A DNA stretch of 64,000 bases from a virus, in the IMG/VR virus record IMGVR_UViG_3300002092_001237, positions 32,001 to 96,000 of that record. One strand, given 5' to 3'. Position numbers and translations under genes: made by a program. The number at the start of each line of letters is the position of its first letter. Positions within the stretch are counted from its first letter, which is position 1. Below, piece after piece: positions 1 through 64,000 of this stretch. Below the pieces are notes generated by a model. The model had not been told where the DNA came from. It did not search any database and worked only from the letters and a program-made list of their open reading frames with translations.

Positions 1-461
1 GCTGCGAAGTTAGCACATCGTTGATAAGCAGTTGCTTTTCTTTTTAGGGCATCGTTGTATGCTGCTGTGCTTGGTTTAGTCTTAAAGCGTGTTATTACAT
101 AGGGCCATAAGTTTTCTAGAGGAGCACCTTTTTTATTAACCACTTTAATACCATCTCTGATATAAGCACCACTGTCGTCGTTAACAGTACCTTCCATCAG
201 TCTTTCTTCATAGTATATGAATAAACGGCTAACGTCAAGTGGTTTTCCTTTTTTACGATCTAAGAGTTCGACTATACCAGCGATAGCATTACCAGTACAA
301 GATCCAAGTTGTCCTTGGTCTTCGATCGGGCTACAGAAAGATCTCATGTCCACTGTCTTTGGCAGTGTAACTGGCGGAGCAGCGTAAATATGATCTCTGC
401 TATCTGGTTTATCTCTGAGCCAATGATATCTGGGAATATTTAATCTTGTAGGTCTTGGCAT
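1..461 (-). CDS. Papain-like (C1A) cysteine protease, runs off the window edge
   Basis: Not in the ORF track. Manual translation from ATG at 461 (GGAG upstream) gives MPRPTRLNIPRYHWLRDKPDSRDHIY...VDMRSFCSPIEDQGQLGSCTGNAIAG, which has the papain QGxxGSC catalytic motif. Confidence 0.85.
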   Translation of the reverse strand, partial: MPRPTRLNIPRYHWLRDKPDSRDHIYAAPPVTLPKTVDMRSFCSPIEDQGQLGSCTGNAIAGIVELLDRKKGKPLDVSRLFIYYEERLMEGTVNDDSGAYIRDGIKVVNKKGAPLENLWPYVITRFKTKPSTAAYNDALKRKATAYQRCANFA

Positions 462-496
462 CAGTTATTCTCCTGTAATTGTATAAACATAGTTTA

Positions 497-2725
497 TTAT
501 GCCGGGAAATCAGTACTTAGAGAAATACCTTGATTGGTAATAGTATGAGCCTTAGCATCAACTGTTGGATTAAATTTACTTAAGAACAGTTTAGTATCTG
601 CTTCAACATTGTAAGTGGTTGTAGCAGTAAATGATCCTGTATACTTGGCCGCGTTGCTGATTCTAACCATAGCCATCTTGCCATTAAACGGTGCGTTGTT
701 TACTGGGCCAAGCCGACCTATATATAATGGATTTGTTGAGTCAGTGTAACTTGCCGATCCAAATGTTCCCTCGACCTTACTTTGTTCACTACCGTTGTAC
801 CATACTTTCTGTGTACCTGAGTTATTAACAATGGCCACGTGTGTCCACACATTGGGAGTTGGTTCTGTGTACCTTACATCGTCATTACCATTAGAACCTG
901 ATAAGAACACTAGTTTTCCAGCACTCAATGCTACAACTATACAATTGGCTTCACTCCAACCACCCTGATTCAACAATCCCCATATGCCACTAGATGGAGC
1001 CGCACCGGAAGCATCTGATGCTGTAGGAGCCTTGATCCAAAACTCTATAGTCCACGTTGTTCCTAAGTTCCAATCCGAACTAGCCTGAACAATTAGTCCT
1101 AGGTTAGATGTTTGAGAAAACTGTAGACTTTGAATACTTGGGAAGTCTGCGCTGGTACTAACTGCTCCTTGAACTGAAATAGGATGAGTACCGGTACTGT
1201 CAGTTAACGGATTATAACCTAACATCAATTTAGTATCTGCCTCAACTCCATAGGACGCCGACGGGTCAAAGTTTGCTAGATATTTGGCTATGTTGCTGAT
1301 TCTAATCATAGCCAGTTTGCCCCTGAACCCTTGGCTGTTTACTCCTGCTCTACGACCAATGTTTAGATCTGCTGAGCCGTCAGTTAAATTGCTCTCTGCA
1401 CTAAATGATGTTCGATTTATTCCGTTATAGTACAAAGTAATGTTGCTACTGCCGGATTCACGCACAAACGCCACATGAGTCCATATTGCCGGAGTAGGTT
1501 CGGCGAATGATGGCTGGGTGTTATTAAACAATAAATTGCCGTAACAATAGCCTAGATCAATTTGGCCACCAGCATAACCTTGCGACATTACAGTTCGTAT
1601 GTTGCTAGTACTGGCATTGGTTTCCTTGCTCCAGAACTCAATAGTATATGTTGATCCTAAGTTCCAATCACTTTGAGTATTAGATACTAGTAAATAAGGA
1701 TCGCCTGTTAGTGGGAAACTTAGACTCAGTGGTGGAAGATATTTTCCTTTTGTACTAGTGTAGTTTGATCCAATAAGTGTAGTGTCGATAACTAAATCGG
1801 CAAATTTACCTTGATATCTAGCACTGGATCCCATATTCGTACTTTCAACAAGTCCAATGCCCCAGTATGAGTAACCTGTATCGCTGATTGTCTTGGTGAT
1901 ACTACCTTGTGTCACTGCTGTTTCATTGTTTAGACTCATGCTAAACGTGCTAGTTACGTTGTCAAAATAGAAGTAGACGTGATTCCAAGCATTTAAGGTC
2001 ACGGTTCCTGTGGATGTAACAGCACCGCTCTGCCCCCACGTTCTGCCTTTTAGATAGTTAGAACTGTTGATCTCTAACATAGAATAATGAAACCCGCTAT
2101 TTTCGAGGGTCTGTCCTAGTTCGACCATTATGACTTTATCGTTGGCTGTGGGATAGAACCACAGGTTAAAACAGATAGTTGCTGTGGTACCCCACGCTTC
2201 TGATAGAACATACTGTGTGCCAGTAAGAGTATGTAGTGATCCGCTGGTTTCATCTGGATATGTGTATGCTCCGTAGGTAGGTGATGTGGCATTGGTTGTA
2301 GCCCAAGGCCGTGTTTGGGCGTTGATTATCAACGAACCACCTATGGCAAAACTAGTGTCATTGATAGTAACTGAACTGCTGGTTGCTAGTATAGTGCCAC
2401 TGATGCTAACTGAACGCAGGGCAACGGTAAATGTCTCTACTCCTTCAGTAGTAGCGTCAGCAGTGGGAGTTACTCCAAATACTCCTAGAGTTGAGCCCGA
2501 CGTGCCTGTAACGTTAACTGTTCCACTTGTTGTGGTAAAATCGCCTGCGTTGGTTTCTATAGTCCAGTAATAGGTACCATCTGGAATATTAGTTCCGCCT
2601 ACTAAAAAGTTCAAACCGCTACCTTCATTGACACTTTCAGGACCACCGCTGAAAAACGGTGTCAGTGTATAAGTTGGCATCGCGGTGCCCTGTATCGATC
2701 CTATAACCGCTGCTAGTATGCTCAT
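497..2725 (-). CDS. Virion/tail protein with repeated LamG (concanavalin A-like) domains
   Basis: Three LamG-type repeats (TIEFW...WTHVA...LYIG...GKMAMVRISN) in an S/T/G-rich protein. Confidence 0.75.
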   Translation of the reverse strand: MSILAAVIGSIQGTAMPTYTLTPFFSGGPESVNEGSGLNFLVGGTNIPDGTYYWTIETNAGDFTTTSGTVNVTGTSGSTLGVFGVTPTADATTEGVETFTVALRSVSISGTILATSSSVTINDTSFAIGGSLIINAQTRPWATTNATSPTYGAYTYPDETSGSLHTLTGTQYVLSEAWGTTATICFNLWFYPTANDKVIMVELGQTLENSGFHYSMLEINSSNYLKGRTWGQSGAVTSTGTVTLNAWNHVYFYFDNVTSTFSMSLNNETAVTQGSITKTISDTGYSYWGIGLVESTNMGSSARYQGKFADLVIDTTLIGSNYTSTKGKYLPPLSLSFPLTGDPYLLVSNTQSDWNLGSTYTIEFWSKETNASTSNIRTVMSQGYAGGQIDLGYCYGNLLFNNTQPSFAEPTPAIWTHVAFVRESGSSNITLYYNGINRTSFSAESNLTDGSADLNIGRRAGVNSQGFRGKLAMIRISNIAKYLANFDPSASYGVEADTKLMLGYNPLTDSTGTHPISVQGAVSTSADFPSIQSLQFSQTSNLGLIVQASSDWNLGTTWTIEFWIKAPTASDASGAAPSSGIWGLLNQGGWSEANCIVVALSAGKLVFLSGSNGNDDVRYTEPTPNVWTHVAIVNNSGTQKVWYNGSEQSKVEGTFGSASYTDSTNPLYIGRLGPVNNAPFNGKMAMVRISNAAKYTGSFTATTTYNVEADTKLFLSKFNPTVDAKAHTITNQGISLSTDFPA

Positions 2726-2726
2726 A

Positions 2727-5700
2727 TTATGGACTCCACCATCCTGTTGTGATACCTGGTCCCGCTATCATCCAACGACTGTTTGCTATCTTAACCAGTG
2801 TAACCATTGAATAAGATGGAATATTCCAACTGGCAGCATTTACACCGTCGAATCCGGAACCGTAGATATCGTCATCGTTGTCCCATGAATATACTCCAGT
2901 ATCGTTGCCTGCTGTTATGATAGTAAAAGCAAATCCCACGGGTATCTCAAGTCGATTACTGTCCGGGATAATAACACCGGCATTTTGCCATAACATGTAG
3001 AGATGTTTACCGTTATCTTCTAGGCGCAACCAATAATCATAGCCGTTAGTACCGTCAGTGTTAACCTGACTCATCTTAACCTGCGGTAATCCCTGACCGG
3101 TAGTAGTCTGTTCAGTCCCATCCTCGAACACGATCTTGTTTACACCACGTATGTCACCACCACCTGGTTCGTATATGGTCTGTACTTCGTGTGGTCTGTA
3201 ACCATATATTGTAACGTTTCTCCAAGCATTGCCGTCGACGTATGGTTCGCTATTAAACACATGTGATCTAGATTTTAGTGTGATCGGAGTGACCAGTTTC
3301 GCTCCGGGTCCGCCACCATTTCCGTTATCGTTTTCAGCGTATCGATAATGATCTACTTCAACCACTTCGTAGAAGAAGTCGCCGTAACTGCCTATACCGG
3401 TCCCATCGATCGGTAAGTCTATTATTATACCTTGATCGGCATTACCACCCGGATTGCTTGAATATCCTCCGATACTAAATCTATCTCCTTTGATAGATAG
3501 TTTATCGCTGATATTATCATTATAGCATGTACTTATTCCTTTGTTACTCCATAGTAATCTGCTAAACAATAGATTACCGTCTATGTCGAACTTGAAGATG
3601 TACATGTTATCATTATTATTGCGATAATTATTATTCAAGTCAATACTATTCTTGCCTCGACCTGCTACTATTATATCATTATTATCTGTAATTCCGATAG
3701 ACCAAATGTTAGTTGAAGAACCCATAATAATATAAGTCTGCCATATAAACTCACCACTTGGGCTTAGTTTAGTAACGTATAGATTTTCTCTATTACCATT
3801 ACACATCGCTGAGTAGATGTTGTCGTCGCTATCAGTATCGACTGACCATACGGTGCTGGCACCTTCGCTGCCGTCGATGCTAACAGTCCATAAGTTTACA
3901 CCAGCATTGTTATGTTTGCTGATAAAACCAGTCTGGTCGTCGTTGTGTAAATATGTAGTACCAGCATTTAATCCAGTATCTGAGGAATAACCACTGATTA
4001 TGACATTGTCGTTGCTATCGATCGTCATACCATATACGGTGTCATAACTATTAGTTACACCAGCGCCGAACGATAAATCCCAGTTTGGTGTCCAGATAAA
4101 TCCGTCGTTGTTCAGTTCGTGGTAAACGTTATAAGTACCAACCTGTGTATAGTCAGTGCTACTATTCTCGTGTAATTTGATTCTTACACCCTGTGCTGTA
4201 CCGCTGACTGTAAATGTGCTGACTTGTCCATTACCAACTCCGATATTGTTAATAGTAGCAACAGTTATAGTCAAGTCGTGTGTAACGGCAGTTCCGCCTA
4301 GATCGCTACCTAATATTTTGAATGTATCACCTGCTCCGTAGTATGTACCGTTTGAAGTCTTATTGAAAGTATAAGTGTTAGTAGTTGGATCTATCTTGAC
4401 CCAACCATCCAATCCAGTACCTGCCAATGCTACGCTTGATACGTTAGTAGGTGTGCTATCGGCTACTGGTGTGATTACTGAGTAACTACCGTTTAATGCT
4501 GTGATAGCACCCGCAAGACCGATCGTATTGACATACACATATACATCGTTATCTGTACTGCTACCACTGATATTAGCATATGGAATCTTGATACGTTGCC
4601 CTGCTTTATATCCTGTGCCTGCTTGATTGATCGCTACGTTAGTTAGACCACTGCTGAATGTTAGATTGAATGTAGCACCAGAACCTAATGTACCTGTATA
4701 AGTTACACCAGTAGCAAGTGATTCAGCATACCCGTAGCGGTTAACCTGTGTAATCGCCGAACTACCAATATACCAAGTACCGTCTTCGCTTGGATATTCA
4801 AGACTGTACGTAGAATCATTTCTGTCAAACTTGTTTTTTAATATGACTAGTGTACCGTCATCGTTGCTACCAGTAAGCCCAGCAGCACCTACGGTCACAT
4901 TGGCGAACTTATCTGATGCGCTACTGATATAACCAGCGACTACTGGAGTACCATTACTCATCAATCTAACTATAGTAGGATACATATCATTGTCATTAAC
5001 ATCTGGCGTAATATGTGTGAGATCTTCTTTCATGCTGCCGGTATCGGCATCCATATACGCTAATATAAATCCTTCGTGGCCGGCACCATCTCTGGATACT
5101 GAAATTACAGTGTTGTTTGTTTGATCGTATACGATTGAAAACGCCTCGGTATCGTTATTGATAGCGAGCCCTGCTTGCCATAATAACTTACCTTCGCTAT
5201 CAGTCTTGAATACCGTAGCATGATTACCCTCATGACCGTCGTAACCAAAATAACTGTACTGACCACCTGCGGCAAATGTATTGCCTTTTTCATCACGTTC
5301 GGTAGCATACAACCATACGTCGTCGTTGGTATTGCCACCTTCGGACCCGTCGAATCCACCGATAGCAGTGATATAGCCTTTCTTAGCACGGGATATTTCT
5401 AACGTACCATTCTCTGGTAGCATTAGAGTAGAACCTTCTAGTGTCATAGTCTTAACACGGCTACGACTTACATAACTCAATGCTGTAGTATCAGTATTGA
5501 GTGTGAAGGACACGTCACCGTTAGTAACGTCAATATCTGCTGTGTTTTCTGTTAAGTCGTTGAGATAATAATTATCAATATCTACGACCAGTGCTATGTC
5601 TACTAGATACGGAAACGCTTCATAACTAGTGAAATGCCATCCGTCTACGTTGAATTCTGTACCATCACGATTGACCTGTGCTATGATCGGATAATCGTAT

Positions 5701-7142
5701 CCAGTTGTCGATAATAGGGAACCGTACACAGTATTCATAAGTTGTACGCCACCGATCAACACATAGTCCCCTCGAACCGCAATGCTCTGGCCAAATAACC
5801 CATGAATCGTTTCACCGAACACATTGTTATTGTTGTTATTTTGTGCTATTACAGTATTTCCTTGTTCACGACCGAGGTTTCTCGACCATAATCTGCTGCC
5901 TGTAGTATTGAATTTAGTGACGTTGATCGTCCATCGGGCATACGAACCTGCTTCTGGGTTTACCTGTTTAAAGTCTGTGAGGATAGTGTGGACATAGACA
6001 TTGTTTTCGTCGTCGCATATCAGACTGGCTGAACCATTCAGGAAGAATGGGTAATTAAGTACCTTCCCCCATAGGATCTTACCATCGGTCCCATTTACCT
6101 TATGTACACCGGCAACTAGCCAATCGGTACAATAAATCCCAGTCAGATTGAAGTAGAAATCGTCGTTGCTGTCTACGCACATATCTGCGCTCATAAATTC
6201 GCCTTCTATCCAAGAATTGGTATCATCAGAAGTCGCAGCGATGATTTTAGTCTGCCACAGGATCGAACCGTCGGCACCGGATAGTTTAAACACAGGCAGA
6301 TATGCTTCTTCACCGCCATAGGTCATTCCAACGATACCGATGTTGCCTTGGCTATCTACTGCCAATCCAGAGGCTGCGTCGTACATAGTTTCTTGATCAT
6401 ATTGCTTCTGCCATATCGGATTACCGCTAGCACCGCTAAACTTACCGACCCAGAAGTCGTATTGTGAGCCAGTTGCTGTATTACCTGCTATGATGATATC
6501 GTTGCTTGTTGGATCGATGTCTACGCAGATAGCCACATCGTCGCTGGTTGGATCTGTATCAGCGAGATATTTCTGCCATATGATGGTGCCATCTTCACCG
6601 CTTACTTTTACCAATAGTGTATCGGCACTGCTGGGATCAAATTCACCCATAACGAACACTACGTCGTCGTTCTTATCTACAGCCATAGCAAACCCGAAAG
6701 CATAATATTCATAGTAGTAGTTGTGGAACAACACCTGACCGTTCGGATCGGTCTTAATCAAGAACATGCCAGGAGCACCACCTACAGTATCATATACACC
6801 TGTAGCGAAAACATTACCTTCGCTGTCGTAGGCTACTGAAGTTATATAACCATCAGATGGATTATCAACCCCTCCGTTGTTAGTATGTACAGTCATAACC
6901 CAATTGGTCTGATCGCCCATACCTGAACTGATGCTAACTGATCCATTACCGTGTATATCGGAACCTGTAACCTTGAGATCGCCAGTGACAGCATATTTCA
7001 AGTCTTTCCATCTAGTGACACCGTCACCGAGTTTCATAGCGCGAGTATCTGTTTCAAAACCCGTTTCGCCCTGTGCGAGGATTGGATTTGAAGTATTCCA
7101 ATTCGCTGCTGTATCTCTTCTTAGTTTGATTCTAGTCGCCAT
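2727..7142 (-). CDS. Tail fibre / receptor-binding protein with Mtd-like N-terminus and beta-propeller repeats
   Basis: N-terminus RIKLRRDTAANW...LAQGETGFETDT...KLGDG; repeated DSxGN...KxxxxG.xxWQK propeller blades. Confidence 0.75.
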   Translation of the reverse strand: MATRIKLRRDTAANWNTSNPILAQGETGFETDTRAMKLGDGVTRWKDLKYAVTGDLKVTGSDIHGNGSVSISSGMGDQTNWVMTVHTNNGGVDNPSDGYITSVAYDSEGNVFATGVYDTVGGAPGMFLIKTDPNGQVLFHNYYYEYYAFGFAMAVDKNDDVVFVMGEFDPSSADTLLVKVSGEDGTIIWQKYLADTDPTSDDVAICVDIDPTSNDIIIAGNTATGSQYDFWVGKFSGASGNPIWQKQYDQETMYDAASGLAVDSQGNIGIVGMTYGGEEAYLPVFKLSGADGSILWQTKIIAATSDDTNSWIEGEFMSADMCVDSNDDFYFNLTGIYCTDWLVAGVHKVNGTDGKILWGKVLNYPFFLNGSASLICDDENNVYVHTILTDFKQVNPEAGSYARWTINVTKFNTTGSRLWSRNLGREQGNTVIAQNNNNNNVFGETIHGLFGQSIAVRGDYVLIGGVQLMNTVYGSLLSTTGYDYPIIAQVNRDGTEFNVDGWHFTSYEAFPYLVDIALVVDIDNYYLNDLTENTADIDVTNGDVSFTLNTDTTALSYVSRSRVKTMTLEGSTLMLPENGTLEISRAKKGYITAIGGFDGSEGGNTNDDVWLYATERDEKGNTFAAGGQYSYFGYDGHEGNHATVFKTDSEGKLLWQAGLAINNDTEAFSIVYDQTNNTVISVSRDGAGHEGFILAYMDADTGSMKEDLTHITPDVNDNDMYPTIVRLMSNGTPVVAGYISSASDKFANVTVGAAGLTGSNDDGTLVILKNKFDRNDSTYSLEYPSEDGTWYIGSSAITQVNRYGYAESLATGVTYTGTLGSGATFNLTFSSGLTNVAINQAGTGYKAGQRIKIPYANISGSSTDNDVYVYVNTIGLAGAITALNGSYSVITPVADSTPTNVSSVALAGTGLDGWVKIDPTTNTYTFNKTSNGTYYGAGDTFKILGSDLGGTAVTHDLTITVATINNIGVGNGQVSTFTVSGTAQGVRIKLHENSSTDYTQVGTYNVYHELNNDGFIWTPNWDLSFGAGVTNSYDTVYGMTIDSNDNVIISGYSSDTGLNAGTTYLHNDDQTGFISKHNNAGVNLWTVSIDGSEGASTVWSVDTDSDDNIYSAMCNGNRENLYVTKLSPSGEFIWQTYIIMGSSTNIWSIGITDNNDIIVAGRGKNSIDLNNNYRNNNDNMYIFKFDIDGNLLFSRLLWSNKGISTCYNDNISDKLSIKGDRFSIGGYSSNPGGNADQGIIIDLPIDGTGIGSYGDFFYEVVEVDHYRYAENDNGNGGGPGAKLVTPITLKSRSHVFNSEPYVDGNAWRNVTIYGYRPHEVQTIYEPGGGDIRGVNKIVFEDGTEQTTTGQGLPQVKMSQVNTDGTNGYDYWLRLEDNGKHLYMLWQNAGVIIPDSNRLEIPVGFAFTIITAGNDTGVYSWDNDDDIYGSGFDGVNAASWNIPSYSMVTLVKIANSRWMIAGPGITTGWWSP

Positions 7143-7366
7143 TATGTTGCTCCGATAACGTTGTTGATGCCACCATCTAGGGTATTGTCTGAATATGAAT
7201 TATAGGTTGACGAAGCATATGCTCCATCGTAAACTGGATCTGCTTTACCTGTTAGTATAGCATATGTGCCATTCCAACGATCGCCCATCCATATATAAGT
7301 GACACCGTTATGTGCTACGAATTCATCACCAGTATGTGGGTTGGTTGGAAATGTTATTGCTGTCAT
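7142..7366 (-). CDS. Small virion-associated protein
   Basis: FP..P..G....NGVTY.W.G.RW module shared with the N-terminus of the adjacent ORF. Confidence 0.55.
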   Translation of the reverse strand: MTAITFPTNPHTGDEFVAHNGVTYIWMGDRWNGTYAILTGKADPVYDGAYASSTYNSYSDNTLDGGINNVIGAT

Positions 7367-7383
7367 GCTCTTATTTATTCACC

Positions 7384-8772
7384 TTATACTGTTAGCCAAG
7401 TGCTGGCCACACCACCATCTATCTCATAAATCGCTGTGCGTCCGTCTACTTCTAACCCTTGGTTAGTTAGACTAAGTGCTTTTCCACCCATATAGATCGT
7501 ATGTGAATCAACATAGAGATGTTTCCACTGCTTAGTAGGACTTCCTAAATTATAAGTTAAATCTTCATCGGGCACTAAATCGCCGCCAATCTTAACAGCA
7601 GATTCGACATAGTCTGTGCTACTGATAGTCTGTCCTTCGATCACTAGTCCGTCTAGATATGCGCTGACAGGTGCTACTACTGGGGGATTAGCATCAACCC
7701 ATTGGTGATTGTATCTGATATAAGCACGACCGTCTTCTGTGTTGAACCATAGTAGTCCATTGTGATCATGTGAGGGTGCTGTATCTGTAGTTGGCACATA
7801 GACTAGACTATTACCTTCGAGATCGATAATGTCACCGGGAGGTAACTCTGTCGTTCCCCCGCTGCCAAGGCCTTGGGTAAATCGCTCAGTGAATAAGTTG
7901 CCGTCAGTATTAACACCCCAGGTACCGAAAGTTGCGCTAGTAGCACCATCGGTGTTGGCTACAATAACACTAAGATATACGCCCTCTTGATCGACCCCAG
8001 CGGCATTTCCGATAGTATCACCGGCATTTAAATTATCAAAACTTGGAGAATCGAGATCAAATATAGCGGGATTAACCCACGCTATATCAGTATACAGGTC
8101 ACTCTCGATTGAAACGCTGCTACTAGGTTGTGAACGTATGGTTCCATATTCTGGCAGTGTTAAGATACCATCAGTGCCAAAGTTCCAGACATTAGTAGTT
8201 CCATGGTAAAAATAATCGCCTGTCACTATGCCTACATCACCGGCACCAACATACAAGGGATTATTAGCAGTTACAGCGGCAATCTTTGTAGGTTCAGTGA
8301 TACTGTCGACCCATCCTATGCTACTGCCAACCTCATAGCCGTCGCCAACTCCGCTTGCTAACATTGAGATATTTTTCCCAGCGGCGGCCATTATTGCAGG
8401 GGCGCCATACGTGTCGCTGCCAATAGTTAAATCACCGTTAGGGAATGTTAGATTACCATCTGTGCCAAAGGTCCAACCGTGAAGATCAGAACCACTGTAT
8501 GTATAGATTGCAATATCTTTATCAACAGCACCGTCTATAATAAATCCTCCCGGATCACTATAACCAAGTAGAGTACCTTGCGGGAATGTTATATTACCAT
8601 CTGTATCGATTATGAGACTTTTATCACCAGCAGTTATTCTATCGTTTAATGTGTTTACACTGTTCTCACCGATCCATTTAACACCGTCATAGTAATAAGT
8701 AACACCGTTTGGTGCTACATAGATATTACCTACTGCTGCCGGATCATCTGGAAAATCTAAAATAACACTCAT
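7384..8772 (-). CDS. Tail-associated structural protein
   Basis: Repeated W.FGTDG.LT motifs and a YNLGS...WKHLY tail-fibre motif. Confidence 0.6.
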   Translation of the reverse strand: MSVILDFPDDPAAVGNIYVAPNGVTYYYDGVKWIGENSVNTLNDRITAGDKSLIIDTDGNITFPQGTLLGYSDPGGFIIDGAVDKDIAIYTYSGSDLHGWTFGTDGNLTFPNGDLTIGSDTYGAPAIMAAAGKNISMLASGVGDGYEVGSSIGWVDSITEPTKIAAVTANNPLYVGAGDVGIVTGDYFYHGTTNVWNFGTDGILTLPEYGTIRSQPSSSVSIESDLYTDIAWVNPAIFDLDSPSFDNLNAGDTIGNAAGVDQEGVYLSVIVANTDGATSATFGTWGVNTDGNLFTERFTQGLGSGGTTELPPGDIIDLEGNSLVYVPTTDTAPSHDHNGLLWFNTEDGRAYIRYNHQWVDANPPVVAPVSAYLDGLVIEGQTISSTDYVESAVKIGGDLVPDEDLTYNLGSPTKQWKHLYVDSHTIYMGGKALSLTNQGLEVDGRTAIYEIDGGVASTWLTV

Positions 8773-8787
8773 TAATCGCTCCTTGAA

Positions 8788-9204
8788 TCAATGATTCAAT
8801 AATATCCTGTTTACAGTTCCGTGTGTCCAATCTTCCAACACGATGCGAACCCAGGTAAAATTACCTGCGAAGTTGTACATTCTGGCACTGGTCGTGAATG
8901 TAGTATACGCTATCTGCTTGATAACGGACGGATTGTTTGAAACTAATCCCGTAGTATCGATACTGAAATTGTTCTCACCTAATAGATTAACATCGAACCA
9001 GTCCAATGACTGTGGATTGGTGGCTAATGTGCCCTGTATCCGTATCGTACCAACGAATGTGGTTAATTCGATTTCTATCGTATGTGCTGCGTGGCCGAAC
9101 CCATAGTATCCGGCGCCCTTTGCTTTATCGCCTGTTAGCGATGTAGCAGTACTATCATTTGGATGTGAAGTAGAATTTAATAATATTTCGCTATTTGCTG
9201 CCAT
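8788..9204 (-). CDS. Conserved phage protein, probably structural
   Basis: 138-aa ORF in the structural block, preceded by an ATAAATA box. Confidence 0.5.
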   Translation of the reverse strand: MAANSEILLNSTSHPNDSTATSLTGDKAKGAGYYGFGHAAHTIEIELTTFVGTIRIQGTLATNPQSLDWFDVNLLGENNFSIDTTGLVSNNPSVIKQIAYTTFTTSARMYNFAGNFTWVRIVLEDWTHGTVNRILLNH

Positions 9205-9250
9205 GATTTCAATGTCCTATCGTATTTATTACAATAGGACATCTAATGGA

Positions 9251-9544
9251 TCAGCGTTTTTTCTTTTTAGTGGCAGTTTTAATACGATAAGCCTGTGCGA
9301 AACGTGGGAGGTCCATGCCCTCGATAGCAGTTAGTTCTTCAAACTTAGTGATACGTGGCTTACGATCAGAGAAATGGATCTTAACACCATTGGCATTGGC
9401 ACTCATAACAGTGCCTTCTAGTTCAACAGTCATGATAGCATGTCCGAATCCTTTGGTTGGAATACGTGCGCTGACTGTGACTCCGGGGATTAATAGTTTA
9501 TGTTCTACTAATTGACGTCCTAGTTCTACTATTTCATTGCTCAT
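9251..9544 (-). CDS. Hypothetical protein
   Basis: Probable start MSNEIVEL at 9544 (GGAGG upstream). Confidence 0.5.
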   Translation of the reverse strand: MSNEIVELGRQLVEHKLLIPGVTVSARIPTKGFGHAIMTVELEGTVMSANANGVKIHFSDRKPRITKFEELTAIEGMDLPRFAQAYRIKTATKKKKR

Positions 9545-10232
9545 CTGCTGTGCTTGCCTCCTGTATTTCAGCATGGGTAACGATCTTGATAACTTCTCTG
9601 ATGATAGGTTGCGCTATCATCTGTAGCATTAGTAGGTCTTTGCTTTCTTTAGCGTAGATATAAGTCTGCCAGAGGTATTTAGAATTCCGTTCTAAATCTG
9701 GAACGATCCTTTTTAAGTTAGCATAGCGTTCTGGATTGTTTTTCAACAGTCTTACTAAGTTAGTCTTGCTAGAATCGGTTAACAGTGACAGCCGTTCTCG
9801 CAACATAACCTTATAACGGCAATCATGTATGAGATGATCCTTGATCATGATCTTGTAATTGAGCAGGCTATCTAATGCTTCATCACTAGCAGGCTCGTGG
9901 AACTCTACAACATCAGGACCGAACTCGTTTTGTATATTAGTTAGTGTGTTACGATCCGTAAAGAATAGGCTTAGTGTACGACCTTCGCAACGGAAACGTA
10001 ATTTATTCTTGTCATATTTTTCTAAGAACCGTAATGCCTTACGTAGTTCCTTTGGATAGGCCATGATCGTATCGTGGAATAGCATCCTATCTTTAACCCA
10101 GTCGCCGCCTGCTTCGACTTTGTCTAGAGCAGCGTGGCTGATATAGCGAACATAACCAGCCCATGGTGCTTGTACTATTGCCTTATACGGAAACTTCTTC
10201 CAGAACAGGCTTGATGTTTTCACCGTTATCAT
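9534..10232 (-). CDS. Hypothetical protein
   Basis: Probable start MITVKTSS at 10232, overlapping the clpA end. Confidence 0.5.
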   Translation of the reverse strand: MITVKTSSLFWKKFPYKAIVQAPWAGYVRYISHAALDKVEAGGDWVKDRMLFHDTIMAYPKELRKALRFLEKYDKNKLRFRCEGRTLSLFFTDRNTLTNIQNEFGPDVVEFHEPASDEALDSLLNYKIMIKDHLIHDCRYKVMLRERLSLLTDSSKTNLVRLLKNNPERYANLKRIVPDLERNSKYLWQTYIYAKESKDLLMLQMIAQPIIREVIKIVTHAEIQEASTADEQ

Positions 10233-12450
10233 TCTTAGCTTCCCTATAGTTAAGTATAACATCGTTGTTAAATGCGTCAACCTCTACCTGTCCACCCGTC
10301 CTTAGTAGACCAAACAGCAATTCGCGACTCATTGGTTTCTTGATCTCAGTGTCAATAATCCTCGACAGTGGCCTTGCTCCCATCATAGGATCGAAGCCCC
10401 TGTCTATTAATAGATCGCGACCTTCCTCAGTAACTGTTACTATTACATTCTTGTCAATAACTAGTAAATTAAGTTCTGCGACGAATTTATCTACGATCAA
10501 TTCCATACTCTTTTTACCAAGTTTATCAAACTTAATAATTCCGTCGAGCCTATTACGGAACTCTGGAGCAAAGAAATTCTTGAGTGCTTCTTCGCCGTCG
10601 TTATATCGATCCTCGGTACTAAATCCAATAGTAGCACGTTCGCTATCCTTGGCACCTAGGTTACTGGTCATAATCAATACTACGTTACGACAATCGGCTA
10701 CTTTACCATTTGATCCAGTAACTTGGCCATTATCCATTAACTGTAGCAATACGTTGCTGACATCCGGGTGTGCCTTTTCAATTTCGTCAAGCAATAGCAC
10801 ACAGTTCGGAAACTCTTGGATCTTTGTAATAAGCTGACCAGCATTATCTTCAAAGCCGACATATCCAGGAGGTGCTCCAATCAATTTAGCGACTGCGTGT
10901 TTTTCTTGATACTCGCTCATGTCAAAACGTACTAGGTTAACTGCTAGATTCTCTGCTAACTGTTTAGCAGTCTCAGTCTTACCACAGCCAGTAGGCCCAA
11001 CGAATAAGAAACTACCGATCGGCTTAGTAGGTGATTTTAATCCTGCACGAGCGATAAAGATCTTATCTAAGATATCGTCGATGGCCTTTTCTTGACCAAA
11101 CACTTTAGATTTCATATTATTTTCTAAGTTAGCTAATCCAGCACTTTCAGTTTCTGCGACAGCTTCCACTGGAAGTTTAATCATTTTACCTAGTTCAAAT
11201 TCGATATTGCTTTTACGAACGATACGTTCTGCCTCGGCATCTAATTTAAAGCGTGAGCAAGCTAGGTCGATAAGATCAATCGCTTTATCTGGTAATTTTT
11301 TATCAGTCTGATAACGTACACTCAATTTAACGCTAGCTTCGATCGCTTCTTCTGTGATTTCTGCTTCGTGGAACTTTTCATAATATTTCTTAATTCCACG
11401 CAGGATATCCATAGTGACCTCAATACTCGGTTCATCGACAGTGACACGCTGGAATCGACGCATCAGTGCGCGATCCTTTTCAAAGTGCTTACGATATTCC
11501 TCCCAGGTAGTTGATGCGATAACTTTAATGCTGCCTTTGCTCAGTGCAGGCTTTAGCATATTAGCCATATCGTTAGGATTGTTATTGCTCGATCCTGCAC
11601 CATTCATCATATGTGCTTCGTCGATAAAGATAATAGCCTTGCCTTTTTTCTCAATAGCTTTGATAACCGCTTTAAGACGTTCTTCAAATTCACCACGATA
11701 CTTAGAACCTGCTAACAATGCACCAATATCGAGATTATAAAGTGTATGATCCTTTAAGAATTCCGGTACATTACCATGTACTATATTGAACGCAAGTCCT
11801 TCTGCAATAGCAGTCTTACCAACTCCGGGATCGCCTACCATTATCACGTTAGCTTTATTACGACGTCCGAGTGCTAATACGATGCTTTCTATCTCAGTTT
11901 CACGACCAATAACTGGATCGATCTTTTCTTTTTCTACTGCTTGATTTAGATTAGTAGTAAATTGCGCTAATAGTTTATCAAATTGGCTATTACCGGAAAA
12001 TGTTTCTTCGTCTATCTGTATAGTTTCATCGTTAATATATTCGGATAGTTTTTCTTTAGTAAATCCTGCTTTATTGAGGTAATAGACTGCATAACTTTTC
12101 TTTTCACTCATTATGCTCACTAGCAAATCCATAATTTCAATCTTATTTTTTCCTTTAAATAAGACCTGTGTAAATGCTCTATTCAGTGAACGTTCTACTG
12201 ATGTGGTTTTTTTAGCCTTTACCCTACGAGTTGATTTAATATCGTTGAGTTTATGCATTATATAATGTTCTACATTAGTTCTAACGAAATCAGTTTCTCC
12301 AGAAAAGTCTTCGATAAACAGTAGGAACGGTTCGAAAGTAAAAAGTGCTAGAACTACGTGCTCTAATGTCAAGTATTCGTGGTTATGTGTTCCTGCGATG
12401 TCTAATGCTTTATCAAAGACTAGCTGTAGGTCTTCTGATGGTTCTAACAT
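10183..12450 (-). CDS. clpA: ATP-dependent Clp protease ATPase subunit ClpA
   Basis: Clp N-domain (HEYLTLEH), two AAA+ modules (GDPGVGKT, GPTGCGKT), no ClpB middle domain, IGF loop (TIGFS). Confidence 0.93.
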   Translation of the reverse strand: MLEPSEDLQLVFDKALDIAGTHNHEYLTLEHVVLALFTFEPFLLFIEDFSGETDFVRTNVEHYIMHKLNDIKSTRRVKAKKTTSVERSLNRAFTQVLFKGKNKIEIMDLLVSIMSEKKSYAVYYLNKAGFTKEKLSEYINDETIQIDEETFSGNSQFDKLLAQFTTNLNQAVEKEKIDPVIGRETEIESIVLALGRRNKANVIMVGDPGVGKTAIAEGLAFNIVHGNVPEFLKDHTLYNLDIGALLAGSKYRGEFEERLKAVIKAIEKKGKAIIFIDEAHMMNGAGSSNNNPNDMANMLKPALSKGSIKVIASTTWEEYRKHFEKDRALMRRFQRVTVDEPSIEVTMDILRGIKKYYEKFHEAEITEEAIEASVKLSVRYQTDKKLPDKAIDLIDLACSRFKLDAEAERIVRKSNIEFELGKMIKLPVEAVAETESAGLANLENNMKSKVFGQEKAIDDILDKIFIARAGLKSPTKPIGSFLFVGPTGCGKTETAKQLAENLAVNLVRFDMSEYQEKHAVAKLIGAPPGYVGFEDNAGQLITKIQEFPNCVLLLDEIEKAHPDVSNVLLQLMDNGQVTGSNGKVADCRNVVLIMTSNLGAKDSERATIGFSTEDRYNDGEEALKNFFAPEFRNRLDGIIKFDKLGKKSMELIVDKFVAELNLLVIDKNVIVTVTEEGRDLLIDRGFDPMMGARPLSRIIDTEIKKPMSRELLFGLLRTGGQVEVDAFNNDVILNYREAKNDNGENIKPVLEEVSV

Positions 12451-12503
12451 TATATAAAATTCTCCATTGTTATATGTGTATTATAGCGTATTTTGTGTAA
12501 AAG

Positions 12504-13394
12504 TCAAGAGCTACGACGGACTCTTTCGGCTAACCTATCAACTAAAATCTTAGTCTCAGTATCTGTTATAATTGGTGTTTTTATCTTAACGATGACGTGT
12601 AGATCTCCTCGCACATTAGAGAATCTAACATTCTTAAATCCCATGCCTTTGCAACTAAATCTCTGTCCATGTTGAGCTCCGGCTCTTATAGTAACATCTA
12701 CCATGTTACCGTCGATATTTGAGATAGATTTAGTACAGCCGAGCATCGCATCGAATATATCTATTTCAGTTTCGGTTATTAGATTCAGTTCTTCTCGGAA
12801 GAAATTATTATCCCTATCTACTTCTATAGATATCGTTAGATCGCCTCTCGGTATACCTCTGATGCTATTATCACCATACCCGTCTAGTTTAATAATATGT
12901 CCATTGTCAATACCTGGTGGTATATTAAAGTCTACTTTCTCTTCTCCACTGCCAGGCAAGCGATAGTTAATACTCATACTTTTACCTATATAAGCATCAC
13001 GTAGGCTAATACGACAACGTATATTTAAATCTTTGTTTTTTTGCGGTTGGTGCTGTGCGTGATTGAATTGGAATCCAAAATTCTTCATCATATCTTCAAA
13101 CATATCATTCTGATGGAATTGGGCAAAACCGTCTCCAAATGAGAATGTATGTGTTTGGTGGAATGGTCCACCGCCCGTATGGCTACGGAACTGATGTTGT
13201 TGATTTCCTTGGAAATCGTACCTAGCTTTAGTCTCAGGGTCGCTTAATATAGTATAGGCTTCGTTTAATTGTTTAAATTTATTTTCATCGCCGCCTCGAT
13301 CGGGGTGGTGTTCGCGAGCCAATTTACGGAATGCTTGTTTTATATCTTCGGGGGTTGCGTTTCTATCGACGCCTAGTGTTGAATAATGATCCAT
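12504..13394 (-). CDS. dnaJ: DnaJ/CbpA-type J-domain co-chaperone (no zinc finger)
   Basis: J-domain with HPD, G/F-rich linker and DnaJ C-terminal domain. Confidence 0.9.
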   Translation of the reverse strand: MDHYSTLGVDRNATPEDIKQAFRKLAREHHPDRGGDENKFKQLNEAYTILSDPETKARYDFQGNQQHQFRSHTGGGPFHQTHTFSFGDGFAQFHQNDMFEDMMKNFGFQFNHAQHQPQKNKDLNIRCRISLRDAYIGKSMSINYRLPGSGEEKVDFNIPPGIDNGHIIKLDGYGDNSIRGIPRGDLTISIEVDRDNNFFREELNLITETEIDIFDAMLGCTKSISNIDGNMVDVTIRAGAQHGQRFSCKGMGFKNVRFSNVRGDLHVIVKIKTPIITDTETKILVDRLAERVRRSS

Positions 13395-13426
13395 GCTCTT
13401 ACTTATTTTCCCATTATTAATGGAGA

Positions 13427-14158
13427 TTATTTTGTGAGCTTGAGTACCAAGACGCTGTTGTCATTCTCAAACACGAAATGATCTCCGTATTTGGTTATAT
13501 TATAGTCACCAAAGTATTTTGTCAACCACATAGTTTCGCTAGTACTAGTCTCATCCATTCGTATAGTACCTGCTAGATTATTTAATATTTCTGTTCGAGT
13601 ACCATAGTTAATCAGTTCCATTTTTAACGAACTATTATAAGAACGCTTTACTGTTAATACATGATTTTCCATCATTATATATTCTAGTGGACTTTTGCGG
13701 AAGAAGAAGCGAATGTCGTTTTCAAATACCCCATCCATCTTCTGTCTATAAGTAGCAGCAGTGATAGGTACTATATTTCTCAATTCGGGCAAAGGGTGGC
13801 TCTTGAGATCTTTGTAATAGCGGAAACGCCAATCACCTATCTCGCATAGCTGTTCTAGCCCGTAGATCAAATCATCAATCTGGCTAACGACCCTACGATC
13901 TCGTTCCATTTCTACGAATACTTTGAAAACGTTTTTTTCTACTTCGCCGTTGCTAACATCTGCGTCCAATACGAAGTCATAACCTTTCTCTATAAAGTTG
14001 ACTAGATCCTGTGCCGGATCGTGGCCTGTTACTTCGAAGCTGAGTACTATAATGTCATCGTCGCTGCCCATCTTGCTGCGATACGTGTCGATTTCAAATA
14101 TATGTTTTACGAGATCTTTTAGATCTTTAGGTTTAAGGCCTTCATTGAGCTGGTGCAT
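13427..14158 (-). CDS. Conserved hypothetical phage protein
   Basis: 243-aa ORF overlapping the upstream ORF end. Confidence 0.55.
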   Translation of the reverse strand: MHQLNEGLKPKDLKDLVKHIFEIDTYRSKMGSDDDIIVLSFEVTGHDPAQDLVNFIEKGYDFVLDADVSNGEVEKNVFKVFVEMERDRRVVSQIDDLIYGLEQLCEIGDWRFRYYKDLKSHPLPELRNIVPITAATYRQKMDGVFENDIRFFFRKSPLEYIMMENHVLTVKRSYNSSLKMELINYGTRTEILNNLAGTIRMDETSTSETMWLTKYFGDYNITKYGDHFVFENDNSVLVLKLTK

Positions 14159-14702
14159 TAGCTACTGGTTCCTGTGCTGTTGTTTCGCCCACTGCTGCGT
14201 CTGCTGCTTGTGCTGTTGGTTTGTTAGAATCTGTATCATTATATTGATAGATTGATTCTAAATCAACTTTAGTATCTTCTGAATCTCTGACAGTTCCTTT
14301 AAACACATCAAATATTAATTGTTTAGGCATTTTAATGTGTACTATCCAGATGGGATGATCGTCTATTTTTCCCTTTTTGCTGTTAGGCCGGAAATCGCTC
14401 GGTTCTTCTACTCTACGTGGTTTCTTTAACACATCCATCGAATAACCTATTTTACAACCGTAATCCAACAATTTCTTACCACCCATTGGGTCGGGCATTT
14501 TCTCTTTCGGCCACATAAAACTACACTCTACAAAGTGTCTGCTAACATTAGGTCCGGCAACTAGCTCGCCATCTTCCCAATTCTTGAACACATAGATGTC
14601 TAGTTCATCTATAACACGTTCAAAGTCTTTTAGCATACGAAGGCTATTGTTGCTATCATATATGTTAGAAATGTTTTTAATAATATCAACTTGATCGGTC
14701 AT
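14142..14702 (-). CDS. Conserved hypothetical phage protein
   Basis: 186-aa ORF preceded by GATAAATA at 14725-14732. Confidence 0.55.
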   Translation of the reverse strand: MTDQVDIIKNISNIYDSNNSLRMLKDFERVIDELDIYVFKNWEDGELVAGPNVSRHFVECSFMWPKEKMPDPMGGKKLLDYGCKIGYSMDVLKKPRRVEEPSDFRPNSKKGKIDDHPIWIVHIKMPKQLIFDVFKGTVRDSEDTKVDLESIYQYNDTDSNKPTAQAADAAVGETTAQEPVANAPAQ

Positions 14703-14844
14703 TCGGTATCTCTCTTATGCTTTTTATTTATCGTTCAAAATCACTATGTTATAGGTTATGATCTGTCATTATACCTTAAATACTTTGTGGACACTAGTCC
14801 TCGTTTTGGACAGTGTCCTCCGACAATGAGAAGGAGAACTGCAT

Positions 14845-15576
14845 TTGTCTAGACAACGAGCTAATAGAAAGCACTCACGTTTCAACGATAATAACAACAT
14901 AATAAATTTCCAAGAATATATTCCAGAAAAAAAGAAACAAGTTAGGATAGTTCCCCGCAATAAATCGCAGGACAACTATATGAAAAAATTACAAGACCCT
15001 GATAAAACTATGATATTTGCCATAGGACCAGCAGGGACAGGTAAGACGCTATTAGCCACACAGACAGCAGTTAAACTACTAAAAGAAAAACAGATCGAAA
15101 AGATCATCGTGACACGCCCAGCAGTTTCAGTTGATGAACAACATGGGTTTTTACCAGGTACACTAGAAAAGAAAATGGAACCCTGGACTCGTCCAATATT
15201 CGACGTTTTTGCAGAATATTATTATGCCAAAGAAATCCAAAACATGCTCCTCGAAGGGGTTATTGAAGTAAGTCCCTTGGCATATATGCGCGGAAGGACT
15301 TTTAAGAATTCTTTCGTATTAGCGGACGAAATGCAGAACGCAACACCTAACCAAATGAAGATGCTATTAACTCGCATAGGTGAGAACAGCAGAATGGTTA
15401 TAACAGGTGATCTAAAACAAGCTGACAGACTAGAGGATAACGGGCTGATCGAATTTATCCGCCTCCTCGAAGAATCCGATTTTAGCCACAGGTATGTTGA
15501 CATAGTCAACTTTGGCCAGAAGGATATCGAGCGTCATCCTGCTGTTAAGGAAATTTTAGAAATATACGGCGATTAA
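14845..15576 (+). CDS. phoH: PhoH-family ATPase
   Basis: GPAGTGKT, GFLPG, YMRGRTF, DEMQN, GDxxQ.D motifs; GAAGGAG before the TTG start. Confidence 0.93.
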   Translation: MSRQRANRKHSRFNDNNNIINFQEYIPEKKKQVRIVPRNKSQDNYMKKLQDPDKTMIFAIGPAGTGKTLLATQTAVKLLKEKQIEKIIVTRPAVSVDEQHGFLPGTLEKKMEPWTRPIFDVFAEYYYAKEIQNMLLEGVIEVSPLAYMRGRTFKNSFVLADEMQNATPNQMKMLLTRIGENSRMVITGDLKQADRLEDNGLIEFIRLLEESDFSHRYVDIVNFGQKDIERHPAVKEILEIYGD

Positions 15577-16496
15577 GCTGTAAGGGCAGCTATTCGGATC
15601 AGAGTAGCTGCGAGATTTATCTCAGGGTCGGCCACCAATGTGTGGTCGACTAATCCCTGCTTAATTGCTAATATGGCTTTCTCTTGTATCTTATCATCAG
15701 GACTGATAAGTTCAAGATTGTCATACAACCAGCGATATACGCTCTCGATTTCTTCGGGCTGTACACTCTTGCATACTAGCTTACGAGCATCGCTGATCTT
15801 ACCTGCTTTAAATAACGATACCATATCTAAACGCCAGTCAGCTTCTGTCTTATCGTTTTTATCTGGAGCTACAAGTGTTCCAGTTCCGCTGTTCATCTGT
15901 ACTAGATTAATACACTTACGCAGATCTGGATATGTTGCTTTAACATAAGTGTCTAGCGTATCGAGATCTAAGTCGATACTTTCTGTCACTAGGATAGTCG
16001 CAACACGAGCAGTAAATTCATCCTTATCAATCGTCTCTATATGAAACCCTTGACAACGACTATGAAGTGCTGGGATAATCTTATTGGGATAATTACAGGT
16101 TAGGATAAAGCGTACAGTATGATGATATTCTTCCATAACACCACGTAATGCTGCTTGTGCGTTGTGTGAAAGATAATCAGCCTCATCGAGTAGGATAATT
16201 TTAAAAGCACCAAACGGTATCATCTGTGAGAATTTGACAACTTTATCTCTCACGTCATCGACTGAGTTTGTACGTGAAGCGTTGATCTCGAGGATGTCGA
16301 AGTGATTAATATCAAGTTCGTGGAACAGCATCTTAGCTAGGGTAGTTTTACCTATACCGGCAGATCCACTGAATAATAGATGAGGAATTGACCCGTTCTT
16401 AATCCAAGATTGTACCTGCTGTTTTTGATTATCGTCACGGAATACATATTCACCGATTGTCTTGGGCCTATAAGCCTCTACCCATAGTTCTTTCAA
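15573..16496 (-). CDS. Clamp loader subunit (RFC small / T4 gp44-like)
   Basis: LWVEAYRP, GSAGIGKT, LEINAS, DEAD and SRC motifs. Confidence 0.9.
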   Translation of the reverse strand: MKELWVEAYRPKTIGEYVFRDDNQKQQVQSWIKNGSIPHLLFSGSAGIGKTTLAKMLFHELDINHFDILEINASRTNSVDDVRDKVVKFSQMIPFGAFKIILLDEADYLSHNAQAALRGVMEEYHHTVRFILTCNYPNKIIPALHSRCQGFHIETIDKDEFTARVATILVTESIDLDLDTLDTYVKATYPDLRKCINLVQMNSGTGTLVAPDKNDKTEADWRLDMVSLFKAGKISDARKLVCKSVQPEEIESVYRWLYDNLELISPDDKIQEKAILAIKQGLVDHTLVADPEINLAATLIRIAALTA

Positions 16497-16699
16497 GACT
16501 TATTTCCTTTGACTAATCTTGCCACGTCTGCTGGACTCTGTTCAACTTCCCAACTAGTACCTTGCGAACCACCATAAACTATCGTCTTTAGGCTACCACC
16601 TGGTTGTGCTGGTGCTTCAAACACTGCTACGATCCAGTCTGGATTGATGTATATTGGATTGCCTAAATGTGCTTCTGCTGCGTTTGTTAATTTAATCAT
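16493..16699 (-). CDS. Small hypothetical protein (FlbD-like pattern)
   Basis: MIKLT...IYINPDWI...VEQSP pattern; stop/start overlaps with neighbours. Confidence 0.5.
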   Translation of the reverse strand: MIKLTNAAEAHLGNPIYINPDWIVAVFEAPAQPGGSLKTIVYGGSQGTSWEVEQSPADVARLVKGNKS

Positions 16700-17061
16700 C
16701 TCATCATCTCCATGCTGACTATCTTGCTGAACGATTCGACGAAGTTTTGTTCAGTTGGAATTACATATACTTTACTTTCATTGCGGTCGCGTTTGTTATC
16801 ATATCTTCGAAACTCAACGATCTGACCACCAGTAGCACCGTAAATAGTGACATTAAGCCCTTCGGCAGCAAGGTTAAAATTATTCGTTGGACCCACAGGT
16901 GAAACTGGTCCTCGACGACTTTCGAGCACTGTATTATCCCATGCTTCTTTGGCCTTTTTAGAAAACCAACGATCGATAAAATTCATTTTCTTAGGTTGTA
17001 CTTCTTGAACATCTTGAGTTGGATATATAGACATTTTAGATGCTGCCTGTGAAATATTCAT
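16696..17061 (-). CDS. Hypothetical protein
   Basis: 121-aa ORF coupled to neighbours, GGAG RBS. Confidence 0.5.
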   Translation of the reverse strand: MNISQAASKMSIYPTQDVQEVQPKKMNFIDRWFSKKAKEAWDNTVLESRRGPVSPVGPTNNFNLAAEGLNVTIYGATGGQIVEFRRYDNKRDRNESKVYVIPTEQNFVESFSKIVSMEMMR

Positions 17062-17216
17062 TTACGGTTCTCCTGCCCGATGGCACTTAGGATTAACATA
17101 ACATAGAGTATAGGCCAAGCCCAACCTGTTAGGTGGTCTGTCACATGCATTACCATAAGACAGATACCTGTTAATCCCATAGTACCTAAACCAGAACTAG
17201 CGTTGCTAAACTTCAC
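17058..17216 (-). CDS. Small membrane protein (52 aa, below ORF-track cutoff)
   Basis: Manual translation MKFSNASSGLGTMGLTGICLMVMHVTDHLTGWAWPILYVMLILSAIGQENRK fills the gap with GTGA/ATGA overlaps. Confidence 0.6.
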   Translation of the reverse strand: MKFSNASSGLGTMGLTGICLMVMHVTDHLTGWAWPILYVMLILSAIGQENRK

Positions 17217-17647
17217 AGGTCACCTTCCTTACGATTCTCGCTATAGAACGCATCAAAATGTCCACCCGGATAACGTGCTTCTAACTTACGCACATTTTCC
17301 GCTATCACTTCGTTTGGATTTAGATGCAATGCTCTGCAGGCATTGGTCCAATACCACATGATATCGCCTAGTTCGCGCTTCATATGGAATAGATTATCAT
17401 CTGTTAGTGGCTTACCTTGGAATAACATCTTCTTAACGATTTCGTTGAACTCGCCAGTTTCGCTTGAAAGCCCAAGCGCACCGGTAAGTAGCAATGGAAC
17501 ATTGATATCGGGTCCATGCATACCCTCACTAAAGTTTGCATCTAGATCGTCTAACCGATTCATAAAACTTGTTAGATCGCTACTTTCTTTGCTTGTTACT
17601 TCAAATACGAAATCACTGTATTTGTTTAGATCAATTTTATCTGACAT
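17213..17647 (-). CDS. MazG-like NTP pyrophosphohydrolase
   Basis: GLSSETGEFNEIVKK...RELGDIMWY...N..KL..RYP motif. Confidence 0.85.
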   Translation of the reverse strand: MSDKIDLNKYSDFVFEVTSKESSDLTSFMNRLDDLDANFSEGMHGPDINVPLLLTGALGLSSETGEFNEIVKKMLFQGKPLTDDNLFHMKRELGDIMWYWTNACRALHLNPNEVIAENVRKLEARYPGGHFDAFYSENRKEGDL

Positions 17648-17655
17648 ATCTATCC

Positions 17656-18018
17656 TTAAAGGTTTAAGTTTACCATCTTCTCTTCGACAACATATGCATC
17701 TGCTGGCTTCTCATCACTTATCATTAATATAGCATCGTTGTCTGCTTTACGCAAGGTTTTTATATTACCTTCATCATCTTCTAGTTCGAATCCACGTGTC
17801 CATCTACCGTGTTCTAGCAATATCCAATCGCCTGCTTGTATATCTTGTTGTTCCGGACCAACCGCATATACCTTACCCCACCGAGGTTTGATACCCATAC
17901 CTTTGCCATCATCACTCATAATGATGATACCACTTGCTGTCTTTTGTTCGCCAAAGTCCATTTCTTCTACGATCACGTGATCACGGATCGGAGTTAGTTT
18001 ACCGATTATAGTTGACAT
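17656..18018 (-). CDS. groES: GroES-like co-chaperonin
   Basis: LTPIRDHVIV...TASGIII...G.V.AVGP pattern. Confidence 0.85.
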   Translation of the reverse strand: MSTIIGKLTPIRDHVIVEEMDFGEQKTASGIIIMSDDGKGMGIKPRWGKVYAVGPEQQDIQAGDWILLEHGRWTRGFELEDDEGNIKTLRKADNDAILMISDEKPADAYVVEEKMVNLNL

Positions 18019-18035
18019 AGTTTACTCCGTTGGTG

Positions 18036-18266
18036 TTATCTTCTACGTCCCATAGTCTCATCTGGGACTGCTGTAGGATTATTAGAATAGTATTCTGAGA
18101 TAATATCTTCACGACGGCGTGTGATCTGTCCACCTGGACCTAACTCATCACCACGTGCATTAACACGTATATTTCCCACAGCTGGAACTAGTTCATGTTT
18201 TGCTGCTAATTTCTCAAGGTCAACGATTTTACCCTGCATCGATTTATATTGTTTTCTGATAGCCAT
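18036..18266 (-). CDS. Conserved hypothetical phage protein
   Basis: VGNIRVNARGDELGPGG motif; GGAG RBS. Confidence 0.55.
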   Translation of the reverse strand: MAIRKQYKSMQGKIVDLEKLAAKHELVPAVGNIRVNARGDELGPGGQITRRREDIISEYYSNNPTAVPDETMGRRR

Positions 18267-18275
18267 TTTAGTCTC

Positions 18276-18815
18276 CTATTTTAAAAATTCACTGATATCT
18301 AAATCATATTTAATAGAATCAATTTTATGTACGCCTAGTAAGTATAAGCAATAACTGGCTACGCTTGACCCTCTACCTACACCCCATAATATAGTATTTT
18401 CCCTAAATTTGTCAACCATAAATTTGAGGAATTTTAATACTTCCATCATGCCGTGTTTTTGGAACAGTTCTAATTCCATTTCTACTCTAGCTGTTTCCTC
18501 TGCCGTAGTACATAACCCTAACAGATACGATGCAATAGGATATTCTTTATATCCCAAAGGCATCAGCCAACTATGTTGGTTCAACGAGTCAAAGGACGTT
18601 ATATCCATTATAGACCTGTCTTCGGGCAGAGGAATCGGCCAATCCCTCAAACCACTGTCTGTGAGATATTGTATATATTTCGCATAGTCTTCGTCATCGA
18701 TGAATACATGTGCCGAATCTAGCTTATCTACATTTCCTCGATAGATCTCACGTATAAGATCTCTGCTAGAAAATGTGATTCTGCCCAGTTCGTCAGTGTA
18801 CATTTTTTCCGCCAT
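18276..18815 (-). CDS. Stand-alone fragment of DNA polymerase III alpha (C-family)
   Basis: ELE.F...WGVGRGSSVASYCLYLLGVHKIDSIKYDL matches the DnaE GxGRGS region; the ORF ends before the catalytic PDID motif. Confidence 0.8.
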   Translation of the reverse strand: MAEKMYTDELGRITFSSRDLIREIYRGNVDKLDSAHVFIDDEDYAKYIQYLTDSGLRDWPIPLPEDRSIMDITSFDSLNQHSWLMPLGYKEYPIASYLLGLCTTAEETARVEMELELFQKHGMMEVLKFLKFMVDKFRENTILWGVGRGSSVASYCLYLLGVHKIDSIKYDLDISEFLK

Positions 18816-19458
18816 CTATGATAGTAAATTTACCTTTGGCACTGTCTACCATTTTTGCTTCTTCTAGTTCGGTTTGGAACATCTCTGACCATTTAAACGT
18901 ACCTGTGTATATCTCATCACGGTTGATTAATACATCATAGGTTGCTGAATCGTCACGCAACCACCACGGTTGGAATTTAATATTTTCGTCTCCCCACCAC
19001 TCTTCGTTAGGGGGCAGTAATTTCGTTAATTCCGGAGAATCCATATCTATAGTATATTCGATATTTTTACCCAATACACTGTTGATAGTTATATGTTCGA
19101 TACTGAGATTTTCTCCAACTATATTAACTAGTTTTAGGAATATCTGGCTACCTATAGTTTGATCGTTAGTTTTTCCCGGAACCATAAAAACATTATTTTC
19201 GATATCACCTAATACGTCGTTATCATGATCTTCTTTCGAAACCATAATCGCATTATTCATTAGTATGCTAAAGAACACTTCGATCTGTTCAAAGGCTATA
19301 TCGCATAATGCTTGATTTTCGACTGTATAAAAGAATCCTATGTTAATATCGAAGTAGTTAATAGCGAACATCTTATCGATGTAGATCATAGAACTAAAAG
19401 ATGTCGACCATCTATGTGAAATCGCGTCAATCGATTTTGATAAGCTCATTGATGTCAT
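18793..19458 (-). CDS. Hypothetical protein
   Basis: 221-aa ORF overlapping neighbours. Confidence 0.5.
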   Translation of the reverse strand: MTSMSLSKSIDAISHRWSTSFSSMIYIDKMFAINYFDINIGFFYTVENQALCDIAFEQIEVFFSILMNNAIMVSKEDHDNDVLGDIENNVFMVPGKTNDQTIGSQIFLKLVNIVGENLSIEHITINSVLGKNIEYTIDMDSPELTKLLPPNEEWWGDENIKFQPWWLRDDSATYDVLINRDEIYTGTFKWSEMFQTELEEAKMVDSAKGKFTIIDGGKNVH

Positions 19459-19663
19459 TTTCTCCTGTTTCAGCAGCCAACTTAGCTTTGGCTAACTGCC
19501 TTTCTTCTCTTTCAAGTTTATAACTATCTAATAATAACACAATTTGACTAGTTACGCTAGGAGAAAATCGCATAGCTTGAAAATATCTTTGGGTTAGTTC
19601 CTGTATCTTTTTTTCTAAATCTTGTTCGCTAAAAGTTGATAAATCGATCTGTAAAGGATGCAT
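19427..19663 (-). CDS. Small coiled-coil hypothetical protein
   Basis: 78-aa ORF, TAATG coupling with the upstream gene. Confidence 0.5.
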   Translation of the reverse strand: MHPLQIDLSTFSEQDLEKKIQELTQRYFQAMRFSPSVTSQIVLLLDSYKLEREERQLAKAKLAAETGENDINELIKID

Positions 19664-20514
19664 TAAACGTATATGCCTTTATAATCCATATACACAGTTG
19701 CTCCACCATCTAATGTCCAAAAATCAATGATCAGTGGGTTTGTACCACTTGCTACTGTTATTTTCGGAGTAATATATAATAAAGATCCCGCTCCACCAGC
19801 TAGATCACTCTTTAATACGCCTGCAACTCCAGTTGCGTCAACACTTTCTGATACAGTAAAGTGTGTGCTATCATTTATAGTCTTAACATAATAGATATTG
19901 TTAGTGATTATATTGCTATCAAAACTAGTACCTGTAAACTGTATTGGTTGGTTAACTGTTAGAGTAGCGGTACTTGTGCAGGTTATTTGATCACTAATTG
20001 AATTAGTCGCAGTGCATTGAATCGGAGTGAGTAATGTTACGGAATTTGTATTCTTTTTCAATACACCACCGTTAACTGGTTGGAAATTTACCATATATTG
20101 GAAATAAGTGCTAACACTATTGGAATTCGTTAGATGAACTCTTATCTTTCCAGCAGTGCCACTAATTGGAAAATTCTTAATATTTAAGACAACGTTGTTT
20201 GCTGTAATCCTAAAGGTTTGATAGTTGCCTAAGCTAAAATCAATATCAGCTGAAGTGCTAACATTTCCAGCAACATTAACCGCTTCTGAACAGTATATTA
20301 GATTTGCTCTAGAAATTTTTACGTTTCCAAAATCATTGTCCGTATCTGTTTTAGCGGTATTCTCCATGAGGTCTTCGAGTTCGCTTTTTGTAGTTTGGAA
20401 ATTCGTTTTGATATAATTGAAATTATCTCTAAATCCCTGGCTGTCGTTATCCTTACCCGCCAACGGATATGTCTCATCTATACTGCTATAATTTATATTA
20501 CTAACACTAGCCAT
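19663..20514 (-). CDS. Virion structural protein
   Basis: YPLAGKDNDSQGFRDNF N-terminus resembling baseplate/tail anchors. Confidence 0.6.
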   Translation of the reverse strand: MASVSNINYSSIDETYPLAGKDNDSQGFRDNFNYIKTNFQTTKSELEDLMENTAKTDTDNDFGNVKISRANLIYCSEAVNVAGNVSTSADIDFSLGNYQTFRITANNVVLNIKNFPISGTAGKIRVHLTNSNSVSTYFQYMVNFQPVNGGVLKKNTNSVTLLTPIQCTATNSISDQITCTSTATLTVNQPIQFTGTSFDSNIITNNIYYVKTINDSTHFTVSESVDATGVAGVLKSDLAGGAGSLLYITPKITVASGTNPLIIDFWTLDGGATVYMDYKGIYV

Positions 20515-23500
20515 TTATAACCTCTCTTGCTGGAAATGCGATGTATTTATCGCCGTACTCACCGGTCACACTATCGATTATGGCTCGGTCTATCGTTAAG
20601 TCAATCGTAGTAAAATCGAATTTAGAATTCTTTATATTAAGAATTATATAATCTGCTTCACCTGGTAAACAATAGCATAAAGGTATCGCTTTAGTAAATC
20701 CCTGTTCAACACCGCTACGTGTCTGTGGAGTACGCATCCATAATGGGAGATAGTTTCGCTCAGTGTCACCAACTGCTGATATAATCTTACGTATATTCGT
20801 GACACTATTTCCAAATATAGTTTTAAAATCATCGCTTATAAGTTGACCACCATAATCTACAGATATAACCCTGTCCTGCATCATTATACGTGGCAATACA
20901 TCTTCGCTCATCTTATTGATATTATTATCATATATATCGCTATCTATAGTATCTCTGCGCCCTTGATTGATCGATGTCCTGAATGGAATATTTTTCGTCT
21001 TTATCGTCATCGGAACAGAACTAGTTTCATTTTCTAGATTATCGATGATCTGTAAGTATATGACTTCATATATAACCGTATTAGTGCCTGGTTTTTTTCC
21101 TACAGCTTTTTTAAGTTCCCCTATGCGGAATCTCTTCCAACTAGTTCGTCCAAATGCCGATGCATATTGCGCTGCTGTTTTAGTTTCAATTCCTGGGTAT
21201 AATAGCATCTTTAGATCGGTCTGTATACCGAACTCTGGATCTCCCATACGATATATTTTTTCTCTAACGAAAATACCAGGATCAGTTAAGAAAGATGTAA
21301 CTGTTATTCTATTATCTCTTTTCATAAACGGTTTTACATATATGTTGCTGTATAACTTATTGTTAGGAGTATTAACAGCAATCTTAAAAGTTTTAGCGAC
21401 AGCGGAATAGGTGAACTGATCCTTTGCTTCAACCGTAAATAGATATTCTCTATCAAGTGATGTTTTGTGATTATCAAAAGATGTAATATTACCATCGATG
21501 ATAGTTAATCCGGGGTTAGTAGAAGTTCCAAACTGATTTATTTTTCCCTGTAGTGTACCATCGTTGACAAGGGTTATTCCAGGGGGTAATCTGCCTCCAA
21601 CGAGAGCATAAGATAGAGATGCACTTGTAATGCTAGTCACAGCTTCAACTGCTAACGTACTAACAAAATTAGCATCGATTAATCCCAAATCTCCATCTGT
21701 TATAAAATGAATCGTGCTTTCAATATCTCCCATTAGATCTATTGTAAATGTTCGAGTGCTACTAACGATAAATGTAAAGATGAAACTGATACCAACAGGT
21801 ACTAGGATAGATACACCTTGGCTTAGTGTGACGGTCTTCTTTATAGGATTAACCTCTATTACGATAGTTCCCTGTCCGACATAGTTAGTCGTACCCACAC
21901 TTGTTACTAAACTACCTACTCGTATGCCTATCGTAGAATCTAGTGTTAATACATTACCTCTTAAGCTAGTTGATGTTGTTGTAGTTCTCTTTATAGAACT
22001 ATTATCAAACGGGTCATAACGTATAGCCATGATCGTAAATTCATAAGTCCTTGTAATTGCAGGCTGCTGTGGTACTGATCCATATATTTCACCAGTTATC
22101 TGATCCAGCATCATTCCTGGTGGAAGTCCGGCAATTCTGCCTTCGGATGTAATATTGCCATCGTTAACGTTTGGATTTTTAACATAGAGATAACCGATAG
22201 TTCCCTGTAGTGTTGCAGGATCGAAAACATCTAAGAAAATAGTGATGTAGTTATTAGCACGTTTTCGTCCTAGATTTGGAGCAGTTATCCAAATTGGTTT
22301 CCTGAGATAAGCTATATCTGCTGTATAAACAGTAGACCCCGAATGCATTACAGTAGTATCAGATCTGAATAAATCATCCCCTACTACGAAAATTCTAAAT
22401 TTCTTATCAGAGTAATATGCACCATCAGATGCTCTAACTACGAATTCATAATATCGATTTAATTTCTTTGGTGTCCTAACAGGATCGCTATAGTCATATC
22501 TCACATTGTCGTATAAAAAATCTTCATACCCGTTAGTTGGGCGTTCTCCAAAATCGTAAGGTTCTTCGTCGTATCTATCCTCATCATAGAATCCAGAATC
22601 GTTTCCCTGTAGTGTTGATAAGATAGCATCTGTAAATCCAATTAATCTTCCTGAACTAGTTAGTGTTATCCCCGGAGGTAATGAACCGCCTCTTGGTGGA
22701 ATATAATAAGTTAATCGTGTGCCTGTAGCAGTATCATTATCGATAGCAGATAACTGATAATCTATCTGGCTATTGTCTAACACGAATAAATTAGTATGAT
22801 CTTCTTTGTAGCTAAAGGTCAGTTCGGGTATGCGTGTCTCATATACAGTTCCGTTTGCTCCTGTTATATCCAAACCATTATATACGAATATAGTGCCCAC
22901 TACCGGATTTTTACCAGCACCAATATCTGACCAATTAGTAGTACCTATTGTTTTGATTTTATATGTAGTACCTACTACTAATAAAGATTGATTTACGGTT
23001 ATTTGGAATGTTAAATCTCTTGTTATAGGATGACTTAATCTAATTTTCCTATTAACTAGATCTATCGAATTTACTATAGTTCCATTAACAAATGGGGTAG
23101 TATAGCTATCTATCGAGATAGTGCTTCCTAATCGAATACCACGCGACGATGACACATATATAATGGTATCTTCTTTTAAGGCTTCGCGCACTAATCGTCG
23201 AGTTGCTGTTATTACTCTTTTACCACTAGTTCCGACTGGTAAGGTATAAGCAGTATCGGACGGAGCGGGAGACCATCGAGGAGCGTCGGGGCCTTGTACT
23301 GTTATTAAGAACGTTCTATCGGATATTCCGTCAAGGTTACTAGCACGTAATACGAATTTAAATTCAGTATTCTCTACTACCTCATATGGTGTTCCTATAA
23401 TAGAATGATTTTCTATTCTCAATCCAGGAGGCATATTACCGGATATAACATCTATGAAGATATCGCCGGGAAATGTAATATAACCATTTCCTAAAATTAT

Positions 23501-24409
23501 CGGCGTGCTGCGATATTGTGGTCCTACTATATATGGATATACCGGTATCGATGGTTGTTCTGGATCGACGGTTATGAAATATGCATATGTGCCATTGGGA
23601 AATTCTGGAGTCTTACATTCTCTACCATTATATTGATCTAGATCACCGTGTCCTGCATAAACGAAATCTTCGATGTATGATCCGTCAGGTACTGTCCCAT
23701 TGCCTCGTTCTGAGTCTGATAAGCGATACCCCGTTTCCATAATTCTTATACCACTATTTGGATTATCTGAGATAGAATATCCATATGGCCCATATATAGG
23801 CCATCCGTCGAACGCATAACCTAATATTGGACTATGCTGACTAGAATTCTTAGTGTATAGTAATGTTGGATCACTGTGATAATAAAATTTTCCATCTGGA
23901 TCGATTATACCCGATCCGTCGGTGAAGTAATTGTTTAATTCTGGCTGTTTCTGTATAGGATAGATAACATTATTTTCTGTATATTTAAAATCTCTTATAG
24001 TAACTGTTTTTCCCAAAGATGGACTTTTAAAAGGTACACCGTCTATAGCGATACCTATAAAATCACTTGTTTCGAACTTAATTTCGGGATCATCTGGAAA
24101 TACAGGTATTTGAAAAACATAAGATTGTGCGATTGGTCTATATCGATTATATCCAGCAGGTGCACCTAGCCATGCTGTACGTGCTAATCCTGTGCTTTCT
24201 ATATAAAAGAAATCTTTGTTAGCATACCAAGACAGTCCTGCAAATCGATCTGTCTTATGAGGTATGACTTGATTTTCAGTATCGCTGACTAATAGCTCTA
24301 TTGGTGCTCGTTGTCCAGACTTAGGATTATCTACAAGCATAACTCTTTCTTGTAGAGTTGCGAGAATTGTATTTGAATTTTGTGATGCGTCCCAGCTAGG
24401 CGTTGCCAT
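20507..24409 (-). CDS. Large baseplate/virion protein with a YHYH-type domain and Ig-like repeats
   Basis: FYYH...HSPILGYAFDGWPIYGPYG...DLDQYNGR...TPEFPNGTYAYF followed by several LPPG Ig-like repeats. Confidence 0.7.
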   Translation of the reverse strand: MATPSWDASQNSNTILATLQERVMLVDNPKSGQRAPIELLVSDTENQVIPHKTDRFAGLSWYANKDFFYIESTGLARTAWLGAPAGYNRYRPIAQSYVFQIPVFPDDPEIKFETSDFIGIAIDGVPFKSPSLGKTVTIRDFKYTENNVIYPIQKQPELNNYFTDGSGIIDPDGKFYYHSDPTLLYTKNSSQHSPILGYAFDGWPIYGPYGYSISDNPNSGIRIMETGYRLSDSERGNGTVPDGSYIEDFVYAGHGDLDQYNGRECKTPEFPNGTYAYFITVDPEQPSIPVYPYIVGPQYRSTPIILGNGYITFPGDIFIDVISGNMPPGLRIENHSIIGTPYEVVENTEFKFVLRASNLDGISDRTFLITVQGPDAPRWSPAPSDTAYTLPVGTSGKRVITATRRLVREALKEDTIIYVSSSRGIRLGSTISIDSYTTPFVNGTIVNSIDLVNRKIRLSHPITRDLTFQITVNQSLLVVGTTYKIKTIGTTNWSDIGAGKNPVVGTIFVYNGLDITGANGTVYETRIPELTFSYKEDHTNLFVLDNSQIDYQLSAIDNDTATGTRLTYYIPPRGGSLPPGITLTSSGRLIGFTDAILSTLQGNDSGFYDEDRYDEEPYDFGERPTNGYEDFLYDNVRYDYSDPVRTPKKLNRYYEFVVRASDGAYYSDKKFRIFVVGDDLFRSDTTVMHSGSTVYTADIAYLRKPIWITAPNLGRKRANNYITIFLDVFDPATLQGTIGYLYVKNPNVNDGNITSEGRIAGLPPGMMLDQITGEIYGSVPQQPAITRTYEFTIMAIRYDPFDNSSIKRTTTTSTSLRGNVLTLDSTIGIRVGSLVTSVGTTNYVGQGTIVIEVNPIKKTVTLSQGVSILVPVGISFIFTFIVSSTRTFTIDLMGDIESTIHFITDGDLGLIDANFVSTLAVEAVTSITSASLSYALVGGRLPPGITLVNDGTLQGKINQFGTSTNPGLTIIDGNITSFDNHKTSLDREYLFTVEAKDQFTYSAVAKTFKIAVNTPNNKLYSNIYVKPFMKRDNRITVTSFLTDPGIFVREKIYRMGDPEFGIQTDLKMLLYPGIETKTAAQYASAFGRTSWKRFRIGELKKAVGKKPGTNTVIYEVIYLQIIDNLENETSSVPMTIKTKNIPFRTSINQGRRDTIDSDIYDNNINKMSEDVLPRIMMQDRVISVDYGGQLISDDFKTIFGNSVTNIRKIISAVGDTERNYLPLWMRTPQTRSGVEQGFTKAIPLCYCLPGEADYIILNIKNSKFDFTTIDLTIDRAIIDSVTGEYGDKYIAFPAREVING

Positions 24410-24451
24410 TATTTCCGATCTCCGTACAATATTTATCGTAGGGAGTTTTGT

Positions 24452-25123
24452 TTAAACTATAGCACCGTAATCGAGATCAATGTAAGTTGGATTGGCATAG
24501 GTTCCTAGGTCGAAATTCTGCTGCATCATTAGCCATTCTATGAAAGATTTTGGTAAAGGGTTTGATAATAATCCAAAATCAAAATCATTAACTTGATTAT
24601 TTACACGCTTTAAATCAATGCCATTTCCTGTTATATTATAACCATTTAGATCTAGATTGGCTCCTAATCTTGGTGTAGTTTCTCTCTGTATGCGCCCGTC
24701 GACTGTTATCGTATCTCCGATAATAGTAGTATGTACGCTACCGTCTCCTGAGATAGTTATACTTTTTGGAGCAGTAGTAGTTGTTATATAATGGTTATCA
24801 TCTGTTGTTATTCTGTTTATCGCGGGCCAAGTATTTTTTATAACAATATGATCGCTTCGAGCACTTAGTAGATCGTTGGGATCTATATGTGGATTTACTA
24901 CGGATATACCGTCGCTTTGTACTAGAGATCTAAAACGTAGGTCTACGCCGTTTTTCTCTTTGAATATCCCAACGCCGGTGCCGGCATTACTCGCAGTATT
25001 ATTCTGTCCAAGATGTAGGTAGATTTCATCAAAATTATCGTTTACTTTTACAAAGGCCGTACGTAGGTCATCACCTGTTCCGTCGTTGATATAATTTCCT
25101 ACGTTTATCGTTTGTAAAGCCAT
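24452..25123 (-). CDS. Baseplate gp9/gp10-like protein
   Basis: QTINVG...NDGTGDDLRTAFVKVNDNF N-terminal motif. Confidence 0.75.
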   Translation of the reverse strand: MALQTINVGNYINDGTGDDLRTAFVKVNDNFDEIYLHLGQNNTASNAGTGVGIFKEKNGVDLRFRSLVQSDGISVVNPHIDPNDLLSARSDHIVIKNTWPAINRITTDDNHYITTTTAPKSITISGDGSVHTTIIGDTITVDGRIQRETTPRLGANLDLNGYNITGNGIDLKRVNNQVNDFDFGLLSNPLPKSFIEWLMMQQNFDLGTYANPTYIDLDYGAIV

Positions 25124-25151
25124 AATCTATCTCCGTAAGTATTTATCGGTG

Positions 25152-28100
25152 TTAGTGTTTACCCACTAACACCTCTATTACGCTAACTCTATCGCCATCA
25201 TAGTCCGCTAATGCTTTACCTATGATGCTACCTGCTCTAGGATCTTCGCTAGCCATAGCAACACCCGGAACCATACTAACAACCATCATGTCACCTTTAG
25301 AAACCTTACCAATAACCTTACATGGTACGCGACCTTGTAGTGCTACAGTAGCAACGAATTCAGCTTCTAGCGCACTATTCATTAAATGTGCTGGATGTTC
25401 CGATATAACCCCTGCTACTTTAGTAGTACCTTGACCTTTGGCCAATGTTACTTCCTGTTCGCCGCCGATCATCAACACTGTACCGGGCTCGTATTTCTGA
25501 TCTGCTACATAATTTTCTGCCAAGTCAGCATAACGTGCTTGTGTAGCAGTACCATATATTAGATTCCAATTTAATCCACTACTGCCTAGGTTGTATGTTG
25601 CGTTCGCTAATGGTAATATATTTAGAGTATAAAGATCACAACTATTGATATCAATACCTTTATAGTTTCGAATGTAGGCATGATTATTTGAGTTTAAGCC
25701 AATACTTAATACTCTATTATCACCACCACTAAATGTAAAATTCGAATTAATAGTACTATTGGCCCAAGTAAATACTTCCCCTGCATCAACACCTGCCGGC
25801 GTCGTACCAAAAATCGAACTTATTCTTAAATTACCTGCTGTTATACTACCACCAGAAGTTATAGAACCTGCTGTTATACTACCACCAGAAGTTATAGAAC
25901 CTGCTGTTATACTACCACCAGAAGTTATAGCACCTGCTGTTACAGTACCAAATGTTGAATTACCGGAAGAATCTCTTGATACTAAGTTTTGGGCACTAAT
26001 AACCGTAGAACTATATGTAATAGTACCAAATTGTCCACTACCGAGTCGGGTCAATACACCAGTACCTACGCTGCTATTCGGAATACTATACGCAGCAGCT
26101 AAAGCACCGTCTACGACTGCGGTAAAATTAATCGCCGTTGGAGTAGCGGCGCCTGCTGTACTATTTCCAACGACAGTATTACCACTGATCGCTAACAGCC
26201 TATCTAATTTTAAGCTATTTGATTTAATGCTAGCGAACCCTGTACTAACGGTAAATTGATTAGCATCAAGACTAACTGCACCTCTTAGGGATCTTATAGT
26301 AGCAGTCGTTAATGTTGCAACACCGCTAATTATGCTAGAATATGTGATAGTAGATGATCCAGCACTATTAGTAGTAGCACCAGATACGATGTATGTACCA
26401 TTATATCCTGTAATACCAGTGACACCTGCTATAACTATTCTAGATCCTACTGGAAATGTATATCCAGTAATCGGAGTCAACCCATCTAATTGTAAAGGAC
26501 TAGAGAATGTCACGGTAACCGTTGTACCATTACCTGATATACCTGTTATAGTTATAGTTTCACCATAACTAGCATTAGCATTATCGATCGACAATTTAGT
26601 ATGATCGATAGCTGCTGTTGCAGATACTTTGCTATCTACTACTGCACCGGATTGTATAGTATATGTTAATATATTACCAGTTGGACCAGTAGCACTTAAA
26701 GCACCGACTACGTCACCTGCTGTTCTAGTATTGACCCATTTAGTGCCGCTATACACCATCATATCGCTACCAGTAGGCCCGGTTGGAGTAGTATATAAAA
26801 CATCGCCTAGTTGTGCGACATTTGCTTTAGTGTCAACATAGCCCTTGGTAGAAGCATCTGCGGTATCAGTTGGTGTTCCTACATTGGTTATCTTATTGCT
26901 GTTCATTCCGATACTATCCGGAACAGTAACCACTCCAGCACCGCCGGGGGTACTAGTTACCGTAGTGCTCGAAACAGTAGTATAAGTAAACGATGACAAC
27001 GAAACAATGCCAGTAACTGTTGTTGTAGTATTAAATGATGTATCAGTAAGTCCTGATATAGTGATTATAGAACCTACACTAAGAGCATTTGGCTGTGAAG
27101 TAACGATAGTTGCTGTTGTACCGGTTCTTGCGAAAGTAGCTATAGCAATCTGTGAAGTCGATCCCATAACGAACAGATCTATCTCATATCTTGTACCGCC
27201 GGTTAATTTTAAAAATTGATCAACATAGCTCTTATTAGCAGCATCGGTGCCACTAGAGGGTGCTACTACGTTTGCTATCTTATTAGTACCCATATCCAGG
27301 GTACCTTTCATCGTCACGCCAGCGCCGGGCTGTAGTGGTAAGAATCCCGAGCCGATCGGTGAAGTGCTAACGGTACCGTTTAGATCTACACCAAGTCTAC
27401 GATTTACATATTCTCTAACAGATGACATAGTTGGAACAGCATCACCAATATCTGGCATAGTAGCATCGTTTAAGAATTGAGTTATGAATACTCCGCTCTT
27501 AAATCCGAGACCAGTTAATCCACTAAGAACGATACTAGCACTAAAGCTAACTGTACCAGTACCTTGATCAACTGTAAAGAATCTACCTACACGGAAGAAT
27601 CCGTCTTGGTTAGTTGCTGCGAAGAACACACGCCCTCGGTTTTTTTCTTGAACTTCCGCTTTAGTATTACTACCCACCGAATCAACAGCATTGTTATTAT
27701 CAACCTTAGCTTCATAAGGAACACCATTTATGCTATTAGGATAATTTGAAGTATTATATCCCCCCGTTCCAATGTTCAAGAAGTCATGGCTTGTAACACG
27801 ATTAGTACTGATATTGGCGGTTAATAATCCTGATATTTCTTGTACTACAGCATTGGTACTGTGTACTGCTGCTACAGTACCTAATTGAGCACGATTAACA
27901 CCTGTTAATGTAGTAGTGCTACTGATTCCCGTGAATGAGAAGATTTCGCTATCTATTCTAACATATCTAGTATAAGTTCCATTATATGAGAACGTAGAGT
28001 TAGATGCCATTACTATAGTATTAACAGCACCGGTACCAGATATGCTCGATGATATAGTCGATGATCCATATGATTTTATTCCGGCGCTGATACTAACTCC

Positions 28101-31100
28101 GGTTGGAATAATAGTATTAGTCGGTAATGCTGAATTTAAAGTTAAGGTAGCATATGATCCAGGACTAGTGGCTGTATATGCTGTAATAGTTCTAGTATAC
28201 CCCTTTGGAGTTACGTTTTGATCTACCCACCCAAATTCCATTCCTACTATTCTTGATTTGTCGATATCAGTTAGTTCATTTATGCGTATAGTAGTCGCTC
28301 CACCTATCGCTGCTGTGTTTGTAACGGTAGCTGTAACGTAGCTATAATTACTATCAATCGTTATAAGACTAGTACCGCCTTGATATGCATTTATAGTAAC
28401 CGGAACACTAACATTTCCAACCGATACGTTATTTGAATTAGTTATAACCCATGTTGATGCATTTGTTGATGATACTGTTATAACTGATCCGTTTATCCCT
28501 GTACCACTTAATATCAATCCAGCTGATAATGAACCGTAACTTGGACTACCAACCACATTTAAAGTAAACCCACTTATATAACCACTAAATGTACAGACCA
28601 GTGTTGGATTTTCGTTTAATGCTTCTGTAGTTCCATATCCTGCATCGCCTGGATTTCGACTGTTATTGTAATAATTAGATGATAGTGCGACAGTTCTATA
28701 ATTGTTAGAAATACCGTCATATGTAAAATCTAAAGCAGTTGAAGGCCGAGATGTTAGTCCTACGAAATTACCATAAAATTTAAAGATTTCTGTAGTTCTT
28801 AACACTACAAAATCACCGTCGTTCATATTTTCAGTGAATTTTGTCGATGCTCCGTCGATTCCGGTACCTAAGCTAATTTTTGCGATTTTAGTATTCAACG
28901 TCGCAGTAGCAGGAGTTGATAAAGTTGCCCCACTAATAATACCAATCGATGCCGGAATACCAAAGATAGTCCCCGCCGTTGGTACTCCAAATGTAAATGT
29001 GCCAGTTGCTGTTACAGGATTCACTAGGTTGGTGCTTATCGTAACCACAGCAGTAGTAGTAGTAAAAGTAGGTGAATTCATAGTCAGAGGAGTTAGATTT
29101 GGACCCGAGCTTACTAAAATACTCGACACATAAGTAGTAGCTGTTGAAGTAATAGGATTAGGAGTAGTTGAAAAAGTTACAGTCTGTCCGACCTGTAACG
29201 GACTTTCATAAACTGTAACTCCGGTTCCGAGCCCAGTTGTTGAGATACCATTATAGATGAAAGATGTTCCAATAGCTGGAGTTGCTACGCCAGTTGATAC
29301 ACCTATACTCCACCACTGGGCGGATGTAAGTACTACAGATCCTAGATTTGCAATATAGTATATCTTGTTTAAATTAGAATTACCTGATATACTTGCAAGT
29401 GGAATAGCAGTGTATGCAGTACCGGCAGTTGTAGTTATTTGGAAGGACGATTGCCCCGTAGTACCGATAGTATTACCGGTCATAGTAACAGCAGTAACAC
29501 TGTTTTTACTACTATTGTTTGTTATATTCCAAGTTGTTGTTGTAACACCTCCAGTTGACGTAGTTGATGCTAAACTATTGACAATAACATTATCAGTATA
29601 TGCAGCATTTGTGCCACCAGTCCATATTAGAACCATACCGGGTGCTATAGCACCATACGTTGGATTACCAGTTACTGTTAGAAGTGTCGGAGTTGCTGCT
29701 GCTATAGTTCCAGTAAAAGATGTAACTGCTAAACCAGGACTAGCCAGTGCGACCCCAGTACCACTAGTTCCACTATATGATGGACCAGAGTTTAACACTG
29801 GGAATGTACCGTTAAAATCCGCCGAGTTGGCTGGTAATCCGTTACTTAATGTTACAGACGATGGTACACCACTTATTGTCACAGTATCGTAAAATGTTAC
29901 AGTACCGCTAACCGCACCTGAATTAGGAGCACTCAACGTAACGGTATTTTCTTTTACCGAAACTACTGTTGGGAATAATTGTGCTGTTAAGGTAGCACTT
30001 GTAAATGTGAGATTATTGGGATTTGTTACAGTCCACGAATTACCACTGGATGTAATTACTATACCCGTTACAGATATGTTGTTAGGGTTTTTTATAACCC
30101 AGGATAATGCTGATCCCGATGATATAGACACTATCCCTGTTATACCAGTACCTGATAAAGTCTGTCCAACCGCAACAGTCCCTGACGTTACAGATTGTAT
30201 CGTCAGGGTAGTACCGGAGATTGAACCTGTAAATGTTGCTCCAGGTGTTGCAACAGCAACTACACGTATATTATAAGTTACGCCGCTGCCGGTTAGTAAC
30301 AAGCCGTTATTGATTAACTGTCCTGGAACTAGAGTCTGATAACCTGTAGTAGTTAAGGTAGTTAATGTTCCCGAAGCGATAGTGCCTGTAAATGATGTAG
30401 TAAGACCAATATTTGTCCCTGCAACTATCTGTCCTTGATAGATGTTATAATTTGGAGCTACTACCGTGGGCGAAGTGAAATTGTTTACGGCACTTACGAG
30501 AGTTATAGTGTAAGAACCACTAGAACCTGTAACATTAGTTACTTGGGGAGTTCCACCATTAGGTGAGGTAGAGAATCCGTGCTGTGTAGTACATGTTATA
30601 GAACCCACTCCAGCACCGCCTTTTGCGATCATTGATATCGATGCACTATTAACGACGGGAGTGATATTATTGATAGTATACGTTGTCTTACCTGCGACAG
30701 GATGATATACCTGTATTTCTGTTATTGAATATGGAACATAATCATATCCTACTATGGTCATAAGTGACCCGCTAGCAGCATTATAACTAGCTCCATTATA
30801 TACAGAACCCTTCTTATATATTCTAGCATATTGAGTTAAATTATCTGCAAGTGTTACATATCTAGGAACTTCTCCTGGATCGGAACCTTCTGCTTTTAGC
30901 CCAAAAAATCCGTTTGAATTTGATCCACTAACTGCACGTATCTGTCCACCATTGATAGAATAATATGCTGTATGGCAATAGTATGTAAACACACTGACTA
31001 ATTCCATCAGCGCATTATTGGTTACCATTATACCATATGCTATATCGTTTACCTGTGTAAAGTGTGTCGCTAGCATACTTTTATTACCAGCAGTTTCTAG

Positions 31101-34007
31101 CACTATACTAGTATTTGCGCTACTGTAAGCATCACCTAATTGTAGAACTGCTGTTCCAGTTGAATCAGTGAATGACACGATCTTATCGATCCTATATCGT
31201 AGCCCATTTACATAGAAAGCAGTTGGCGTACCTGGAACTCTATTAACTTTACCATTTAGTGGTCTAGCCTGTTTGAAAGTTAATCCTGATACTGTTATCT
31301 GTGTTACTGGAGTTCCCTGTGTTAAAGCAGTAGTTATGGTTACTGGTATTCTGCCACTATAACCATCGACTAATGCACCGCCACGGAACGCTTTGGCGTT
31401 AACGGATGCAGAAATACTTGAACAGTTTTGTATGTATGGCGACTTAGTTAATATCTGTCCTTCCGGATCTAATACTGTTGCGAATCCACCATGTCCTTGT
31501 ATAGTAAAATCTTTTAACCCCGTTGCATCGTTCATTAGGAACATATCAATGTCTTTGTTGTTCCTCGGCGGGTTGAATGTAGCACTGTTTGATAACGAAT
31601 AAGAAACTATATCAACTAACGCATTCGCAACAGTTACACCATCGGGGACAGTTGGTAGATTTGATTCTGCTATATATGCTACTGCACTATTTTGTGAGAC
31701 ACTATCGGTATTCAATTTAAAAGGAGTAGTAGTATATGTATCTAAAATCGTATGTGATAAAATATTAGGTATGAGTTGTTTTAAGTAATCAAGCCCTGCC
31801 TTACAGACGGTTCTGTAACCACTTGAGTTAGTATACACAGTAGTGTTATAGAATCTGTAAGCAGCATTAACTACACCAGCAGTATCACCTTTAATCAAAT
31901 CATCGCAGATAGCACTTATGACTAATCCAACATCTCTCTGTGATTTAGTTTTATCAAACGTATTGCTGAGACTATTTGTTGCCGCATAGTTTAGCATATA
32001 TTGATAGACTTCTGCTTGCATAAATGCACTGTTTAATGATAGCATCGTAGATGTGTTATTATATCCTCCAGCATTAATGTTAGAATATATAGTCTGACTG
32101 TTAACTGTTATATTGCTCGGGTTACTAATGGTCCAGCTGAGTCCAGATCCACTGGTAATCTTGATGGGACTGCTTATTCCTGATCCTGATAATACTTGAC
32201 CAACTGTAATCGTTCCAGTAACTGTTCCAGTAGCAACGGTTAATGTTCCCCCGCTTATGCTACCTGAGAATACAGCATATCCAGGACCGATGTCTAGAGG
32301 TTTAGTTGGATCTGCTAGATAATAATATCCATATCCCGTAGTAGCGACGATAGGAGCAGCGACACTAACTGATACGTTGTATGGATTGTTAAGAACCCAA
32401 CTAGATCCGCTACCCGAAGCGATACTGACTGATGCTGTTATATTACCGTTAGCTCCTGTTAAAAATTGGCCTGCTGCGATAGTTCCTGTTATTGCGCTAG
32501 TTACTGTTAATACGGATCCAACTATAGTTCCACTGAATGTAGCATTTCCGATAGCTGTATTATTTGTAGTCAATCCGTCGATCACAGGATCACGATAGAA
32601 GTACATAGACCTCCACGGACTTGCGCTAGCTGCATCCTTTGGACGTATGATAGTTCTACGCATTTCAGATCCAATGATACTGACATTTTTAGGAACACGG
32701 ATTGGCAGATGTTCTTCGTATATTCCACTCTCTAGATAAATGGCGACCTGTATCTTCGGAGTCGCCTGATCGAAATAGAGATTTTCCCCAGTTTGGAAAG
32801 TACCAATAGTGCCTTGTATATCGATAAGATCGTAACCGCTTACTACGCCCCAGTACTTATTGATCGTACCAACTGCTCCCGACGACCCACCTACGATTAA
32901 TTTATTAGTAGTCAAATCTAGATTGCTTGGGTTACCTTGGTCGACGGTATTAGTTCCGTTTAAATTGGTTATCTGTAGACGAGTAACAGTAACACCGTCG
33001 TTTGTTGCAGTACCTACTGTGTAAACCGTACTAAGACTCGCACCAGCATTGACAGTGATTGGTTGCTTATAGTTTCCTGGTTCGATCGATGAAGCATAAA
33101 CTATATCTTCGGCATATTTACAAGCTTCACTAACGGATGAGAACGCATAAGCTAGAGCACGACCAACCCTATCAGTAGGTACGCTACTATATCTCATCTG
33201 TGCTGTTGTTCTACCATTGGTGCTAACAAATAGATCAACAGTGCTAGGGAATTCGCTTATATCTACATAGTTTTTAGTCGCAGCATGTAGATCAACGGTA
33301 GGGTTAGCGTTAAGAGTTAAGGGTCCGGTTAGTGTATCTCCGCCACGGTAAACTACGTCTTTCCTCTGCATAACTTCTGTCGATAGATAATTGCTAGTTA
33401 GGGTAGCATCATATCCAGTTACACCGATTTGTGGTCCGGTCGGTTGTGACCTCGATGTTAATGCACCAGTCATAGTATCGCCATCTATATTGAGATAGTG
33501 TCTATCTCCGTAGCCTTTGGTTATAACAAAACTATCGATACCGGCAGAGCCAGTTGGACCTTGGAAACTATTAGCAGCATTGATCGCACTAGAACTATCT
33601 GGATCTAATATGTTACCGATACTGAATAATCCCTTACCGTCGAGAGAACCACCTAGACTAGGAGTGGAATCTTGAGATACCTTCGCGCCTTTATTGGTTA
33701 ATATGATCTTAGTTGGGTCAGTAGTGTAATCAACACCTATACCTGTTTCTGAACTGCCGTATAATTCTTTGGCTAATATATATTTCCCCGTAGCATTAAC
33801 GATGAACATACTATTCGGAACTAGTGCTTGATCTTGATTAGGATCGTAATCACTTAGAGAAGTAAAAGGTATACCGCCCGAGTTACCTTTGGTTATAAAC
33901 GAATATAATTCATAGAAGTTTTCATTGACTTTATTAAATGAATCTCTGATAGCATCACCGGTTGCATCGTTACCCTCTACACCGATATTAATAATTTTCT
34001 GTGTCAT
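25152..34007 (-). CDS. Giant (2951 aa) tail fibre/spike with gp9/10-like N-terminus and C-terminal intramolecular chaperone domain
   Basis: N-terminus INIG..GNDATGDAIRDSF.KVN.NF; beta-helix-like middle (GIYEE.LPI.VP..VSI.G.E.RR); C-terminus YADLAENY...YEPGTV...VALQGRVPCKV. Confidence 0.8.
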   Translation of the reverse strand: MTQKIINIGVEGNDATGDAIRDSFNKVNENFYELYSFITKGNSGGIPFTSLSDYDPNQDQALVPNSMFIVNATGKYILAKELYGSSETGIGVDYTTDPTKIILTNKGAKVSQDSTPSLGGSLDGKGLFSIGNILDPDSSSAINAANSFQGPTGSAGIDSFVITKGYGDRHYLNIDGDTMTGALTSRSQPTGPQIGVTGYDATLTSNYLSTEVMQRKDVVYRGGDTLTGPLTLNANPTVDLHAATKNYVDISEFPSTVDLFVSTNGRTTAQMRYSSVPTDRVGRALAYAFSSVSEACKYAEDIVYASSIEPGNYKQPITVNAGASLSTVYTVGTATNDGVTVTRLQITNLNGTNTVDQGNPSNLDLTTNKLIVGGSSGAVGTINKYWGVVSGYDLIDIQGTIGTFQTGENLYFDQATPKIQVAIYLESGIYEEHLPIRVPKNVSIIGSEMRRTIIRPKDAASASPWRSMYFYRDPVIDGLTTNNTAIGNATFSGTIVGSVLTVTSAITGTIAAGQFLTGANGNITASVSIASGSGSSWVLNNPYNVSVSVAAPIVATTGYGYYYLADPTKPLDIGPGYAVFSGSISGGTLTVATGTVTGTITVGQVLSGSGISSPIKITSGSGLSWTISNPSNITVNSQTIYSNINAGGYNNTSTMLSLNSAFMQAEVYQYMLNYAATNSLSNTFDKTKSQRDVGLVISAICDDLIKGDTAGVVNAAYRFYNTTVYTNSSGYRTVCKAGLDYLKQLIPNILSHTILDTYTTTPFKLNTDSVSQNSAVAYIAESNLPTVPDGVTVANALVDIVSYSLSNSATFNPPRNNKDIDMFLMNDATGLKDFTIQGHGGFATVLDPEGQILTKSPYIQNCSSISASVNAKAFRGGALVDGYSGRIPVTITTALTQGTPVTQITVSGLTFKQARPLNGKVNRVPGTPTAFYVNGLRYRIDKIVSFTDSTGTAVLQLGDAYSSANTSIVLETAGNKSMLATHFTQVNDIAYGIMVTNNALMELVSVFTYYCHTAYYSINGGQIRAVSGSNSNGFFGLKAEGSDPGEVPRYVTLADNLTQYARIYKKGSVYNGASYNAASGSLMTIVGYDYVPYSITEIQVYHPVAGKTTYTINNITPVVNSASISMIAKGGAGVGSITCTTQHGFSTSPNGGTPQVTNVTGSSGSYTITLVSAVNNFTSPTVVAPNYNIYQGQIVAGTNIGLTTSFTGTIASGTLTTLTTTGYQTLVPGQLINNGLLLTGSGVTYNIRVVAVATPGATFTGSISGTTLTIQSVTSGTVAVGQTLSGTGITGIVSISSGSALSWVIKNPNNISVTGIVITSSGNSWTVTNPNNLTFTSATLTAQLFPTVVSVKENTVTLSAPNSGAVSGTVTFYDTVTISGVPSSVTLSNGLPANSADFNGTFPVLNSGPSYSGTSGTGVALASPGLAVTSFTGTIAAATPTLLTVTGNPTYGAIAPGMVLIWTGGTNAAYTDNVIVNSLASTTSTGGVTTTTWNITNNSSKNSVTAVTMTGNTIGTTGQSSFQITTTAGTAYTAIPLASISGNSNLNKIYYIANLGSVVLTSAQWWSIGVSTGVATPAIGTSFIYNGISTTGLGTGVTVYESPLQVGQTVTFSTTPNPITSTATTYVSSILVSSGPNLTPLTMNSPTFTTTTAVVTISTNLVNPVTATGTFTFGVPTAGTIFGIPASIGIISGATLSTPATATLNTKIAKISLGTGIDGASTKFTENMNDGDFVVLRTTEIFKFYGNFVGLTSRPSTALDFTYDGISNNYRTVALSSNYYNNSRNPGDAGYGTTEALNENPTLVCTFSGYISGFTLNVVGSPSYGSLSAGLILSGTGINGSVITVSSTNASTWVITNSNNVSVGNVSVPVTINAYQGGTSLITIDSNYSYVTATVTNTAAIGGATTIRINELTDIDKSRIVGMEFGWVDQNVTPKGYTRTITAYTATSPGSYATLTLNSALPTNTIIPTGVSISAGIKSYGSSTISSSISGTGAVNTIVMASNSTFSYNGTYTRYVRIDSEIFSFTGISSTTTLTGVNRAQLGTVAAVHSTNAVVQEISGLLTANISTNRVTSHDFLNIGTGGYNTSNYPNSINGVPYEAKVDNNNAVDSVGSNTKAEVQEKNRGRVFFAATNQDGFFRVGRFFTVDQGTGTVSFSASIVLSGLTGLGFKSGVFITQFLNDATMPDIGDAVPTMSSVREYVNRRLGVDLNGTVSTSPIGSGFLPLQPGAGVTMKGTLDMGTNKIANVVAPSSGTDAANKSYVDQFLKLTGGTRYEIDLFVMGSTSQIAIATFARTGTTATIVTSQPNALSVGSIITISGLTDTSFNTTTTVTGIVSLSSFTYTTVSSTTVTSTPGGAGVVTVPDSIGMNSNKITNVGTPTDTADASTKGYVDTKANVAQLGDVLYTTPTGPTGSDMMVYSGTKWVNTRTAGDVVGALSATGPTGNILTYTIQSGAVVDSKVSATAAIDHTKLSIDNANASYGETITITGISGNGTTVTVTFSSPLQLDGLTPITGYTFPVGSRIVIAGVTGITGYNGTYIVSGATTNSAGSSTITYSSIISGVATLTTATIRSLRGAVSLDANQFTVSTGFASIKSNSLKLDRLLAISGNTVVGNSTAGAATPTAINFTAVVDGALAAAYSIPNSSVGTGVLTRLGSGQFGTITYSSTVISAQNLVSRDSSGNSTFGTVTAGAITSGGSITAGSITSGGSITAGSITSGGSITAGNLRISSIFGTTPAGVDAGEVFTWANSTINSNFTFSGGDNRVLSIGLNSNNHAYIRNYKGIDINSCDLYTLNILPLANATYNLGSSGLNWNLIYGTATQARYADLAENYVADQKYEPGTVLMIGGEQEVTLAKGQGTTKVAGVISEHPAHLMNSALEAEFVATVALQGRVPCKVIGKVSKGDMMVVSMVPGVAMASEDPRAGSIIGKALADYDGDRVSVIEVLVGKH
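25833..25942. repeat. 33-bp tandem repeat, about 3.3 copies, inside the fibre gene (AGSITSGGSIT)
   Basis: Unit acctgctgttatactaccaccagaagttataga starts at 25833, 25866, 25899, with a partial copy at 25932. Confidence 0.9.
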
Positions 34008-34019
34008 TTCTTCTCCAAA

Positions 34020-34346
34020 TTAAAACGCAAAACTAGTACCGCAGCCGCAACTTGATTTTGCGTTTGGGTTTTCGAAAACAAAACTGCTTCCAAATATCTC
34101 TCTCTTATAATCCAACTGTGTACCAAGCACAAACATTAAGCTCATACCATCTACTATAAATTTCTTTGAATTTACGTCAATTATTTCGTCATCATCGAGT
34201 AATTCTTCTTCGCTATCGATGAAGCTCCAATCATAACTAAATCCGGCACAGCCTCCGCCTTTAACGGCGAGCTTGACACCCCATTTATCATTTGATTCAC
34301 ATAGTTGCTGGATCTGTTGGCTAGCTGACTCTGTTATAGATATCAT
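34020..34346 (-). CDS. iscA: A-type Fe-S cluster carrier (HesB/IscA/ErpA family)
   Basis: GGGCAGFSY and NPNAKSSCGCGTSF motifs. Confidence 0.9.
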   Translation of the reverse strand: MISITESASQQIQQLCESNDKWGVKLAVKGGGCAGFSYDWSFIDSEEELLDDDEIIDVNSKKFIVDGMSLMFVLGTQLDYKREIFGSSFVFENPNAKSSCGCGTSFAF

Positions 34347-34455
34347 TGTTTAATTCTCGTTTTCTGTGTTATAGATATTTATTCTGCGGACTAAGAAAGA
34401 ATTTTTATTCTATACCATATTTACCATAAATAAATCTACCATAAGGAGATATAAA

Positions 34456-34725
34456 ATGTTTAATTGGTTAAAGAATCTTTTTGGCAATAAGGCTAAAGAA
34501 GAAGTCACTAAGGTAGAAGTAGCAGTTGAAAAGGCTGCTGAAGCTGCGGTTGCCGAAGTTAAAGCTGAGGTAGCAGTCGTTGAAGCCAAGGTTGAAAAGG
34601 CTGTTAAGACTGTAGCAGCAAAGGCTAAAAAGAATGTGACTAAGGCTGTTGCTAAAGTCGAAGAAAAAGTAGTCAAGACTGTTGCTAAAAAGGCAGCAGG
34701 TCGTCCTAAGAAGACTGCTGAATAA
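34456..34725 (+). CDS. Ala/Lys/Val-rich low-complexity protein, possibly histone H1-like
   Basis: AAGGAG RBS, CATAAATA box upstream, ends AKKAAGRPKK. Confidence 0.6.
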   Translation: MFNWLKNLFGNKAKEEVTKVEVAVEKAAEAAVAEVKAEVAVVEAKVEKAVKTVAAKAKKNVTKAVAKVEEKVVKTVAKKAAGRPKKTAE

Positions 34726-35734
34726 GTTCTTCCCGTAATGCGAAACTAGCAAGGTTCTTTGCCTTGCTTTCGCACATGATATCGAAATTGTCTAAGAAAC
34801 TGAGAGCCCACTGATTAACTGCTGTATTCCAGTAATAGTCAGAATGGGCTCGAAGTTTCTGTTTCTTACGTCCGCTTTCTAACAGCATACCCATATTGGG
34901 CATTACATCACGTTCATGAGTATCCAAGTAATCTTCGCGGCTAACAGAATAATGAAGAGTAGGCCGAACGTCACGCCAGCTCTCACTAACCATCTGTACA
35001 CGGTCATCGCCGGGGGAAATATACTCACCCTCACGGACCCAATGATGGTGGATATCAAGTACAATAGGCAGGAGATCCCTGAGCATAAGGCAATCATTAA
35101 GTCCATGGGCATTCTCCTCGTTCTCGATAGTTATCGTATTACGTGCCTCGGGTGAAAGTTTCTTATAAGCAGCACGTATGCCTTCGTGTCCTAACCGACC
35201 TGCGATATGTACATTACATTTAAAGTCTTGGAACTTTACGCCGTAGCCCATCCAACGGATCATGTCCACATGATATTCAAATTCTGCTATACTGCGTTCC
35301 ACAACATCTGGGCGATCACTGGCCAAGACAGTGAACTGGCCAGGATGAAAACTAAGGCGTACATCGTTGCGACGTGCCACATCACCGATCTTGCTGAAGG
35401 CTTTTTCACAGAAATTCTTGACAGTGCTATCGCTGTAGAAATAGCCAAAATTAGGCTCTGTATAGACAGGCAAAACGTCGCTGCCAATACGCACCATTCG
35501 AAGAGACTCATCTAACGCTCCTACACGTTCTACTAGATTCTGTACGGCTCGTATGTTATGGGTCATTAAGTCCCACAACTTTTGTTCTGCTACTTCACGT
35601 GTCTGGCGTCTAAGCCAAGCCACTGTAGTAGTGCTGTTGTTAAGTTCGGGTACTGCGACAACACCCTTGGGTGATGTCTCAGACCATTTACATGCGAAGC
35701 CTATGCGTTTAATCATGTTATTAGTATACGACAC
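34706..35734 (-). CDS. uvsE: UV damage endonuclease UvsE/UvdE
   Basis: RIGFAC, RLSFHPGQF, IENEE, LDIHHHW, RAHSD and E.KAKN motifs. Confidence 0.9.
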   Translation of the reverse strand: MSYTNNMIKRIGFACKWSETSPKGVVAVPELNNSTTTVAWLRRQTREVAEQKLWDLMTHNIRAVQNLVERVGALDESLRMVRIGSDVLPVYTEPNFGYFYSDSTVKNFCEKAFSKIGDVARRNDVRLSFHPGQFTVLASDRPDVVERSIAEFEYHVDMIRWMGYGVKFQDFKCNVHIAGRLGHEGIRAAYKKLSPEARNTITIENEENAHGLNDCLMLRDLLPIVLDIHHHWVREGEYISPGDDRVQMVSESWRDVRPTLHYSVSREDYLDTHERDVMPNMGMLLESGRKKQKLRAHSDYYWNTAVNQWALSFLDNFDIMCESKAKNLASFALREELIQQSS

Positions 35735-36430
35735 TTAACGCCAGTTGTCAACTATGATAGGGTCCTTAACTTCGTGTGGATTTGGTGTACCGTGGAAAGC
35801 CAGTACCGAAGTAGTAGGATCTAATTCTACATTCCGTATGCTATTGAAATTATATCGTCCATTTATACGTGCTAACTCAGATCTTTCTCGGGCTTCCCAT
35901 TTGTAACTAATAATCCATCTATCTGGATAGAATTTTATTTTGTTTTTATACAAAGACCAAATCCAATCTTGATCTCCTGGCATGCTTCTAATAATCCCAG
36001 GATTATTACCTATACCTTCCCATATTTCTGAATGAAATCCTGCTTCCCAACGCATAATAGCACTACATAATTTTTCAGCATTTTTCCATATACGACTAAA
36101 ATCATGTAACCCTACAAACTGTCCAGGTTGATACGAAATTAGACTGTTAATATTCCCAATGATAACCATATCGAGGTCGAAAAACAGGTTAGTATCTCCT
36201 TGTGGGAAATGATCTGCTTTAAACATGTAGGGTTTCCACCACCATCCGTGTATCTCAGCTCTACGGGGTAGTATTCTAATCTCAATTTTTGGATCTATTC
36301 CGTCAGGCCTATCTGTAAAGCAGACAAATCGATGAGGCACTGTTAGGTGCCTCTCGATCATGTTATAGAGATTATTAACATAAATGGCTTCGTATTTGGA
36401 CCCATGTTTTAAACAGATAACATTAAGCAA
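35735..36430 (-). CDS. GT-A fold glycosyltransferase-like protein
   Basis: VICLKHG.KY...FVCFTD...GWWWK...FFDLD...GDQDWI...FHG.PNP; likely TTG start at 36430 after GAGG. Confidence 0.75.
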   Translation of the reverse strand: MLNVICLKHGSKYEAIYVNNLYNMIERHLTVPHRFVCFTDRPDGIDPKIEIRILPRRAEIHGWWWKPYMFKADHFPQGDTNLFFDLDMVIIGNINSLISYQPGQFVGLHDFSRIWKNAEKLCSAIMRWEAGFHSEIWEGIGNNPGIIRSMPGDQDWIWSLYKNKIKFYPDRWIISYKWEARERSELARINGRYNFNSIRNVELDPTTSVLAFHGTPNPHEVKDPIIVDNWR

Positions 36431-36920
36431 GGAGATCCTCTCCCCAACATCTGTGACCCTCTCTAAAAGCCATGTTTGCTTGTGTCTCACGTACTTCTAC
36501 TCTGTAGCACCATAAACGTGCTGCTTCGCCTGGGCCCCACATGTCTGGGATGTACACTGTGTTGATGTACTTGTACAGCATGTCTGCTAGGCTTTCGCAA
36601 CCTAAATTGGGTAGAATAGTTAGTTTCATAATACCACGTTGTTCTGCTTCTTTATACCAGTCCAAGTGAGGATCTGATTCTGCTACTAAGGTGGTGTGGT
36701 CAAATTGACTCTCTAGGATCTTCTTAAGTTCTTTAAGTCCGCCGTAGTCTGCTGCCCAGTTACGCACATCTAGATCGTTGGTTCCGAAATAGAACTTCAT
36801 GCTGAAGCTGTAACCGTGGATCATATTACAATGGCTGTCTGCTCGCCACTGTCGGTATGCACACGGAAACGAATCGATGTATTCTTTAGTACTCGTATAT
36901 TTGTATGTAATCGGTGTCAT
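36423..36920 (-). CDS. queD: 6-carboxytetrahydropterin synthase (QueD/PTPS family)
   Basis: HCNMIHGY, DYG.LK, FDHT, CE.LA and V.V.ET motifs. Confidence 0.85.
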   Translation of the reverse strand: MTPITYKYTSTKEYIDSFPCAYRQWRADSHCNMIHGYSFSMKFYFGTNDLDVRNWAADYGGLKELKKILESQFDHTTLVAESDPHLDWYKEAEQRGIMKLTILPNLGCESLADMLYKYINTVYIPDMWGPGEAARLWCYRVEVRETQANMAFREGHRCWGEDLLA

Positions 36921-36928
36921 GCTCTTCT

Positions 36929-36991
36929 CCTATGTTTAATATAGCATAGGCTGCAGAATTTGTAAAGCGGGATGAAGCCATAAGCGCCGCT
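36929..36991 (-). promoter_or_regulatory. Candidate preQ1-I-like pseudoknot riboswitch with an SD-sequestering hairpin
   Basis: RNA AGCGG-CGCUUAUGGCUUCAUC-CCGCU-UUACAAAUUCUGC-AGCC. Loop GGCU can pair with AGCC, which overlaps the CCUAUG/CAUAGG hairpin covering the start of AGGAG. Confidence 0.6.
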
Positions 36992-36995
36992 ATTT

Positions 36996-37349
36996 TTACT
37001 TATCACGTCCAACTAAGTCCACAACATCTTTTCGAACTTCTTTGATTTCTTTGATAACATCAACTAACCCCTTGCTAGATTTTTCTAGGACATATGCGAG
37101 AACCGCGATCGTATATATCGCCCAGAACCACCATACTATGAAAACTATTACACCCATTCCTATAATAGAATCTATCAGCAGTTCCCAATGTCGGAAACCG
37201 TGTAGGTATAAGACTATTACGATGATAGTTAATATCGCGGGGCTAACTTTAGCAAACTTGTCCCAGAGGGAAACTTGCCAGATGATGTAATTAGGAGTGG
37301 CTTTGTCGGCCACCCCTGGGGGATTTTCATTCGTGTTGGGCATGACCAT
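36996..37349 (-). CDS. Two-TM membrane protein
   Basis: Two hydrophobic segments; GATAAATA box at 37352-37359. Confidence 0.55.
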   Translation of the reverse strand: MVMPNTNENPPGVADKATPNYIIWQVSLWDKFAKVSPAILTIIVIVLYLHGFRHWELLIDSIIGMGVIVFIVWWFWAIYTIAVLAYVLEKSSKGLVDVIKEIKEVRKDVVDLVGRDK

Positions 37350-37371
37350 AATATTTATCAGTCAAAACACT

Positions 37372-38616
37372 TCAATTATACGATTTTAACAGTAGCATGT
37401 CTGTGTTAATGCGTCCGTTGAGTTTAGTTTCGACGCTGTTGATGCTTTCGTAGAGTTTACGCATCTTAGTCTTAGGCAGGCTCTTAACATCACGTAAGAA
37501 CTCCTCAGGCTTGCGTACGGTCTTTGCTACGCTCTTAGCCTCATCAAAGTTAACGATAGTCGTGCCTTTGATGCTAAGTGATGCTAGATCAGTTGCTACA
37601 TAGCAGCCTAGTTTGCGTGTCTTTGAGTTGAATACCCAAAGTTCCAAACTCTGTAGAGCATCCTCTGGTTTGATACTGACTAACTTGTAGCGATCGTCGG
37701 TGGCCTTGAACTTGATCTTAGCGACCAACTTCTCTTTGCTAGGTGCCTTCTTTGCACGTACCTTACGTGCTACTTTAGCGGTCTGTAGCAGCATATCACA
37801 GGCAGCAACGACCTCAGTCAGTGCCGCTAACATATTGCGCTGTTGACCCTTAGTGTAAGTCTTATAGCCCTCGATCAACTGCTCGTCTTTGGTCTTACCT
37901 GGATTAACTAATTGGTCGTATTCTGCTTTACGTTCTGCGTAGGATTCACGGATCACACGAGCATGTGCTTGGTTCGCTTCCTTACCTTTGAAGTGTGCGA
38001 TTACGTTAAAGCCCTTAGGATCAAACTTCTCTGGATCGGTAATAAAGCCTTCTAACCAAGTATCGATATCTTCTGCGATAACATGTGCGCTAGCACGGAT
38101 ACGATCCTGGATAGTGGGCTGTACCGTTCCACTTGTACGTTTCTCGTCATTCTTTTTAGATTCGATAAGAGTTTTACCTTTAGCAACCAGTTCGCCGATC
38201 TTTTCACGCAGCCATTCTGCGTTGTCACGATCTTCGCTCTGTGTATGCTTAGTTGGCATACCACGCAACAGCATAGTAGCAAGCGAACCCATCGTGCTAG
38301 TGGTCATCCAGTCTGGGCATTCCTTAAAACTACGGATGTCTTCTTTAGCATAACCGTTTGTTTCCATCCATTTGATCACATTTGGAATCAAATCACGCGG
38401 AGCGTTATGATAGTTGTAGTAGTAGAACCCACGATGCTGTTCTTTGCGGAAACGTTCAACGCTCCACTTTTCCCAACTGTCCCATACTGGTTCTGCGCCT
38501 GTATATTTCTCATCAAGGATCATTGGTTTACGAGCAGTTGTTGGCTTCTTAACCCGCGGAGCAAGACTGATCTTGCCTGTGCCTTTTGCTTTGGATTTAG
38601 TTGCTGACTTAGCCAT
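37372..38616 (-). CDS. Conserved hypothetical early phage protein
   Basis: Start MAKSATK after AAGGAG; sigma70-like promoter upstream. Confidence 0.6.
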   Translation of the reverse strand: MAKSATKSKAKGTGKISLAPRVKKPTTARKPMILDEKYTGAEPVWDSWEKWSVERFRKEQHRGFYYYNYHNAPRDLIPNVIKWMETNGYAKEDIRSFKECPDWMTTSTMGSLATMLLRGMPTKHTQSEDRDNAEWLREKIGELVAKGKTLIESKKNDEKRTSGTVQPTIQDRIRASAHVIAEDIDTWLEGFITDPEKFDPKGFNVIAHFKGKEANQAHARVIRESYAERKAEYDQLVNPGKTKDEQLIEGYKTYTKGQQRNMLAALTEVVAACDMLLQTAKVARKVRAKKAPSKEKLVAKIKFKATDDRYKLVSIKPEDALQSLELWVFNSKTRKLGCYVATDLASLSIKGTTIVNFDEAKSVAKTVRKPEEFLRDVKSLPKTKMRKLYESINSVETKLNGRINTDMLLLKSYN

Positions 38617-38641
38617 CGTGTTCTCCTTTGTTAATATAATC

Positions 38642-38669
38642 ATTATATAGCATCTGCGGAGTTTGTCAA
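38642..38669 (-). promoter_or_regulatory. sigma70-type promoter
   Basis: TTGACA-N16-TATAAT on the minus strand upstream of the 37372-38616 gene. Similar TTGAC boxes lie near 12503, 39069, 40118, 43211, 44164 and 45661. Confidence 0.65.
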
Positions 38670-38697
38670 GTGAATTAGATGCGTGAAATTTTGAGAC

Positions 38698-38722
38698 AAA
38701 AAAGGGCGGATAAAACCGCCCT
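38698..38722 (-). terminator. Intrinsic terminator
   Basis: AGGGCGG-TTTTAT-CCGCCCT followed by a T run. Confidence 0.8.
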
Positions 38723-38732
38723 CTATTCTTGA

Positions 38733-38939
38733 TTACTTTGCCTTCTTCTTGGCTGGTGCTTTTTTAGCAGGAGCCTTCTTCTTGTGTACCTTATAAGTCT
38801 TACACTGTTCCTTGCCGTTCACTGTCTTACAGACCTGGCGAGTTGGACGGGGTTCTGGAGTTGGAACAGCAGATGGAGCAGCGAGTGCGGAACCGGCAGT
38901 AAATGCGAGTAAAGTAGCGATGAGTGCGAGTTTCTTCAT
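38733..38939 (-). CDS. Small secreted basic protein
   Basis: Signal peptide MKKLALIATLLAFTAGSALA, one Cys pair, Lys/Ala/Pro tail. Confidence 0.65.
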   Translation of the reverse strand: MKKLALIATLLAFTAGSALAAPSAVPTPEPRPTRQVCKTVNGKEQCKTYKVHKKKAPAKKAPAKKKAK

Positions 38940-38962
38940 TTTAGTCTTTCCTGTAAAAGTTG

Positions 38963-39037
38963 TGGTGGGCGGTGAGGGTTTCGAACCCCCGACCCTCTGG
39001 ATGTAAACCAGATGCTCTACCGCTGAGCTAACCGCCC
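38963..39037 (-). tRNA. tRNA-Val(UAC)
   Basis: Cloverleaf; anticodon arm TCTGG-TTTACAT-CCAGA; encoded CCA. Confidence 0.95.
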
Positions 39038-39077
39038 ATGATCTTATATTACTATATATGTTGATCGTTGTCAACAT

Positions 39078-39107
39078 AAAAAAAGCAGTAGTGTCTCCAC
39101 TACTGCT
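39078..39107 (-). terminator. Intrinsic terminator after the porin gene
   Basis: GCAGTAGTG/CACTACTGC stem followed by T7. Confidence 0.8.
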
Positions 39108-39131
39108 CTTTTATTTCAGTCTAACTTGAAA

Positions 39132-39686
39132 TTAGAACTTGTAGTTTAGACCGATTGTGACAATGTTATTGTCCTTAATCTTCGTACTATCGGACCAAGT
39201 ATTGACAAAGCGATAACGTGCATCTGCTTCCCAATTCTTAGCAATAGCGTATTTCACACCGCCACCTACGTTGTAGATGGTCTTGTTACCGTCGCGAACG
39301 CCATCACGGAAATCGTGATTCTGAACGCCAACCCCTGCTAGTGCATATGGAGTGAAACCATAGAATGCACCAAATGGGCTAACAACACCATTGGCAGTTA
39401 CGCGAGTCTGGTTCGCTGAGGAACCCTTCTTGAACTGATTATCCACTGCGATTTCTGTAGCGAATAATGGGTTCCACTTGTAGCCAACTACGCCACCCAC
39501 AGAGGATGGATTGTCAGTTACGTTGCGGTCCATCTTTACTGCACCACCGGCATTAACACCGACGTACCAGCTCTCAGGAGCAGTTACGGCAGGAGCAGCA
39601 GGTGTAGCCTTCTTTTCTGGAAGATTCGCTGCAGATGCAACGGAAGCTGTCAAGATAAGAGCGACTGCTGTGATAATATTTTTCAT
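39132..39686 (-). CDS. Outer-membrane beta-barrel protein (Omp25/RopB- or OmpA-barrel-like)
   Basis: Signal peptide, AANLP..K..PAAP linker, WYVGVNAG, PYALAGVG, C-terminal GLNYKF. Confidence 0.8.
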   Translation of the reverse strand: MKNIITAVALILTASVASAANLPEKKATPAAPAVTAPESWYVGVNAGGAVKMDRNVTDNPSSVGGVVGYKWNPLFATEIAVDNQFKKGSSANQTRVTANGVVSPFGAFYGFTPYALAGVGVQNHDFRDGVRDGNKTIYNVGGGVKYAIAKNWEADARYRFVNTWSDSTKIKDNNIVTIGLNYKF

Positions 39687-39794
39687 TGTTTTTTCCTTTT
39701 GTTTAGAATAGTAATTATACACTTAAGACTTGTTGGATTACGAGTCTTGAGTTTCGACTACCCCGTTCATTCTTTTTTACAGAACCAACGAGTA

Positions 39795-40058
39795 TTATTT
39801 AGTTGTAAGAGGCTTTGCAATAACCGGTACTAAAACAACTGGAGTTGTATTTGCTACTGGTGCAACCATTGGCTTAATAACGACTGGAGTTGTTGGTGCT
39901 GGAGGTGCAACCATTGGCTTAATAACGACTGGAGTTGTTGGTGCTGGAGGTGCAACCATTGGCTTAATAACGACTGGGGTTGGGGTCGGAGCCGATGCTG
40001 CTGATGCTGCATTAACGAACGCAAAAAGTGCAAGTGCCACTGTTGTTGTCTTAATCAT
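39795..40058 (-). CDS. Secreted Pro/Val/Thr-rich repeat protein
   Basis: Signal peptide followed by TPVVIKPMVAPPAPT repeats. Confidence 0.65.
   Translation of the reverse strand: MIKTTTVALALFAFVNAASAASAPTPTPVVIKPMVAPPAPTTPVVIKPMVAPPAPTTPVVIKPMVAPVANTTPVVLVPVIAKPLTTK
39838..39980. repeat. 45-bp tandem repeat, about 3 copies, in the secreted protein gene
   Basis: ggtgcaaccattggcttaataacgactgg recurs at 45-nt spacing. Confidence 0.85.
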
Positions 40059-40119
40059 AACTTTTTTCTCCTGTGTGTGTTAAGTTATAAGTGTATATTA
40101 TAGTCTTATTTACGCCTTG

Positions 40120-40512
40120 TCAACCTGCGTGTTCTCGATAAAGTTTAAGACTTTCCGAGTTCAATGGTAAAAAATCCGTCGGTACAGATTCAACCTTAAA
40201 TCCATGCCCTTTGATGATTTTCTCTACTGTTTCGATCATCTCGTACCAATGAATATCGCTGATCCATTCAGTATAACCCGCCCCTTCATTTAGGATCATC
40301 TTCTTATAGTGCTTTTTTACTTCTCGTTCGAGACGTTCAATTTCTCCGCCGTCTCCAACCCAACAATGCTGCCAGTTACATTTAAAGCGAGGACCCAAAG
40401 CATTTTGATAAGTTCCAAGGCGACCGTGCGCCTTGGAAAGTGTTGTGATACCTGCCTTAGTATCGACTCCACCATCGGGCGGAGACATCAGGTAGAATAA
40501 TTTTTTAGACAT
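40120..40512 (-). CDS. Putative T5orf172/GIY-YIG-like protein
   Basis: FYLM...KAGIT...RL..YQ...E..VK...TEW pattern. Confidence 0.45.
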   Translation of the reverse strand: MSKKLFYLMSPPDGGVDTKAGITTLSKAHGRLGTYQNALGPRFKCNWQHCWVGDGGEIERLEREVKKHYKKMILNEGAGYTEWISDIHWYEMIETVEKIIKGHGFKVESVPTDFLPLNSESLKLYREHAG

Positions 40513-41626
40513 TGAATCGTACCACTGGAGCAGCTACAGGTTCATTATTGATATATTTGTTATAGATCAGTAACAGCCCACTAACAACCTGTACAGGGTG
40601 ATTATCACGACCAAGTGGATGCGTAGCTGAATACATAGACTTGATGTCTTCCTGCACTTTTTCTGCGCTACCGATATTGTTACGCAGATATTGACCTAGA
40701 TCATCGTCAAATTGTGCGCTAGGCATCTGGCCAATCTGAGCATCGCACAGCGCATATAGCATAGTCATAGGTCGCATAACTTCTGCTTCGATGCTCGCCA
40801 TGGGCCAATGTTTACGATGGAAAGTCAATGCTCGGGCGAGATACACACCTTTCATACCCATTTTATTTTGAAGTTCATAACATTCCCACAGTGCTTCAAA
40901 ATGCGTCACATCACCGGCTGTTCTCTTATAACGGTAAGGTTGGCAGTTATTAGCCTTAAGAATATTAAAGATAGATACGGTATCAACATCTTTAGTTTCC
41001 AAAAGAATCATAAATTCATCATACCCACCAACAGGACGCTTAAAGGTTTTATTAATTCGAATAAAACTACGACCTGCGAGCCCAATCATTGCTTCTTCGG
41101 CTTCGTCAAGTTCAGTCAAAGAAAGGTCATCAACGTCTGTATACCAAACAGGGATATGTGTCCAACCCCGGCGAATCAACAACTGTGATGTATGACCGCC
41201 GTCCCATAGACAAAAATGAACAACGCCATTAAGGTCTACAAATTTAACAGCACAGGGAACGATAATCATTCTGCTGTCAAAATTGGCTTCGATATTCTTA
41301 ATATGATTTGGAGCAACATCTCGCTGGAACCGAGGATCATAAAAACACTGTGACAATTCGACCCAAGCAAATTTAGGAATCTTTTTTAGTCCACGTGGAT
41401 CAATAGTTTGACGATTAATCAACGGATTACCAATAACAGCCTCAATACCATCGGCGATATCTAAGATAGGGATTCTTTTTCCAGGATAGTTATTAACCAT
41501 TTCACGGAGGTCGATCGCTTTATTCTCAACGTCAAATGGGATTTTAAATTTACCCAACCAGTTGCGGATTCGTTGCTTAGTCGGAATAACAGTAGTCGCG
41601 GTAATAGTAGTAAGTGACATTTTCAT
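40505..41626 (-). CDS. ParB/Srx-like (DUF6551/DGQH-type) protein
   Basis: DPRFQRDV...I..NFD...WDGGHT motif order. Confidence 0.55.
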   Translation of the reverse strand: MKMSLTTITATTVIPTKQRIRNWLGKFKIPFDVENKAIDLREMVNNYPGKRIPILDIADGIEAVIGNPLINRQTIDPRGLKKIPKFAWVELSQCFYDPRFQRDVAPNHIKNIEANFDSRMIIVPCAVKFVDLNGVVHFCLWDGGHTSQLLIRRGWTHIPVWYTDVDDLSLTELDEAEEAMIGLAGRSFIRINKTFKRPVGGYDEFMILLETKDVDTVSIFNILKANNCQPYRYKRTAGDVTHFEALWECYELQNKMGMKGVYLARALTFHRKHWPMASIEAEVMRPMTMLYALCDAQIGQMPSAQFDDDLGQYLRNNIGSAEKVQEDIKSMYSATHPLGRDNHPVQVVSGLLLIYNKYINNEPVAAPVVRFNV

Positions 41627-41744
41627 TTTATATCTCCAGTTTGCTAGATCTAATCTAGACTTTAAGGTTAACTCTTTAGTTTGTTAACTTTAAATACTAT
41701 ATGATATAATTTGATGTTAGTCAACCTGTATTTTAAAGGGTAAA

Positions 41745-41819
41745 TGGAGCGGGAGAAGGGATTCGAACCCTCGACATCAACCTTGGCAAGGTTGCGCTCT
41801 ACCCCTGAGCTACTCCCGC
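41745..41819 (-). tRNA. tRNA-Gly(GCC)
   Basis: Cloverleaf, CAACC-TTGCCAA-GGTTG, ends TCCA. Confidence 0.95.
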
Positions 41820-41831
41820 ATCCTTTATTTA

Positions 41832-41906
41832 TGGCTGAGGAACTAGGACTCGAACCTAGATTGACGGAGTCAAAGTCCGCTCTCCTACCGATTAGAGGAT
41901 TCCTCA
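41832..41906 (-). tRNA. tRNA-Gln(UUG)
   Basis: GCGGA-CTTTGAC-TCCGT, U1-A72, ends GCCA. Confidence 0.93.
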
Positions 41907-41910
41907 ACAA

Positions 41911-42107
41911 TGGCGGCCCGATATTGACACGTTTTGGATGAGCAGGCTCGGGCCAACACCTCCTCCGTAGATAGGTACTGTCTGAAACCTATCCAGTTTG
42001 TGCTAGCTAGGCTAGCGCAATGTGTGGAAAGATAGACTCCACACGGTCTTCTATACAGGTCCCTGCTTGCCCCTATATAGACTGACGGTATTTTTTGCAG
42101 GACCGCC
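41911..42107 (-). ncRNA. Candidate structured ncRNA (~197 nt) ending in CCA
   Basis: Four hairpins, a possible pseudoknot and a GGCCCGA/TCGGGCC-G-CCA end; lies between tRNA-Lys and tRNA-Gln. Confidence 0.6.
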
Positions 42108-42112
42108 AAACT

Positions 42113-42186
42113 TGGTGAACCTACCGAGATTCGAACTCGGATCAACGGATTAAAAGTCCGCTGCTCTACCATTGAGCTATGGGTCC
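42113..42186 (-). tRNA. tRNA-Lys(UUU)
   Basis: GCGGA-CTTTTAA-TCCGT; one acceptor-stem mismatch; encoded CCA. Confidence 0.9.
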
Positions 42187-42215
42187 TAAGACCCATAACA
42201 CACAGGTCTTTGTTG

Positions 42216-42719
42216 TTAATCGTGTCGCGGCATAGTGGCCGCTTCTTTTACGATTTCAATTACTTCATCTAACGAAGAACAGATAATTTTAGTTGTAATC
42301 CAATTATCATCTTCGCTACGTCCACCTACTTCTACCATATATCCATTGTCATACATGTTGATAGTAAATGACTCGTTAACCTTATGTAGTTTATCTGAGA
42401 TCTTTGTAGTCATAACACTTTTCCTTTGTTTTAAGTTGTGGTATCGAACGATATATCCGTCATGTAAATTTTCTTCATTACGAACAAGCCAGTTACTTGT
42501 TACATTACTTTGAAGAATACCATATTTGGTGACAGATTGTTTTAGTTGTTTACCATTATCTGTTGTATTAGCTAACGGAATATGTATTTGTCCACTACCC
42601 TCTAATCTCGATAAGACATCATGTAAGATTGGTTTAAAAAACTCAAAACTAACAGTATCTTTTGTAGATTCTGGGGTATCAGTACCATATGCTTCTTGCC
42701 AAGTTTTTGTCTTAGTCAT
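42216..42719 (-). CDS. Hypothetical protein (possible internal start at MTTKISDK)
   Basis: GAGG RBS at the 5' start and AAGGA before the internal ATG. Confidence 0.5.
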   Translation of the reverse strand: MTKTKTWQEAYGTDTPESTKDTVSFEFFKPILHDVLSRLEGSGQIHIPLANTTDNGKQLKQSVTKYGILQSNVTSNWLVRNEENLHDGYIVRYHNLKQRKSVMTTKISDKLHKVNESFTINMYDNGYMVEVGGRSEDDNWITTKIICSSLDEVIEIVKEAATMPRHD

Positions 42720-42728
42720 GTTTTCCTC

Positions 42729-42998
42729 TTATAGTGTTACGTGGTCTACTACTTCGTCTCGGTAGATTACGATCTTAGCAGTAGTATGCTCTCTTACGAA
42801 ATCTTTAATACGAGCATCAATATAAAGATCTAGGTGCTCTCTCATCTTATTCTTAGATGGATCGTATCGGCTTTCTTTAATACTATCTCGTCTATTAACA
42901 CTACCGCGTTGTTCGGCTTCCCAGGCATCGTCGGCAGCATCCATCATTTCTTCTAGTTCATCACAAAACGCATTCCAGTGTTTGTCTTGCTCGCTCAT
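42729..42998 (-). CDS. Hypothetical protein
   Basis: GAGG RBS; 89 aa. Confidence 0.5.
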   Translation of the reverse strand: MSEQDKHWNAFCDELEEMMDAADDAWEAEQRGSVNRRDSIKESRYDPSKNKMREHLDLYIDARIKDFVREHTTAKIVIYRDEVVDHVTL

Positions 42999-43014
42999 CG
43001 TTTCCTCATATAGT

Positions 43015-43089
43015 TGGCTGGAGTGGCAGGATTCGAACCTGCGACCAAGTGATTAACAGTCACCTGCGCTACCGCTGCGCCACACTCCA
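43015..43089 (-). tRNA. tRNA-Asn(GUU)
   Basis: GGTGA-CTGTTAA-TCACT, ends GCCA. Confidence 0.95.
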
Positions 43090-43095
43090 ACATTT

Positions 43096-43171
43096 TGGTG
43101 CCCCAGGAGAGATTCGAACTCCCACCACCTGGTACCTAAAACCAGTGTCTCTACCATTGGACTACTGGGGC
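43096..43171 (-). tRNA. tRNA-Leu(UAG), short variable loop
   Basis: CTGGT-TTTAGGT-ACCAG; 5-nt variable loop; A73. Confidence 0.9.
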
Positions 43172-43223
43172 AATCTTAATGTTCCTTATATTAACAGCAT
43201 TTACTTATTGTGTCAACCTTTTA

Positions 43224-43832
43224 TTACCAGCCCCACCATTTCGTTAGATACTGTGGTCGATTTGCTCGCAACCACGGGAGTGCATCGTTATTTAATTTGT
43301 TGTAATCAACACCTACAGTCTGTGATCCAACGTGATGTACATATGCTCGTGATATAAAGTTTTTAAATCCCTGTTCGTTTAGATCTTCGCAGATCACATC
43401 ATCTGAATACCAATTTAATGGTCCGAACTGTGCAACATCAAACGCTTTCTTTGAGATCCAAGCAAATAAAGGTGATACAACACTAGCTTCTAAACATTGG
43501 CTTCCGTCGTTATGTTTAATATGTTGTGAATCACGGACGAAATCGGCTCTAGTTGCGACTATGCCTACGTTATCCCTATACTGCTGTTTTAACTGTTCAA
43601 CGTCTTCCATGAGTATTCTCATAGTGTCTGGGCGTAACACAATATCATCATTTGCAACGATCATTTCATCACAGGTTTCAAATACTTCACTCATTGCAGC
43701 ATTGTATACTTCACCAAACGTAGCAGGGGCAGGACGAAATATGTTTAAAGTTGCTTCGGGAGCATAGTGTTTAACACTAGCTTCCATCATTGGTAAGCAG
43801 GGCGATCCTGCTGTGCATACTACGATATTCAT
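43224..43832 (-). CDS. Family 2-like glycosyltransferase
   Basis: FG..YN.A...NDDI...WYSDD...YVHHVGSQT motifs. Confidence 0.75.
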   Translation of the reverse strand: MNIVVCTAGSPCLPMMEASVKHYAPEATLNIFRPAPATFGEVYNAAMSEVFETCDEMIVANDDIVLRPDTMRILMEDVEQLKQQYRDNVGIVATRADFVRDSQHIKHNDGSQCLEASVVSPLFAWISKKAFDVAQFGPLNWYSDDVICEDLNEQGFKNFISRAYVHHVGSQTVGVDYNKLNNDALPWLRANRPQYLTKWWGW

Positions 43833-43852
43833 TTTAACCTTTCTTATATTGT

Positions 43853-43929
43853 TGGAGCATCCGGAGGGATTCGAACCCCCGACCGTCGCGTTCGAAGCGC
43901 GAAGCTCTAATCCACTGAGCTACGGATGC
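43853..43929 (-). tRNA. tRNA-Arg(UCG)
   Basis: TCGCG-CTTCGAA-CGCGA; encoded CCA. Confidence 0.92.
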
Positions 43930-43939
43930 GTTGCCTGTC

Positions 43940-44035
43940 TCGGCTACTATTGTAATACTCGGCTGTAGGTGACTAACCCACAATATCTCACCCCGTTAAG
44001 GGGAGCCACCGATTGCTATTAACAATAGTAGCCGA
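43940..44035 (-). ncRNA. Candidate structured ncRNA (~96 nt)
   Basis: Perfect 14-bp terminal stem enclosing two hairpins. Confidence 0.55.
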
Positions 44036-44039
44036 TCTA

Positions 44040-44125
44040 TGGTGGGGCGTCCTGGTAACGATCCAGGCCAGTGCTTAGACGCTGGATTTACAGTCCAGAC
44101 CCCGTCCTTAGAGGTATACCGCCCC
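44040..44125 (-). tRNA. tRNA-Tyr(GUA), atypical T-loop
   Basis: CTGGA-CTGTAAA-TCCAG, long variable arm, T-loop ATCGTTA. Confidence 0.88.
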
Positions 44126-44219
44126 TTAACTCTTATTTTAACTATAATACCGTTGGCCTATTTTGTCAACTATTATAATAGTAGCAGATAATTAATATTA
44201 ATCCAAAAGGAGATATAAG

Positions 44220-44579
44220 ATGGATATTATTAATCAGATCCACGGCAGCAGTTTTGCTCTTGCTGTGATTGTTACAAGCGTAGTATGGTATATTGCTTTT
44301 AAAATTTATGCATGGTGGCTTAAGAAAGAACTAAAAGAACAGATGCATAGCGATCTTCCTCTAAGTATGGAAGACATTGAGCATAGCCGTAATTTAGAAA
44401 GAGCAGTGCATGATGTAGAACTACGTCGTCGTGATCTAAAGATCGCAGAACAAAAGCTCGCAGTAGCCGAAGCTGATGCTAAGGTAGAAAGTAGCTTATC
44501 TCGTATCGACGAACTTAATCATGAGATTGAAGTTGTTAAGATCGACAAAGCAGCTAAGAAAGCTATCACTAAAATCTAA
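44220..44579 (+). CDS. Membrane-anchored coiled-coil protein
   Basis: AAGGAG RBS, N-terminal TM segment. Confidence 0.6.
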   Translation: MDIINQIHGSSFALAVIVTSVVWYIAFKIYAWWLKKELKEQMHSDLPLSMEDIEHSRNLERAVHDVELRRRDLKIAEQKLAVAEADAKVESSLSRIDELNHEIEVVKIDKAAKKAITKI

Positions 44580-44656
44580 TGGTGATCTCGGCATGACTCG
44601 AACATGCGACCCACGGTTTAGGAAACCGTTGCTCTGTCCAGCTGAGCTACGAGACC
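44580..44656 (-). tRNA. tRNA-Arg(CCU)
   Basis: ACGGT-TTCCTAA-ACCGT; encoded CCA. Confidence 0.93.
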
Positions 44657-44666
44657 GATAAAAAAG

Positions 44667-44813
44667 TTGAGAGGGACGAGTGTCGACCCTCTTTTCAATA
44701 TCCGGGTTCCCAAGGTTAAAAGAAATTCCCCTTAGGGACTCTTACCCGACCTCGATGTGGTTGGTTCACTATGTGAACGATCAACTCATCCGTGCTACTA
44801 TACTGCCTCTCAA
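44667..44813 (-). ncRNA. Candidate structured ncRNA (~147 nt)
   Basis: TTGAGAGG/CCTCTCAA terminal stem, internal hairpins, T-arm-like 3' part. Confidence 0.55.
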
Positions 44814-44817
44814 AACT

Positions 44818-44907
44818 TGGCAGAAAGGGTGGGATTCGAACCCACGGAACGCTCTCACGTTCGTCAGTTTTCAAGACTGAAGGCATCAACCGCTCGCCCA
44901 CCTTTCC
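44818..44907 (-). tRNA. tRNA-Ser(UGA)
   Basis: TCAGT-CTTGAAA-ACTGA; long variable arm; G73. Confidence 0.93.
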
Positions 44908-44912
44908 AAACT

Positions 44913-44989
44913 TGGCGACCTGTAGGGGTAACGATCCCCTCATCTCTAGCGTGACAGGCTAGCGTCTTCACCATGCCGACTCACAGGCC
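44913..44989 (-). tRNA. tRNA-Asp(GUC), atypical
   Basis: CTAGC-CTGTCAC-GCTAG; G at position 8; T-loop ATCGTTA. Confidence 0.9.
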
Positions 44990-44998
44990 AATATTCTC

Positions 44999-45110
44999 TA
45001 GATGCGTAGGCGCTCGAATCCCTCACCAGCGGACGCTTTGGACCTGTCCACCCCGGAGCCACCCAACGGGCTGGGCACCATTACCCCATTAAGGCTCGAT
45101 AACGCATCTA
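44999..45110 (-). ncRNA. Candidate structured ncRNA (~112 nt)
   Basis: TAGATGCGT/ACGCATCTA terminal stem with GC-rich internal hairpins. Confidence 0.55.
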
Positions 45111-45114
45111 ATCT

Positions 45115-45191
<77 letters not shown>

Positions 45192-45197
45192 ATAAAC

Positions 45198-45614
45198 TTA
45201 CTTTAAAGACTTACTAATTTCTTCGTAAGCCCTTACTGTAGGGGGATGGATTTTATCCTTACCTACTTTATCACTTATATCCATAACGTAATCGCCGAAT
45301 TCGCTAGAGATTTTCTGTACTAGATCATACTGTTTTGTTTTTACTTCCTTGCTAGGAAGGATCCAAATAACACGACCTTCTTTGATCAGTTTGCGTGTTT
45401 TAAGCATCCAATCATAACTTTTCTCATTTTGGTCGTTGCTGCCTAAGCTGATAACAACATACTTGTAAGTTTCCATATCAAACAGCGGACGATTGTGATT
45501 TTTCTTATACCAGTCTGCACTGTTGATACCAATTTCAGTCATTCGAACACAATCAGGCTTTACACTTGCGATGCCCGAAGCGATACTATCACCGATGATT
45601 AAACATTCTAGCAT
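45198..45614 (-). CDS. SGNH/GDSL hydrolase-like protein
   Basis: IIGDSIA, ISLGSND and DKIHP motifs. Confidence 0.8.
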   Translation of the reverse strand: MLECLIIGDSIASGIASVKPDCVRMTEIGINSADWYKKNHNRPLFDMETYKYVVISLGSNDQNEKSYDWMLKTRKLIKEGRVIWILPSKEVKTKQYDLVQKISSEFGDYVMDISDKVGKDKIHPPTVRAYEEISKSLK

Positions 45615-45682
45615 ATGTTCTCCTAACTGTTAAACTTAGTATATAATATGCTAGCATTTCTGTCAACCTGATAAATATTGCT

Positions 45683-46069
45683 ATGAAAAGAATAATAGCG
45701 GTACTAGCACTATTAACACTCTCGGCTTGTAACTCCATCGACGTTAGTACTGTCGTCCCAAGTTTCTGGGACGACAATCAAAGCCGTAGCATCATAAACA
45801 CTTACCAATTAGCAGTAAACGTAGATTGTAAAGAACCACAAGCAGCACAAGCACAAGCGATTGTTCGTGAACTACAGTGGTTCCAACTTTATAGCGAAAG
45901 CAAAGGTATGCTACAGAAAGACGTCCTCAAACTGATTGAGCCTATGCAGACCACTTCTAAAGAATGGGCAGACAGAGAAGCACCTAGTGAGGGCTACTGT
46001 AAGATAAAGAAGAACATAATGATCACGCAGGCTAAAGCAGCATCATCAGCCGTATTAGGGAGATTCTAA
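45683..46069 (+). CDS. Lipoprotein
   Basis: Lipobox LSAC; GATAAATA at 45670-45677. Confidence 0.7.
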   Translation: MKRIIAVLALLTLSACNSIDVSTVVPSFWDDNQSRSIINTYQLAVNVDCKEPQAAQAQAIVRELQWFQLYSESKGMLQKDVLKLIEPMQTTSKEWADREAPSEGYCKIKKNIMITQAKAASSAVLGRF

Positions 46070-46299
46070 TGACTAAACTAAATGAACTCGTAGGTTGTGG
46101 CCACGGATGGGCCGAAGAACGTGCTCAGATGGCAATGGATATAATCGAGCAACGTAATAGCGGTGCTATTACACCCAGTGAGGCTAAAGAATTGCTCGAA
46201 GACCTAGTTGCTACTGATAAACTAGAAGCAGTAGCAGACAATATACAAGTTAAAGCAGCATTGATCAGTGCGATCTCTATCGCTGCTAAGTTTGCTTAA
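46069..46299 (+). CDS. Hypothetical protein
   Basis: TAATG coupling to the lipoprotein gene. Confidence 0.55.
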   Translation: MTKLNELVGCGHGWAEERAQMAMDIIEQRNSGAITPSEAKELLEDLVATDKLEAVADNIQVKAALISAISIAAKFA

Positions 46300-46300
46300 T

Positions 46301-46377
46301 TGGTGCGTCTGATTGGACTCGAACCAACAACGCCTAGCACCTCAAGCTAGTGTCTCTACCAATTGGACTACAGACGC
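46301..46377 (-). tRNA. tRNA-Leu(GAG), short variable loop
   Basis: CTAGC-TTGAGGT-GCTAG; 5-nt variable loop; A73. Confidence 0.9.
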
Positions 46378-46381
46378 ATAT

Positions 46382-46456
46382 TGGAGGTCAGGATGGGAAT
46401 CGAACCCACATAAAACAGTTTTGCAGACTGTCCCATAACCGTTCTGGCACCTGACC
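46382..46456 (-). tRNA. tRNA-Cys(GCA)
   Basis: ACAGT-CTGCAAA-ACTGT; U73. Confidence 0.93.
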
Positions 46457-46462
46457 ATAACT

Positions 46463-46538
46463 TGGTACCCGCTGTTGGTTTCGATCCAACTCTTTCAGTT
46501 CCACAAACTGACGTGCTAGCCACTAACACTAAGCAGGC
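46463..46538 (-). tRNA. tRNA-His(GUG), alphaproteobacterial type (no G-1)
   Basis: TCAGT-TTGTGGA-ACTGA; C at -1, G1-U72, A73. Confidence 0.9.
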
Positions 46539-46545
46539 GTAAACT

Positions 46546-46622
46546 TGGTTGGCCCTGCTGGACTTGAACCAGCGACCTTTCGGTTATCAGCCGAATGCTC
46601 TCGCCATCTGAGCTAAGGGCCA
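46546..46622 (-). tRNA. tRNA-Ile(GAU)
   Basis: TTCGG-CTGATAA-CCGAA; encoded CCA. Confidence 0.93.
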
Positions 46623-46632
46623 TAAATACCCC

Positions 46633-47238
46633 ATGACCGAAAAACAAACAATATTAGCGATGTATTCGGGAGGATTAGATAGTTTATATATGGTATATAA
46701 ACTTTTAACTTCGGATGAATATTCAGATAAACGTGTACATATACATCATGTACACATTCATAATGTAGAAGATCGTTTTAAAGCAGAAGCATTGATGGTT
46801 AATGCTGCGTTAACAGAATTAAAACAACGCGGCTTTACCTTTATCTATAGTGAAAGCAAAATCTCTAGTCCGGCATTTCGAAAAAATAACAAAGTGTCAT
46901 ATATATACGATTGGGACATTGTAAGATTTTATGCCGGTTGGATAGCCAGCGTAAATCCAGATATTAGTGCTATTGCCATTGGGCGTGAGCAGTCTGACGC
47001 TGGTGGATTTAACCAATATGATTCAGCCGATGCGTTAGTAAAATACTTTACAGACATTCCTTTGATATATCCAGTGTTAGACATGCACAAATACGAAATG
47101 TATGACAAATTACCAGACTGGTTAAAAGATAAATTCTGGAGTTGTCGTACGCCTATCTATCAAAATAATATTCCCACTAAATGTGGTTTTTGTGGTACTT
47201 GTAAAAAATTATTAAAATACAACATCGGTGGATCATAA
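46633..47238 (+). CDS. QueC-like PP-loop ATPase (7-cyano-7-deazaguanine synthase-like)
   Basis: SGGLDS PP-loop and WSC-x11-CGFCGTC zinc site. Confidence 0.75.
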   Translation: MTEKQTILAMYSGGLDSLYMVYKLLTSDEYSDKRVHIHHVHIHNVEDRFKAEALMVNAALTELKQRGFTFIYSESKISSPAFRKNNKVSYIYDWDIVRFYAGWIASVNPDISAIAIGREQSDAGGFNQYDSADALVKYFTDIPLIYPVLDMHKYEMYDKLPDWLKDKFWSCRTPIYQNNIPTKCGFCGTCKKLLKYNIGGS

Positions 47239-47245
47239 ATAATCT

Positions 47246-47563
47246 GTGACAAGTTACATTTACATTATAGGTAGTGATAAGCCTCCTTATAAAGTAGGCA
47301 TTAGCAAAAACCCACAGCGTAGATTACGTGATCTCCAAACTGGACATCCTTATCCTCTCGCCATACATTCTATAATTGAAACTCCAACTTCTAATAATAA
47401 ACTATTAGAAAGCATCATTCATCGTAATCTAAAGCATCTACGCACGAGCGGAGAATGGTTTGATATACCTTTAGAAGTACTTAAATTAGAAGTTGATTTT
47501 GTTATGATACGCTACAGCGAAGATTCTACGCTTAAAACGAGAATAACTCAGAATATATTGTAG
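47246..47563 (+). CDS. T5orf172 (GIY-YIG-like) domain protein
   Basis: YIYII...KVGISKNP..RL..LQTG...E..IH...GEWF. Confidence 0.8.
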   Translation: MTSYIYIIGSDKPPYKVGISKNPQRRLRDLQTGHPYPLAIHSIIETPTSNNKLLESIIHRNLKHLRTSGEWFDIPLEVLKLEVDFVMIRYSEDSTLKTRITQNIL

Positions 47564-47566
47564 TGG

Positions 47567-47642
47567 TGGTGCCCAATGACGTATTCGAAACGCCGACCTA
47601 CTGATTACTAATCAGTTGCTCTGCCAGCTGAGCTAATTGGGC
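47567..47642 (-). tRNA. tRNA-Thr(AGU)
   Basis: ACTGA-TTAGTAA-TCAGT; A34 anticodon; encoded CCA. Confidence 0.9.
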
Positions 47643-47684
47643 TCTATTTTACTTATATCGTATATTTCTATATGACGTCGAATC

Positions 47685-47758
47685 TGGCACCCTGTCTAGG
47701 AGTCAAACCTAGGCCCTCAGTTTTGGAGACTGATGTGCTATCGTAACACTTACAGGAT
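47685..47758 (-). tRNA. tRNA-Trp(CCA)
   Basis: TCAGT-CTCCAAA-ACTGA; D-loop GA with T-loop TTTGACT. Confidence 0.88.
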
Positions 47759-47760
47759 AT

Positions 47761-47838
47761 TGGTCTGCGTGGCTGGATTCGAACCAGCGGTCCCCTGACT
47801 CCAAATCAGGTATGTTAACCAGACTACACCACACACAG
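47761..47838 (-). tRNA. tRNA-Pro(UGG)
   Basis: CCTGA-TTTGGAG-TCAGG; C1-G72, A73. Confidence 0.9.
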
Positions 47839-47845
47839 TTAAATT

Positions 47846-47922
47846 TGGTCCGCCCTACGGGTGTCGATCCCGTTACTCTACCTTGAAAGGGTAGTGATAT
47901 AGCCAGCGTTATCTAAGGGCGG
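47846..47922 (-). tRNA. tRNA-Glu(UUC)
   Basis: CTACC-CTTTCAA-GGTAG; T-loop ATCGACA. Confidence 0.88.
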
Positions 47923-47925
47923 CTA

Positions 47926-48030
47926 ATTGTCTCTGCAAGGATACACTTGGTAAAACCGATTCCACATATTACCGTTCACTAGTCATCGGTCGACATAACT
48001 AGAAGGAAAGTGTATCCATGGAGAAACAAT
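47926..48030 (-). ncRNA. Candidate three-way-junction ncRNA with kissing loops (~105 nt)
   Basis: GGATACACTT/AAGTGTATCC core stem; two hairpins carrying ACCGA and TCGGT. Confidence 0.55.
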
Positions 48031-48126
48031 GTCTCCTGCTCCGCTGAAACCACTTGTACAGCCATTTGGCCCACGTACTAGTCGGAGGTTGTGCTTATGC
48101 TTAGGGCACAACTGCCTGCGTATAAG

Positions 48127-48291
48127 TTAAACAGCGTGTACGTCTGTACTCTGTTTGTTTAACTTAGATTCTTTCTTTGCCTTTTTCTTTGCCTTTTTTT
48201 GTTCTACAATATCGTATATTTTTTGTTCTGTTTCGCGATCACCATTCTGGATAGCGTGAAATAATTTGGTTGCTAGTTCTGTCCATTTCAT
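48127..48291 (-). CDS. Small basic protein (54 aa), first gene after the attenuator
   Basis: Manual translation MKWTELATKLFHAIQNGDRETEQKIYDIVEQKKAKKKAKKESKLNKQSTDVHAV; GGGAG RBS. Confidence 0.6.
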   Translation of the reverse strand: MKWTELATKLFHAIQNGDRETEQKIYDIVEQKKAKKKAKKESKLNKQSTDVHAV

Positions 48292-48317
48292 TTCGTTTCT
48301 CCCTATATTCAGACAAC

Positions 48318-48349
48318 AAAAAACCCCGGTGACAATATGTTCCGGGGTT
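48318..48349 (-). terminator. Attenuator terminator
   Basis: CCCCGG-N12-CCGGGG followed by T6; its 5' arm can instead pair with GGGGTTC in the leader ORF. Confidence 0.8.
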
Positions 48350-48373
48350 CCATGTGTATATGTGAATTACATA

Positions 48374-48454
48374 TTACAGCACAAGAACCCCCCTAGTCGG
48401 TTCCGACCAGCGATTAGATTTACTAAATGAACAAATAGTCATAGTGTTTCTCAT
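48374..48454 (-). CDS. Leader peptide of a predicted transcription attenuator (MRNTMTICSFSKSNRWSEPTRGVLVL)
   Basis: 26-codon ORF between the promoter and the terminator; carries the antiterminator strand at its 3' end. Confidence 0.65.
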   Translation of the reverse strand: MRNTMTICSFSKSNRWSEPTRGVLVL

Positions 48455-48461
48455 TGTCTTT

Positions 48462-48492
48462 TATTTATACAATCTAATTAAGGGCTTGTCAA
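48462..48492 (-). promoter_or_regulatory. Promoter of the tRNA array (TTGACA-N17-TATAAATA)
   Basis: Perfect -35 hexamer 17 nt upstream of a TATAAATA box that is also a T4-type late consensus. Confidence 0.7.
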
Positions 48493-48498
48493 GTCTGA

Positions 48499-49140
48499 TT
48501 ATGAATTTTCTACAGGTGCAGTTAAAACTCGATCTAATTTCTTGCTTAGGTAATTTAGCAATACGCCATACACTGGCAGGATAACTAAAAGACTAACTAT
48601 TAACTTAGTTCCAGTTTGGTTCATAGCGATAATGTGCCAATTCTCTGCCATATACGCATTTGCTGATTCATAGAACGCCACACCGAAGAAAGTGAAAGTG
48701 TCCAACACATTAGCAAATACTGCTGCAAGTGCCGGAGCAGCAAACCACATTGCAAAACGTTCACGTACCTTTTGGAATACGAAAACATCTAGCAAGCTAG
48801 AAACCAAATATGCACATCCACTCGCTACACCTATACGTAGTGCTACGCTTTCCGGTGCGCCGCCTGCTAGCACAACCAAGATACTGGCGATAACAGCAGG
48901 AATAAATGCTATATTAATAACTGCCCGAGCATTCTCTTTATTGATAAGCCGGATAGTCAAATCAGTAGCAACAACTACTAGTGGAAATGTAAATGCTGCC
49001 CAAGTTAGTTTAATACCCCAGATATCAAATTTGATAGTCACGAGGTAGTTAGATAGTGCAATAATGAAAGTATGGAACAATACTAATTTTGCGATTAGCA
49101 TTTTATCCATTCCGTCTAAACTAAAATATTTCTTTATCAT
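48499..49140 (-). CDS. yhhQ: preQ0/preQ1 transporter (YhhQ/VUT family)
   Basis: IIALSNYLV...TW.AFTFP...ATDLT.R...RI..AS..AY...LDV.VF...DT..FF..AFY. Confidence 0.88.
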   Translation of the reverse strand: MIKKYFSLDGMDKMLIAKLVLFHTFIIALSNYLVTIKFDIWGIKLTWAAFTFPLVVVATDLTIRLINKENARAVINIAFIPAVIASILVVLAGGAPESVALRIGVASGCAYLVSSLLDVFVFQKVRERFAMWFAAPALAAVFANVLDTFTFFGVAFYESANAYMAENWHIIAMNQTGTKLIVSLLVILPVYGVLLNYLSKKLDRVLTAPVENS

Positions 49141-49174
49141 TGTAATCCTTCTGTTAATAAATTGGCGGTGAGTG

Positions 49175-49265
49175 TGGCGGTGGGACAGGGATTCGAACCC
49201 TGGGTACTCTTGTGAAGTACAACGGTTTAGCAAACCGGCCCTTTCGGCCTCTCAGGCACCCCACC
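49175..49265 (-). tRNA. tRNA-Ser(GCU)
   Basis: CGGT-TTGCTAA-ACCG; long variable arm; G73. Confidence 0.92.
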
Positions 49266-49287
49266 ATAAACACTCTTCCTATAATAA

Positions 49288-49361
49288 TGGAGCGGAGTAG
49301 GAGAATCGAACTCCTCGCTTTAGCTTGGAAGGCTAAGGTATTACCACTATACGAACTCCGC
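49288..49361 (-). tRNA. tRNA-Gly(UCC)
   Basis: TTAGC-CTTCCAA-GCTAA; U73. Confidence 0.93.
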
Positions 49362-49380
49362 GTTCTTATTATTACTTATA

Positions 49381-49680
49381 TTAACATTCTTTCTCAGAGT
49401 TGTCAATCTCTTTTAACAGATCTTTTAAGTTTTGTTCCTGAAAAGTTTCCCAAAGTGGATCTGGGTCATATTTACAGTGATAGTATACGTCATCATCGTC
49501 CTCACCCCATACATGTACGATCGGACCATCTGGGTCCTCAGTCACAAACACAGTATGGAAAAAAAGACTGCTTGGATTCTTTTCTAGATCTTCGTGTAGA
49601 CGTACGAGATCCTGTAGAACTATATGTTCCAGTTCTAATACATTATCGGGTATTTCTTCATGCCATTTCAATTTTATCAT
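49381..49680 (-). CDS. Acidic hypothetical protein
   Basis: Probable start MIKLKW at 49680. Confidence 0.45.
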   Translation of the reverse strand: MIKLKWHEEIPDNVLELEHIVLQDLVRLHEDLEKNPSSLFFHTVFVTEDPDGPIVHVWGEDDDDVYYHCKYDPDPLWETFQEQNLKDLLKEIDNSEKEC

Positions 49681-49743
49681 GTTTTTAATCCCATAGATTT
49701 TTTTACGTAAAATATAAATATATAGTAGCAAAGAAAGATAGAG

Positions 49744-50436
49744 TTGTCAATGCCTTATACATATTTAGTGGGTTGGTCTACGCATAATAAATTTTATTAC
49801 GGTGCTCGTTGGGCTAAAGATTGTTCGCCCGATACTTTATGGACATCATATTTTACTTCTTCTAAACATGTTAAAGCATTTCGTAAGTTGTATGGTGAAC
49901 CAGATATTATACAAATTCGTAAAATTTTTAATGATATTAATGAATGTCGTATTCACGAACGTAAAGTTCTTGAGAGATTAAACGTGTTAAAAGATGATAA
50001 ATGGTTAAACAAAAACATAAATGGTTTATTTCTCCCAACAGGTCCGCAAACAGAAGAACATATCGCTAAAAGAGTTTGTCAAAGTATTGAAACAATGCGA
50101 CGAAATGAGACGTTACATAAACCAACATATAACTCTAAAACACATCCCGAAGTAGGAAAAAAAATTTCTAAATCATTAACAGGGAAACCTAAATCACTCA
50201 ACCATATTGCTAATATGAGATTTCGTCCGCAAGATGTAAATTATATTACTTGCCCTTATTGTTCTAAAACAGGTGATTATAAAAATATGAAAAGATGGCA
50301 TATGGATAATTGTAAAAACAACCCCAATGTGTCAGATAATATTATCTGTAAAAATGTTGTCTGTAATAGATGCGGATATGTTGCTAAACAATCACCCAAT
50401 TTTTTTCGTTATCATAATAAAAATTGTAAAATCTAA
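49744..50436 (+). CDS. Free-standing GIY-YIG (Seg-like) homing endonuclease
   Basis: YTYL...KFYYG.R...YFTSSK...E..VL...WLN, NUMOD-like KISKSLTGKPKS and CPYC zinc ribbons; antisense and AT-rich. Confidence 0.75.
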   Translation: MSMPYTYLVGWSTHNKFYYGARWAKDCSPDTLWTSYFTSSKHVKAFRKLYGEPDIIQIRKIFNDINECRIHERKVLERLNVLKDDKWLNKNINGLFLPTGPQTEEHIAKRVCQSIETMRRNETLHKPTYNSKTHPEVGKKISKSLTGKPKSLNHIANMRFRPQDVNYITCPYCSKTGDYKNMKRWHMDNCKNNPNVSDNIICKNVVCNRCGYVAKQSPNFFRYHNKNCKI

Positions 50437-50960
50437 TCCCAGAGATTAAGATAGAACTTACCAAAAAGATCCAGACCTTCCTGTATTTTTTCGTAATACG
50501 CAGTATAGCCTTTTTGATCAAATGTAGCAGTATGCCCTGCCCCGGGTACCATTTGTTGTCCGCCCTTGACCGGTTTAAAAGTAAAGTTGCTAACACCGTG
50601 ATGGAATTGATCATCTCGATCTTCTAAACAGATCTGTTCAAAACTCCAAATCATCTTGTCCATCGCGTCTTCCCATTGATTATGCCCAAGTTCCCATGCC
50701 TTGTTGTCGTCATCCTTATAAAACTCAAAAGTCATTTGAGGCCAATGATTATTTGTCTCATCTTTGAACGCTGGCATATTACTAGGACTACCATGCTTCG
50801 CTGCTCTTAACTGTTTAAGCATTGGTAGTATGATGTCGCCGAGAGTTTCGGCCATATTCCAAGTGTCTTGCCTGTCGATCCTGATAGACTTTTTTTGTTT
50901 AGCATCAGGATCACGACGTAGAGTGCGATCACTTGGAAAACGGCCGATGTATATTTTCAC
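50433..50960 (-). CDS. Conserved hypothetical phage protein
   Basis: DTWNM..TL..II.PMLKQL...HG.P...EGL.LFGK.Y..LWD pattern. Confidence 0.6.
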
Positions 50961-51562
50961 TCTACAGCATCCTCACGCTTATCGATAACACGATCCGCTA
51001 GACCGTATGCTACGGCTTCTTGTGCGCTCATAAAGAAATCACGTTCTAAATCAGCAGCGATGGTTTCGTAAGTCTTACCTGCTGAATTATGCTTAACATA
51101 AATCTCAGTGAGGTATTCTTTCATCTTCTGTATTTCACGTGCTTGGATCTGGATATCTGTCGCTTGCCCACTAGCACCGCCGCTAGGTTGATGGATCATA
51201 TGACGAGCATATGGGAGGATCATACGTTTACCTTTAGCACCAGCAGTAGCAAGTAGACTACCCATGCTACAGGCTTGCCCCATAACGATAGTATTAACGT
51301 CTGGTTTAATAAACTGCATAGTGTCGTAGATGGCCATACCGGCTGTGACAACACCTCCCGGGCTGTTAATGTACAAATAGATGTCTTTAGATGGATTCTG
51401 GCTTTCAAGGAATAACAACTGTGCTACAATTAAGCTAGAACTGTTCTCATTGACTTGTGTGTCAAGCATAATGATTCGATCTTTAAGCAAGCGACTGTAG
51501 ATATCATAACTACGTTCGCCACCGCTTTCTTTTTCGATTACTATTGGTACTAAATTAGGCAT
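50957..51562 (-). CDS. clpP: ATP-dependent Clp protease proteolytic subunit
   Basis: [25 protein letters not shown] (catalytic Ser), MIHQP and ERD motifs. Confidence 0.95.
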
Positions 51563-51807
51563 TATCGTCTATTAACTCCTGGTACGATTGTTGTCTGTGG
51601 TCCTTTACTAACAAATTCAAGACCTGACTGGTTAGCCATATAAAGACTATTTTTAGAATTGTATCGCATCTCTAGTCGAATCGTACGATTCAAACTAACT
51701 ATTAGTTTTTGTTCTGGTATATAAGAGATGACGTCTGCATGATTACTTTTGCCATTATCTGAGCAGGTCACTGTTACTGAACTGTCATGCTGTATTCTTG
51801 GTCTCAT
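51562..51807 (-). CDS. Hypothetical protein
   Basis: Coupled ORF. Confidence 0.5.
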
Positions 51808-52510
51808 TTTCGACTCCTTCTATCTGTACATAATTGAGTTTAGTCATAGGATACTTTTCTTTCTCTAAAAGATGATCCTTGATCTTCCCTATAAGATTTA
51901 TCTTATCTCCAACTTTAATATGTTGTATGTTTTTGTTTGTGAAGAACATAAACAGATTGTCTTCACAGAATCCCATAACAACATATCCTTGGAAGTTAAC
52001 ACTGAAATGATTGCGGGTCACTTCAAAATCTTTCAATACTACACGCCCGCCGATTGACCCAACGTGTTGGCTCTTTTCTTCGTTGAGACGACGCTGTAAA
52101 TCCTCTCTACGTATGTTACCGTAGTAATACATTGGAGCACTAGCGATGTATCCAATATCCGGAACACTAACTGTAGGTTGGTTTAATTTCTGATACATCA
52201 CTACTTCGTAATCCATACTGTTGGGCTCTGCTGCTAGGACCTTGAACAATAGTTTTTTACTGTAGTTAATAATATCATCAGCGATCGTACGATGCTCTTT
52301 GGTTACTTCGACTAATGGTGGACTGATAGTGCCTTCGCTATAGTAGTCAGTGCGGAGATAGCGACTAAGGATTTCTCTATTTTCCCAACGCTTAATGTTC
52401 CCAACTTCGGGGTACCATTCTTTGTTTTTTAGATACTCATTACCATTGAGTTGCCAAGCCGCGACTGCTGCTGCGATAGCCTCTCTGCTTTCAATTGGTT
52501 CTGCCGACAT
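51785..52510 (-). CDS. Hypothetical protein with a possible C-terminal OB fold
   Basis: VG.IG.RV...KVGDKI.L.GKIK.H...TKLNYV pattern. Confidence 0.5.
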   Translation of the reverse strand: MSAEPIESREAIAAAVAAWQLNGNEYLKNKEWYPEVGNIKRWENREILSRYLRTDYYSEGTISPPLVEVTKEHRTIADDIINYSKKLLFKVLAAEPNSMDYEVVMYQKLNQPTVSVPDIGYIASAPMYYYGNIRREDLQRRLNEEKSQHVGSIGGRVVLKDFEVTRNHFSVNFQGYVVMGFCEDNLFMFFTNKNIQHIKVGDKINLIGKIKDHLLEKEKYPMTKLNYVQIEGVENETKNTA

Positions 52511-52520
52511 AATAGCCCTC

Positions 52521-53357
52521 TCATCTGTCTACTATAACAGTATACGATGTTCTAGGGTCTTTGTCAAGTGCTTCTTGTCGTTCTTGGAATTGTCGTTCTT
52601 TATCGGCTATTTCAGCATTTCGATTCTGTACACGAGTTTTTTTCTCGTCTGTCTTTTTCTTCATCATAATGTATTGGTAAGTTTTTTTCATTAATGCTTT
52701 TAGAACCGGATGTGTTGTATTGAAATCAAATTCTTTAAAATATCCATAAAGTGTTGGAGTAAGCAATCGACCGGCTTGGTCGCGAGTCATAGCAGTGTTC
52801 GCGAAATTTCCGATAAGCCGTAACTGTTGTTCTATATTACCACGGGTCTTACGATCGAGCTCACTAGCTAGGTTATGAGCATACGCTTCGATCTCATCTG
52901 TATTACCTAGATATTCTTGCTGCTTCTTTTGCTCGGAGTTTTTTGATTTACTAACATATGCACGTGTAGGTTGGAAACCTCTAGCACGATACTGATATTG
53001 ATGTATTAATTCATGCTGTAGGTATTCAATAACTTGATTAGCGAATTCTCTCCATTCGTTACGATCCATCGTTACACGCTTGTCTGCAGGATTAAAGACT
53101 ACGACCATTTCGATCGGCTTTTCGCCTTCTTCGTCCTCGTCGGGATCGTAATAGGCATTGATGTTTAGTGTGTTTGGATCAACAGCATCAGAATTGCTGC
53201 TAGTAACGATCGTGTTTCTACCAGCTAATTTACGTAGATGGTTTAGTATTACCGTACGCGATACTGCTCGGTCTGCGAATTCATCGAATCCTTTGGCTAT
53301 TTTACTGGCCGCGGTTTTCTTATGGTAAGGTATTGCGATTTCATACATGCTGCTCAT
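52521..53357 (-). CDS. HExxH (zincin-like) protein
   Basis: QHELIHQYQ...YL...DEIEAYA. Confidence 0.55.
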   Translation of the reverse strand: MSSMYEIAIPYHKKTAASKIAKGFDEFADRAVSRTVILNHLRKLAGRNTIVTSSNSDAVDPNTLNINAYYDPDEDEEGEKPIEMVVVFNPADKRVTMDRNEWREFANQVIEYLQHELIHQYQYRARGFQPTRAYVSKSKNSEQKKQQEYLGNTDEIEAYAHNLASELDRKTRGNIEQQLRLIGNFANTAMTRDQAGRLLTPTLYGYFKEFDFNTTHPVLKALMKKTYQYIMMKKKTDEKKTRVQNRNAEIADKERQFQERQEALDKDPRTSYTVIVDR

Positions 53358-53365
53358 GGTATTAT

Positions 53366-53581
53366 TTAGTGCCTAAATGTTACACGCCCTTTAGAAAGAT
53401 CATATGCGCTAACTTCTACAGTAACACGATCACCGGTCAAAATCCTAATCTTATTTTGCTTCATCTTGCCACTAGTGTAAGCTAACAACTGATGATCGTT
53501 GTCCAGTGTAATTTTAAACATATTTCCCGGTAATACTTCAGTAACCACACCACGGAATTCAACTATTGAATCTTTTGTCAA
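53366..53581 (-). CDS. infA: Translation initiation factor IF-1
   Basis: G.V.E.LP..MF...LDN...SGKM....IRIL.GD.V.VE.S.YDLSKGR. Confidence 0.95.
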   Translation of the reverse strand: MTKDSIVEFRGVVTEVLPGNMFKITLDNDHQLLAYTSGKMKQNKIRILTGDRVTVEVSAYDLSKGRVTFRH

Positions 53582-54147
53582 ACCGTCTTTTGTCCCGGAA
53601 CTGCTTTATCCTGCCCACGGCTAAATGCTGCTACACCTAAAATAGCACCAAACGCGATATGGATAAGTCCACCGTTGGCTAGCGTCAAACTCTGCCATGC
53701 TGTATAAGGCATAGTTAATCCAAATGGTTTAAAGATAATTGGTAAGAAGATAGTCAATATAGGAAATCCAACGAAATCCATGAAACAGATTATCATATAC
53801 AACCAGCCCATCGCTGGTCTCCAAAAACTCTTTGCCCAATGCTCGTTGCCTTTTTCTTCTTTTGCTTCTTGTTCTTTGTCTCTACGGCGTTGTTCGCGTT
53901 GCTTGTCGCGTTCTTCCTGTTCAACCCTACGAGTCTCCATGTCCATCTTGTGAACTTCTTTGCGTTCTTCTAGATGGAAACGCATTTCTTCTAATGCTAA
54001 TTTACGTAGTTCTACAGTATCGTTATTGCTTGCGATAGATGGTACTGAGGTCTTGATTACCGGAGGAACATAGTCATCGCGTTCATCTTCAGGAACACGC
54101 ATAGGACCAGTTGGTTCATCATCGTCATCAAGGTTTGGGTTTGCCAT
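53578..54147 (-). CDS. Putative holin (3TM/GTA-type), start MANPNL
   Basis: WRPAMGW TM motif; last gene of the lysis cassette. Confidence 0.6.
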   Translation of the reverse strand: MANPNLDDDDEPTGPMRVPEDERDDYVPPVIKTSVPSIASNNDTVELRKLALEEMRFHLEERKEVHKMDMETRRVEQEERDKQREQRRRDKEQEAKEEKGNEHWAKSFWRPAMGWLYMIICFMDFVGFPILTIFLPIIFKPFGLTMPYTAWQSLTLANGGLIHIAFGAILGVAAFSRGQDKAVPGQKTV

Positions 54148-54541
54148 CTTTGGGATCCTTCGGAGTTTCGGTGGTGGACTTGATATAATAGTCTTTGTAG
54201 GCAGCAACTTGGGCTTGATATTGACGGATGATTTTAACCAAGTTAGCCTGGTTTGTAGCCAGGGCTTCATAACCATCGGGAGTAACTGCGAGAAGACTAT
54301 CGCTATTACTCTCTCTAAACGCTTTTTCCGGACTTCCTGCCTGATCCGGACTCGTACCCTTTTTAACGACATACCATTCAGTATCCTGTATCTTTATGTT
54401 ATCAACCGCCGGTACCATTATAGCCGGTTTGTCTACTTGCACTATAGCAGTTACGGGAGGTTCTTTAGCTGTTTGACAACCTGCTAACATCAATGCTAAT
54501 AATGCTACTGTACCATATTTAACAACTACCATCGTTCTCAC
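54128..54541 (-). CDS. Putative o-spanin (lipoprotein)
   Basis: Lipobox LAGC; overlaps the i-spanin end. Confidence 0.65.
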   Translation of the reverse strand: MRTMVVVKYGTVALLALMLAGCQTAKEPPVTAIVQVDKPAIMVPAVDNIKIQDTEWYVVKKGTSPDQAGSPEKAFRESNSDSLLAVTPDGYEALATNQANLVKIIRQYQAQVAAYKDYYIKSTTETPKDPKDGKPKP

Positions 54542-54917
54542 CTTTATTAACAGTATCCTCTATACAGCGCCAGCTTTTCTTGCTAGCAGCATTAATCTTG
54601 TCTTCTGCCTTGTCAGGTTGGCTTTCTACGAACTTGCCAAAATTACGACCCTGTTTGCTAAACTTGTCATGTAGTTTATCTACTTGTAATCTAGCTTCCT
54701 GCATCTGCTTATTAGTTTCTTCTAATATTTTAGCCTGTGCTTCGAGGTCTGCTTTCTGTTTCGCTATAGTAGCTTCACTCGCTTTGAGAGCGAAATCTTT
54801 GGTCGCAATCTCACGATTCATTTCATCCATCTTGTCTTGGGTATATTTGAAATACCCAACACCTGCAGCACCTAATGCTATTATGATAAAGATCGTCGTA
54901 AAATTGAGACCAAACAT
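54519..54917 (-). CDS. Putative i-spanin
   Basis: N-terminal TM plus coiled coil, directly after the endolysin. Confidence 0.65.
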   Translation of the reverse strand: MFGLNFTTIFIIIALGAAGVGYFKYTQDKMDEMNREIATKDFALKASEATIAKQKADLEAQAKILEETNKQMQEARLQVDKLHDKFSKQGRNFGKFVESQPDKAEDKINAASKKSWRCIEDTVNKGENDGSC

Positions 54918-54918
54918 A

Positions 54919-55536
54919 TTATTCTCCTAGTACTGATAGAGCGTGATTGTAGTGTTTCTCACGATCTTCGAGTCCGATATATCCACCGTTGATCTTCTTA
55001 GTAATAGCCTTGATATCTTTTTCATCGGCTAATACGTTAAGATCACGTGACCACCAGAACCAAGCAGCACTGCGAGCAGCACCTTCTGGTGTTTCTAGAT
55101 ATTCTGGATTTTCATGTAGATCAACCTCTAATTCTTCACCACAGACTGAATAGTTGTCTTTACCAGTTAGCTGGATAAGTCCACGACCGCAATATCTCCA
55201 ACCGTCGCCACTGGCTTCGTCGCCATTGCCCATACGATTTGAATAAACACGATTAGCGATCTTTTCTGGCTGACGAGCATAATCTTCAGCAGTATCCATA
55301 TCTGGAAAATACTTGTGGAAGATCTTAGTTAGGCCTTCTGCCTTGTAATTTAGATTCTCATGAACTGCGCGGAAATTTCCACTTTCGTGTGCTGCTTGTG
55401 CTAGGAATGCTGCGATACGTCCGGGAGTATCGATTTCAAATTCTTCCATAGCAGAAACTAGAGCGTCATAATATTTTTCAACATTATCGTGACTGATTTC
55501 TGGAAATGCTTCGTGCATCTGTTCTTTAGTAATCAT
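54919..55536 (-). CDS. GH19 endolysin
   Basis: AAFLAQ.AHESG...ENLNY...GRGLIQLTG..NY...INGG..GL.DR. Confidence 0.9.
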   Translation of the reverse strand: MITKEQMHEAFPEISHDNVEKYYDALVSAMEEFEIDTPGRIAAFLAQAAHESGNFRAVHENLNYKAEGLTKIFHKYFPDMDTAEDYARQPEKIANRVYSNRMGNGDEASGDGWRYCGRGLIQLTGKDNYSVCGEELEVDLHENPEYLETPEGAARSAAWFWWSRDLNVLADEKDIKAITKKINGGYIGLEDREKHYNHALSVLGE

Positions 55537-55576
55537 AGTTCTCTCCTGTAAAATAAACTATGTGCTTATTTATCAG

Positions 55577-56929
55577 TTAGGAGAGTATCCAAGTCATCGA
55601 ACCGCCCCATTTATCGGCGCCGTCTTTAGGTGCTAGTATTATTTTTCCACCCATCTTATTTGGCCACTTAACATCAGTTACGAATTTACCACCTGCTGTT
55701 TTAGTGCTGATCACTATGAAATTCTGTCCTAGTATTTCTAACATAGTTTCTGAGAATCCAGGTATTACTCCTTCATTAACTGCGTCGTTGACAAATATAT
55801 CTTTTATACAATTTCTTATCTTAAAAAAGAGAGGAGCATTTCCTTTGAATGATCTATTCGCGAGATCAAATATACCTTGATACATCTTTGGTATCTCTTC
55901 TAATTTCGTAGGGACCGGAGTAGTTCGTTGATTTTTCCATACACTGGTTATGTATTTAAAGAAGTCATCATCGAAATATCCTTCCGGTAAATGGTCCTCG
56001 ATTTGTGGAAAAGACCCATAGCGTTCCATTAGAAAATTAGCAGCAACAAATGGTTGGTACATCGCGCCTTTTGTTTCTTGTATCGTTTTTATAAATTCAA
56101 TCGCATCGCTTTTCTTATAGATCATATGTTCGGGTATTTTAAGTTTATTAATACTCGACGGAGCACCTTTTCCTCCTTTACCTGCCTTACTGCTTATAAA
56201 AATAGTATGATCGCTATTCTCATTAACTAGAGCATAACTATCAGCGAGAGGGTTATTAGTATCTTTAGGAAATAATAAAACTAAGTTACTAAGATCAGAT
56301 CCAAGATGATCATAAAATTCTTTACTAGCAGGGAAGTTTGCGACTCCGCTTACTAATGATAATACTCCGAGGTATTCGAACGCATCATTTCTTATAACAG
56401 TTAATGTAGATGCGTCTACATTTGGAACAGTTGGAACTTGTTTCGCGACTAATTGTTTTGCTATCTCAATAACAGCAAGTCCGGACTCGCCGTGCGATTT
56501 TAGATATTCGTTATTGATAATTCTTTCGCCTAATTGGCCAGCAGTGAACCCGCCTAACTCTAATGCTATTTCAGGTGTAACAGGTTGACTTTTATCTGGA
56601 TTACCTTGCTTTAATACGTTTGCTGGTTTTATTTGTATATCACTATCGCCTGATTTTCCTTTTTCTCCCCAGGCCTTTTGATCATAATAGATGTCGCTCA
56701 TGCGTATATCTCGATCATCGATAGTTTTTAATATGGGAGTCTTACTAGTCTTGGTTAGAGCGGATAAAACTGAAGCACTTTCAGGGTCAATCTGTACAGG
56801 TCCTAATTTTGATTTAAATGAATGTTGTTGATTAATAAGATCAATAAACTTCTGTAAACGTCCGGGGCGTTTAGTTATTTTGCTAACATTAAGTTCAGTA
56901 TCTTCGGAAATGAATTCTTTAAATCTCAT
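55577..56929 (-). CDS. Hypothetical (probably virion) protein
   Basis: MRFKEFISE start; GATAAATA at 56937-56944. Confidence 0.5.
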   Translation of the reverse strand: MRFKEFISEDTELNVSKITKRPGRLQKFIDLINQQHSFKSKLGPVQIDPESASVLSALTKTSKTPILKTIDDRDIRMSDIYYDQKAWGEKGKSGDSDIQIKPANVLKQGNPDKSQPVTPEIALELGGFTAGQLGERIINNEYLKSHGESGLAVIEIAKQLVAKQVPTVPNVDASTLTVIRNDAFEYLGVLSLVSGVANFPASKEFYDHLGSDLSNLVLLFPKDTNNPLADSYALVNENSDHTIFISSKAGKGGKGAPSSINKLKIPEHMIYKKSDAIEFIKTIQETKGAMYQPFVAANFLMERYGSFPQIEDHLPEGYFDDDFFKYITSVWKNQRTTPVPTKLEEIPKMYQGIFDLANRSFKGNAPLFFKIRNCIKDIFVNDAVNEGVIPGFSETMLEILGQNFIVISTKTAGGKFVTDVKWPNKMGGKIILAPKDGADKWGGSMTWILS

Positions 56930-56939
56930 AGTAGAATAT

Positions 56940-57617
56940 TTATCTTATAGGAGGAAACAGGCATTCCTCTATGAACACCCTCACTGCTTCCTCACCTAGT
57001 CCTAAACTAGTCATAACCTTGGGTGTATGTGGGTTTTGTCGTTGATTTTCGCAGTAAAAATCCTGCGCTTTAGTATTGTCTAAACAGGATCCTCTATCGC
57101 CTACGTTTTTTATGTAATGATCAAAATTATTATAGGCCATATCTACTATCTGATCTAGTTCAGGTCCTACTACTACATTACCGGCAGCGACCATATGTTT
57201 ACTGAATATGTTCTTAGCCCATTGTGGAAGTTCGCGTGTCTTACGCCATTCTAATTTAGCAACTTCATACCCAAACCAATCTATCATAGGATGATTGAGA
57301 TTTCCTGTGCTTGAGAAATCATGGAAGGCGCCGGTTATCTTATTCTTACCGGCTATTATATCAAATCCAAAGATAGGACTGATATCATCAGTATGTGGAA
57401 AGATACAACAGTGCATCATCCACAGTCCTTTGGTATTTCTCGCATCAACTACATCAATATGAGCACGACGGAATTTATCGCTAGCCCATACTAGATTTAT
57501 CCAACCTGGTTGATCAAAACGTTCCATGCCATCTTCATGTACACGATGGCCATAATAGTCGAGGTCATCGACAAACTTTTCTTCAAGATGTATTAGCGTA
57601 TCCCAGATTTCACTCAT
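56940..57617 (-). CDS. pcyX: Ferredoxin-dependent bilin reductase (PcyA/PcyX type)
   Basis: FRRAHID...MMHCCIFP...PIFGFD...AFHDFS...R.LP.WA..IFS...YC.NQ.QNPHT; directly after heme oxygenase. Confidence 0.85.
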   Translation of the reverse strand: MSEIWDTLIHLEEKFVDDLDYYGHRVHEDGMERFDQPGWINLVWASDKFRRAHIDVVDARNTKGLWMMHCCIFPHTDDISPIFGFDIIAGKNKITGAFHDFSSTGNLNHPMIDWFGYEVAKLEWRKTRELPQWAKNIFSKHMVAAGNVVVGPELDQIVDMAYNNFDHYIKNVGDRGSCLDNTKAQDFYCENQRQNPHTPKVMTSLGLGEEAVRVFIEECLFPPIR

Positions 57618-58167
57618 CGTTATATTTCGCTATATCTAGTTCCATTAGTTGTTGGAATATCGCTATAGAGAAATCAAATGCTAGATTCGCTTCTTCTGCT
57701 AGGTCGTCTGTTAGACGTTCTCTTATCTTAGATTTACAATCTTCTACATTGTCAAATTGATAGTAACGCCCACTACCTGGGACCTTTTTAGCGATCATCT
57801 GCCCACCACTAAGATCGCCCATATGACGTACATAGATGTGTGCCATGAGTTTCTGTGGAGCATTCCACGATATACGTAGTATATGATCTAGATATTCATT
57901 AACTACGGGAACAAATACGGTGTTATCTTTTGTATGCTCTAGTTCATCTAGATCTTCCTGTATAAGACTAGTACGTCTAATGCTATCGAGGCCGTCTAGC
58001 AGTCCATGAGTAGCAGCACAGGATTCTAACATTGAATAGCAGGCCATCATGTTCTGTAGATATGCAGAATAAAATTTAGGATTAATTTTACCTGAGAATA
58101 GGACTTTTACAAATTCCTGTCTTTCGGCGGATTTATGTTTTTCCCAAGTTAGCTCTTTGAGAGACAT
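57610..58167 (-). CDS. hemO: Heme oxygenase
   Basis: LKE.T...H..AE and AH.YVRH.GDLSGGQ motifs. Confidence 0.9.
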   Translation of the reverse strand: MSLKELTWEKHKSAERQEFVKVLFSGKINPKFYSAYLQNMMACYSMLESCAATHGLLDGLDSIRRTSLIQEDLDELEHTKDNTVFVPVVNEYLDHILRISWNAPQKLMAHIYVRHMGDLSGGQMIAKKVPGSGRYYQFDNVEDCKSKIRERLTDDLAEEANLAFDFSIAIFQQLMELDIAKYNDE

Positions 58168-58168
58168 A

Positions 58169-58471
58169 TTATTCTTTTTCTATTTTAACTACTAGTGGAA
58201 AGTTATTATTTCTTGCCAACATAGTTGTTTCGATACCTTTTTGTTCTGCTATTTCAAAACTATATACACCAACTACTGCTGAACCATCATTATGTACAGT
58301 TAACATAATATTTTGTGATGTTGAAATATCATGTTTGAACACAGCTTGTAGAACTTCTAAAACGAAATCCATTGGAGTAACATCATCATTTAAGAAGATA
58401 ACTTTATAATGTCCAGGTTCTTCTGTTACGATCTTGATTTCTTCTAAGGTATCGTTGTCTACTTGACTCAT
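58169..58471 (-). CDS. clpS: N-degron adaptor ClpS
   Basis: YKVIFLNDD.TPMDFV...ML.VH..G...G.Y..EIAE.K...FPL. Confidence 0.93.
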   Translation of the reverse strand: MSQVDNDTLEEIKIVTEEPGHYKVIFLNDDVTPMDFVLEVLQAVFKHDISTSQNIMLTVHNDGSAVVGVYSFEIAEQKGIETTMLARNNNFPLVVKIEKE

Positions 58472-58500
58472 TTAATTATTCCTGTTTTGATATTTATCAA

Positions 58501-58525
58501 TATGGGGGGCACCATGCCCCCCATA
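58501..58525. terminator. Strong hairpin after hsp20 (terminator or 3' stabiliser)
   Basis: TATGGGGGGCA-CCA-TGCCCCCCATA inverted repeat; only a weak U tract. Confidence 0.6.
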
Positions 58526-58537
58526 CGAGTTAACTTA

Positions 58538-58966
58538 TTAAGATCGTATTTCAATCTTCTTGGGTTGCAGATGTTCTGGTATATTACGTTTTAAATAGAT
58601 GTCAAGAATACCACAATCGAGGCTTGCATCTTTAACTTCCATATAATCTGCGATGCTAAAGATCCTCTTAAAGTTACGTGTAGCGATTCCTTTATGTATA
58701 TAGATACCAGAATCCTCTACTTCGGGCATTGCTCCTTCGATAGTTAACACGTTACCTGTATGTATTACATCTAGGTCTTCCATCTTGAAACCTGCTACTG
58801 CTAACGAAATAACAAATTCATTATCGCTGATTTTAACAATATTATATGGGGGGTATGTTGCAGTTGTCGCACTGTTCATATATAGTCTATCCATATCGTG
58901 GAACAATTGGTCGAACCCGACTGCGAATTTTTGTAGTGGTACTAAATCTAAAGTTGCTCTTGTCAT
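58538..58966 (-). CDS. Small heat shock protein (IbpA/Hsp20)
   Basis: GFD, YPPYNI, LAVAGF, HKGIA.R.F.R.F and GIL.I motifs. Confidence 0.93.
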   Translation of the reverse strand: MTRATLDLVPLQKFAVGFDQLFHDMDRLYMNSATTATYPPYNIVKISDNEFVISLAVAGFKMEDLDVIHTGNVLTIEGAMPEVEDSGIYIHKGIATRNFKRIFSIADYMEVKDASLDCGILDIYLKRNIPEHLQPKKIEIRS

Positions 58967-58970
58967 TTTA

Positions 58971-59038
58971 CATCTCCTTTGTTAAGCAAGATACTTTTTA
59001 GTCTACATGTGCGATCCTATTATAGCAATCGCACATGT
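58971..59038 (-). promoter_or_regulatory. ROSE-like RNA thermometer upstream of hsp20
   Basis: UCUUGCU-uaacaa-AGGAGA pairs the SD with a bulged G; an upstream hairpin also carries UUGCU. Confidence 0.75.
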
Positions 59039-59070
59039 TATTATTAATATAGTGTATTTCACACTATTTG

Positions 59071-60987
59071 TCAAGCGGCTTTATCTTTCTTCTCGTCTTT
59101 AACCTCTGTGAATGTAGCATCAACTACATTGTCGTCCTTTTTTTCCGCTGTTTCGGCGCCTTCGGGAGGAGCCATATTTTCGCTCATCGCTTTATACAAT
59201 GGAGCAGCAGCTTCAAAGATCTTCGTAGTAGCTGTAGTAATAGCTTCTACATCCTCGCCTTTAGCAGCTTCTTCAATATCCGTAAGTGCTGCTTCGATCG
59301 TTGACTTCTCATCTTCAGTTAGCTTATCACCATGCTTAGTAAGCTCGTCGCGCATACTATTAACCTGACTTTCGGCATTATTACGTGCTTCGATGAGAGC
59401 ACGTTGCTTTTTATCTGACTCTGCATTAGCTTCGGCTTCTCTGATCATCTGTTCGATCTCTGCTTCGCTCAGTCCGCTATTAGCCTGGATAGTAATCTTC
59501 TGTTGTTTGCCAGTTCCTTTATCCTGTGCGCTTACGCTTAGGATACCGTTAGCATCGATGTCGAAAGTAACATCGATCTGTGGAACACCACGAGGTGCTG
59601 GAGGTATACCTTCTAAATTAAACAAGCCTAATACTTTATTGTATTCTGCTAGTTCACGTTCACCTTGTCCAACCTTAATGGTAACTGCTGTTTGATTGTT
59701 ATCAGCAGTACTGAAGATCTGGCTCTTCTTAACAGGAATAGTAGTGTTCTTTTCGATTAATTTCGAGAACACACCGCCCATGGTTTCGATACCCAATGAT
59801 AGTGGTGTAACGTCTAGCAATAATACGTCATTCTTATCACCACTTAGAACTGCACCTTGGATAGCTGCTCCTGCTGCTACTGCTTCGTCAGGATTCACAT
59901 CCTTACGTGGTGCCTTGCCGAATAACTGTTCAACGACTTCCTGTACTTTAGGCATACGTGTCTGCCCACCAACAAGGATAACATCATCTATCTGGCTTGG
60001 ATCAAGACCTGCATCCTTTAGTGCCGTATTACAGGGAACAATACTACGTTGTATTAAATCGTCGACTAATGATTCAAACTTAGCACGAGTCAGCTTTATA
60101 TTAAGATGTTTTGGTCCACTAGCGTCTGCTGTAATATATGGCATATTAACATCAGTTTGTGCAGAGCTTGAAAGTTCAATCTTTGCCTTTTCTGCGCCTT
60201 CTTTTAGACGCTGTAGTGCCATAGTATCCTTACTAAGGTCTACACCGTTTTCTTTCTTAAATTCGCTGATTAAATGATCAACGATACGTTGGTCGAAGTC
60301 TTCGCCTCCGAGGAATGTATCTCCGTTTGTTGAGAGGACTTCAAACTGTTTGTCTTCTCCTCCACTAATTTCGATGATTGAAATATCGAAAGTACCACCT
60401 CCGAGATCGTATACAGCAATCTTTCTATCACGTTTGTCCTCCTTATCTACTCCGAACGCCAAAGCTGCTGCTGTTGGCTCATTAATGATACGCTTTACAT
60501 CAAGTCCTGCGATACGTCCAGCATCCTTAGTTGCTTGGCGTTGGCTATCGTTAAAGTAAGCTGGAACAGTGATAACTGCTTCTGTGACTTCATACCCGAG
60601 GTAATCTTCTGCTGTTTTCTTCATCTTACGAAGTATTTCAGCAGAAACTTGCTGTGGAGCCATTTCATTGCCGTTGGCTTTTACCCACGCATCACCGTTA
60701 GCTGCTTTTACGATATCATACGGGATATTCTTAATATCCTTCTGGATCGCTTCATCATCGAACTTACGTCCGATAAGTCTCTTAACTGCGAACAATGTAT
60801 TTTTTGGATTTGTTACTGATTGACGTTTAGCAGGCGCACCGACTAAAATTTCTTCATCAGTATAAGCAATAATGCTTGGTGTTGTGCGGGCACCTTCCGC
60901 ATTTTCTATAACCTTGGTTTTACCGCCTTCTAATACTGCGACACAACTATTAGTTGTTCCAAGATCGATTCCGATTATCTTACCCAT
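59071..60987 (-). CDS. dnaK: Chaperone DnaK (Hsp70); start at 60987 or 60990
   Basis: [37 protein letters not shown] and DVTPLSLG motifs. Confidence 0.97.
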
Positions 60988-60992
60988 CATGA

Positions 60993-61046
60993 TTCTCCTT
61001 TTGTTAAGCAAGAAATAAATGCTGTATTCCGAAGCAATACAGCATT
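60993..61046 (-). promoter_or_regulatory. ROSE-like RNA thermometer upstream of dnaK
   Basis: UUCUUGCU-uaacaaa-AGGAGAA, plus an upstream UUCG hairpin with a bulged G. Confidence 0.7.
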
Positions 61047-61089
61047 ATTATTTATATAATAACTATTATTGAAAAGTCAAGAGCCTTTA

Positions 61090-61350
61090 TTAAGATTCTG
61101 TCTTCCATTGTGATTGACGCTTGCGCTCACGAACTTGTGCTGCTGCTAGTTTCTTGCGCTTCTTATCACCTGGATTAGTAAAATGTTCTCTCTTACGTAG
61201 TTCATTAAACCAACCCTCGTCTTGCAGACGTTTTTTTAATTTTCTTAACGCTTTATTGACATCATTATTCTTAACGAAAATTGTTGTGCCTTTAAACATA
61301 CGACCTGTGTCATTGTTGTGTAGCCAATCGCTATTTCGAGTTATACTCAT
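61090..61350 (-). CDS. rpsU: Ribosomal protein bS21
   Basis: V.NNDVNKALRKLKK.L..EG...ELRKREHF..P..K.R.K. Confidence 0.85.
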   Translation of the reverse strand: MSITRNSDWLHNNDTGRMFKGTTIFVKNNDVNKALRKLKKRLQDEGWFNELRKREHFTNPGDKKRKKLAAAQVRERKRQSQWKTES

Positions 61351-61387
61351 ATATATTTTTTCACCTCTTTTTTATATGAATCTTTTT

Positions 61388-61732
61388 TTATCTTCCATTT
61401 GTTAACAAATCTACTAACGCTTGTCTATGCTCTAACGGGATATCATCGAGTTTGATGCTTTTAGTTTTTAATTTATCAACATAACTAGTTAGTAATTGTA
61501 TCTTAGGATCAGTTTGATCGTGGCTGCTAAGATCTAAATCTTTAAAGCCATGTAGTTCATACTCTCTGTAAAGAGCATCCATTGGTTTAAATATCCTACG
61601 ATTGCGTTGAATACGTTGCCATATAGTTTCTTCACCTTGCTCTGAATTTTGAATATAGCCGTCTTCGACTATTTCTTCTCCACTAAGATCTGCTGGTTGC
61701 CAACCTTCATCATGTACTGTTCTTTTTTTTTT
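61388..61732 (-). CDS. Open frame probably reached by -1 frameshift from the upstream gene
   Basis: Overlaps the upstream ORF in the -1 frame across TTTAAAAAAAAAAG; no convincing own RBS/start. Confidence 0.45.
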   Translation of the reverse strand, partial: KKKRTVHDEGWQPADLSGEEIVEDGYIQNSEQGEETIWQRIQRNRRIFKPMDALYREYELHGFKDLDLSSHDQTDPKIQLLTSYVDKLKTKSIKLDDIPLEHRQALVDLLTNGR

Positions 61733-62922
61733 AAATTTGCAACTTGCTCTTCGAGTTCTTGCCAACGAGCTGTGTTTTCTTCTGTCTTAGGTTCTTCTAT
61801 TACTTCGGTGTTGATTGGTGTCGATTCGCTAGCCATAGGTTCGCTGGCAACAACGACCACAATATCATCAACTCGTACTGGTTCGACAGGCTCTTCACTG
61901 ACTGTATTAACAGGTATCGCATCATTGTTTCCTGCATCTGTGAGTACATCTTTTTTCTCCTCAATATCACCCTCAAAGGTGATTTCGCCCTTTTCGACCT
62001 GTTTCATCATTTCCGCATAACGTTCGCGTACGATCCTATCGATCATATCCTGGTCGATTACAGGTTTAAGGTCTTCATGTTTAATCTCTGGTTCTTGATG
62101 CGCTATAACTGTTGCTAATGCTTCAGTTTTAATCGCATCTTTTTCAGCTTTCTTTGCACGCCTCGCTTCAGAAGCTTGTACTAGGCTTATCTGTCCGGCA
62201 ATCAATAATAGAACAGCTAATGGATCAAATACGAAGATGATAATTATAATCATCCAAGTCACTGCTTTTTCTAGCATGTTCTTATCAGCGTTAGAACCAT
62301 ACATAAACTCAGCTATGTATTTGATTGGGCCTACTTCTGTTTCAATCTTACGTATTTGTGTAGTTAATGGTAATTTAATTTCTTGTAATTTGGATATTTC
62401 TTTTTGTGCAGAATCGATATCTTTGGCTAATTTGTCACGTTCTTTTTGTTGGTTCTTACGAGCGTTATTAGCTGCTGCTACACTACGCTCATCCTTACCT
62501 TTTATCATAAACTGTGCTACTACCTCATCAAGATTTTTAGTAGCAGTTTTAGCTTGGTCAATTTCGCTGCGTTTAGCATTAATCTTCTCGTCGATTAACT
62601 CTATCTGTGCTGCAACATCACCAACAGGTGCTCCCTGTTCAACATGGGCACGACTTAAGAATCCAAAAATCCCCATGCTGGTTATGAACATAAGAACTAA
62701 AGTTGCTATCATCAGATAGCTCTTTAGCATAAATGGTGCTGTTTTCCAATTACGGTGTAGCCAACTAGCAGTTACTAGTTTACCAATTTCAAGACTAGCA
62801 CCCATAATAATAATAGGCACTGCTGCACCTGCAAATATAGCTGCTAGCCCTGATACAGAATAGTATACCGCTACACCGCTAATGGCTAGTGCAGTTATTA
62901 GCGTTAATAGCCCGAGAAACAT
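61669..62922 (-). CDS. Membrane protein with TM segments and a coiled coil
   Basis: Three N-terminal hydrophobic segments, coiled coil, EVGPIKY...FDPLAV.LL TM, acidic tail. Confidence 0.65.
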   Translation of the reverse strand: MFLGLLTLITALAISGVAVYYSVSGLAAIFAGAAVPIIIMGASLEIGKLVTASWLHRNWKTAPFMLKSYLMIATLVLMFITSMGIFGFLSRAHVEQGAPVGDVAAQIELIDEKINAKRSEIDQAKTATKNLDEVVAQFMIKGKDERSVAAANNARKNQQKERDKLAKDIDSAQKEISKLQEIKLPLTTQIRKIETEVGPIKYIAEFMYGSNADKNMLEKAVTWMIIIIIFVFDPLAVLLLIAGQISLVQASEARRAKKAEKDAIKTEALATVIAHQEPEIKHEDLKPVIDQDMIDRIVRERYAEMMKQVEKGEITFEGDIEEKKDVLTDAGNNDAIPVNTVSEEPVEPVRVDDIVVVVASEPMASESTPINTEVIEEPKTEENTARWQELEEQVANLKKKEQYMMKVGNQQILVEKK

Positions 62923-62941
62923 TCATTTACCTCATGAATAA

Positions 62942-63541
62942 TTAGCTGTTGATAACTGTTACAGTGTCAATTAAGCTCACTGATACTGAATCATATATGT
63001 TAGCAATAGTATCCGGTGCTGCTATAGTTACTGATTGTTGCATATCGCCTTGTGTTTGGCTTGTAGTTCTATATGAACGTGTCATAGCTGATAGGATAGA
63101 CTGGCTTATTATATATCTAACAGCTTTAGCTACTGAGTCGATAGTAACTGTACTGCCTGTAGTTGGAGAAAATGTCGTACCTGATAGTTTCTGTAATACA
63201 AAGGCATCTCTTTCAAACTTTACAGCAAATGCCACTGCTGAAGAATATACATTAGCATCAGTCGCATCTTCAGTAGTTGGCGTCACATCGAGGATCTGAC
63301 AATCAGCATATCCGCTGAGCGCCATGATGATGTTATTCCAACGTATGTTTCCTCTAGCACGTCTTAGTGAATTATTATTGCTGCTAGGTAGTGTATCGAA
63401 CGCAGAAGCATCATATGGCTCTATTCTACCACCTGCGGTGCTAGTATCTGAAGTTGCTTTGTAATATGTCGACAAATCAATCGAAACACGATAAAAATTT
63501 GGAGTTAATTGGTTAACACTCTGTTGAAATCCTGATGGCAT
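62942..63541 (-). CDS. Probable virion protein
   Basis: S/T-rich; GATAAATA at 63563-63570. Confidence 0.5.
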   Translation of the reverse strand: MPSGFQQSVNQLTPNFYRVSIDLSTYYKATSDTSTAGGRIEPYDASAFDTLPSSNNNSLRRARGNIRWNNIIMALSGYADCQILDVTPTTEDATDANVYSSAVAFAVKFERDAFVLQKLSGTTFSPTTGSTVTIDSVAKAVRYIISQSILSAMTRSYRTTSQTQGDMQQSVTIAAPDTIANIYDSVSVSLIDTVTVINS

Positions 63542-63570
63542 AGTAGTAATCCTTCTTTCTATTATTTATC

Positions 63571-63981
63571 TTAGCCGCGCCGACTCTTGGTACCTACTTG
63601 TGTCATATCTTCCCCTGGGGTGGCGAATTGATAACCACCTTTGTTATAAAGTGGCATACAACGGCTGGCTTTGTCAAGGATTTCACGCTGTACAGCAGGT
63701 GATTCTTTATGTAAATTAGCCATTATACCTTTTTTATAACCGTTGCCAACGCTATTGCTAAGTTGAACACGATTATCGCCGACATTGTAATCTGGAATAG
63801 CATTTTCGTATTTTCCTTTAAACGCTTTTTGCAGTGTACGTTGCTCAGGATGTAATCCACGCTCACGCAACCATGCATTGTGTTTATCAGTTGCTTCTGC
63901 AAGACGCTTTGAATTTGAACTTTTTTTCTTACCACCATAACGTGTAGTAGTAAGAAATGCTTTTTCCAGATGCATACTCAT
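63571..63981 (-). CDS. Conserved hypothetical basic phage protein
   Basis: C-terminal P.YNKGGYQ motif. Confidence 0.55.
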   Translation of the reverse strand: MSMHLEKAFLTTTRYGGKKKSSNSKRLAEATDKHNAWLRERGLHPEQRTLQKAFKGKYENAIPDYNVGDNRVQLSNSVGNGYKKGIMANLHKESPAVQREILDKASRCMPLYNKGGYQFATPGEDMTQVGTKSRRG

Positions 63982-64000
63982 TTCTTAATCTTTCTGATCA

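Follow-up and report, generated by a model that had tools for sequence, protein, structure and literature searches.

A leader element of uncultured phages upstream of a QueD-like gene looks like a new relative of the preQ1-I riboswitch

The 75-base leader of the queD-like gene in this uncultured phage carries, at 36991-36929 on the minus strand, an RNA element that appears to be a new preQ1-I riboswitch relative confined to phages. Comparison of homologous leaders establishes, with near certainty for a result of sequence analysis, an H-type RNA pseudoknot joined to a two-state platform. The reading that we favor, at a probability of roughly 0.6, is that the two together would act as a translational ON riboswitch that senses a ligand and that has so far been seen only in uncultured, mostly large phages. 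The element would work like a preQ1-I-type pseudoknot, yet it falls outside RF00522 as that family is defined. That a ligand is bound, which ligand it is and in which direction regulation runs in vivo are what we infer.

Positions refer throughout to the window, by which we mean the whole 64,000-nucleotide stretch of DNA that was analysed. The leader is bounded by the stop codon of a 117-aa ORF (36996-37349) and the ATG (36920-36918) of the regulated 165-aa gene, and the RNA from P1 through P2 is about 43 nt long (Table 1). An earlier note on this DNA had described a stem, AGCGG/CCGCU, that closes a loop ending in CAUC, with CGC in place of the UUC that usually follows P1 in class I preQ1 aptamers. 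Both are present, the loop enclosed by P1 in the window being 16 nt long and ending in UCAUC, and L1 beginning with CGC. The complementarity that had been proposed between GGCU in the loop and a downstream AGCC was confirmed, as was the CCUAUG/CAUAGG hairpin that reaches the start of the AGGAG Shine-Dalgarno (SD) sequence. The description of the element as phage-encoded and placed directly upstream of a QueD-like gene is likewise supported.

Table 1. Features of the leader element and of the gene that it would regulate, in window coordinates
Feature	Positions	Strand	Remarks
P1 5′ strand AGCGG	36987-36991	-	pairs with 36966-36970
L1 CGCUUAU	36980-36986	-	family consensus N-C-U-U; extra G in the window's clade
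P2 5′ strand GGCU (pseudoknot)	36976-36979	-	pairs with AGCC at 36949-36952
L2 UCAUC	36971-36975	-	C36971 invariant, immediately 5′ of the P1 3′ strand
P1 3′ strand CCGCU	36966-36970	-	top two C invariant; G-C closing pair
L3 UUACAAAUUCUGC	36953-36965	-	13 nt; 5′ half A-rich, 3′ end invariant U-C-Y-G-C
P2 3′ strand AGCC	36949-36952	-	CC common to P2 and the sequestering hairpin
SD-sequestering hairpin CCUAUG-N10-CAUAGG (putative expression platform)	36929-36950	-	arms 36950-36945 and 36934-36929
Shine-Dalgarno AGGAG	36927-36931	-	6 nt 5′ of the ATG; start overlapped by the hairpin
Embedded sigma70-like promoter (predicted)	36938-36966	-	-35 TTTACA, -10 TATATT; promoter scan
GATAAGTA box, likely phage promoter element	36997-37004	-	TAA[AG]TA enrichment; presumptive promoter function
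Regulated gene, PTPS/QueD-like, 165 aa	36423-36920	-	PF01242, phrog_2389; signature CxxxHGY

Homologous leaders were collected by two routes. The window's QueD-like protein retrieved 470 related stretches from IMG/VR, and the same leader element was present in 73 of the 80 best QueD-like loci among these 470. A gene-blind pattern that combined just L2, the P1 3′ strand and L3 matched at least 120 viral stretches. Among the 80 pattern matches listed, 77 have a QueD-like ORF directly downstream, with 29-86% identity to the window's protein, and the remaining three have no P1 and were dismissed as chance. The two routes combined gave 157 distinct homologous leaders from uncultured phage contigs, and the link of the element to QueD-like genes is exclusive. 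With a covariance model built for the element (R1), each phage contig shows a single strong copy (47-62 bits); the weak secondary matches in related contigs fall within coding sequence and were discarded. A pattern scan of 185,579 bacterial and archaeal genomes returned 33 matches, 28 of which lacked a complementary P1 and a QueD-like gene and were set aside as chance. The five true copies (L217, L222, L231, L236 and L242) are on MAG contigs of 4-8 kb that carry the labels Bacteroidetes, Crocinitomicaceae, Nitrospira and Chitinophagales. Misbinned phage DNA is the probable source of these copies, and the strong SD sequences together with TTGACA/TATAAT promoters point to proteobacterial-type hosts, contrary to the MAG labels. 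Model R1 found no motif in nine cultured phages with QueD-like genes. BLAST against cultured phages gave chance matches only for the leader and, for the 1.2-kb region, 67% matches only, all of them within CDS.

The evidence for the pseudoknot comes from these relatives. As a single sequence, the nested fold is no better than that of shuffled sequences (MFE -14.2 kcal/mol against a mean of -15.4, z = +0.45). The earlier note had proposed aligning related leaders as a check on its two helices, and this alignment gives strong covariation in both. P1 is 100% paired in 47 leaders, three of its five pairs have changed on both sides, and its 5′ strand occurs as six variants that are each fully paired (AGCGG, AGAGG, AGUGG, UGCGG, ACCGG and AUCGG). 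P2 is 93.3% paired, with compensatory changes in all five pairs and 19 extra pair types, in an ungapped alignment that was chosen by register and comprises 68 of the 157 leaders plus the window. The P2 covariation score in this same-register alignment is 0.987, compared with 0.300 in shuffles (reached in 0 of 500) and at most 0.227 when slid, shuffle counts that overstate the significance because the sequences are related. In an unselected MAFFT alignment P2 is 72% paired. There are dozens of P2 helix types, for example GGCU/AGCC, GGCG/CGCC, GGCA/UGCC and GGUG/CACC, and also GGCAU/AUGCC, GACGC/GUGUC, GACUU/AAGUC and ACGAC/GUCGU; some subgroups require a bulged A or have a P2 of only 3 bp. In a test that involved no selection of leaders, the energy of the cognate loop-tail duplex was better than that of 5000 of 5000 permutations, a result that holds for 41 distinct tails. 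Conservation of the sequence starts exactly at the first base of P1.

The single-stranded parts are conserved as well. The last base of L2 (C36971 in the window) is C in 156 of 156 leaders, where it is preceded by U in 125, C in 25 and A in 6, and positions 4 and 5 of P1 are G, with C as their partners, in all 156. In 148 of the 156 leaders the second and third bases of L1 are C and U; the first is variable (C in 60, U in 59, A in 37). L3 is always 13 nt long in these 156 leaders, with A3, A7, U9, C10, G12 and C13 invariant. The invariant unpaired positions look like a ligand pocket, in which C36971 is a candidate for the base that would confer ligand specificity. L3 positions 4 and 6 co-vary with the third pair of P1: leaders with C-G at this pair have Y4 and A6 in L3, and those with A-U or U-A have A4 and mostly Y6. 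This covariation, which comprises few independent events, suggests a contact of L3 with the groove of P1. Two other uses of the leader were considered and rejected. The AUG in the window's loop is not kept in relatives, which argues against a leader peptide, and most relatives lack the U tract that would be expected if P1 terminated transcription of the gene before it.

One stretch of the RNA supplies both the 3′ strand of P2 and the 5′ arm of a helix that would hide the ribosome-binding site (RBS), and the design of this helix varies by subgroup. Over the SD it takes the form of CCUAUG/CAUAGG (as in the window), CCUC/GAGG or GUCUUC/GGAGAC, and over the start codon that of GCCAUC, GUCAUC or GUCGUC with GAUGGC, or of CAUUGUU/AACAAUG. 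In folds of the platform only, 137 of 157 leaders have the P2 3′ strand paired to downstream bases, as against 53% in a control in which the first 10 nt after L3 were shuffled, and the strand touches bases of the SD or the AUG in 108 of 157, as against 35% in that control. The pairing from head to RBS is cognate-specific, its level being reached by 0 of 5000 permutations. Mean energies are -8.5 kcal/mol for the sequestering duplex and -5.6 kcal/mol for P2. The window's hairpin alone has -5.8 kcal/mol, and the residual UAUG/CAUA that is left once the CC is in P2 has +0.4. Since the sequestering duplex is on average the stronger of the two, the default state should be OFF, and since the P2 3′ strand also pairs with the SD or the AUG, formation of the knot should free the ribosome site. 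The ON logic that had been suggested for the window, a pseudoknot that frees the SD, is supported in the predicted structures by a P2 that competes with the RBS-hiding helix, and the arrangement recurs in several unrelated platforms. On comparative evidence the leader therefore has what is expected of a riboswitch, namely a conserved structured aptamer in the 5′ leader and an alternative pairing that would control the RBS.

A simple mechanism can be proposed. The RNA would start at P1 or just upstream of it and fold into an H-type pseudoknot with a P1 of 5 bp, a P2 of 4-5 bp and L3 lying along P1, so that the invariant C would adjoin the likewise invariant G-C pair at the top of P1. P2 would be stabilised by a small ligand bound between it and P1, one whose 2-amino-4-oxo edge is guanine-like. 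In the ligand-bound aptamer the P2 3′ strand would be occupied and the RBS of the QueD-like gene open; in the free aptamer the stronger sequestering helix would form and the RBS would be hidden.

The closest known system is preQ1-I (RF00522), whose types I-III include the RNAs of B. subtilis queC, T. tengcongensis, C. antarcticum and E. coli. PreQ1-I RNAs are H-type pseudoknots with a conserved G-C floor and, just 5′ of the P1 3′ strand, a specificity cytosine that is strictly conserved; they have in L1 a U6 that reads the N9-H of preQ1, an L3 adenine (A29/A30) by P2 and an OFF response that works through burial of the SD, and none of the known members of the class is an ON switch (PMC11625349, a 2024 review). 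Like these RNAs, the phage element forms a small H-type pseudoknot in which P1 has 5 bp, L2 about 5 nt and P2 4-5 bp; it has an invariant C before the P1 3′ strand (156/156), a G-C closing pair (156/156) and an A-rich stretch after P1, and it precedes a gene of queuosine-pathway type that would be controlled at translation. Unlike them, it has a longer L1 with the consensus N-C-U-U, in which the first base is variable and not U, and an L3 that is fixed at 13 nt and ends in UCYGC instead of adenines that run into P2. Its SD is outside P2, the 3′ strand of which would serve as anti-SD or anti-AUG and make the switch ON instead of OFF, and it is found only on uncultured phage contigs.

The resemblance to class I preQ1 aptamers that the earlier note had seen in the window extends to the H-type layout and not to membership in the class. 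The pseudoknot, the specificity C and the G-C floor of preQ1-I are all there; the L1 U, the L3 adenine and the OFF wiring are not, the SD is outside P2, and the search with the Rfam PreQ1 covariance model that had been suggested as a check gave no match at the site. RF00522 alone, run on the whole record, had nothing at the site and one 11-bit match elsewhere (threshold 39 bits). All of Rfam returned only tRNAs from the whole window at the gathering threshold and, from the 301-nt region at E up to 10, two chance matches and no PreQ1; three leaders of other subgroups gave chance matches only and none to preQ1. The freshwater-2 RNA (RF02980) was rejected as a candidate: its match in one leader (L034:2898-2994; 16.9 bits, E 1.2, threshold 49.9) owes its score to the SD/AUG region and to a hairpin in the promoter spacer, 5′ of the aptamer, and there is no match in the window. 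Among the catalogued Rfam RNA families, then, none matches the element.

Two other groups of riboswitches are of interest for their function. The ZTP and PRPP riboswitches are ON switches that sense a pathway precursor, and the logic that we propose is alike in that a precursor would turn on the enzyme that consumes it; the comparison is a functional one only, as their folds and sequences are unrelated to the phage element and they have no Rfam match to it. THF-I and THF-II (the folE motif) are small OFF-switch RNAs that read a pterin via its guanine-like edge. They are alike in their GTP cyclohydrolase/folate neighbourhood but have different architectures, are OFF switches and give no Rfam match, and the FolE gene of the phages lies outside the switch.

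A sigma70-like promoter, which the earlier note had overlooked, appears to be embedded in the window's element. It consists of a -35 box, TTTACA (36966-36961), a 17-nt spacer and a -10 box, TATATT (36943-36938), on the minus strand, and it matches the consensus at 10 of 12 positions, with an extended -10 TG in the spacer. The -35 box runs from the final base of the P1 3′ strand through base 5 of L3, and the -10 box is in the loop of the hairpin. Of the 75 leaders with the CCUAUG platform, 63 retain the -10 box and 34 of these read exactly TATAAT; among the 82 other leaders just one has it. The promoter is probably a real extra feature of the window's subgroup. A transcript from it would be without the aptamer and the 5′ arm of the hairpin and so would provide a second, unregulated mRNA. 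A sigma70-type promoter with its end 6-9 nt 5′ of P1 is also present in 31 of 156 leaders, compared with 2-6 in offset controls, and ten of the 31 are perfect TTGACA-16/17-TATAAT. In addition, the 20 nt that precede P1 contain TAA[AG]TA 98 times in the 156 leaders, compared with 4.1 times per 20 nt farther upstream, a 24-fold difference. In the window the GATAAGTA box ends 5 nt before P1 and overlaps the stop codon (36996-36998) of the 117-aa ORF. Since these promoter-like elements are located just 5′ of P1, the aptamer is probably at the 5′ end of the transcript. Boxes of the GATAAATA/GATAAGTA type recur 2-37 nt before minus-strand ORF starts of the window, for example at 63569, 58497, 56943, 55573, 37358, 37004, 25146, 24436, 20550 and 14731 on the minus strand. 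They may be the phage's own promoter type, and they resemble the T4 late promoter, TATAAATA.

The 165-aa protein matches PF01242 (PTPS; 7.7e-15) and phrog_2389, "QueD-like 6-pyruvoyl-tetrahydropterin synthase" (3.7e-36), and its TIGR03367 QueD score of 34 bits is below the 89-bit cut-off. Canonical QueD, the CPH4 synthase, has the motif CxxxHGH (PMC10516641). In 158 of 160 family members the motif is instead CxxxHGY, with Y for the second His, and Y or F is found at the first zinc histidine of the family; H30, C31, H35, D74 and H75 are near-invariant in the window's protein and 160 relatives. The CxxxHGY variant also occurs in cultured phages, where its neighbours are queC and folE, which makes a QueD-like activity plausible.

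The surroundings of the gene are varied. Downstream of it on the minus strand are a glycosyltransferase-like protein (phrog_1962; 35735-36490), which follows queD in 26 of 186 loci, a UvdE UV endonuclease (34706-35734), which does so in 50 of 186, and an IscA/HesB-type Fe-S protein (34020-34346). Rfam tRNA matches mark 21 tRNA genes on the minus strand at 38966-49361, and a 2951-aa ORF (25152-34007, minus strand) is near this region. The tRNA region contains a homologue of the Vut_1/YhhQ-family transporters (48499-49233, minus strand; 6.1e-22), which was not found in four related large contigs, and a 201-aa ORF (46633-47238), the one plus-strand ORF of the tRNA array that was scanned, has no Pfam family. 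Three related phage contigs of 156-382 kb (G001, G002 and G004) encode 14-17 radical SAM proteins each, of about 320-820 aa; in G001 these genes are at about 241-271 kb, most of them in one array at about 252-271 kb.

As for the ligand, TGT/DpdA had no match in 17 large motif-bearing contigs, three of which are at least 95% complete. None of the 17 had a convincing QueC; two weak matches to the first third of the QueC model are probably a generic ATPase region. PF06508 had no match anywhere in the 107.7-kb record. FolE was present in four of five motif-bearing contigs tested, and in 73 of 186 loci, counted without de-duplication, it is encoded upstream in the same orientation and outside the switch. 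The idea of the earlier note that the ligand may be other than preQ1 gains weight from the 17 contigs without TGT/DpdA or a convincing QueC and from the FolE in four of five. Our best guesses, a FolE-made pterin, for example 7,8-dihydroneopterin triphosphate, and a 7-deazaguanine (preQ0, preQ1 or CDG), are about equally likely. The guess is guided by context, because it would be illogical for an end product to switch on the gene for its own biosynthesis. Feed-forward control, in which the substrate dihydroneopterin triphosphate or another guanine-faced compound is the activator, would, we infer, make sense, and it would spare the folate branch unless the precursor is plentiful. We tentatively raise the possibility of a phage-only riboswitch class that reuses the preQ1-I fold, binds a ligand other than preQ1 (the FolE product or another pterin) and turns on the QueD-like enzyme by feed-forward, with a bypass by a host-type promoter in one subgroup.

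An alternate explanation, which we consider rather doubtful, is that the element is a true class I member that binds preQ1 or preQ0, in effect a fourth type, and is wired ON, either as positive feedback or so that QueD is licensed only when the deazaguanine pathway of the host runs. This would account for the shared fold, the invariant specificity C, the G-C closing pair and the A-rich 5′ half of L3, and it would agree with a QueD-like gene whose protein relatives are found beside queC and folE in cultured phages. One relative is encoded by the Pseudomonas phage iggy, the DNA of which contains dPreQ0 (PMC10484667), and the window encodes the YhhQ/Vut_1 transporter homologue. However, even with E values of up to 10 the site is not matched by RF00522, L1 does not open with a conserved U, L3 ends in UCUGC and not in adenine, and the known class I members include no ON switch (PMC11625349). 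The 17 large contigs without TGT/DpdA and a convincing QueC also argue against it, and activation of the second step of a pathway by its end product has no obvious logic.

What the evidence covers is the two-state architecture, and the leader could in principle be a ligand-independent RNA switch, in which the pseudoknot and the sequestering helix would make up a kinetic or thermal timer, or a protein operator, whose conserved loops would be bound by a phage or host protein (possibly the QueD-like protein itself) that sets translation. Phages do use translational operators, and the conserved single-stranded bases could equally be contacts to a protein. We nevertheless think this quite unlikely, since the layout is that of small ligand-binding pseudoknots, with an invariant C stacked on an invariant G-C, and since L3 has a fixed length and co-varies with a P1 pair. 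The element moreover persists across QueD-like proteins down to 29% identity, and a partner protein would have to persist across very different phage contigs. It is highly improbable that the conservation reflects nothing other than a DNA promoter for queD (TTTACA/TATATT) and no RNA. The match of 10 of 12 positions with an extended -10 TG and the retention of the -10 in 63 of 75 subgroup leaders would fit such a promoter, but the compensatory changes in P1 and P2 would be left unexplained, the 82 leaders from other subgroups conserve the same L3 and include just one with a matching -10, and in many leaders a consensus promoter lies 5′ of P1 instead. The promoter is therefore better seen as an added feature of one subgroup than as the explanation. 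A translational ON riboswitch that senses a ligand remains the reading that we favor.

No description of the element was found in the literature searched, and the key papers on phage 7-deazaguanines are silent on any riboswitch. Its carriers are hundreds of uncultured phage contigs, some of them 220-380 kb long and at least 95% complete, and include none of the isolate genomes searched. Riboswitch classes are few and almost all of them were discovered in cellular genomes. If the more tentative possibility of a phage-only class with a ligand other than preQ1 holds true, the element would be the first ON switch with the preQ1-I fold and the first riboswitch class known only from viruses. The fold is one of the smallest known for an aptamer, and with its pocket altered and its logic inverted it would illustrate the re-tuning of a minimal fold. 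Its ligand would reveal what these phages do with a FolE and QueD-like pair without the rest of the 7-deazaguanine pathway, possible uses being queuosine for phage tRNAs, a pterin product or something else.

Follow-up and report, generated by a model that had tools for sequence, protein, structure and literature searches.

A pseudoknotted RNA family of phage tRNA arrays and intergenic regions, with a possible resemblance to the tRNA acceptor arm

Between the tRNA-Lys and tRNA-Gln genes of an uncultivated freshwater phage there is an element of 197 nt which, as judged from its sequence, is a real, conserved and strongly folded non-coding RNA. As an expanded member of a phage-only family, it has five hairpins (P1 to P5) and one or two tertiary pairings (K1 and K3) added to a core H-type pseudoknot, and this family is absent from Rfam 15 and uncatalogued. 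Stable RNAs that are not tRNAs have been known in phage tRNA clusters since T4 and are still unexplained. For the element described here, the reading that we tentatively prefer is a stable RNA processed together with the surrounding tRNAs.

The window, the entire 64,000-nt stretch of DNA that was analysed, comprises bases 32001-96000 of a 107,689-bp IMG/VR record with a completeness of 25% (CheckV), and the element is present unchanged in DNA runs of lake and freshwater metagenomes. ARAGORN places 21 tRNA genes on the minus strand of the window, between 38963 and 49361, and CCA is encoded at or just past the 3′-end of all 21. The genes upstream and downstream of the element, tRNA-Lys(ttt) (42113-42186, minus strand) and tRNA-Gln(ttg) (41832-41906, minus strand), both encode CCA and are separated by a 206-nt gap that contains the element, the minus strand order being CCA-AGUUU-(197 nt)-UUGU-tRNA-Gln. 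The whole predicted RNA (41911..42107, minus strand) has the 5′ G of P1 as its first base and the A of GCCA as its last. As a preliminary description of the locus had stated, it starts 5 nt past the tRNA-Lys CCA, ends GGGCCGCCA and stops 4 nt before tRNA-Gln. The 5′ spacer AGUUU (42108..42112, minus strand) is identical in the window and in two of the relatives introduced below, L292 and L240, and with the 3′ trailer UUGU (41907..41910, minus strand) the distance from the pseudoknot to tRNA-Gln is 8 nt in the window, L292 and L305. The GC-richness noted earlier is also borne out, with a GC content of 0.518 in the gap versus 0.402 for the window, and 25-41% in flanking ORFs and intergenic DNA. 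A 103-aa ORF (41885-42196), the only one across the element, spans both tRNAs and was rejected as spurious. Two other inter-tRNA gaps, at 44657-44817 and 44990-45114, fold well and do not contain the conserved motif of the element. Promoter scans revealed no clear promoter for the element; in the relatives L281 and L286, good sigma-70-like promoters are located directly past the element, before tRNA-Gln. RNA runs that share 7-9% of sampled sequence words with the region cover the two flanking tRNAs alone, each in part, with sequences that originate from other organisms.

The minimum free energy (MFE) of the element is -77.7 kcal/mol, as compared to -59.2 +/- 4.2 kcal/mol in dinucleotide shuffles (z = -4.4), and none of 200 shuffles folds as well. 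The preliminary description, which could not assign the RNA to tmRNA, RNase P, 6S or SRP, had called for an Rfam search and for homologue and covariation checks. These returned no known family, seven full-length relatives and helices that covary. In the search of the window against Rfam 15, no family is placed on the element at gathering thresholds, nor at E <= 10 with lax filters, and at E <= 1 there is no match on the element in 16 related loci; the Rfam matches that overlap or lie near the element are the flanking tRNAs only. ARAGORN identifies no tRNA in 41907-42112, and no tmRNA. Searching the literature for the core sequence matched only unrelated primers, and no paper with this sequence was found.

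With 50,697 phage records as the target, neither blastn in distant mode with the element nor tblastn with a neighbouring 373-aa protein gave a match, and the relatives that were reached via the 373-aa ORF have no adjoining tRNA array. Synteny, based on a 167-aa ORF upstream of tRNA-Lys, led to contigs L197, already flagged by nhmmer, and L191, in which the gene order is that of the window: ORF, (tRNA-Lys), element, tRNA-Gln and tRNA-Gly. The common 3′ motif was made into a pattern with which viral, metagenome and genome collections were scanned. Seven full-length relatives are from metagenomes, with L292, L240 and L305 forming a group A near the window sequence and L197, L281, L286 and L191 a group B; a short module of 55-65 nt is present in ~40 further viral and metagenome contigs of widely differing GC content. 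As all members were found by exact patterns, they undersample the variation in the core. A search of 2.8 Mb of retrieved loci with a descriptor revealed no variant with a different helix c, the 7-bp helix of the pseudoknot. Another pattern, derived from the MFE closing stem (GGCGGTCC...GGGCCGCCA), had over 118 matches and was discarded, as blastn and nhmmer with the element found none related in those examined. A 53-aa ORF precedes the element in L197 and L191 and occurs in nine other loci, in which the element was not seen in the 330 nt past the ORF.

The long form is defined by compensatory changes. For group A, an alignment model with 61 pairs in nine helices has 99.2% of its cells paired, 13 pairs are changed in both partners, and none of 500 shuffles (0.169 +/- 0.022) reaches its covariation score of 0.317; pairing drops to 34-41% when partners are slid by 1-3 columns. 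All listed helices are fully complementary in eight sequences, with 4-8 different strand pairs for each. At the level of the aligned sequences, such changes support five hairpins, one contact between loops and, at the 3′-end, an H-type pseudoknot. The four hairpins recognized earlier (CUAUAUAGG/CCUGUAUAG, GUGUGGA/UCCACAC, GCUAGC/GCUAGC and GAUAGGU/ACCUAUC) exist and are kept in the relatives, as is the 7-bp GGCCCGA/UCGGGCC pairing, which is real given the covariation of stem b around it and a flip of its pair 7. The pseudoknot partner and the enclosing stems first proposed are, in contrast, wrong by the same measure of compensatory change. ACCGUC, thought to contribute to a CCGU/ACGG enclosure, pairs locally with GGCGGU to form P1 (42084..42107, minus strand), a hairpin with a 12-nt loop that has six different strand pairs in the eight sequences, all complementary, including GACGGU/GCCGUC, GACGAU/GUCGUC, GGCGGA/UCCGCC and GAGCGG/CCGCUU. 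A stem between the 5′ GGCGGUCC and the 3′ GGGCCGCC, equivalent to the MFE closing stem, has uncompensated mismatches in L240 and L305, whereas P1 compensates for the same changes. Similarly, the pairing of AGCAGG with a downstream CCUGCU is contradicted by L292, in which CCUGCU is absent; GCAGG, in the loop of P2 (K1 3′ strand, 42062..42066, minus strand), pairs instead with the upstream CCUGC in the loop of P1 (K1 5′ strand, 42097..42101, minus strand). This loop-loop contact covaries and is present in four forms, CCUGC/GCAGG, CCCGA/UCGGG, CCUAC/GUAGG and CCCAC/GUGGG.

Hairpin P2 (CUAUAUAGG/CCUGUAUAG; 42051..42080, minus strand) has a different strand pair in each of the eight sequences, all complementary. 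In P3 (GUGUGGA/UCCACAC; 42022..42044, minus strand), changes in both partners are seen for five of the seven pairs within group A, and there are five strand pairs among the eight sequences. P4 (GCUAGC/GCUAGC; 42002..42016, minus strand) is invariant in group A and also has five strand pairs in the eight, the group B forms being GUCUAGC/GCUAGAC, GCCAGC/GCUGGC, UCCAGC/GCUGGA and ACCAGC/GCUGGU. P5 (UGGAUAGGU/ACCUAUCUA; 41968..41995, minus strand) is kept in all eight sequences, with a bulged G in the 3′ strand in group B. A further candidate tertiary pairing, K3, would join GACA in the P5 loop (41979..41982, minus strand) to UGUC in the linker that leads to the 3′ strand of the pseudoknot (41926..41929, minus strand). 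It has five strand pairs in the eight sequences (GACA/UGUC, UAGU/GCUA, UGGA/UCCA, CGGA/UCCG and UGGU/ACCG) and is suggestive only, because it has 4 bp and was placed by eye.

The core shared with the short modules is an H-type pseudoknot with the topology b5′-L1-c5′-G-b3′-L3-c3′. In the window, stem b (GGAGGAGG/CCUGCUCAUCC; 41936..41966, minus strand) is bulged and closes a 12-nt loop, UGUUGGCCCGAG, that consists of loop 1 (UGUU; 41955..41958, minus strand), the 5′ strand of helix c (GGCCCGA; 41948..41954, minus strand) and a single G. The 3′ strand of helix c, UCGGGCC (41915..41921, minus strand), follows 25-35 nt downstream of GGCCCGA. Complete modules have the order a5′, (ACG), b5′, UGUU GGCCCGA G, b3′, a purine-rich joiner that is GGAAGA or UGAAAG, a3′, (..AUA)A and UCGGGCC. 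Approximately 20 core bases are near-invariant and the flanking stems covary freely. The stems around the identical 20-nt core are unrelated among members, and the core has therefore been kept by selection rather than by recent common descent. Loop 1 is UCUU in L191, and an idea prompted by phage 7-deazaguanine genes, that the UGU-containing loop is a substrate of TGT, was dropped with that observation.

Among 23 short forms, all six pairs of stem b change on both sides, giving 39 cells versus 13.6 +/- 3.0 in shuffles (0 of 500), and sliding the strands destroys the pairing. Helix a (4-5 bp) has a mean longest Watson-Crick run of 4.15 versus 3.65 +/- 0.16, a value reached by 3 of 500 shuffles; support for this helix, which comes from short pairing, is weaker. 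Since the search pattern itself had fixed helix c, this helix was rescanned with N at single pairs. For pair 7, four independent new elements with a stem b of 5-12 bp were found, and all four have GGCCCGU...ACGGGCC, an exchange of A-U for U-A, while matches in the same rescan that have no stem b contain arbitrary base combinations. The N scans of IMG/VR for pairs 1 and 6 revealed no compensated variant, with one doubtful U.U case, in L360. These sequence comparisons support the pseudoknot pairing of helix c, and its G-C pairs are constrained in sequence beyond what pairing requires.

About 45 elements with stem b were found among the viral and metagenome matches. A scan of the genome_contigs collection (596 Gb, 185,579 species) gave 21 matches, where by our own estimate ~34 are expected by chance, and stem b is present in none of the 16 among the matches listed; as these 16 are without stem b, they look like chance occurrences in GC-rich coding DNA. 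To the extent that sequence searches reveal its range, the family is phage-restricted. There are tRNAs at 24 of 49 element-bearing loci and, according to ARAGORN, the flanking tRNAs are all on the strand of the element; at many loci the 3′-end of the preceding tRNA is 1-7 nt from the start of the element, and 3-10 nt separate the end of the element from the following tRNA. The members located between protein genes, outside arrays, make up about half of the family and are often right after a stop codon, at sites that include terminase/portal, before DNA polymerase and near a Cas4-like nuclease. L213 and L220 are from a GC-rich phage that has the element between terminase and portal, and have a 5′ extension that has short motifs in common with group B but could not be aligned; the fold of this long form is no improvement on shuffles (z = -0.9). 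All four phage records searched whole contain a single copy, and one of them is a complete record of 297.7 kb. The neighbourhoods of 44 loci have no protein family in common; DNA polymerase is downstream in three or four loci, 2 kb distant in all but one. That the core is kept across phages that have no common neighbour family points to a universal host partner.

In the window, helix c is followed by GCCA (41911..41914, minus strand), which resembles a tRNA discriminator base plus CCA. Of 47 stem-b-positive elements, 10 have NCCA past the pseudoknot, as compared to 0 of 39 chance-like matches (Fisher p = 0.0016), and CC is present at +1 or +2 in 24 of 47 versus 3 of 39 (p = 1.5e-5), so that NCCA is enriched across the family. 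The putative CCA end reported previously is present in the window and in its close relatives, and is kept in only part of the family: roughly half of the members lack a CCA-like tail, and where there is one its register is not fixed, with CC directly past the helix or after one base. Elements with CCA occur only in CCA-encoding arrays, in numbers too small to carry weight. Helix c has 7 bp, begins with G-C and has a U at -1, and is drawn stacked on stem b because a single G separates the two. Given the co-orientation with the tRNAs, the tRNA-like spacing, and the acceptor-like helix with GCCA, the element is best read as a stable RNA of tRNA-like character that is processed. This much of the earlier interpretation is supported by context; a relationship to the T4 species I/II RNAs, with which that interpretation had drawn an analogy, is not, as those RNAs, read by eye, do not contain the core motif. 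We propose, with less than even confidence and by analogy, that the element is a stable RNA processed along with tRNAs and that its core mimics the acceptor arm of a tRNA.

For E. coli tRNA operons, one account describes cutting by RNase E at 1-3 nt past the CCA, generation of 5′-ends by RNase P and trimming by 3′ exonucleases (PMC2190699). If the phage array is handled likewise, the ~197-nt RNA would be transcribed together with the tRNAs and then excised, probably by the host tRNA-maturation enzymes. An RNase E-type cut would be made in the AGUUU spacer past tRNA-Lys, RNase P would make the 5′-end of tRNA-Gln, and 3′ exonucleases would trim UUGU to GCCA. The RNA released is predicted to start with GGCGG, after AGUUU, and to end in GCCA, with a 3′-end that would be maintained in the fashion of a tRNA. 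RNase P may also act on the core itself. According to Kosek et al. (2025), bacterial RNase P RNA accepts a small H-type pseudoknot as a substrate when this carries a 3′ RCCA, and cleaves it in loop 1, fastest with a U 5′ of the site; the TYMV tRNA-like pseudoknot is also an RNase P substrate, cut likewise after a U (PMC12710915). The window RNA (UGUU/GGCCCGA...UCGGGCC-GCCA) is an H-type pseudoknot with a loop 1 that ends in U and with a 3′ RCCA, and so has the features of these pseudoknot substrates, which makes it a predicted substrate by comparison (PMC12710915). As an acceptor-arm mimic, the core would attract the enzymes of tRNA maturation, and it might be bound by bacterial RNase P and perhaps cleaved in loop 1, past the last U of UGUU.

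The element has in common with TYMV-type tRNA-like structures and with synthetic RNase P substrates an H-type pseudoknot, an acceptor-like 3′ helix and a U before the helix, and part of the family has an (N)CCA past the helix that may be the 3′-end. As in the TYMV type, the acceptor-like arm is derived from an H-type pseudoknot, for which the covariation of stem b and the helix c flip are the evidence. In contrast to the TYMV type, it is found in a DNA phage, internal to an array or operon rather than at a genome 3′-end, its CCA is only partly conserved and its helix is near-invariant, and the T-, D- and anticodon-arm mimics that give the L shape are absent; no T-loop or D-loop mimic was found, and the short forms have helices a, b and c only. 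Several observations argue against acceptor mimicry. Across members stem b ranges from 3 to 12 bp, and the stacked helix therefore does not keep to the 12 bp that a tRNA acceptor/T arm has. No T-loop mimic was found, about half of the members have no CC tail, about half are outside arrays, and the RNA would be divided in two by cleavage in loop 1. The near-invariance of the helix c G-C pairs also exceeds what RNase P is known to need, which suggests some sequence-specific partner or chemistry.

The invariant pseudoknot could represent a new functional class of phage RNA, and be either a self-cleaving ribozyme or a high-copy decoy, made from the array, that captures or blocks a universal host factor with an action on tRNA acceptor ends; RNase P, the CCA enzyme and defence toxins by which tRNA 3′-ends are cut or modified could all be targets. 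We consider this proposal unlikely. A similarly low probability is assigned to an aptamer or decoy that acts in trans and does not mimic a tRNA, with a pseudoknot whose ligand would be a small molecule or a conserved protein of the host (a defence factor or a signalling nucleotide might, for instance, be sequestered), and with the array serving only as a cassette for expression and processing. The constraint on the core well beyond pairing, with pairs 1 and 6 invariant, is consistent with such a role, as are the restriction to phages, the single occurrence per record searched and the lack of a conserved neighbour gene. H-type pseudoknots with a purine-rich third loop are common ligand binders, as in the preQ1-I, SAM-II and guanidine-III riboswitches, and the element has this form, with a hairpin loop that pairs with a 3′ tail. 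It differs from these riboswitches in its conserved bases, in its location in tRNA arrays and in having no consistent downstream gene; no riboswitch model in Rfam matches it, and no ligand or partner can be named. An aptamer or decoy of this kind would, moreover, not account for the tRNA-like spacing or for the enrichment of the (N)CC(A) tail.

The extent of the conservation, with ~20 near-invariant bases in a core of ~58 nt, stems that covary freely and peripheral helices that are optional, would also suit a new class of small self-cleaving ribozyme, whose catalytic core would cut phage polycistronic transcripts by tRNAs and between genes. The elements are scattered, always on the sense strand, among unrelated genes and beside tRNAs, and theta ribozymes, which are pseudoknotted, ~50-60 nt long and abut phage tRNA genes on the same strand, provide a phage precedent for this placement (PMC10879173). 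Nevertheless we consider a ribozyme improbable, since it is not possible to name a cleavage site, each record searched has a single copy, and no Rfam ribozyme model matches at E <= 10 in the window or at E <= 1 in the 16 loci. The HDV-like fold is cleaved at the 5′-end of P1 and has the order P1-P2-P3-P3′-P1′-(P4)-P2′. The helix order of the element (a, b, c, b′, a′, c′) differs from this, and membership of the HDV-like theta class was rejected accordingly; the element has no P3/L3 hairpin before the 3′ strand of its 7-bp helix, unlike theta, and no HDV-type match in Rfam. The theta/HDV-like fold is a nested double pseudoknot with the catalytic C in J4/2 (PMC10879173). HDV-like, pistol, twister, k-turn and armless-tRNA readings were all tried by hand, with the sequences read by eye for the three ribozyme folds, and in each case the helix order does not fit.

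Some details of placement would accord with an element that acts in cis, either as a 3′ cap that shields the upstream RNA from 3′ exonucleases once the tRNA or gene that follows has been cut off, or as a signal to the unit directly downstream. Modules outside arrays often start ~2-10 nt past a stop codon and end ~20-30 nt before the next start codon, and in arrays the element ends 3-10 nt before a tRNA. In compact phage genomes, however, any intergenic element abuts its neighbours, a protective structure needs no invariant sequence, the element is present once per record searched and not at each operon junction, and its neighbours differ (terminase/portal, DNA polymerase, tRNAs); we therefore give this reading little weight. 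Placement in a phage tRNA cluster with tRNA-like spacing also recalls the stable T4 species 1/2 RNAs (rnaC and rnaD), but a homologue of these or of another known stable RNA (tmRNA, RNase P RNA, 6S, SRP or Y RNA), a degenerate tRNA or a chance structure is very improbable, given that rnaC and rnaD, compared by eye only, do not contain the UGUUGGCCCGAG/UCGGGCC motif and rnaC ends in a T-arm-like GGGUUCGAAUCCC hairpin rather than a pseudoknot, that nothing in Rfam matches at E <= 10, that ARAGORN recognizes neither a tRNA nor a tmRNA, and that the covariation rules out chance.

The finding is thus a family of ~45 members in unrelated phages, with a defined consensus, a structure backed by covariation and a mechanism that can be tested. 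To our knowledge, tRNA mimicry by pseudoknots has so far been found in plant RNA viruses. If the preferred reading is correct, and RNase P handles the core as a mimic of the acceptor arm, such mimicry would extend to DNA phages and the family would be a collection of natural RNase P substrates with a pseudoknot. Should the element instead be a ribozyme or a decoy, it would constitute a new class, and a decoy would be an RNA-based device for counter-defence or host takeover that is common to very different phages. In either case, a gap in Rfam and in phage annotation, in which such spacers are now left blank, is filled.

In two of the related contigs that carry a full-length copy of the studied RNA, a near-consensus sigma-70-like promoter is located just 3′ of the element and ahead of tRNA-Gln, TTGACA-17-TAAACT in L281 (735-763, minus strand) and TTGACG-17-TAAAAT in L286 (64-92, minus strand), and on the basis of these sequences the downstream tRNA may have a separate promoter in these relatives. 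Immediately 5′ of the element, the group B phages have a conserved ORF of 53 aa (LTWCLDIL...WLVKQALKAERE; L197:6353-6514 and L191:6632-6793). This ORF is also present in nine other viral contigs, and the element was not found in the 330 nt 3′ of the ORF in these nine.

The pseudoknot also occurs, with a 5′-extension of ~150 nt, between the terminase large subunit and portal genes of a GC-rich phage (L213:2710-2920; identical in L220). This extension and the group B long forms, which may be homologous, have short motifs in common, namely GAUGGGGCUG, CCUGACAC and a CCAGCC/GGCUGG hairpin. Just upstream of a short-form element, a 127 nt region (L250:497-623, minus strand) matches the Rfam tRNA model with 33.6 bits and possibly represents a tRNA gene interrupted by a long insertion or an intron. 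The 373-aa ORF that lies near the element also led to a distantly related contig, L003, which encodes a permuted tmRNA with the tag ANDEVFALAA (15375-15769).

Within the window, two other inter-tRNA gaps on the minus strand, of 161 nt (44657-44817) and 125 nt (44990-45114), are predicted to form long terminal-stem folds (-48.0 and -42.6 kcal/mol, respectively); the pseudoknot motif is absent from both. As in the studied RNA, both gaps open with AGUUU or AGAUU directly 3′ of the tRNA CCA. Upstream of tRNA-Lys is a 167-aa ORF (42216-42719, minus strand) with no match in Pfam. Its C-terminal ~60 residues are shared, at 49-72% identity, by at least 110 IMG/VR loci, the majority of which do not adjoin tRNAs. 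The window also contains giant genes, a single ORF of 2951 aa (25152-34007, minus strand) with ORFs of 1471 and 1300 aa close by, consistent with a very large phage genome.

Follow-up and report, generated by a model that had tools for sequence, protein, structure and literature searches.

The minus strand of the window, the 64,000-nucleotide stretch of viral DNA that was analysed, carries at positions 48318-48492 a leader element in front of a phage tRNA block, probably a transcription attenuator operated by ribosomes. Its arrangement suggests that slowed ribosomes probably lead the phage to raise its tRNA output. An earlier note on this DNA had proposed a leader-ORF attenuator that lets RNA polymerase reach the tRNA block unless the leader is quickly translated. 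Comparative tests support this central reading, because the reading frame is kept in ~47 variants, both alternative RNA structures are kept, the element stands before tRNAs and leaders that hold all 20 amino acids occur among the relatives. The window belongs to an IMG/VR virus record of 107.7 kb that is estimated to be 25% complete, which implies that it derives from a jumbo phage, and its DNA is also present in lake and freshwater metagenomes from many studies. A search of sequencing runs for this DNA returned DNA contigs from lake metagenomes and no RNA run. The leader element is single-copy in the whole virus record.

Architecture of the leader element

Read along the minus strand, the element begins with a -35 box TTGACA (48487-48492), taken directly from the sequence, and continues after a 17-nt spacer with the -10 region TATAAATA, whose hexamer is TATAAA (48462-48469). 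The leader ORF (48374-48454), present in both the sequence and the ORF list, comprises 26 codons including the stop and runs from an ATG at 48454, 7 nt past the -10 box, to a TAA at 48376-48374. A second, in-frame ATG is located at 48442. A strong Shine-Dalgarno sequence is absent before this ORF, so the leader mRNA of the window may be leaderless or nearly so. Folds place hairpin 1 (48393-48410), with 7 bp and a GAAC loop, inside the ORF; this hairpin, absent from the earlier note, includes a conserved UGG codon and may act as a pause or structural hairpin. The element closes with an intrinsic terminator (48318-48349), identified from sequence and folds, that consists of the stem AACCCCGG / CCGGGGUU, a 12-nt loop and U6. 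The promoter TTGACA-N17-TATAAATA, the 26-codon ORF and the terminator had all been described in the earlier note and are read in the sequence at the same minus-strand coordinates.

Between hairpin 1 and the U-tract, two structures draw on the same nucleotides. Hairpin 2 (48344-48391), the candidate antiterminator, appears in folds with its base GGGGUUCU paired with GGAACCCC; its GGGGUUC (48391-48385) is complementary to GAACCCC (48350-48344), and the pairing extends further. In the terminator core, CCCCGG (48347-48342) pairs with CCGGGG (48329-48324), with A-U pairs flanking and U6 at 48323-48318. The terminator 5' arm is the end of the hairpin-2 3' arm, and the two structures share six bases (48349-48344). 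The leader TAA is positioned within the hairpin-2 5' arm, 25 nt upstream of the terminator 5' arm. The GGGGUUC/GAACCCC pairing and a long, mutually exclusive antiterminator were part of the earlier proposal and are borne out by the sequence, the folds and compensatory changes in relatives.

The earlier note had suggested folding the leader as a check, and the fold of the 146-nt leader contains the long hairpin, with a minimum free energy (MFE) of -46.8 kcal/mol (z = -4.0). The terminator folded alone gives -19.1 kcal/mol (z = -3.0), and per-sequence folds of the window assign -19.5 kcal/mol to hairpin 2 versus -15.9 kcal/mol to the terminator. The window contains three strict terminators on the element's strand, which are too few for a background rate of competing upstream hairpins.

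Promoters of the form TTGACA-N16-18-TAnnnT are enriched in the window (16 versus 3.2 expected), nearly all on the minus strand. A simple promoter scan omits the leader promoter because its rule requires T at the last -10 position, whereas the box is TATAAA. The TATAAATA motif occurs three times in the window versus 8.6 expected and is no general motif of the window's phage. A reading of TATAAATA as a T4-type late promoter was rejected, given that the motif is unenriched in the window and that a conserved -35 box stands at 17 nt. An exact 17-mer of the promoter region matches 81 loci in IMG/VR, only four contigs of which are real instances, the rest being unrelated. Many of the unrelated matches have the same box directly before a Shine-Dalgarno sequence and an ATG.

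Distribution in related phages

Short forms of the element were collected from loci fetched via the neighbouring ClpP-like gene, which were scanned with DNA patterns and a covariance model. The resulting set contains 14 copies with 10 distinct sequences that fall into four groups on related jumbo-phage contigs, and a covariance model built from five short forms retrieves 14 copies at E <= 1e-22. The exact version of the window recurs in three other metagenome contigs. The promoter, both hairpins and the terminator are retained in all 10 variants, as is an ORF, which has 24-28 codons. TTGACA is invariant in each of them, TATAAATA and the next 9-10 bases are nearly invariant, and the CCGGGGTTTTTT of the terminator is invariant. 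The genetic context of the short form is constant as well, with tRNA-Gly(TCC) and tRNA-Ser(GCT) followed by the element, usually an ORF of 51-54 aa that begins ~20 nt past the U-tract, and a tRNA block.

A long form was found by inspection upstream of tRNA arrays, covariance model R1 being too specific for it. Matches to a 16-mer from the long-form terminator define 48 IMG/VR loci with 35 distinct variants, to which the loci L002 and L256 are added. In the long form, a sigma70-type promoter is followed by an ORF, 37-53 codons in length and with a G-run near its end, and by a terminator. This G-run, GGGGUCC or GGGGUGU, pairs with GGACCCC or ACACCCC, and the terminator uses the same C-run. TTGAC[AG] is found in 35/35 variants. 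The sequences of the terminator and of the two pairing regions (regions 2 and 3) grade from the short into the long form via L010 and L256.

The same layout precedes the main tRNA array of a cultured Agrobacterium phage, Atu_ph07. Judged by ClpP, this is the second-nearest named phage, and only Sinorhizobium phage Phosso is nearer. A promoter TTGATT-N17-TATAAA and a Shine-Dalgarno sequence precede a 42-codon leader that is annotated as a hypothetical protein (gp469). The terminator arm contains CGGAACCGG, to which CCGGUUCCG within this ORF is complementary, and the arm lies 29 nt past the stop codon; tRNAs begin ~190 nt further on. A 5' structure pairs the Shine-Dalgarno region of the Atu_ph07 leader with a UUGG block.

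In every locus with enough sequence, same-strand tRNAs are located 180-1150 nt downstream. All short variants, all long variants and Atu_ph07 carry a promoter, a small ORF, a competing hairpin and a terminator directly ahead of same-strand tRNAs. On this comparative evidence the whole arrangement is far beyond chance, because it recurs with compensatory changes in relatives. Conservation of the ORF, antiterminator and terminator upstream of the tRNA arrays of relatives, on which the earlier note had made its reading depend, is present in ~47 variants.

Several other searches delimit the family. Covariance model R1 returned only the four known copies from 50 relatives' records and nothing from three near-complete relatives. 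A related-locus search via the upstream YhhQ-like protein found no relatives, BLAST with tRNA-Glu was too insensitive for finding them, and blastn of the window element and one long-form element against cultured phages gave no match. A cmscan search at E <= 1 over 38000-51000 of the window and at E <= 0.1 over four related loci reported only tRNAs and weak unrelated matches; within that scope no match was obtained to the Rfam Trp, His, Leu or Thr leaders, the T-box or riboswitches.

Alternative RNA structures and ribosome geometry

Folding was performed on the RNA as present before the terminator 3' arm is made. In these truncated RNAs the terminator C-run (region 3) pairs with the upstream G-run (region 2) in all 35 long forms. 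The hairpin-2 interior is more stable than shuffled sequences in 33 of the 35 (median z -3.3, 33 distinct sequences). In long forms, hairpin 2 has a median dG of -22.7 and the terminator one of -18.2; the corresponding ranges in short forms are -19.5 to -23.3 and -14 to -19.6. When full-length long forms are folded, the MFE structure holds the terminator in 20 and the antiterminator in 15.

The overlap between hairpin 2 and the terminator is found in 10/10 short forms (5-9 nt) and in 35/35 long variants, with compensatory changes. Between the short-form groups, hairpin-2 bases change on both sides (UUC:GAA, UCU:AGA and a bulged UU:AA), and across the relatives the pairing of the hairpin-2 base is kept through UUC:GAA, UCU:AGA, UGU:ACA and UCC:GGA. 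Folds and compensatory changes together indicate that hairpin 2 and the terminator are mutually exclusive. Hairpin 1 is likewise maintained, its helix being 92.5% paired over the 10 short variants with two pairs altered on both sides. In the window, hairpin 1 (48410-48393) forms a self-contained helix, and no fold pairs it with region 2.

Alignment-based summaries of these helices were affected by the alignments themselves. Owing to a 2-column register shift in alignment A4, an aggregate pair count put the base helix at only 47.5% paired, and per-sequence folds were used instead. RNAalifold on a MAFFT alignment of the long forms recovered the terminator only, because the variable hairpin interior is misaligned.

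The position of the stop codon is also constrained. Counting in the sequences places it 25-28 nt upstream of the terminator arm in short forms, and in 33 of 35 long forms it precedes region 3 by 25-31 nt. Region 2 is located 20-22 nt ahead of the stop in many long forms, where the trailing edge of a terminating ribosome would be, and masking of region 2 by that ribosome is in these cases plausible but not certain.

Translation and composition of the leader ORF

Across 37 long-form variants the leader frame contains no stops, versus 110 and 120 stops in the other two frames, and changes in ORF length are multiples of three. The same periodicity appears in a nucleotide alignment that is blind to frame, where the distance from ATG to TGG is 51, 63, 66, 69 or 75 (29/29 multiples of 3) and that from TGG to GATCG is 18, 24, 27, 30 or 33 (26/26). 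Short forms have a frame that is open from the transcript 5' end to the stop in the hairpin-2 5' arm, with one to six stops in the other frames. Two deletions among them are accompanied by a change of start codon. In group C, a 10-nt deletion is combined with a start codon moved by 2 nt, and in the window a 17-nt deletion took a Shine-Dalgarno sequence and GTG while an ATG was gained at a more upstream site; each thereby regains the frame that leads to the same stop. The absence of in-frame stops, the length changes in threes and the restored starts argue strongly that the leader ORF is translated.

These observations weigh against a switch made of RNA alone (for example a riboswitch, a tRNA sensor of T-box type or a leader that binds a protein), in which a ligand would choose between hairpin 2 and the terminator and the ORF would be incidental. 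The RNA structure is strongly conserved, third codon positions included, and a site upstream of tRNA genes invites the idea of tRNA sensing. Conservation of the frame and avoidance of stops cannot be incidental, however, start codons are restored after frame-shifting deletions, the amino-acid completeness described below appears to be selected and neither the T-box nor any other Rfam family matches. A switch of this kind is accordingly given very little probability.

Translation of the leader is not accompanied by the usual signature of a selected protein. Codon-position entropy is flat in the leader (1.24/1.24/1.31), whereas the downstream small ORF of the same loci has a normal coding pattern (1.14/0.91/1.34). 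The leader pN/pS is ~0.87, and the third positions of its codons are conserved to the same degree as the first and second. Residues that seem conserved (W, D-R and T-P-E) keep identical codons, which indicates conservation at the RNA level. By these measures the sequence of the leader peptide does not appear to be selected, and searches of Pfam and PHROGs with the leader peptides and the downstream small ORFs returned nothing significant.

Conservation of this type could also arise if the attenuator had a second role, with the terminated leader RNA or the peptide acting in trans and this, rather than tRNA control, being the main reason for conservation. The products rnTrpL/peTrpL of the Sinorhizobium trp attenuator are described as acting in trans (PMC7968998). 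In the long forms, conserved nucleotide blocks and a structured 5' domain go beyond the needs of a simple switch model, and the equal conservation of third codon positions fits such a role. Against it, the short form of the window is without most of the 5' domain and keeps the switch, the peptide sequence is not conserved and no candidate target is known. As the main reason for conservation a trans role is considered quite unlikely, and the attenuator reading is compatible with it.

What the long leaders do maintain is their amino-acid repertoire. All 20 amino acids are present in 29 of 38 long leaders, with a mean of 19.6 versus 17.4 in stop-free shuffles, by which the chance of reaching 20 is ~2-7% per leader. 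Rare residues shift position and are not lost: a single-copy Cys occurs in 12 alignment columns, His in 10, Phe in nine and Tyr in eight. On average 18.8 of 19.7 residue types are encoded ahead of the position at which ribosome stalling would begin to cover region 2. The short forms hold 15-19 residue types in 24-28 codons (mean 17 versus 14.4 under the null). Such counts indicate that the leaders of relatives are selected to hold all amino acids. Taken with the stop-free frame and the flat codon-position variability, they argue that translation and the presence of each amino acid matter and that the peptide sequence does not.

The window's own leader is the most reduced member of this family. 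The earlier note had counted 15 amino acids in it and seen it as a broad sample; the count stands (A, D, H, Q and Y are absent, and the other short forms have 16-19), but the leader is no more diverse than shuffled ORFs (P = 0.43). The further suggestion that its codons W-S-E-P-T match the first four downstream tRNAs does not hold up, the match being at chance level (0.231 versus 0.221 for permuted pairings, P = 0.07). The proposal of a general sensor rather than one for a single amino acid agrees with the comparative data, since there is no codon run and most long-form leaders hold all 20 amino acids.

Genes beyond the terminator

The first gene past the terminator in the window, 26 nt beyond the U-tract, is a 54-aa ORF on the minus strand (48127-48303, from the sequence and the ORF list) with a ribosome binding site GGGAG at 48303-48299 and an ATG at 48291. 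It is followed on the same strand by a non-coding spacer of ~200 nt (47923-48126) that holds a structured-looking RNA block whose sequence is conserved with loci L143 and L057 and for which an Rfam search gave no match. The first tRNA block (47567-47922, minus strand), assigned with ARAGORN and Rfam, encodes Glu(UUC), Pro(UGG), Trp(CCA) and Thr(AGU). The promoter scan of the window lists no sigma70-like promoter between the terminator and tRNA-Glu.

Equivalent ORFs are found at similar distances in relatives. In L057, L010 and L143 the counterpart of the 54-aa ORF starts ~20 nt past the U-tract, and in 11 long-form variants a conserved ORF of 51-58 aa starts 10-14 nt past it. In many loci the start of the small ORF is thus 10-26 nt past the U-tract, which leaves no room for a promoter and implies that the small ORFs need read-through.

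Further promoters do exist in the region. The loci L012, L258, L257 and L274 have a promoter-like site behind the terminator, which in L012 is a second promoter in place of the small ORF, and other, later tRNA blocks of the window have their own TTGACA-N17-TAnnnT promoters, as a caveat of the earlier note had anticipated. Because promoters follow the terminator in some loci and head later tRNA blocks, the switch would govern at most part of the tRNA output.

The same promoters can be cited for a stand-alone small gene whose product is a small RNA or micro-protein and which has a promoter of its own and an ordinary, if somewhat leaky, terminator; hairpin 2 would then only stabilise the transcript, and the downstream genes would be expressed by constitutive leak or from other promoters. 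A promoter and a terminator do bracket a unit of 140-220 nt, a sigma70-like promoter comes right after the terminator in L012, L258 and L274, and several tRNA blocks of the window have promoters of their own. This reading is nevertheless unlikely. The peptide is without the codon-position signature of a selected protein, which the neighbouring ORF has. If hairpin 2 served only for stability, there would be no need for it to overlap the terminator arm in ~47 variants, nor for the stop to be fixed at 25-31 nt. The small ORFs close behind the U-tract leave no promoter room, and a stand-alone gene offers no rationale for selection of all 20 amino acids.

Proposed operation of the switch

In the preferred attenuator reading, host RNA polymerase would start at the sigma70-type promoter and produce a short leader mRNA. 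With no ribosome close behind, the G-run near the ORF end (region 2) would pair with the C-run (region 3) to form hairpin 2, which would arise before the terminator and be more stable than it, so that the terminator could not fold. Polymerase would then read through into the 54-aa ORF, the conserved non-coding RNA and the tRNAs for Glu, Pro, Trp and Thr. By promptly reaching the stop, which is part of the hairpin-2 5' arm and 25 nt short of region 3, a ribosome would melt or cover region 2, leaving region 3 to pair with region 4, and transcription would end at the U-tract.

Slow decoding of any of approximately the first 17 codons, or poor initiation, would leave region 2 free and thereby raise tRNA transcription, giving a feedback from translation speed to tRNA supply. 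Stalls past about codon 17 would cover region 2, as the earlier note had cautioned. Since there is no protector pairing for region 2, untranslated RNA would also be expected to read through. The direction of the switch is deduced from folding order, energies and geometry; its physiological signal, as described here, and the continued function of the window's short variant are likewise inferred.

There is about an even chance that the element belongs to a widespread viral "decoding gauge" class. In such a class, a leader stocked with every amino acid would respond to tRNA shortage or cleavage, slow charging or ribosome shortage by raising transcription of the virus's own tRNAs. A link to host anticodon nucleases is speculation.

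Comparison with known systems

Leader-peptide attenuators are well known from enterobacteria, where they include trpL, hisL, leuL, thrL and pheL and the multivalent ilvGMEDA leader. The phage element has in common with these a promoter-proximal short ORF, an intrinsic terminator before the regulated genes and an antiterminator that shares terminator bases. In both, the position of the leading ribosome would decide the structure, and the stop is placed so that a terminating ribosome would disrupt the antiterminator. The phage element differs in that it would control tRNAs, a small ORF and a non-coding RNA instead of biosynthetic enzymes. It has no run of codons for a single amino acid, the leaders of its relatives carry all 20, and it is without the region-1:region-2 protector, so that read-through is expected of untranslated RNA. 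Neither sequence nor Rfam comparison connects the two. The trp/his architecture that the earlier note had regarded as established therefore stands for the ORF, the terminator and the exclusive antiterminator; the protector and the codon run are missing.

Ribosome-mediated attenuation also controls resistance genes, as in the erm leaders and in ARE-ABCF genes such as vmlR and lmo0919. These systems and the phage element share a short leader ORF, alternative hairpins and a downstream gene that a slowed ribosome turns on, or in the phage would turn on, as a general sensor of translation inhibition. Resistance-gene attenuators sense drug-stalled ribosomes at peptide motifs, whereas the phage leader has no motif at the amino-acid level and its output is tRNA.

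The closest systems in logic, by analogy, are the whiB7 uORF attenuator and the Anabaena trn array. Stalling on the mycobacterial whiB7 uORF is believed to cause antitermination, and many amino-acid, tRNA or synthetase depletions activate it; the composition of the uORF sets what is sensed, and its sequence varies between species (PMC10274678). The whiB7 uORF is enriched in alanine and controls a drug-resistance transcription factor, whereas the phage leaders are balanced and would control viral tRNAs, and the two are not homologous. In Anabaena, the supernumerary tRNA array known as the trn L-array is kept low and induced when translation is impaired, under control at the promoter by the protein repressor TrcR; the text of that paper does not mention an attenuator or leader peptide (PMC8421152, PMC10272220). 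The phage element would follow the same logic, in which translational stress leads to more tRNA, with control exerted in cis by a translated leader and a terminator. Full-text literature searches found no published account of an attenuator before phage tRNA genes, and the element is widespread and apparently unpublished.

Implications for phage tRNA supply

Large phages carry tens of tRNA genes, and the reasons for and timing of their use are debated. Proposed roles include codon supply, compensation for loss of host tRNA and escape from defences that cut tRNA. The presence of the same layout in cultured Atu_ph07, with gp469 as the leader, makes the idea of a translation-controlled tRNA block directly testable at the bench. 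If true, a gauge in cis that couples tRNA transcription to ribosome speed would constitute feedback regulation of phage tRNA supply, would add tRNA genes to the amino-acid and resistance genes under leader-peptide attenuation and would represent a natural all-amino-acid sensor of translation. A decoding-gauge class, if it exists, would keep translation capacity under homeostatic control and could serve as an answer to tRNA-destroying host defences.

Leader ORF and small ORF in related loci

In Atu_ph07, a cultured Agrobacterium phage, the main tRNA array is preceded by the same layout of promoter, ORF, antiterminator and terminator, and the leader ORF is gp469, a gene annotated as 'hypothetical protein' (L311:7319-7447, corresponding to NC_042013.1 339118-339246). 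Directly behind the terminator lies a small ORF of 51-58 amino acids, located at 48127-48291 on the minus strand of the window and at L281:648-812, L309:4886-5047, L308:928-1101 and others among the related loci. In the long-form loci, those with a 37-53-codon leader ORF, these small ORFs make up a protein family that is clearly conserved and shows the usual coding periodicity; searches of Pfam and PHROG returned no match to it. The window's small ORF encodes 54 amino acids and may be homologous to this family.

The small ORF is separated from the first tRNA by a conserved block with several hairpins and higher GC content, present in the window (47990-48120, minus strand) and in loci L143 (7450-7540) and L057 (12018-12105). 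This block has no match in Rfam and may be a stable small RNA that is co-transcribed with the tRNAs.

Surrounding genes

A YhhQ-like gene (48499-49140, minus strand) is located just upstream of the leader promoter. The minus-strand gene at 50957-51562 is assigned as a head maturation protease by PHROGs and as ClpP by annotation in cultured relatives, and is 68-70% identical to the ClpP-annotated genes of Atu_ph07 and the Sinorhizobium phage Phosso. The phage also carries a DnaK homologue (59071-61011, minus strand), which shares ~68% identity with sequences annotated as DnaK in records of Pseudomonas and Acinetobacter phages. Within the tRNA region, the plus strand, opposite to the tRNAs, carries one QueC-like gene along with two genes resembling homing endonucleases (46633-47563 and 49744-50436).

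Promoters of the tRNA array

The 17-mer TATAAATAAAAGACAAT is also found in unrelated IMG/VR contigs (L082, L084, L088 and about 25 further loci), where it directly precedes the AAAGGAG and ATG of a conserved gene and looks like a T4-type late promoter. These copies are unrelated to the leader element.

At locus L012 (18063-18102), from a single relative, a TTGACA-N17-TATATT promoter abuts tRNA-Glu in place of the small ORF behind the terminator, and locus L010 retains a degenerate copy of this promoter.

Promoters of the form TTGACA-N16-18-TAnnnT are five-fold enriched in the window (16 observed versus 3.2 expected), with minus-strand examples at 38669, 39074, 40123, 43216, 44169, 45666, 49406, 49750 and other positions. 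Most tRNA blocks of the window are preceded by such a promoter, and the tRNA array is therefore transcribed as several units.
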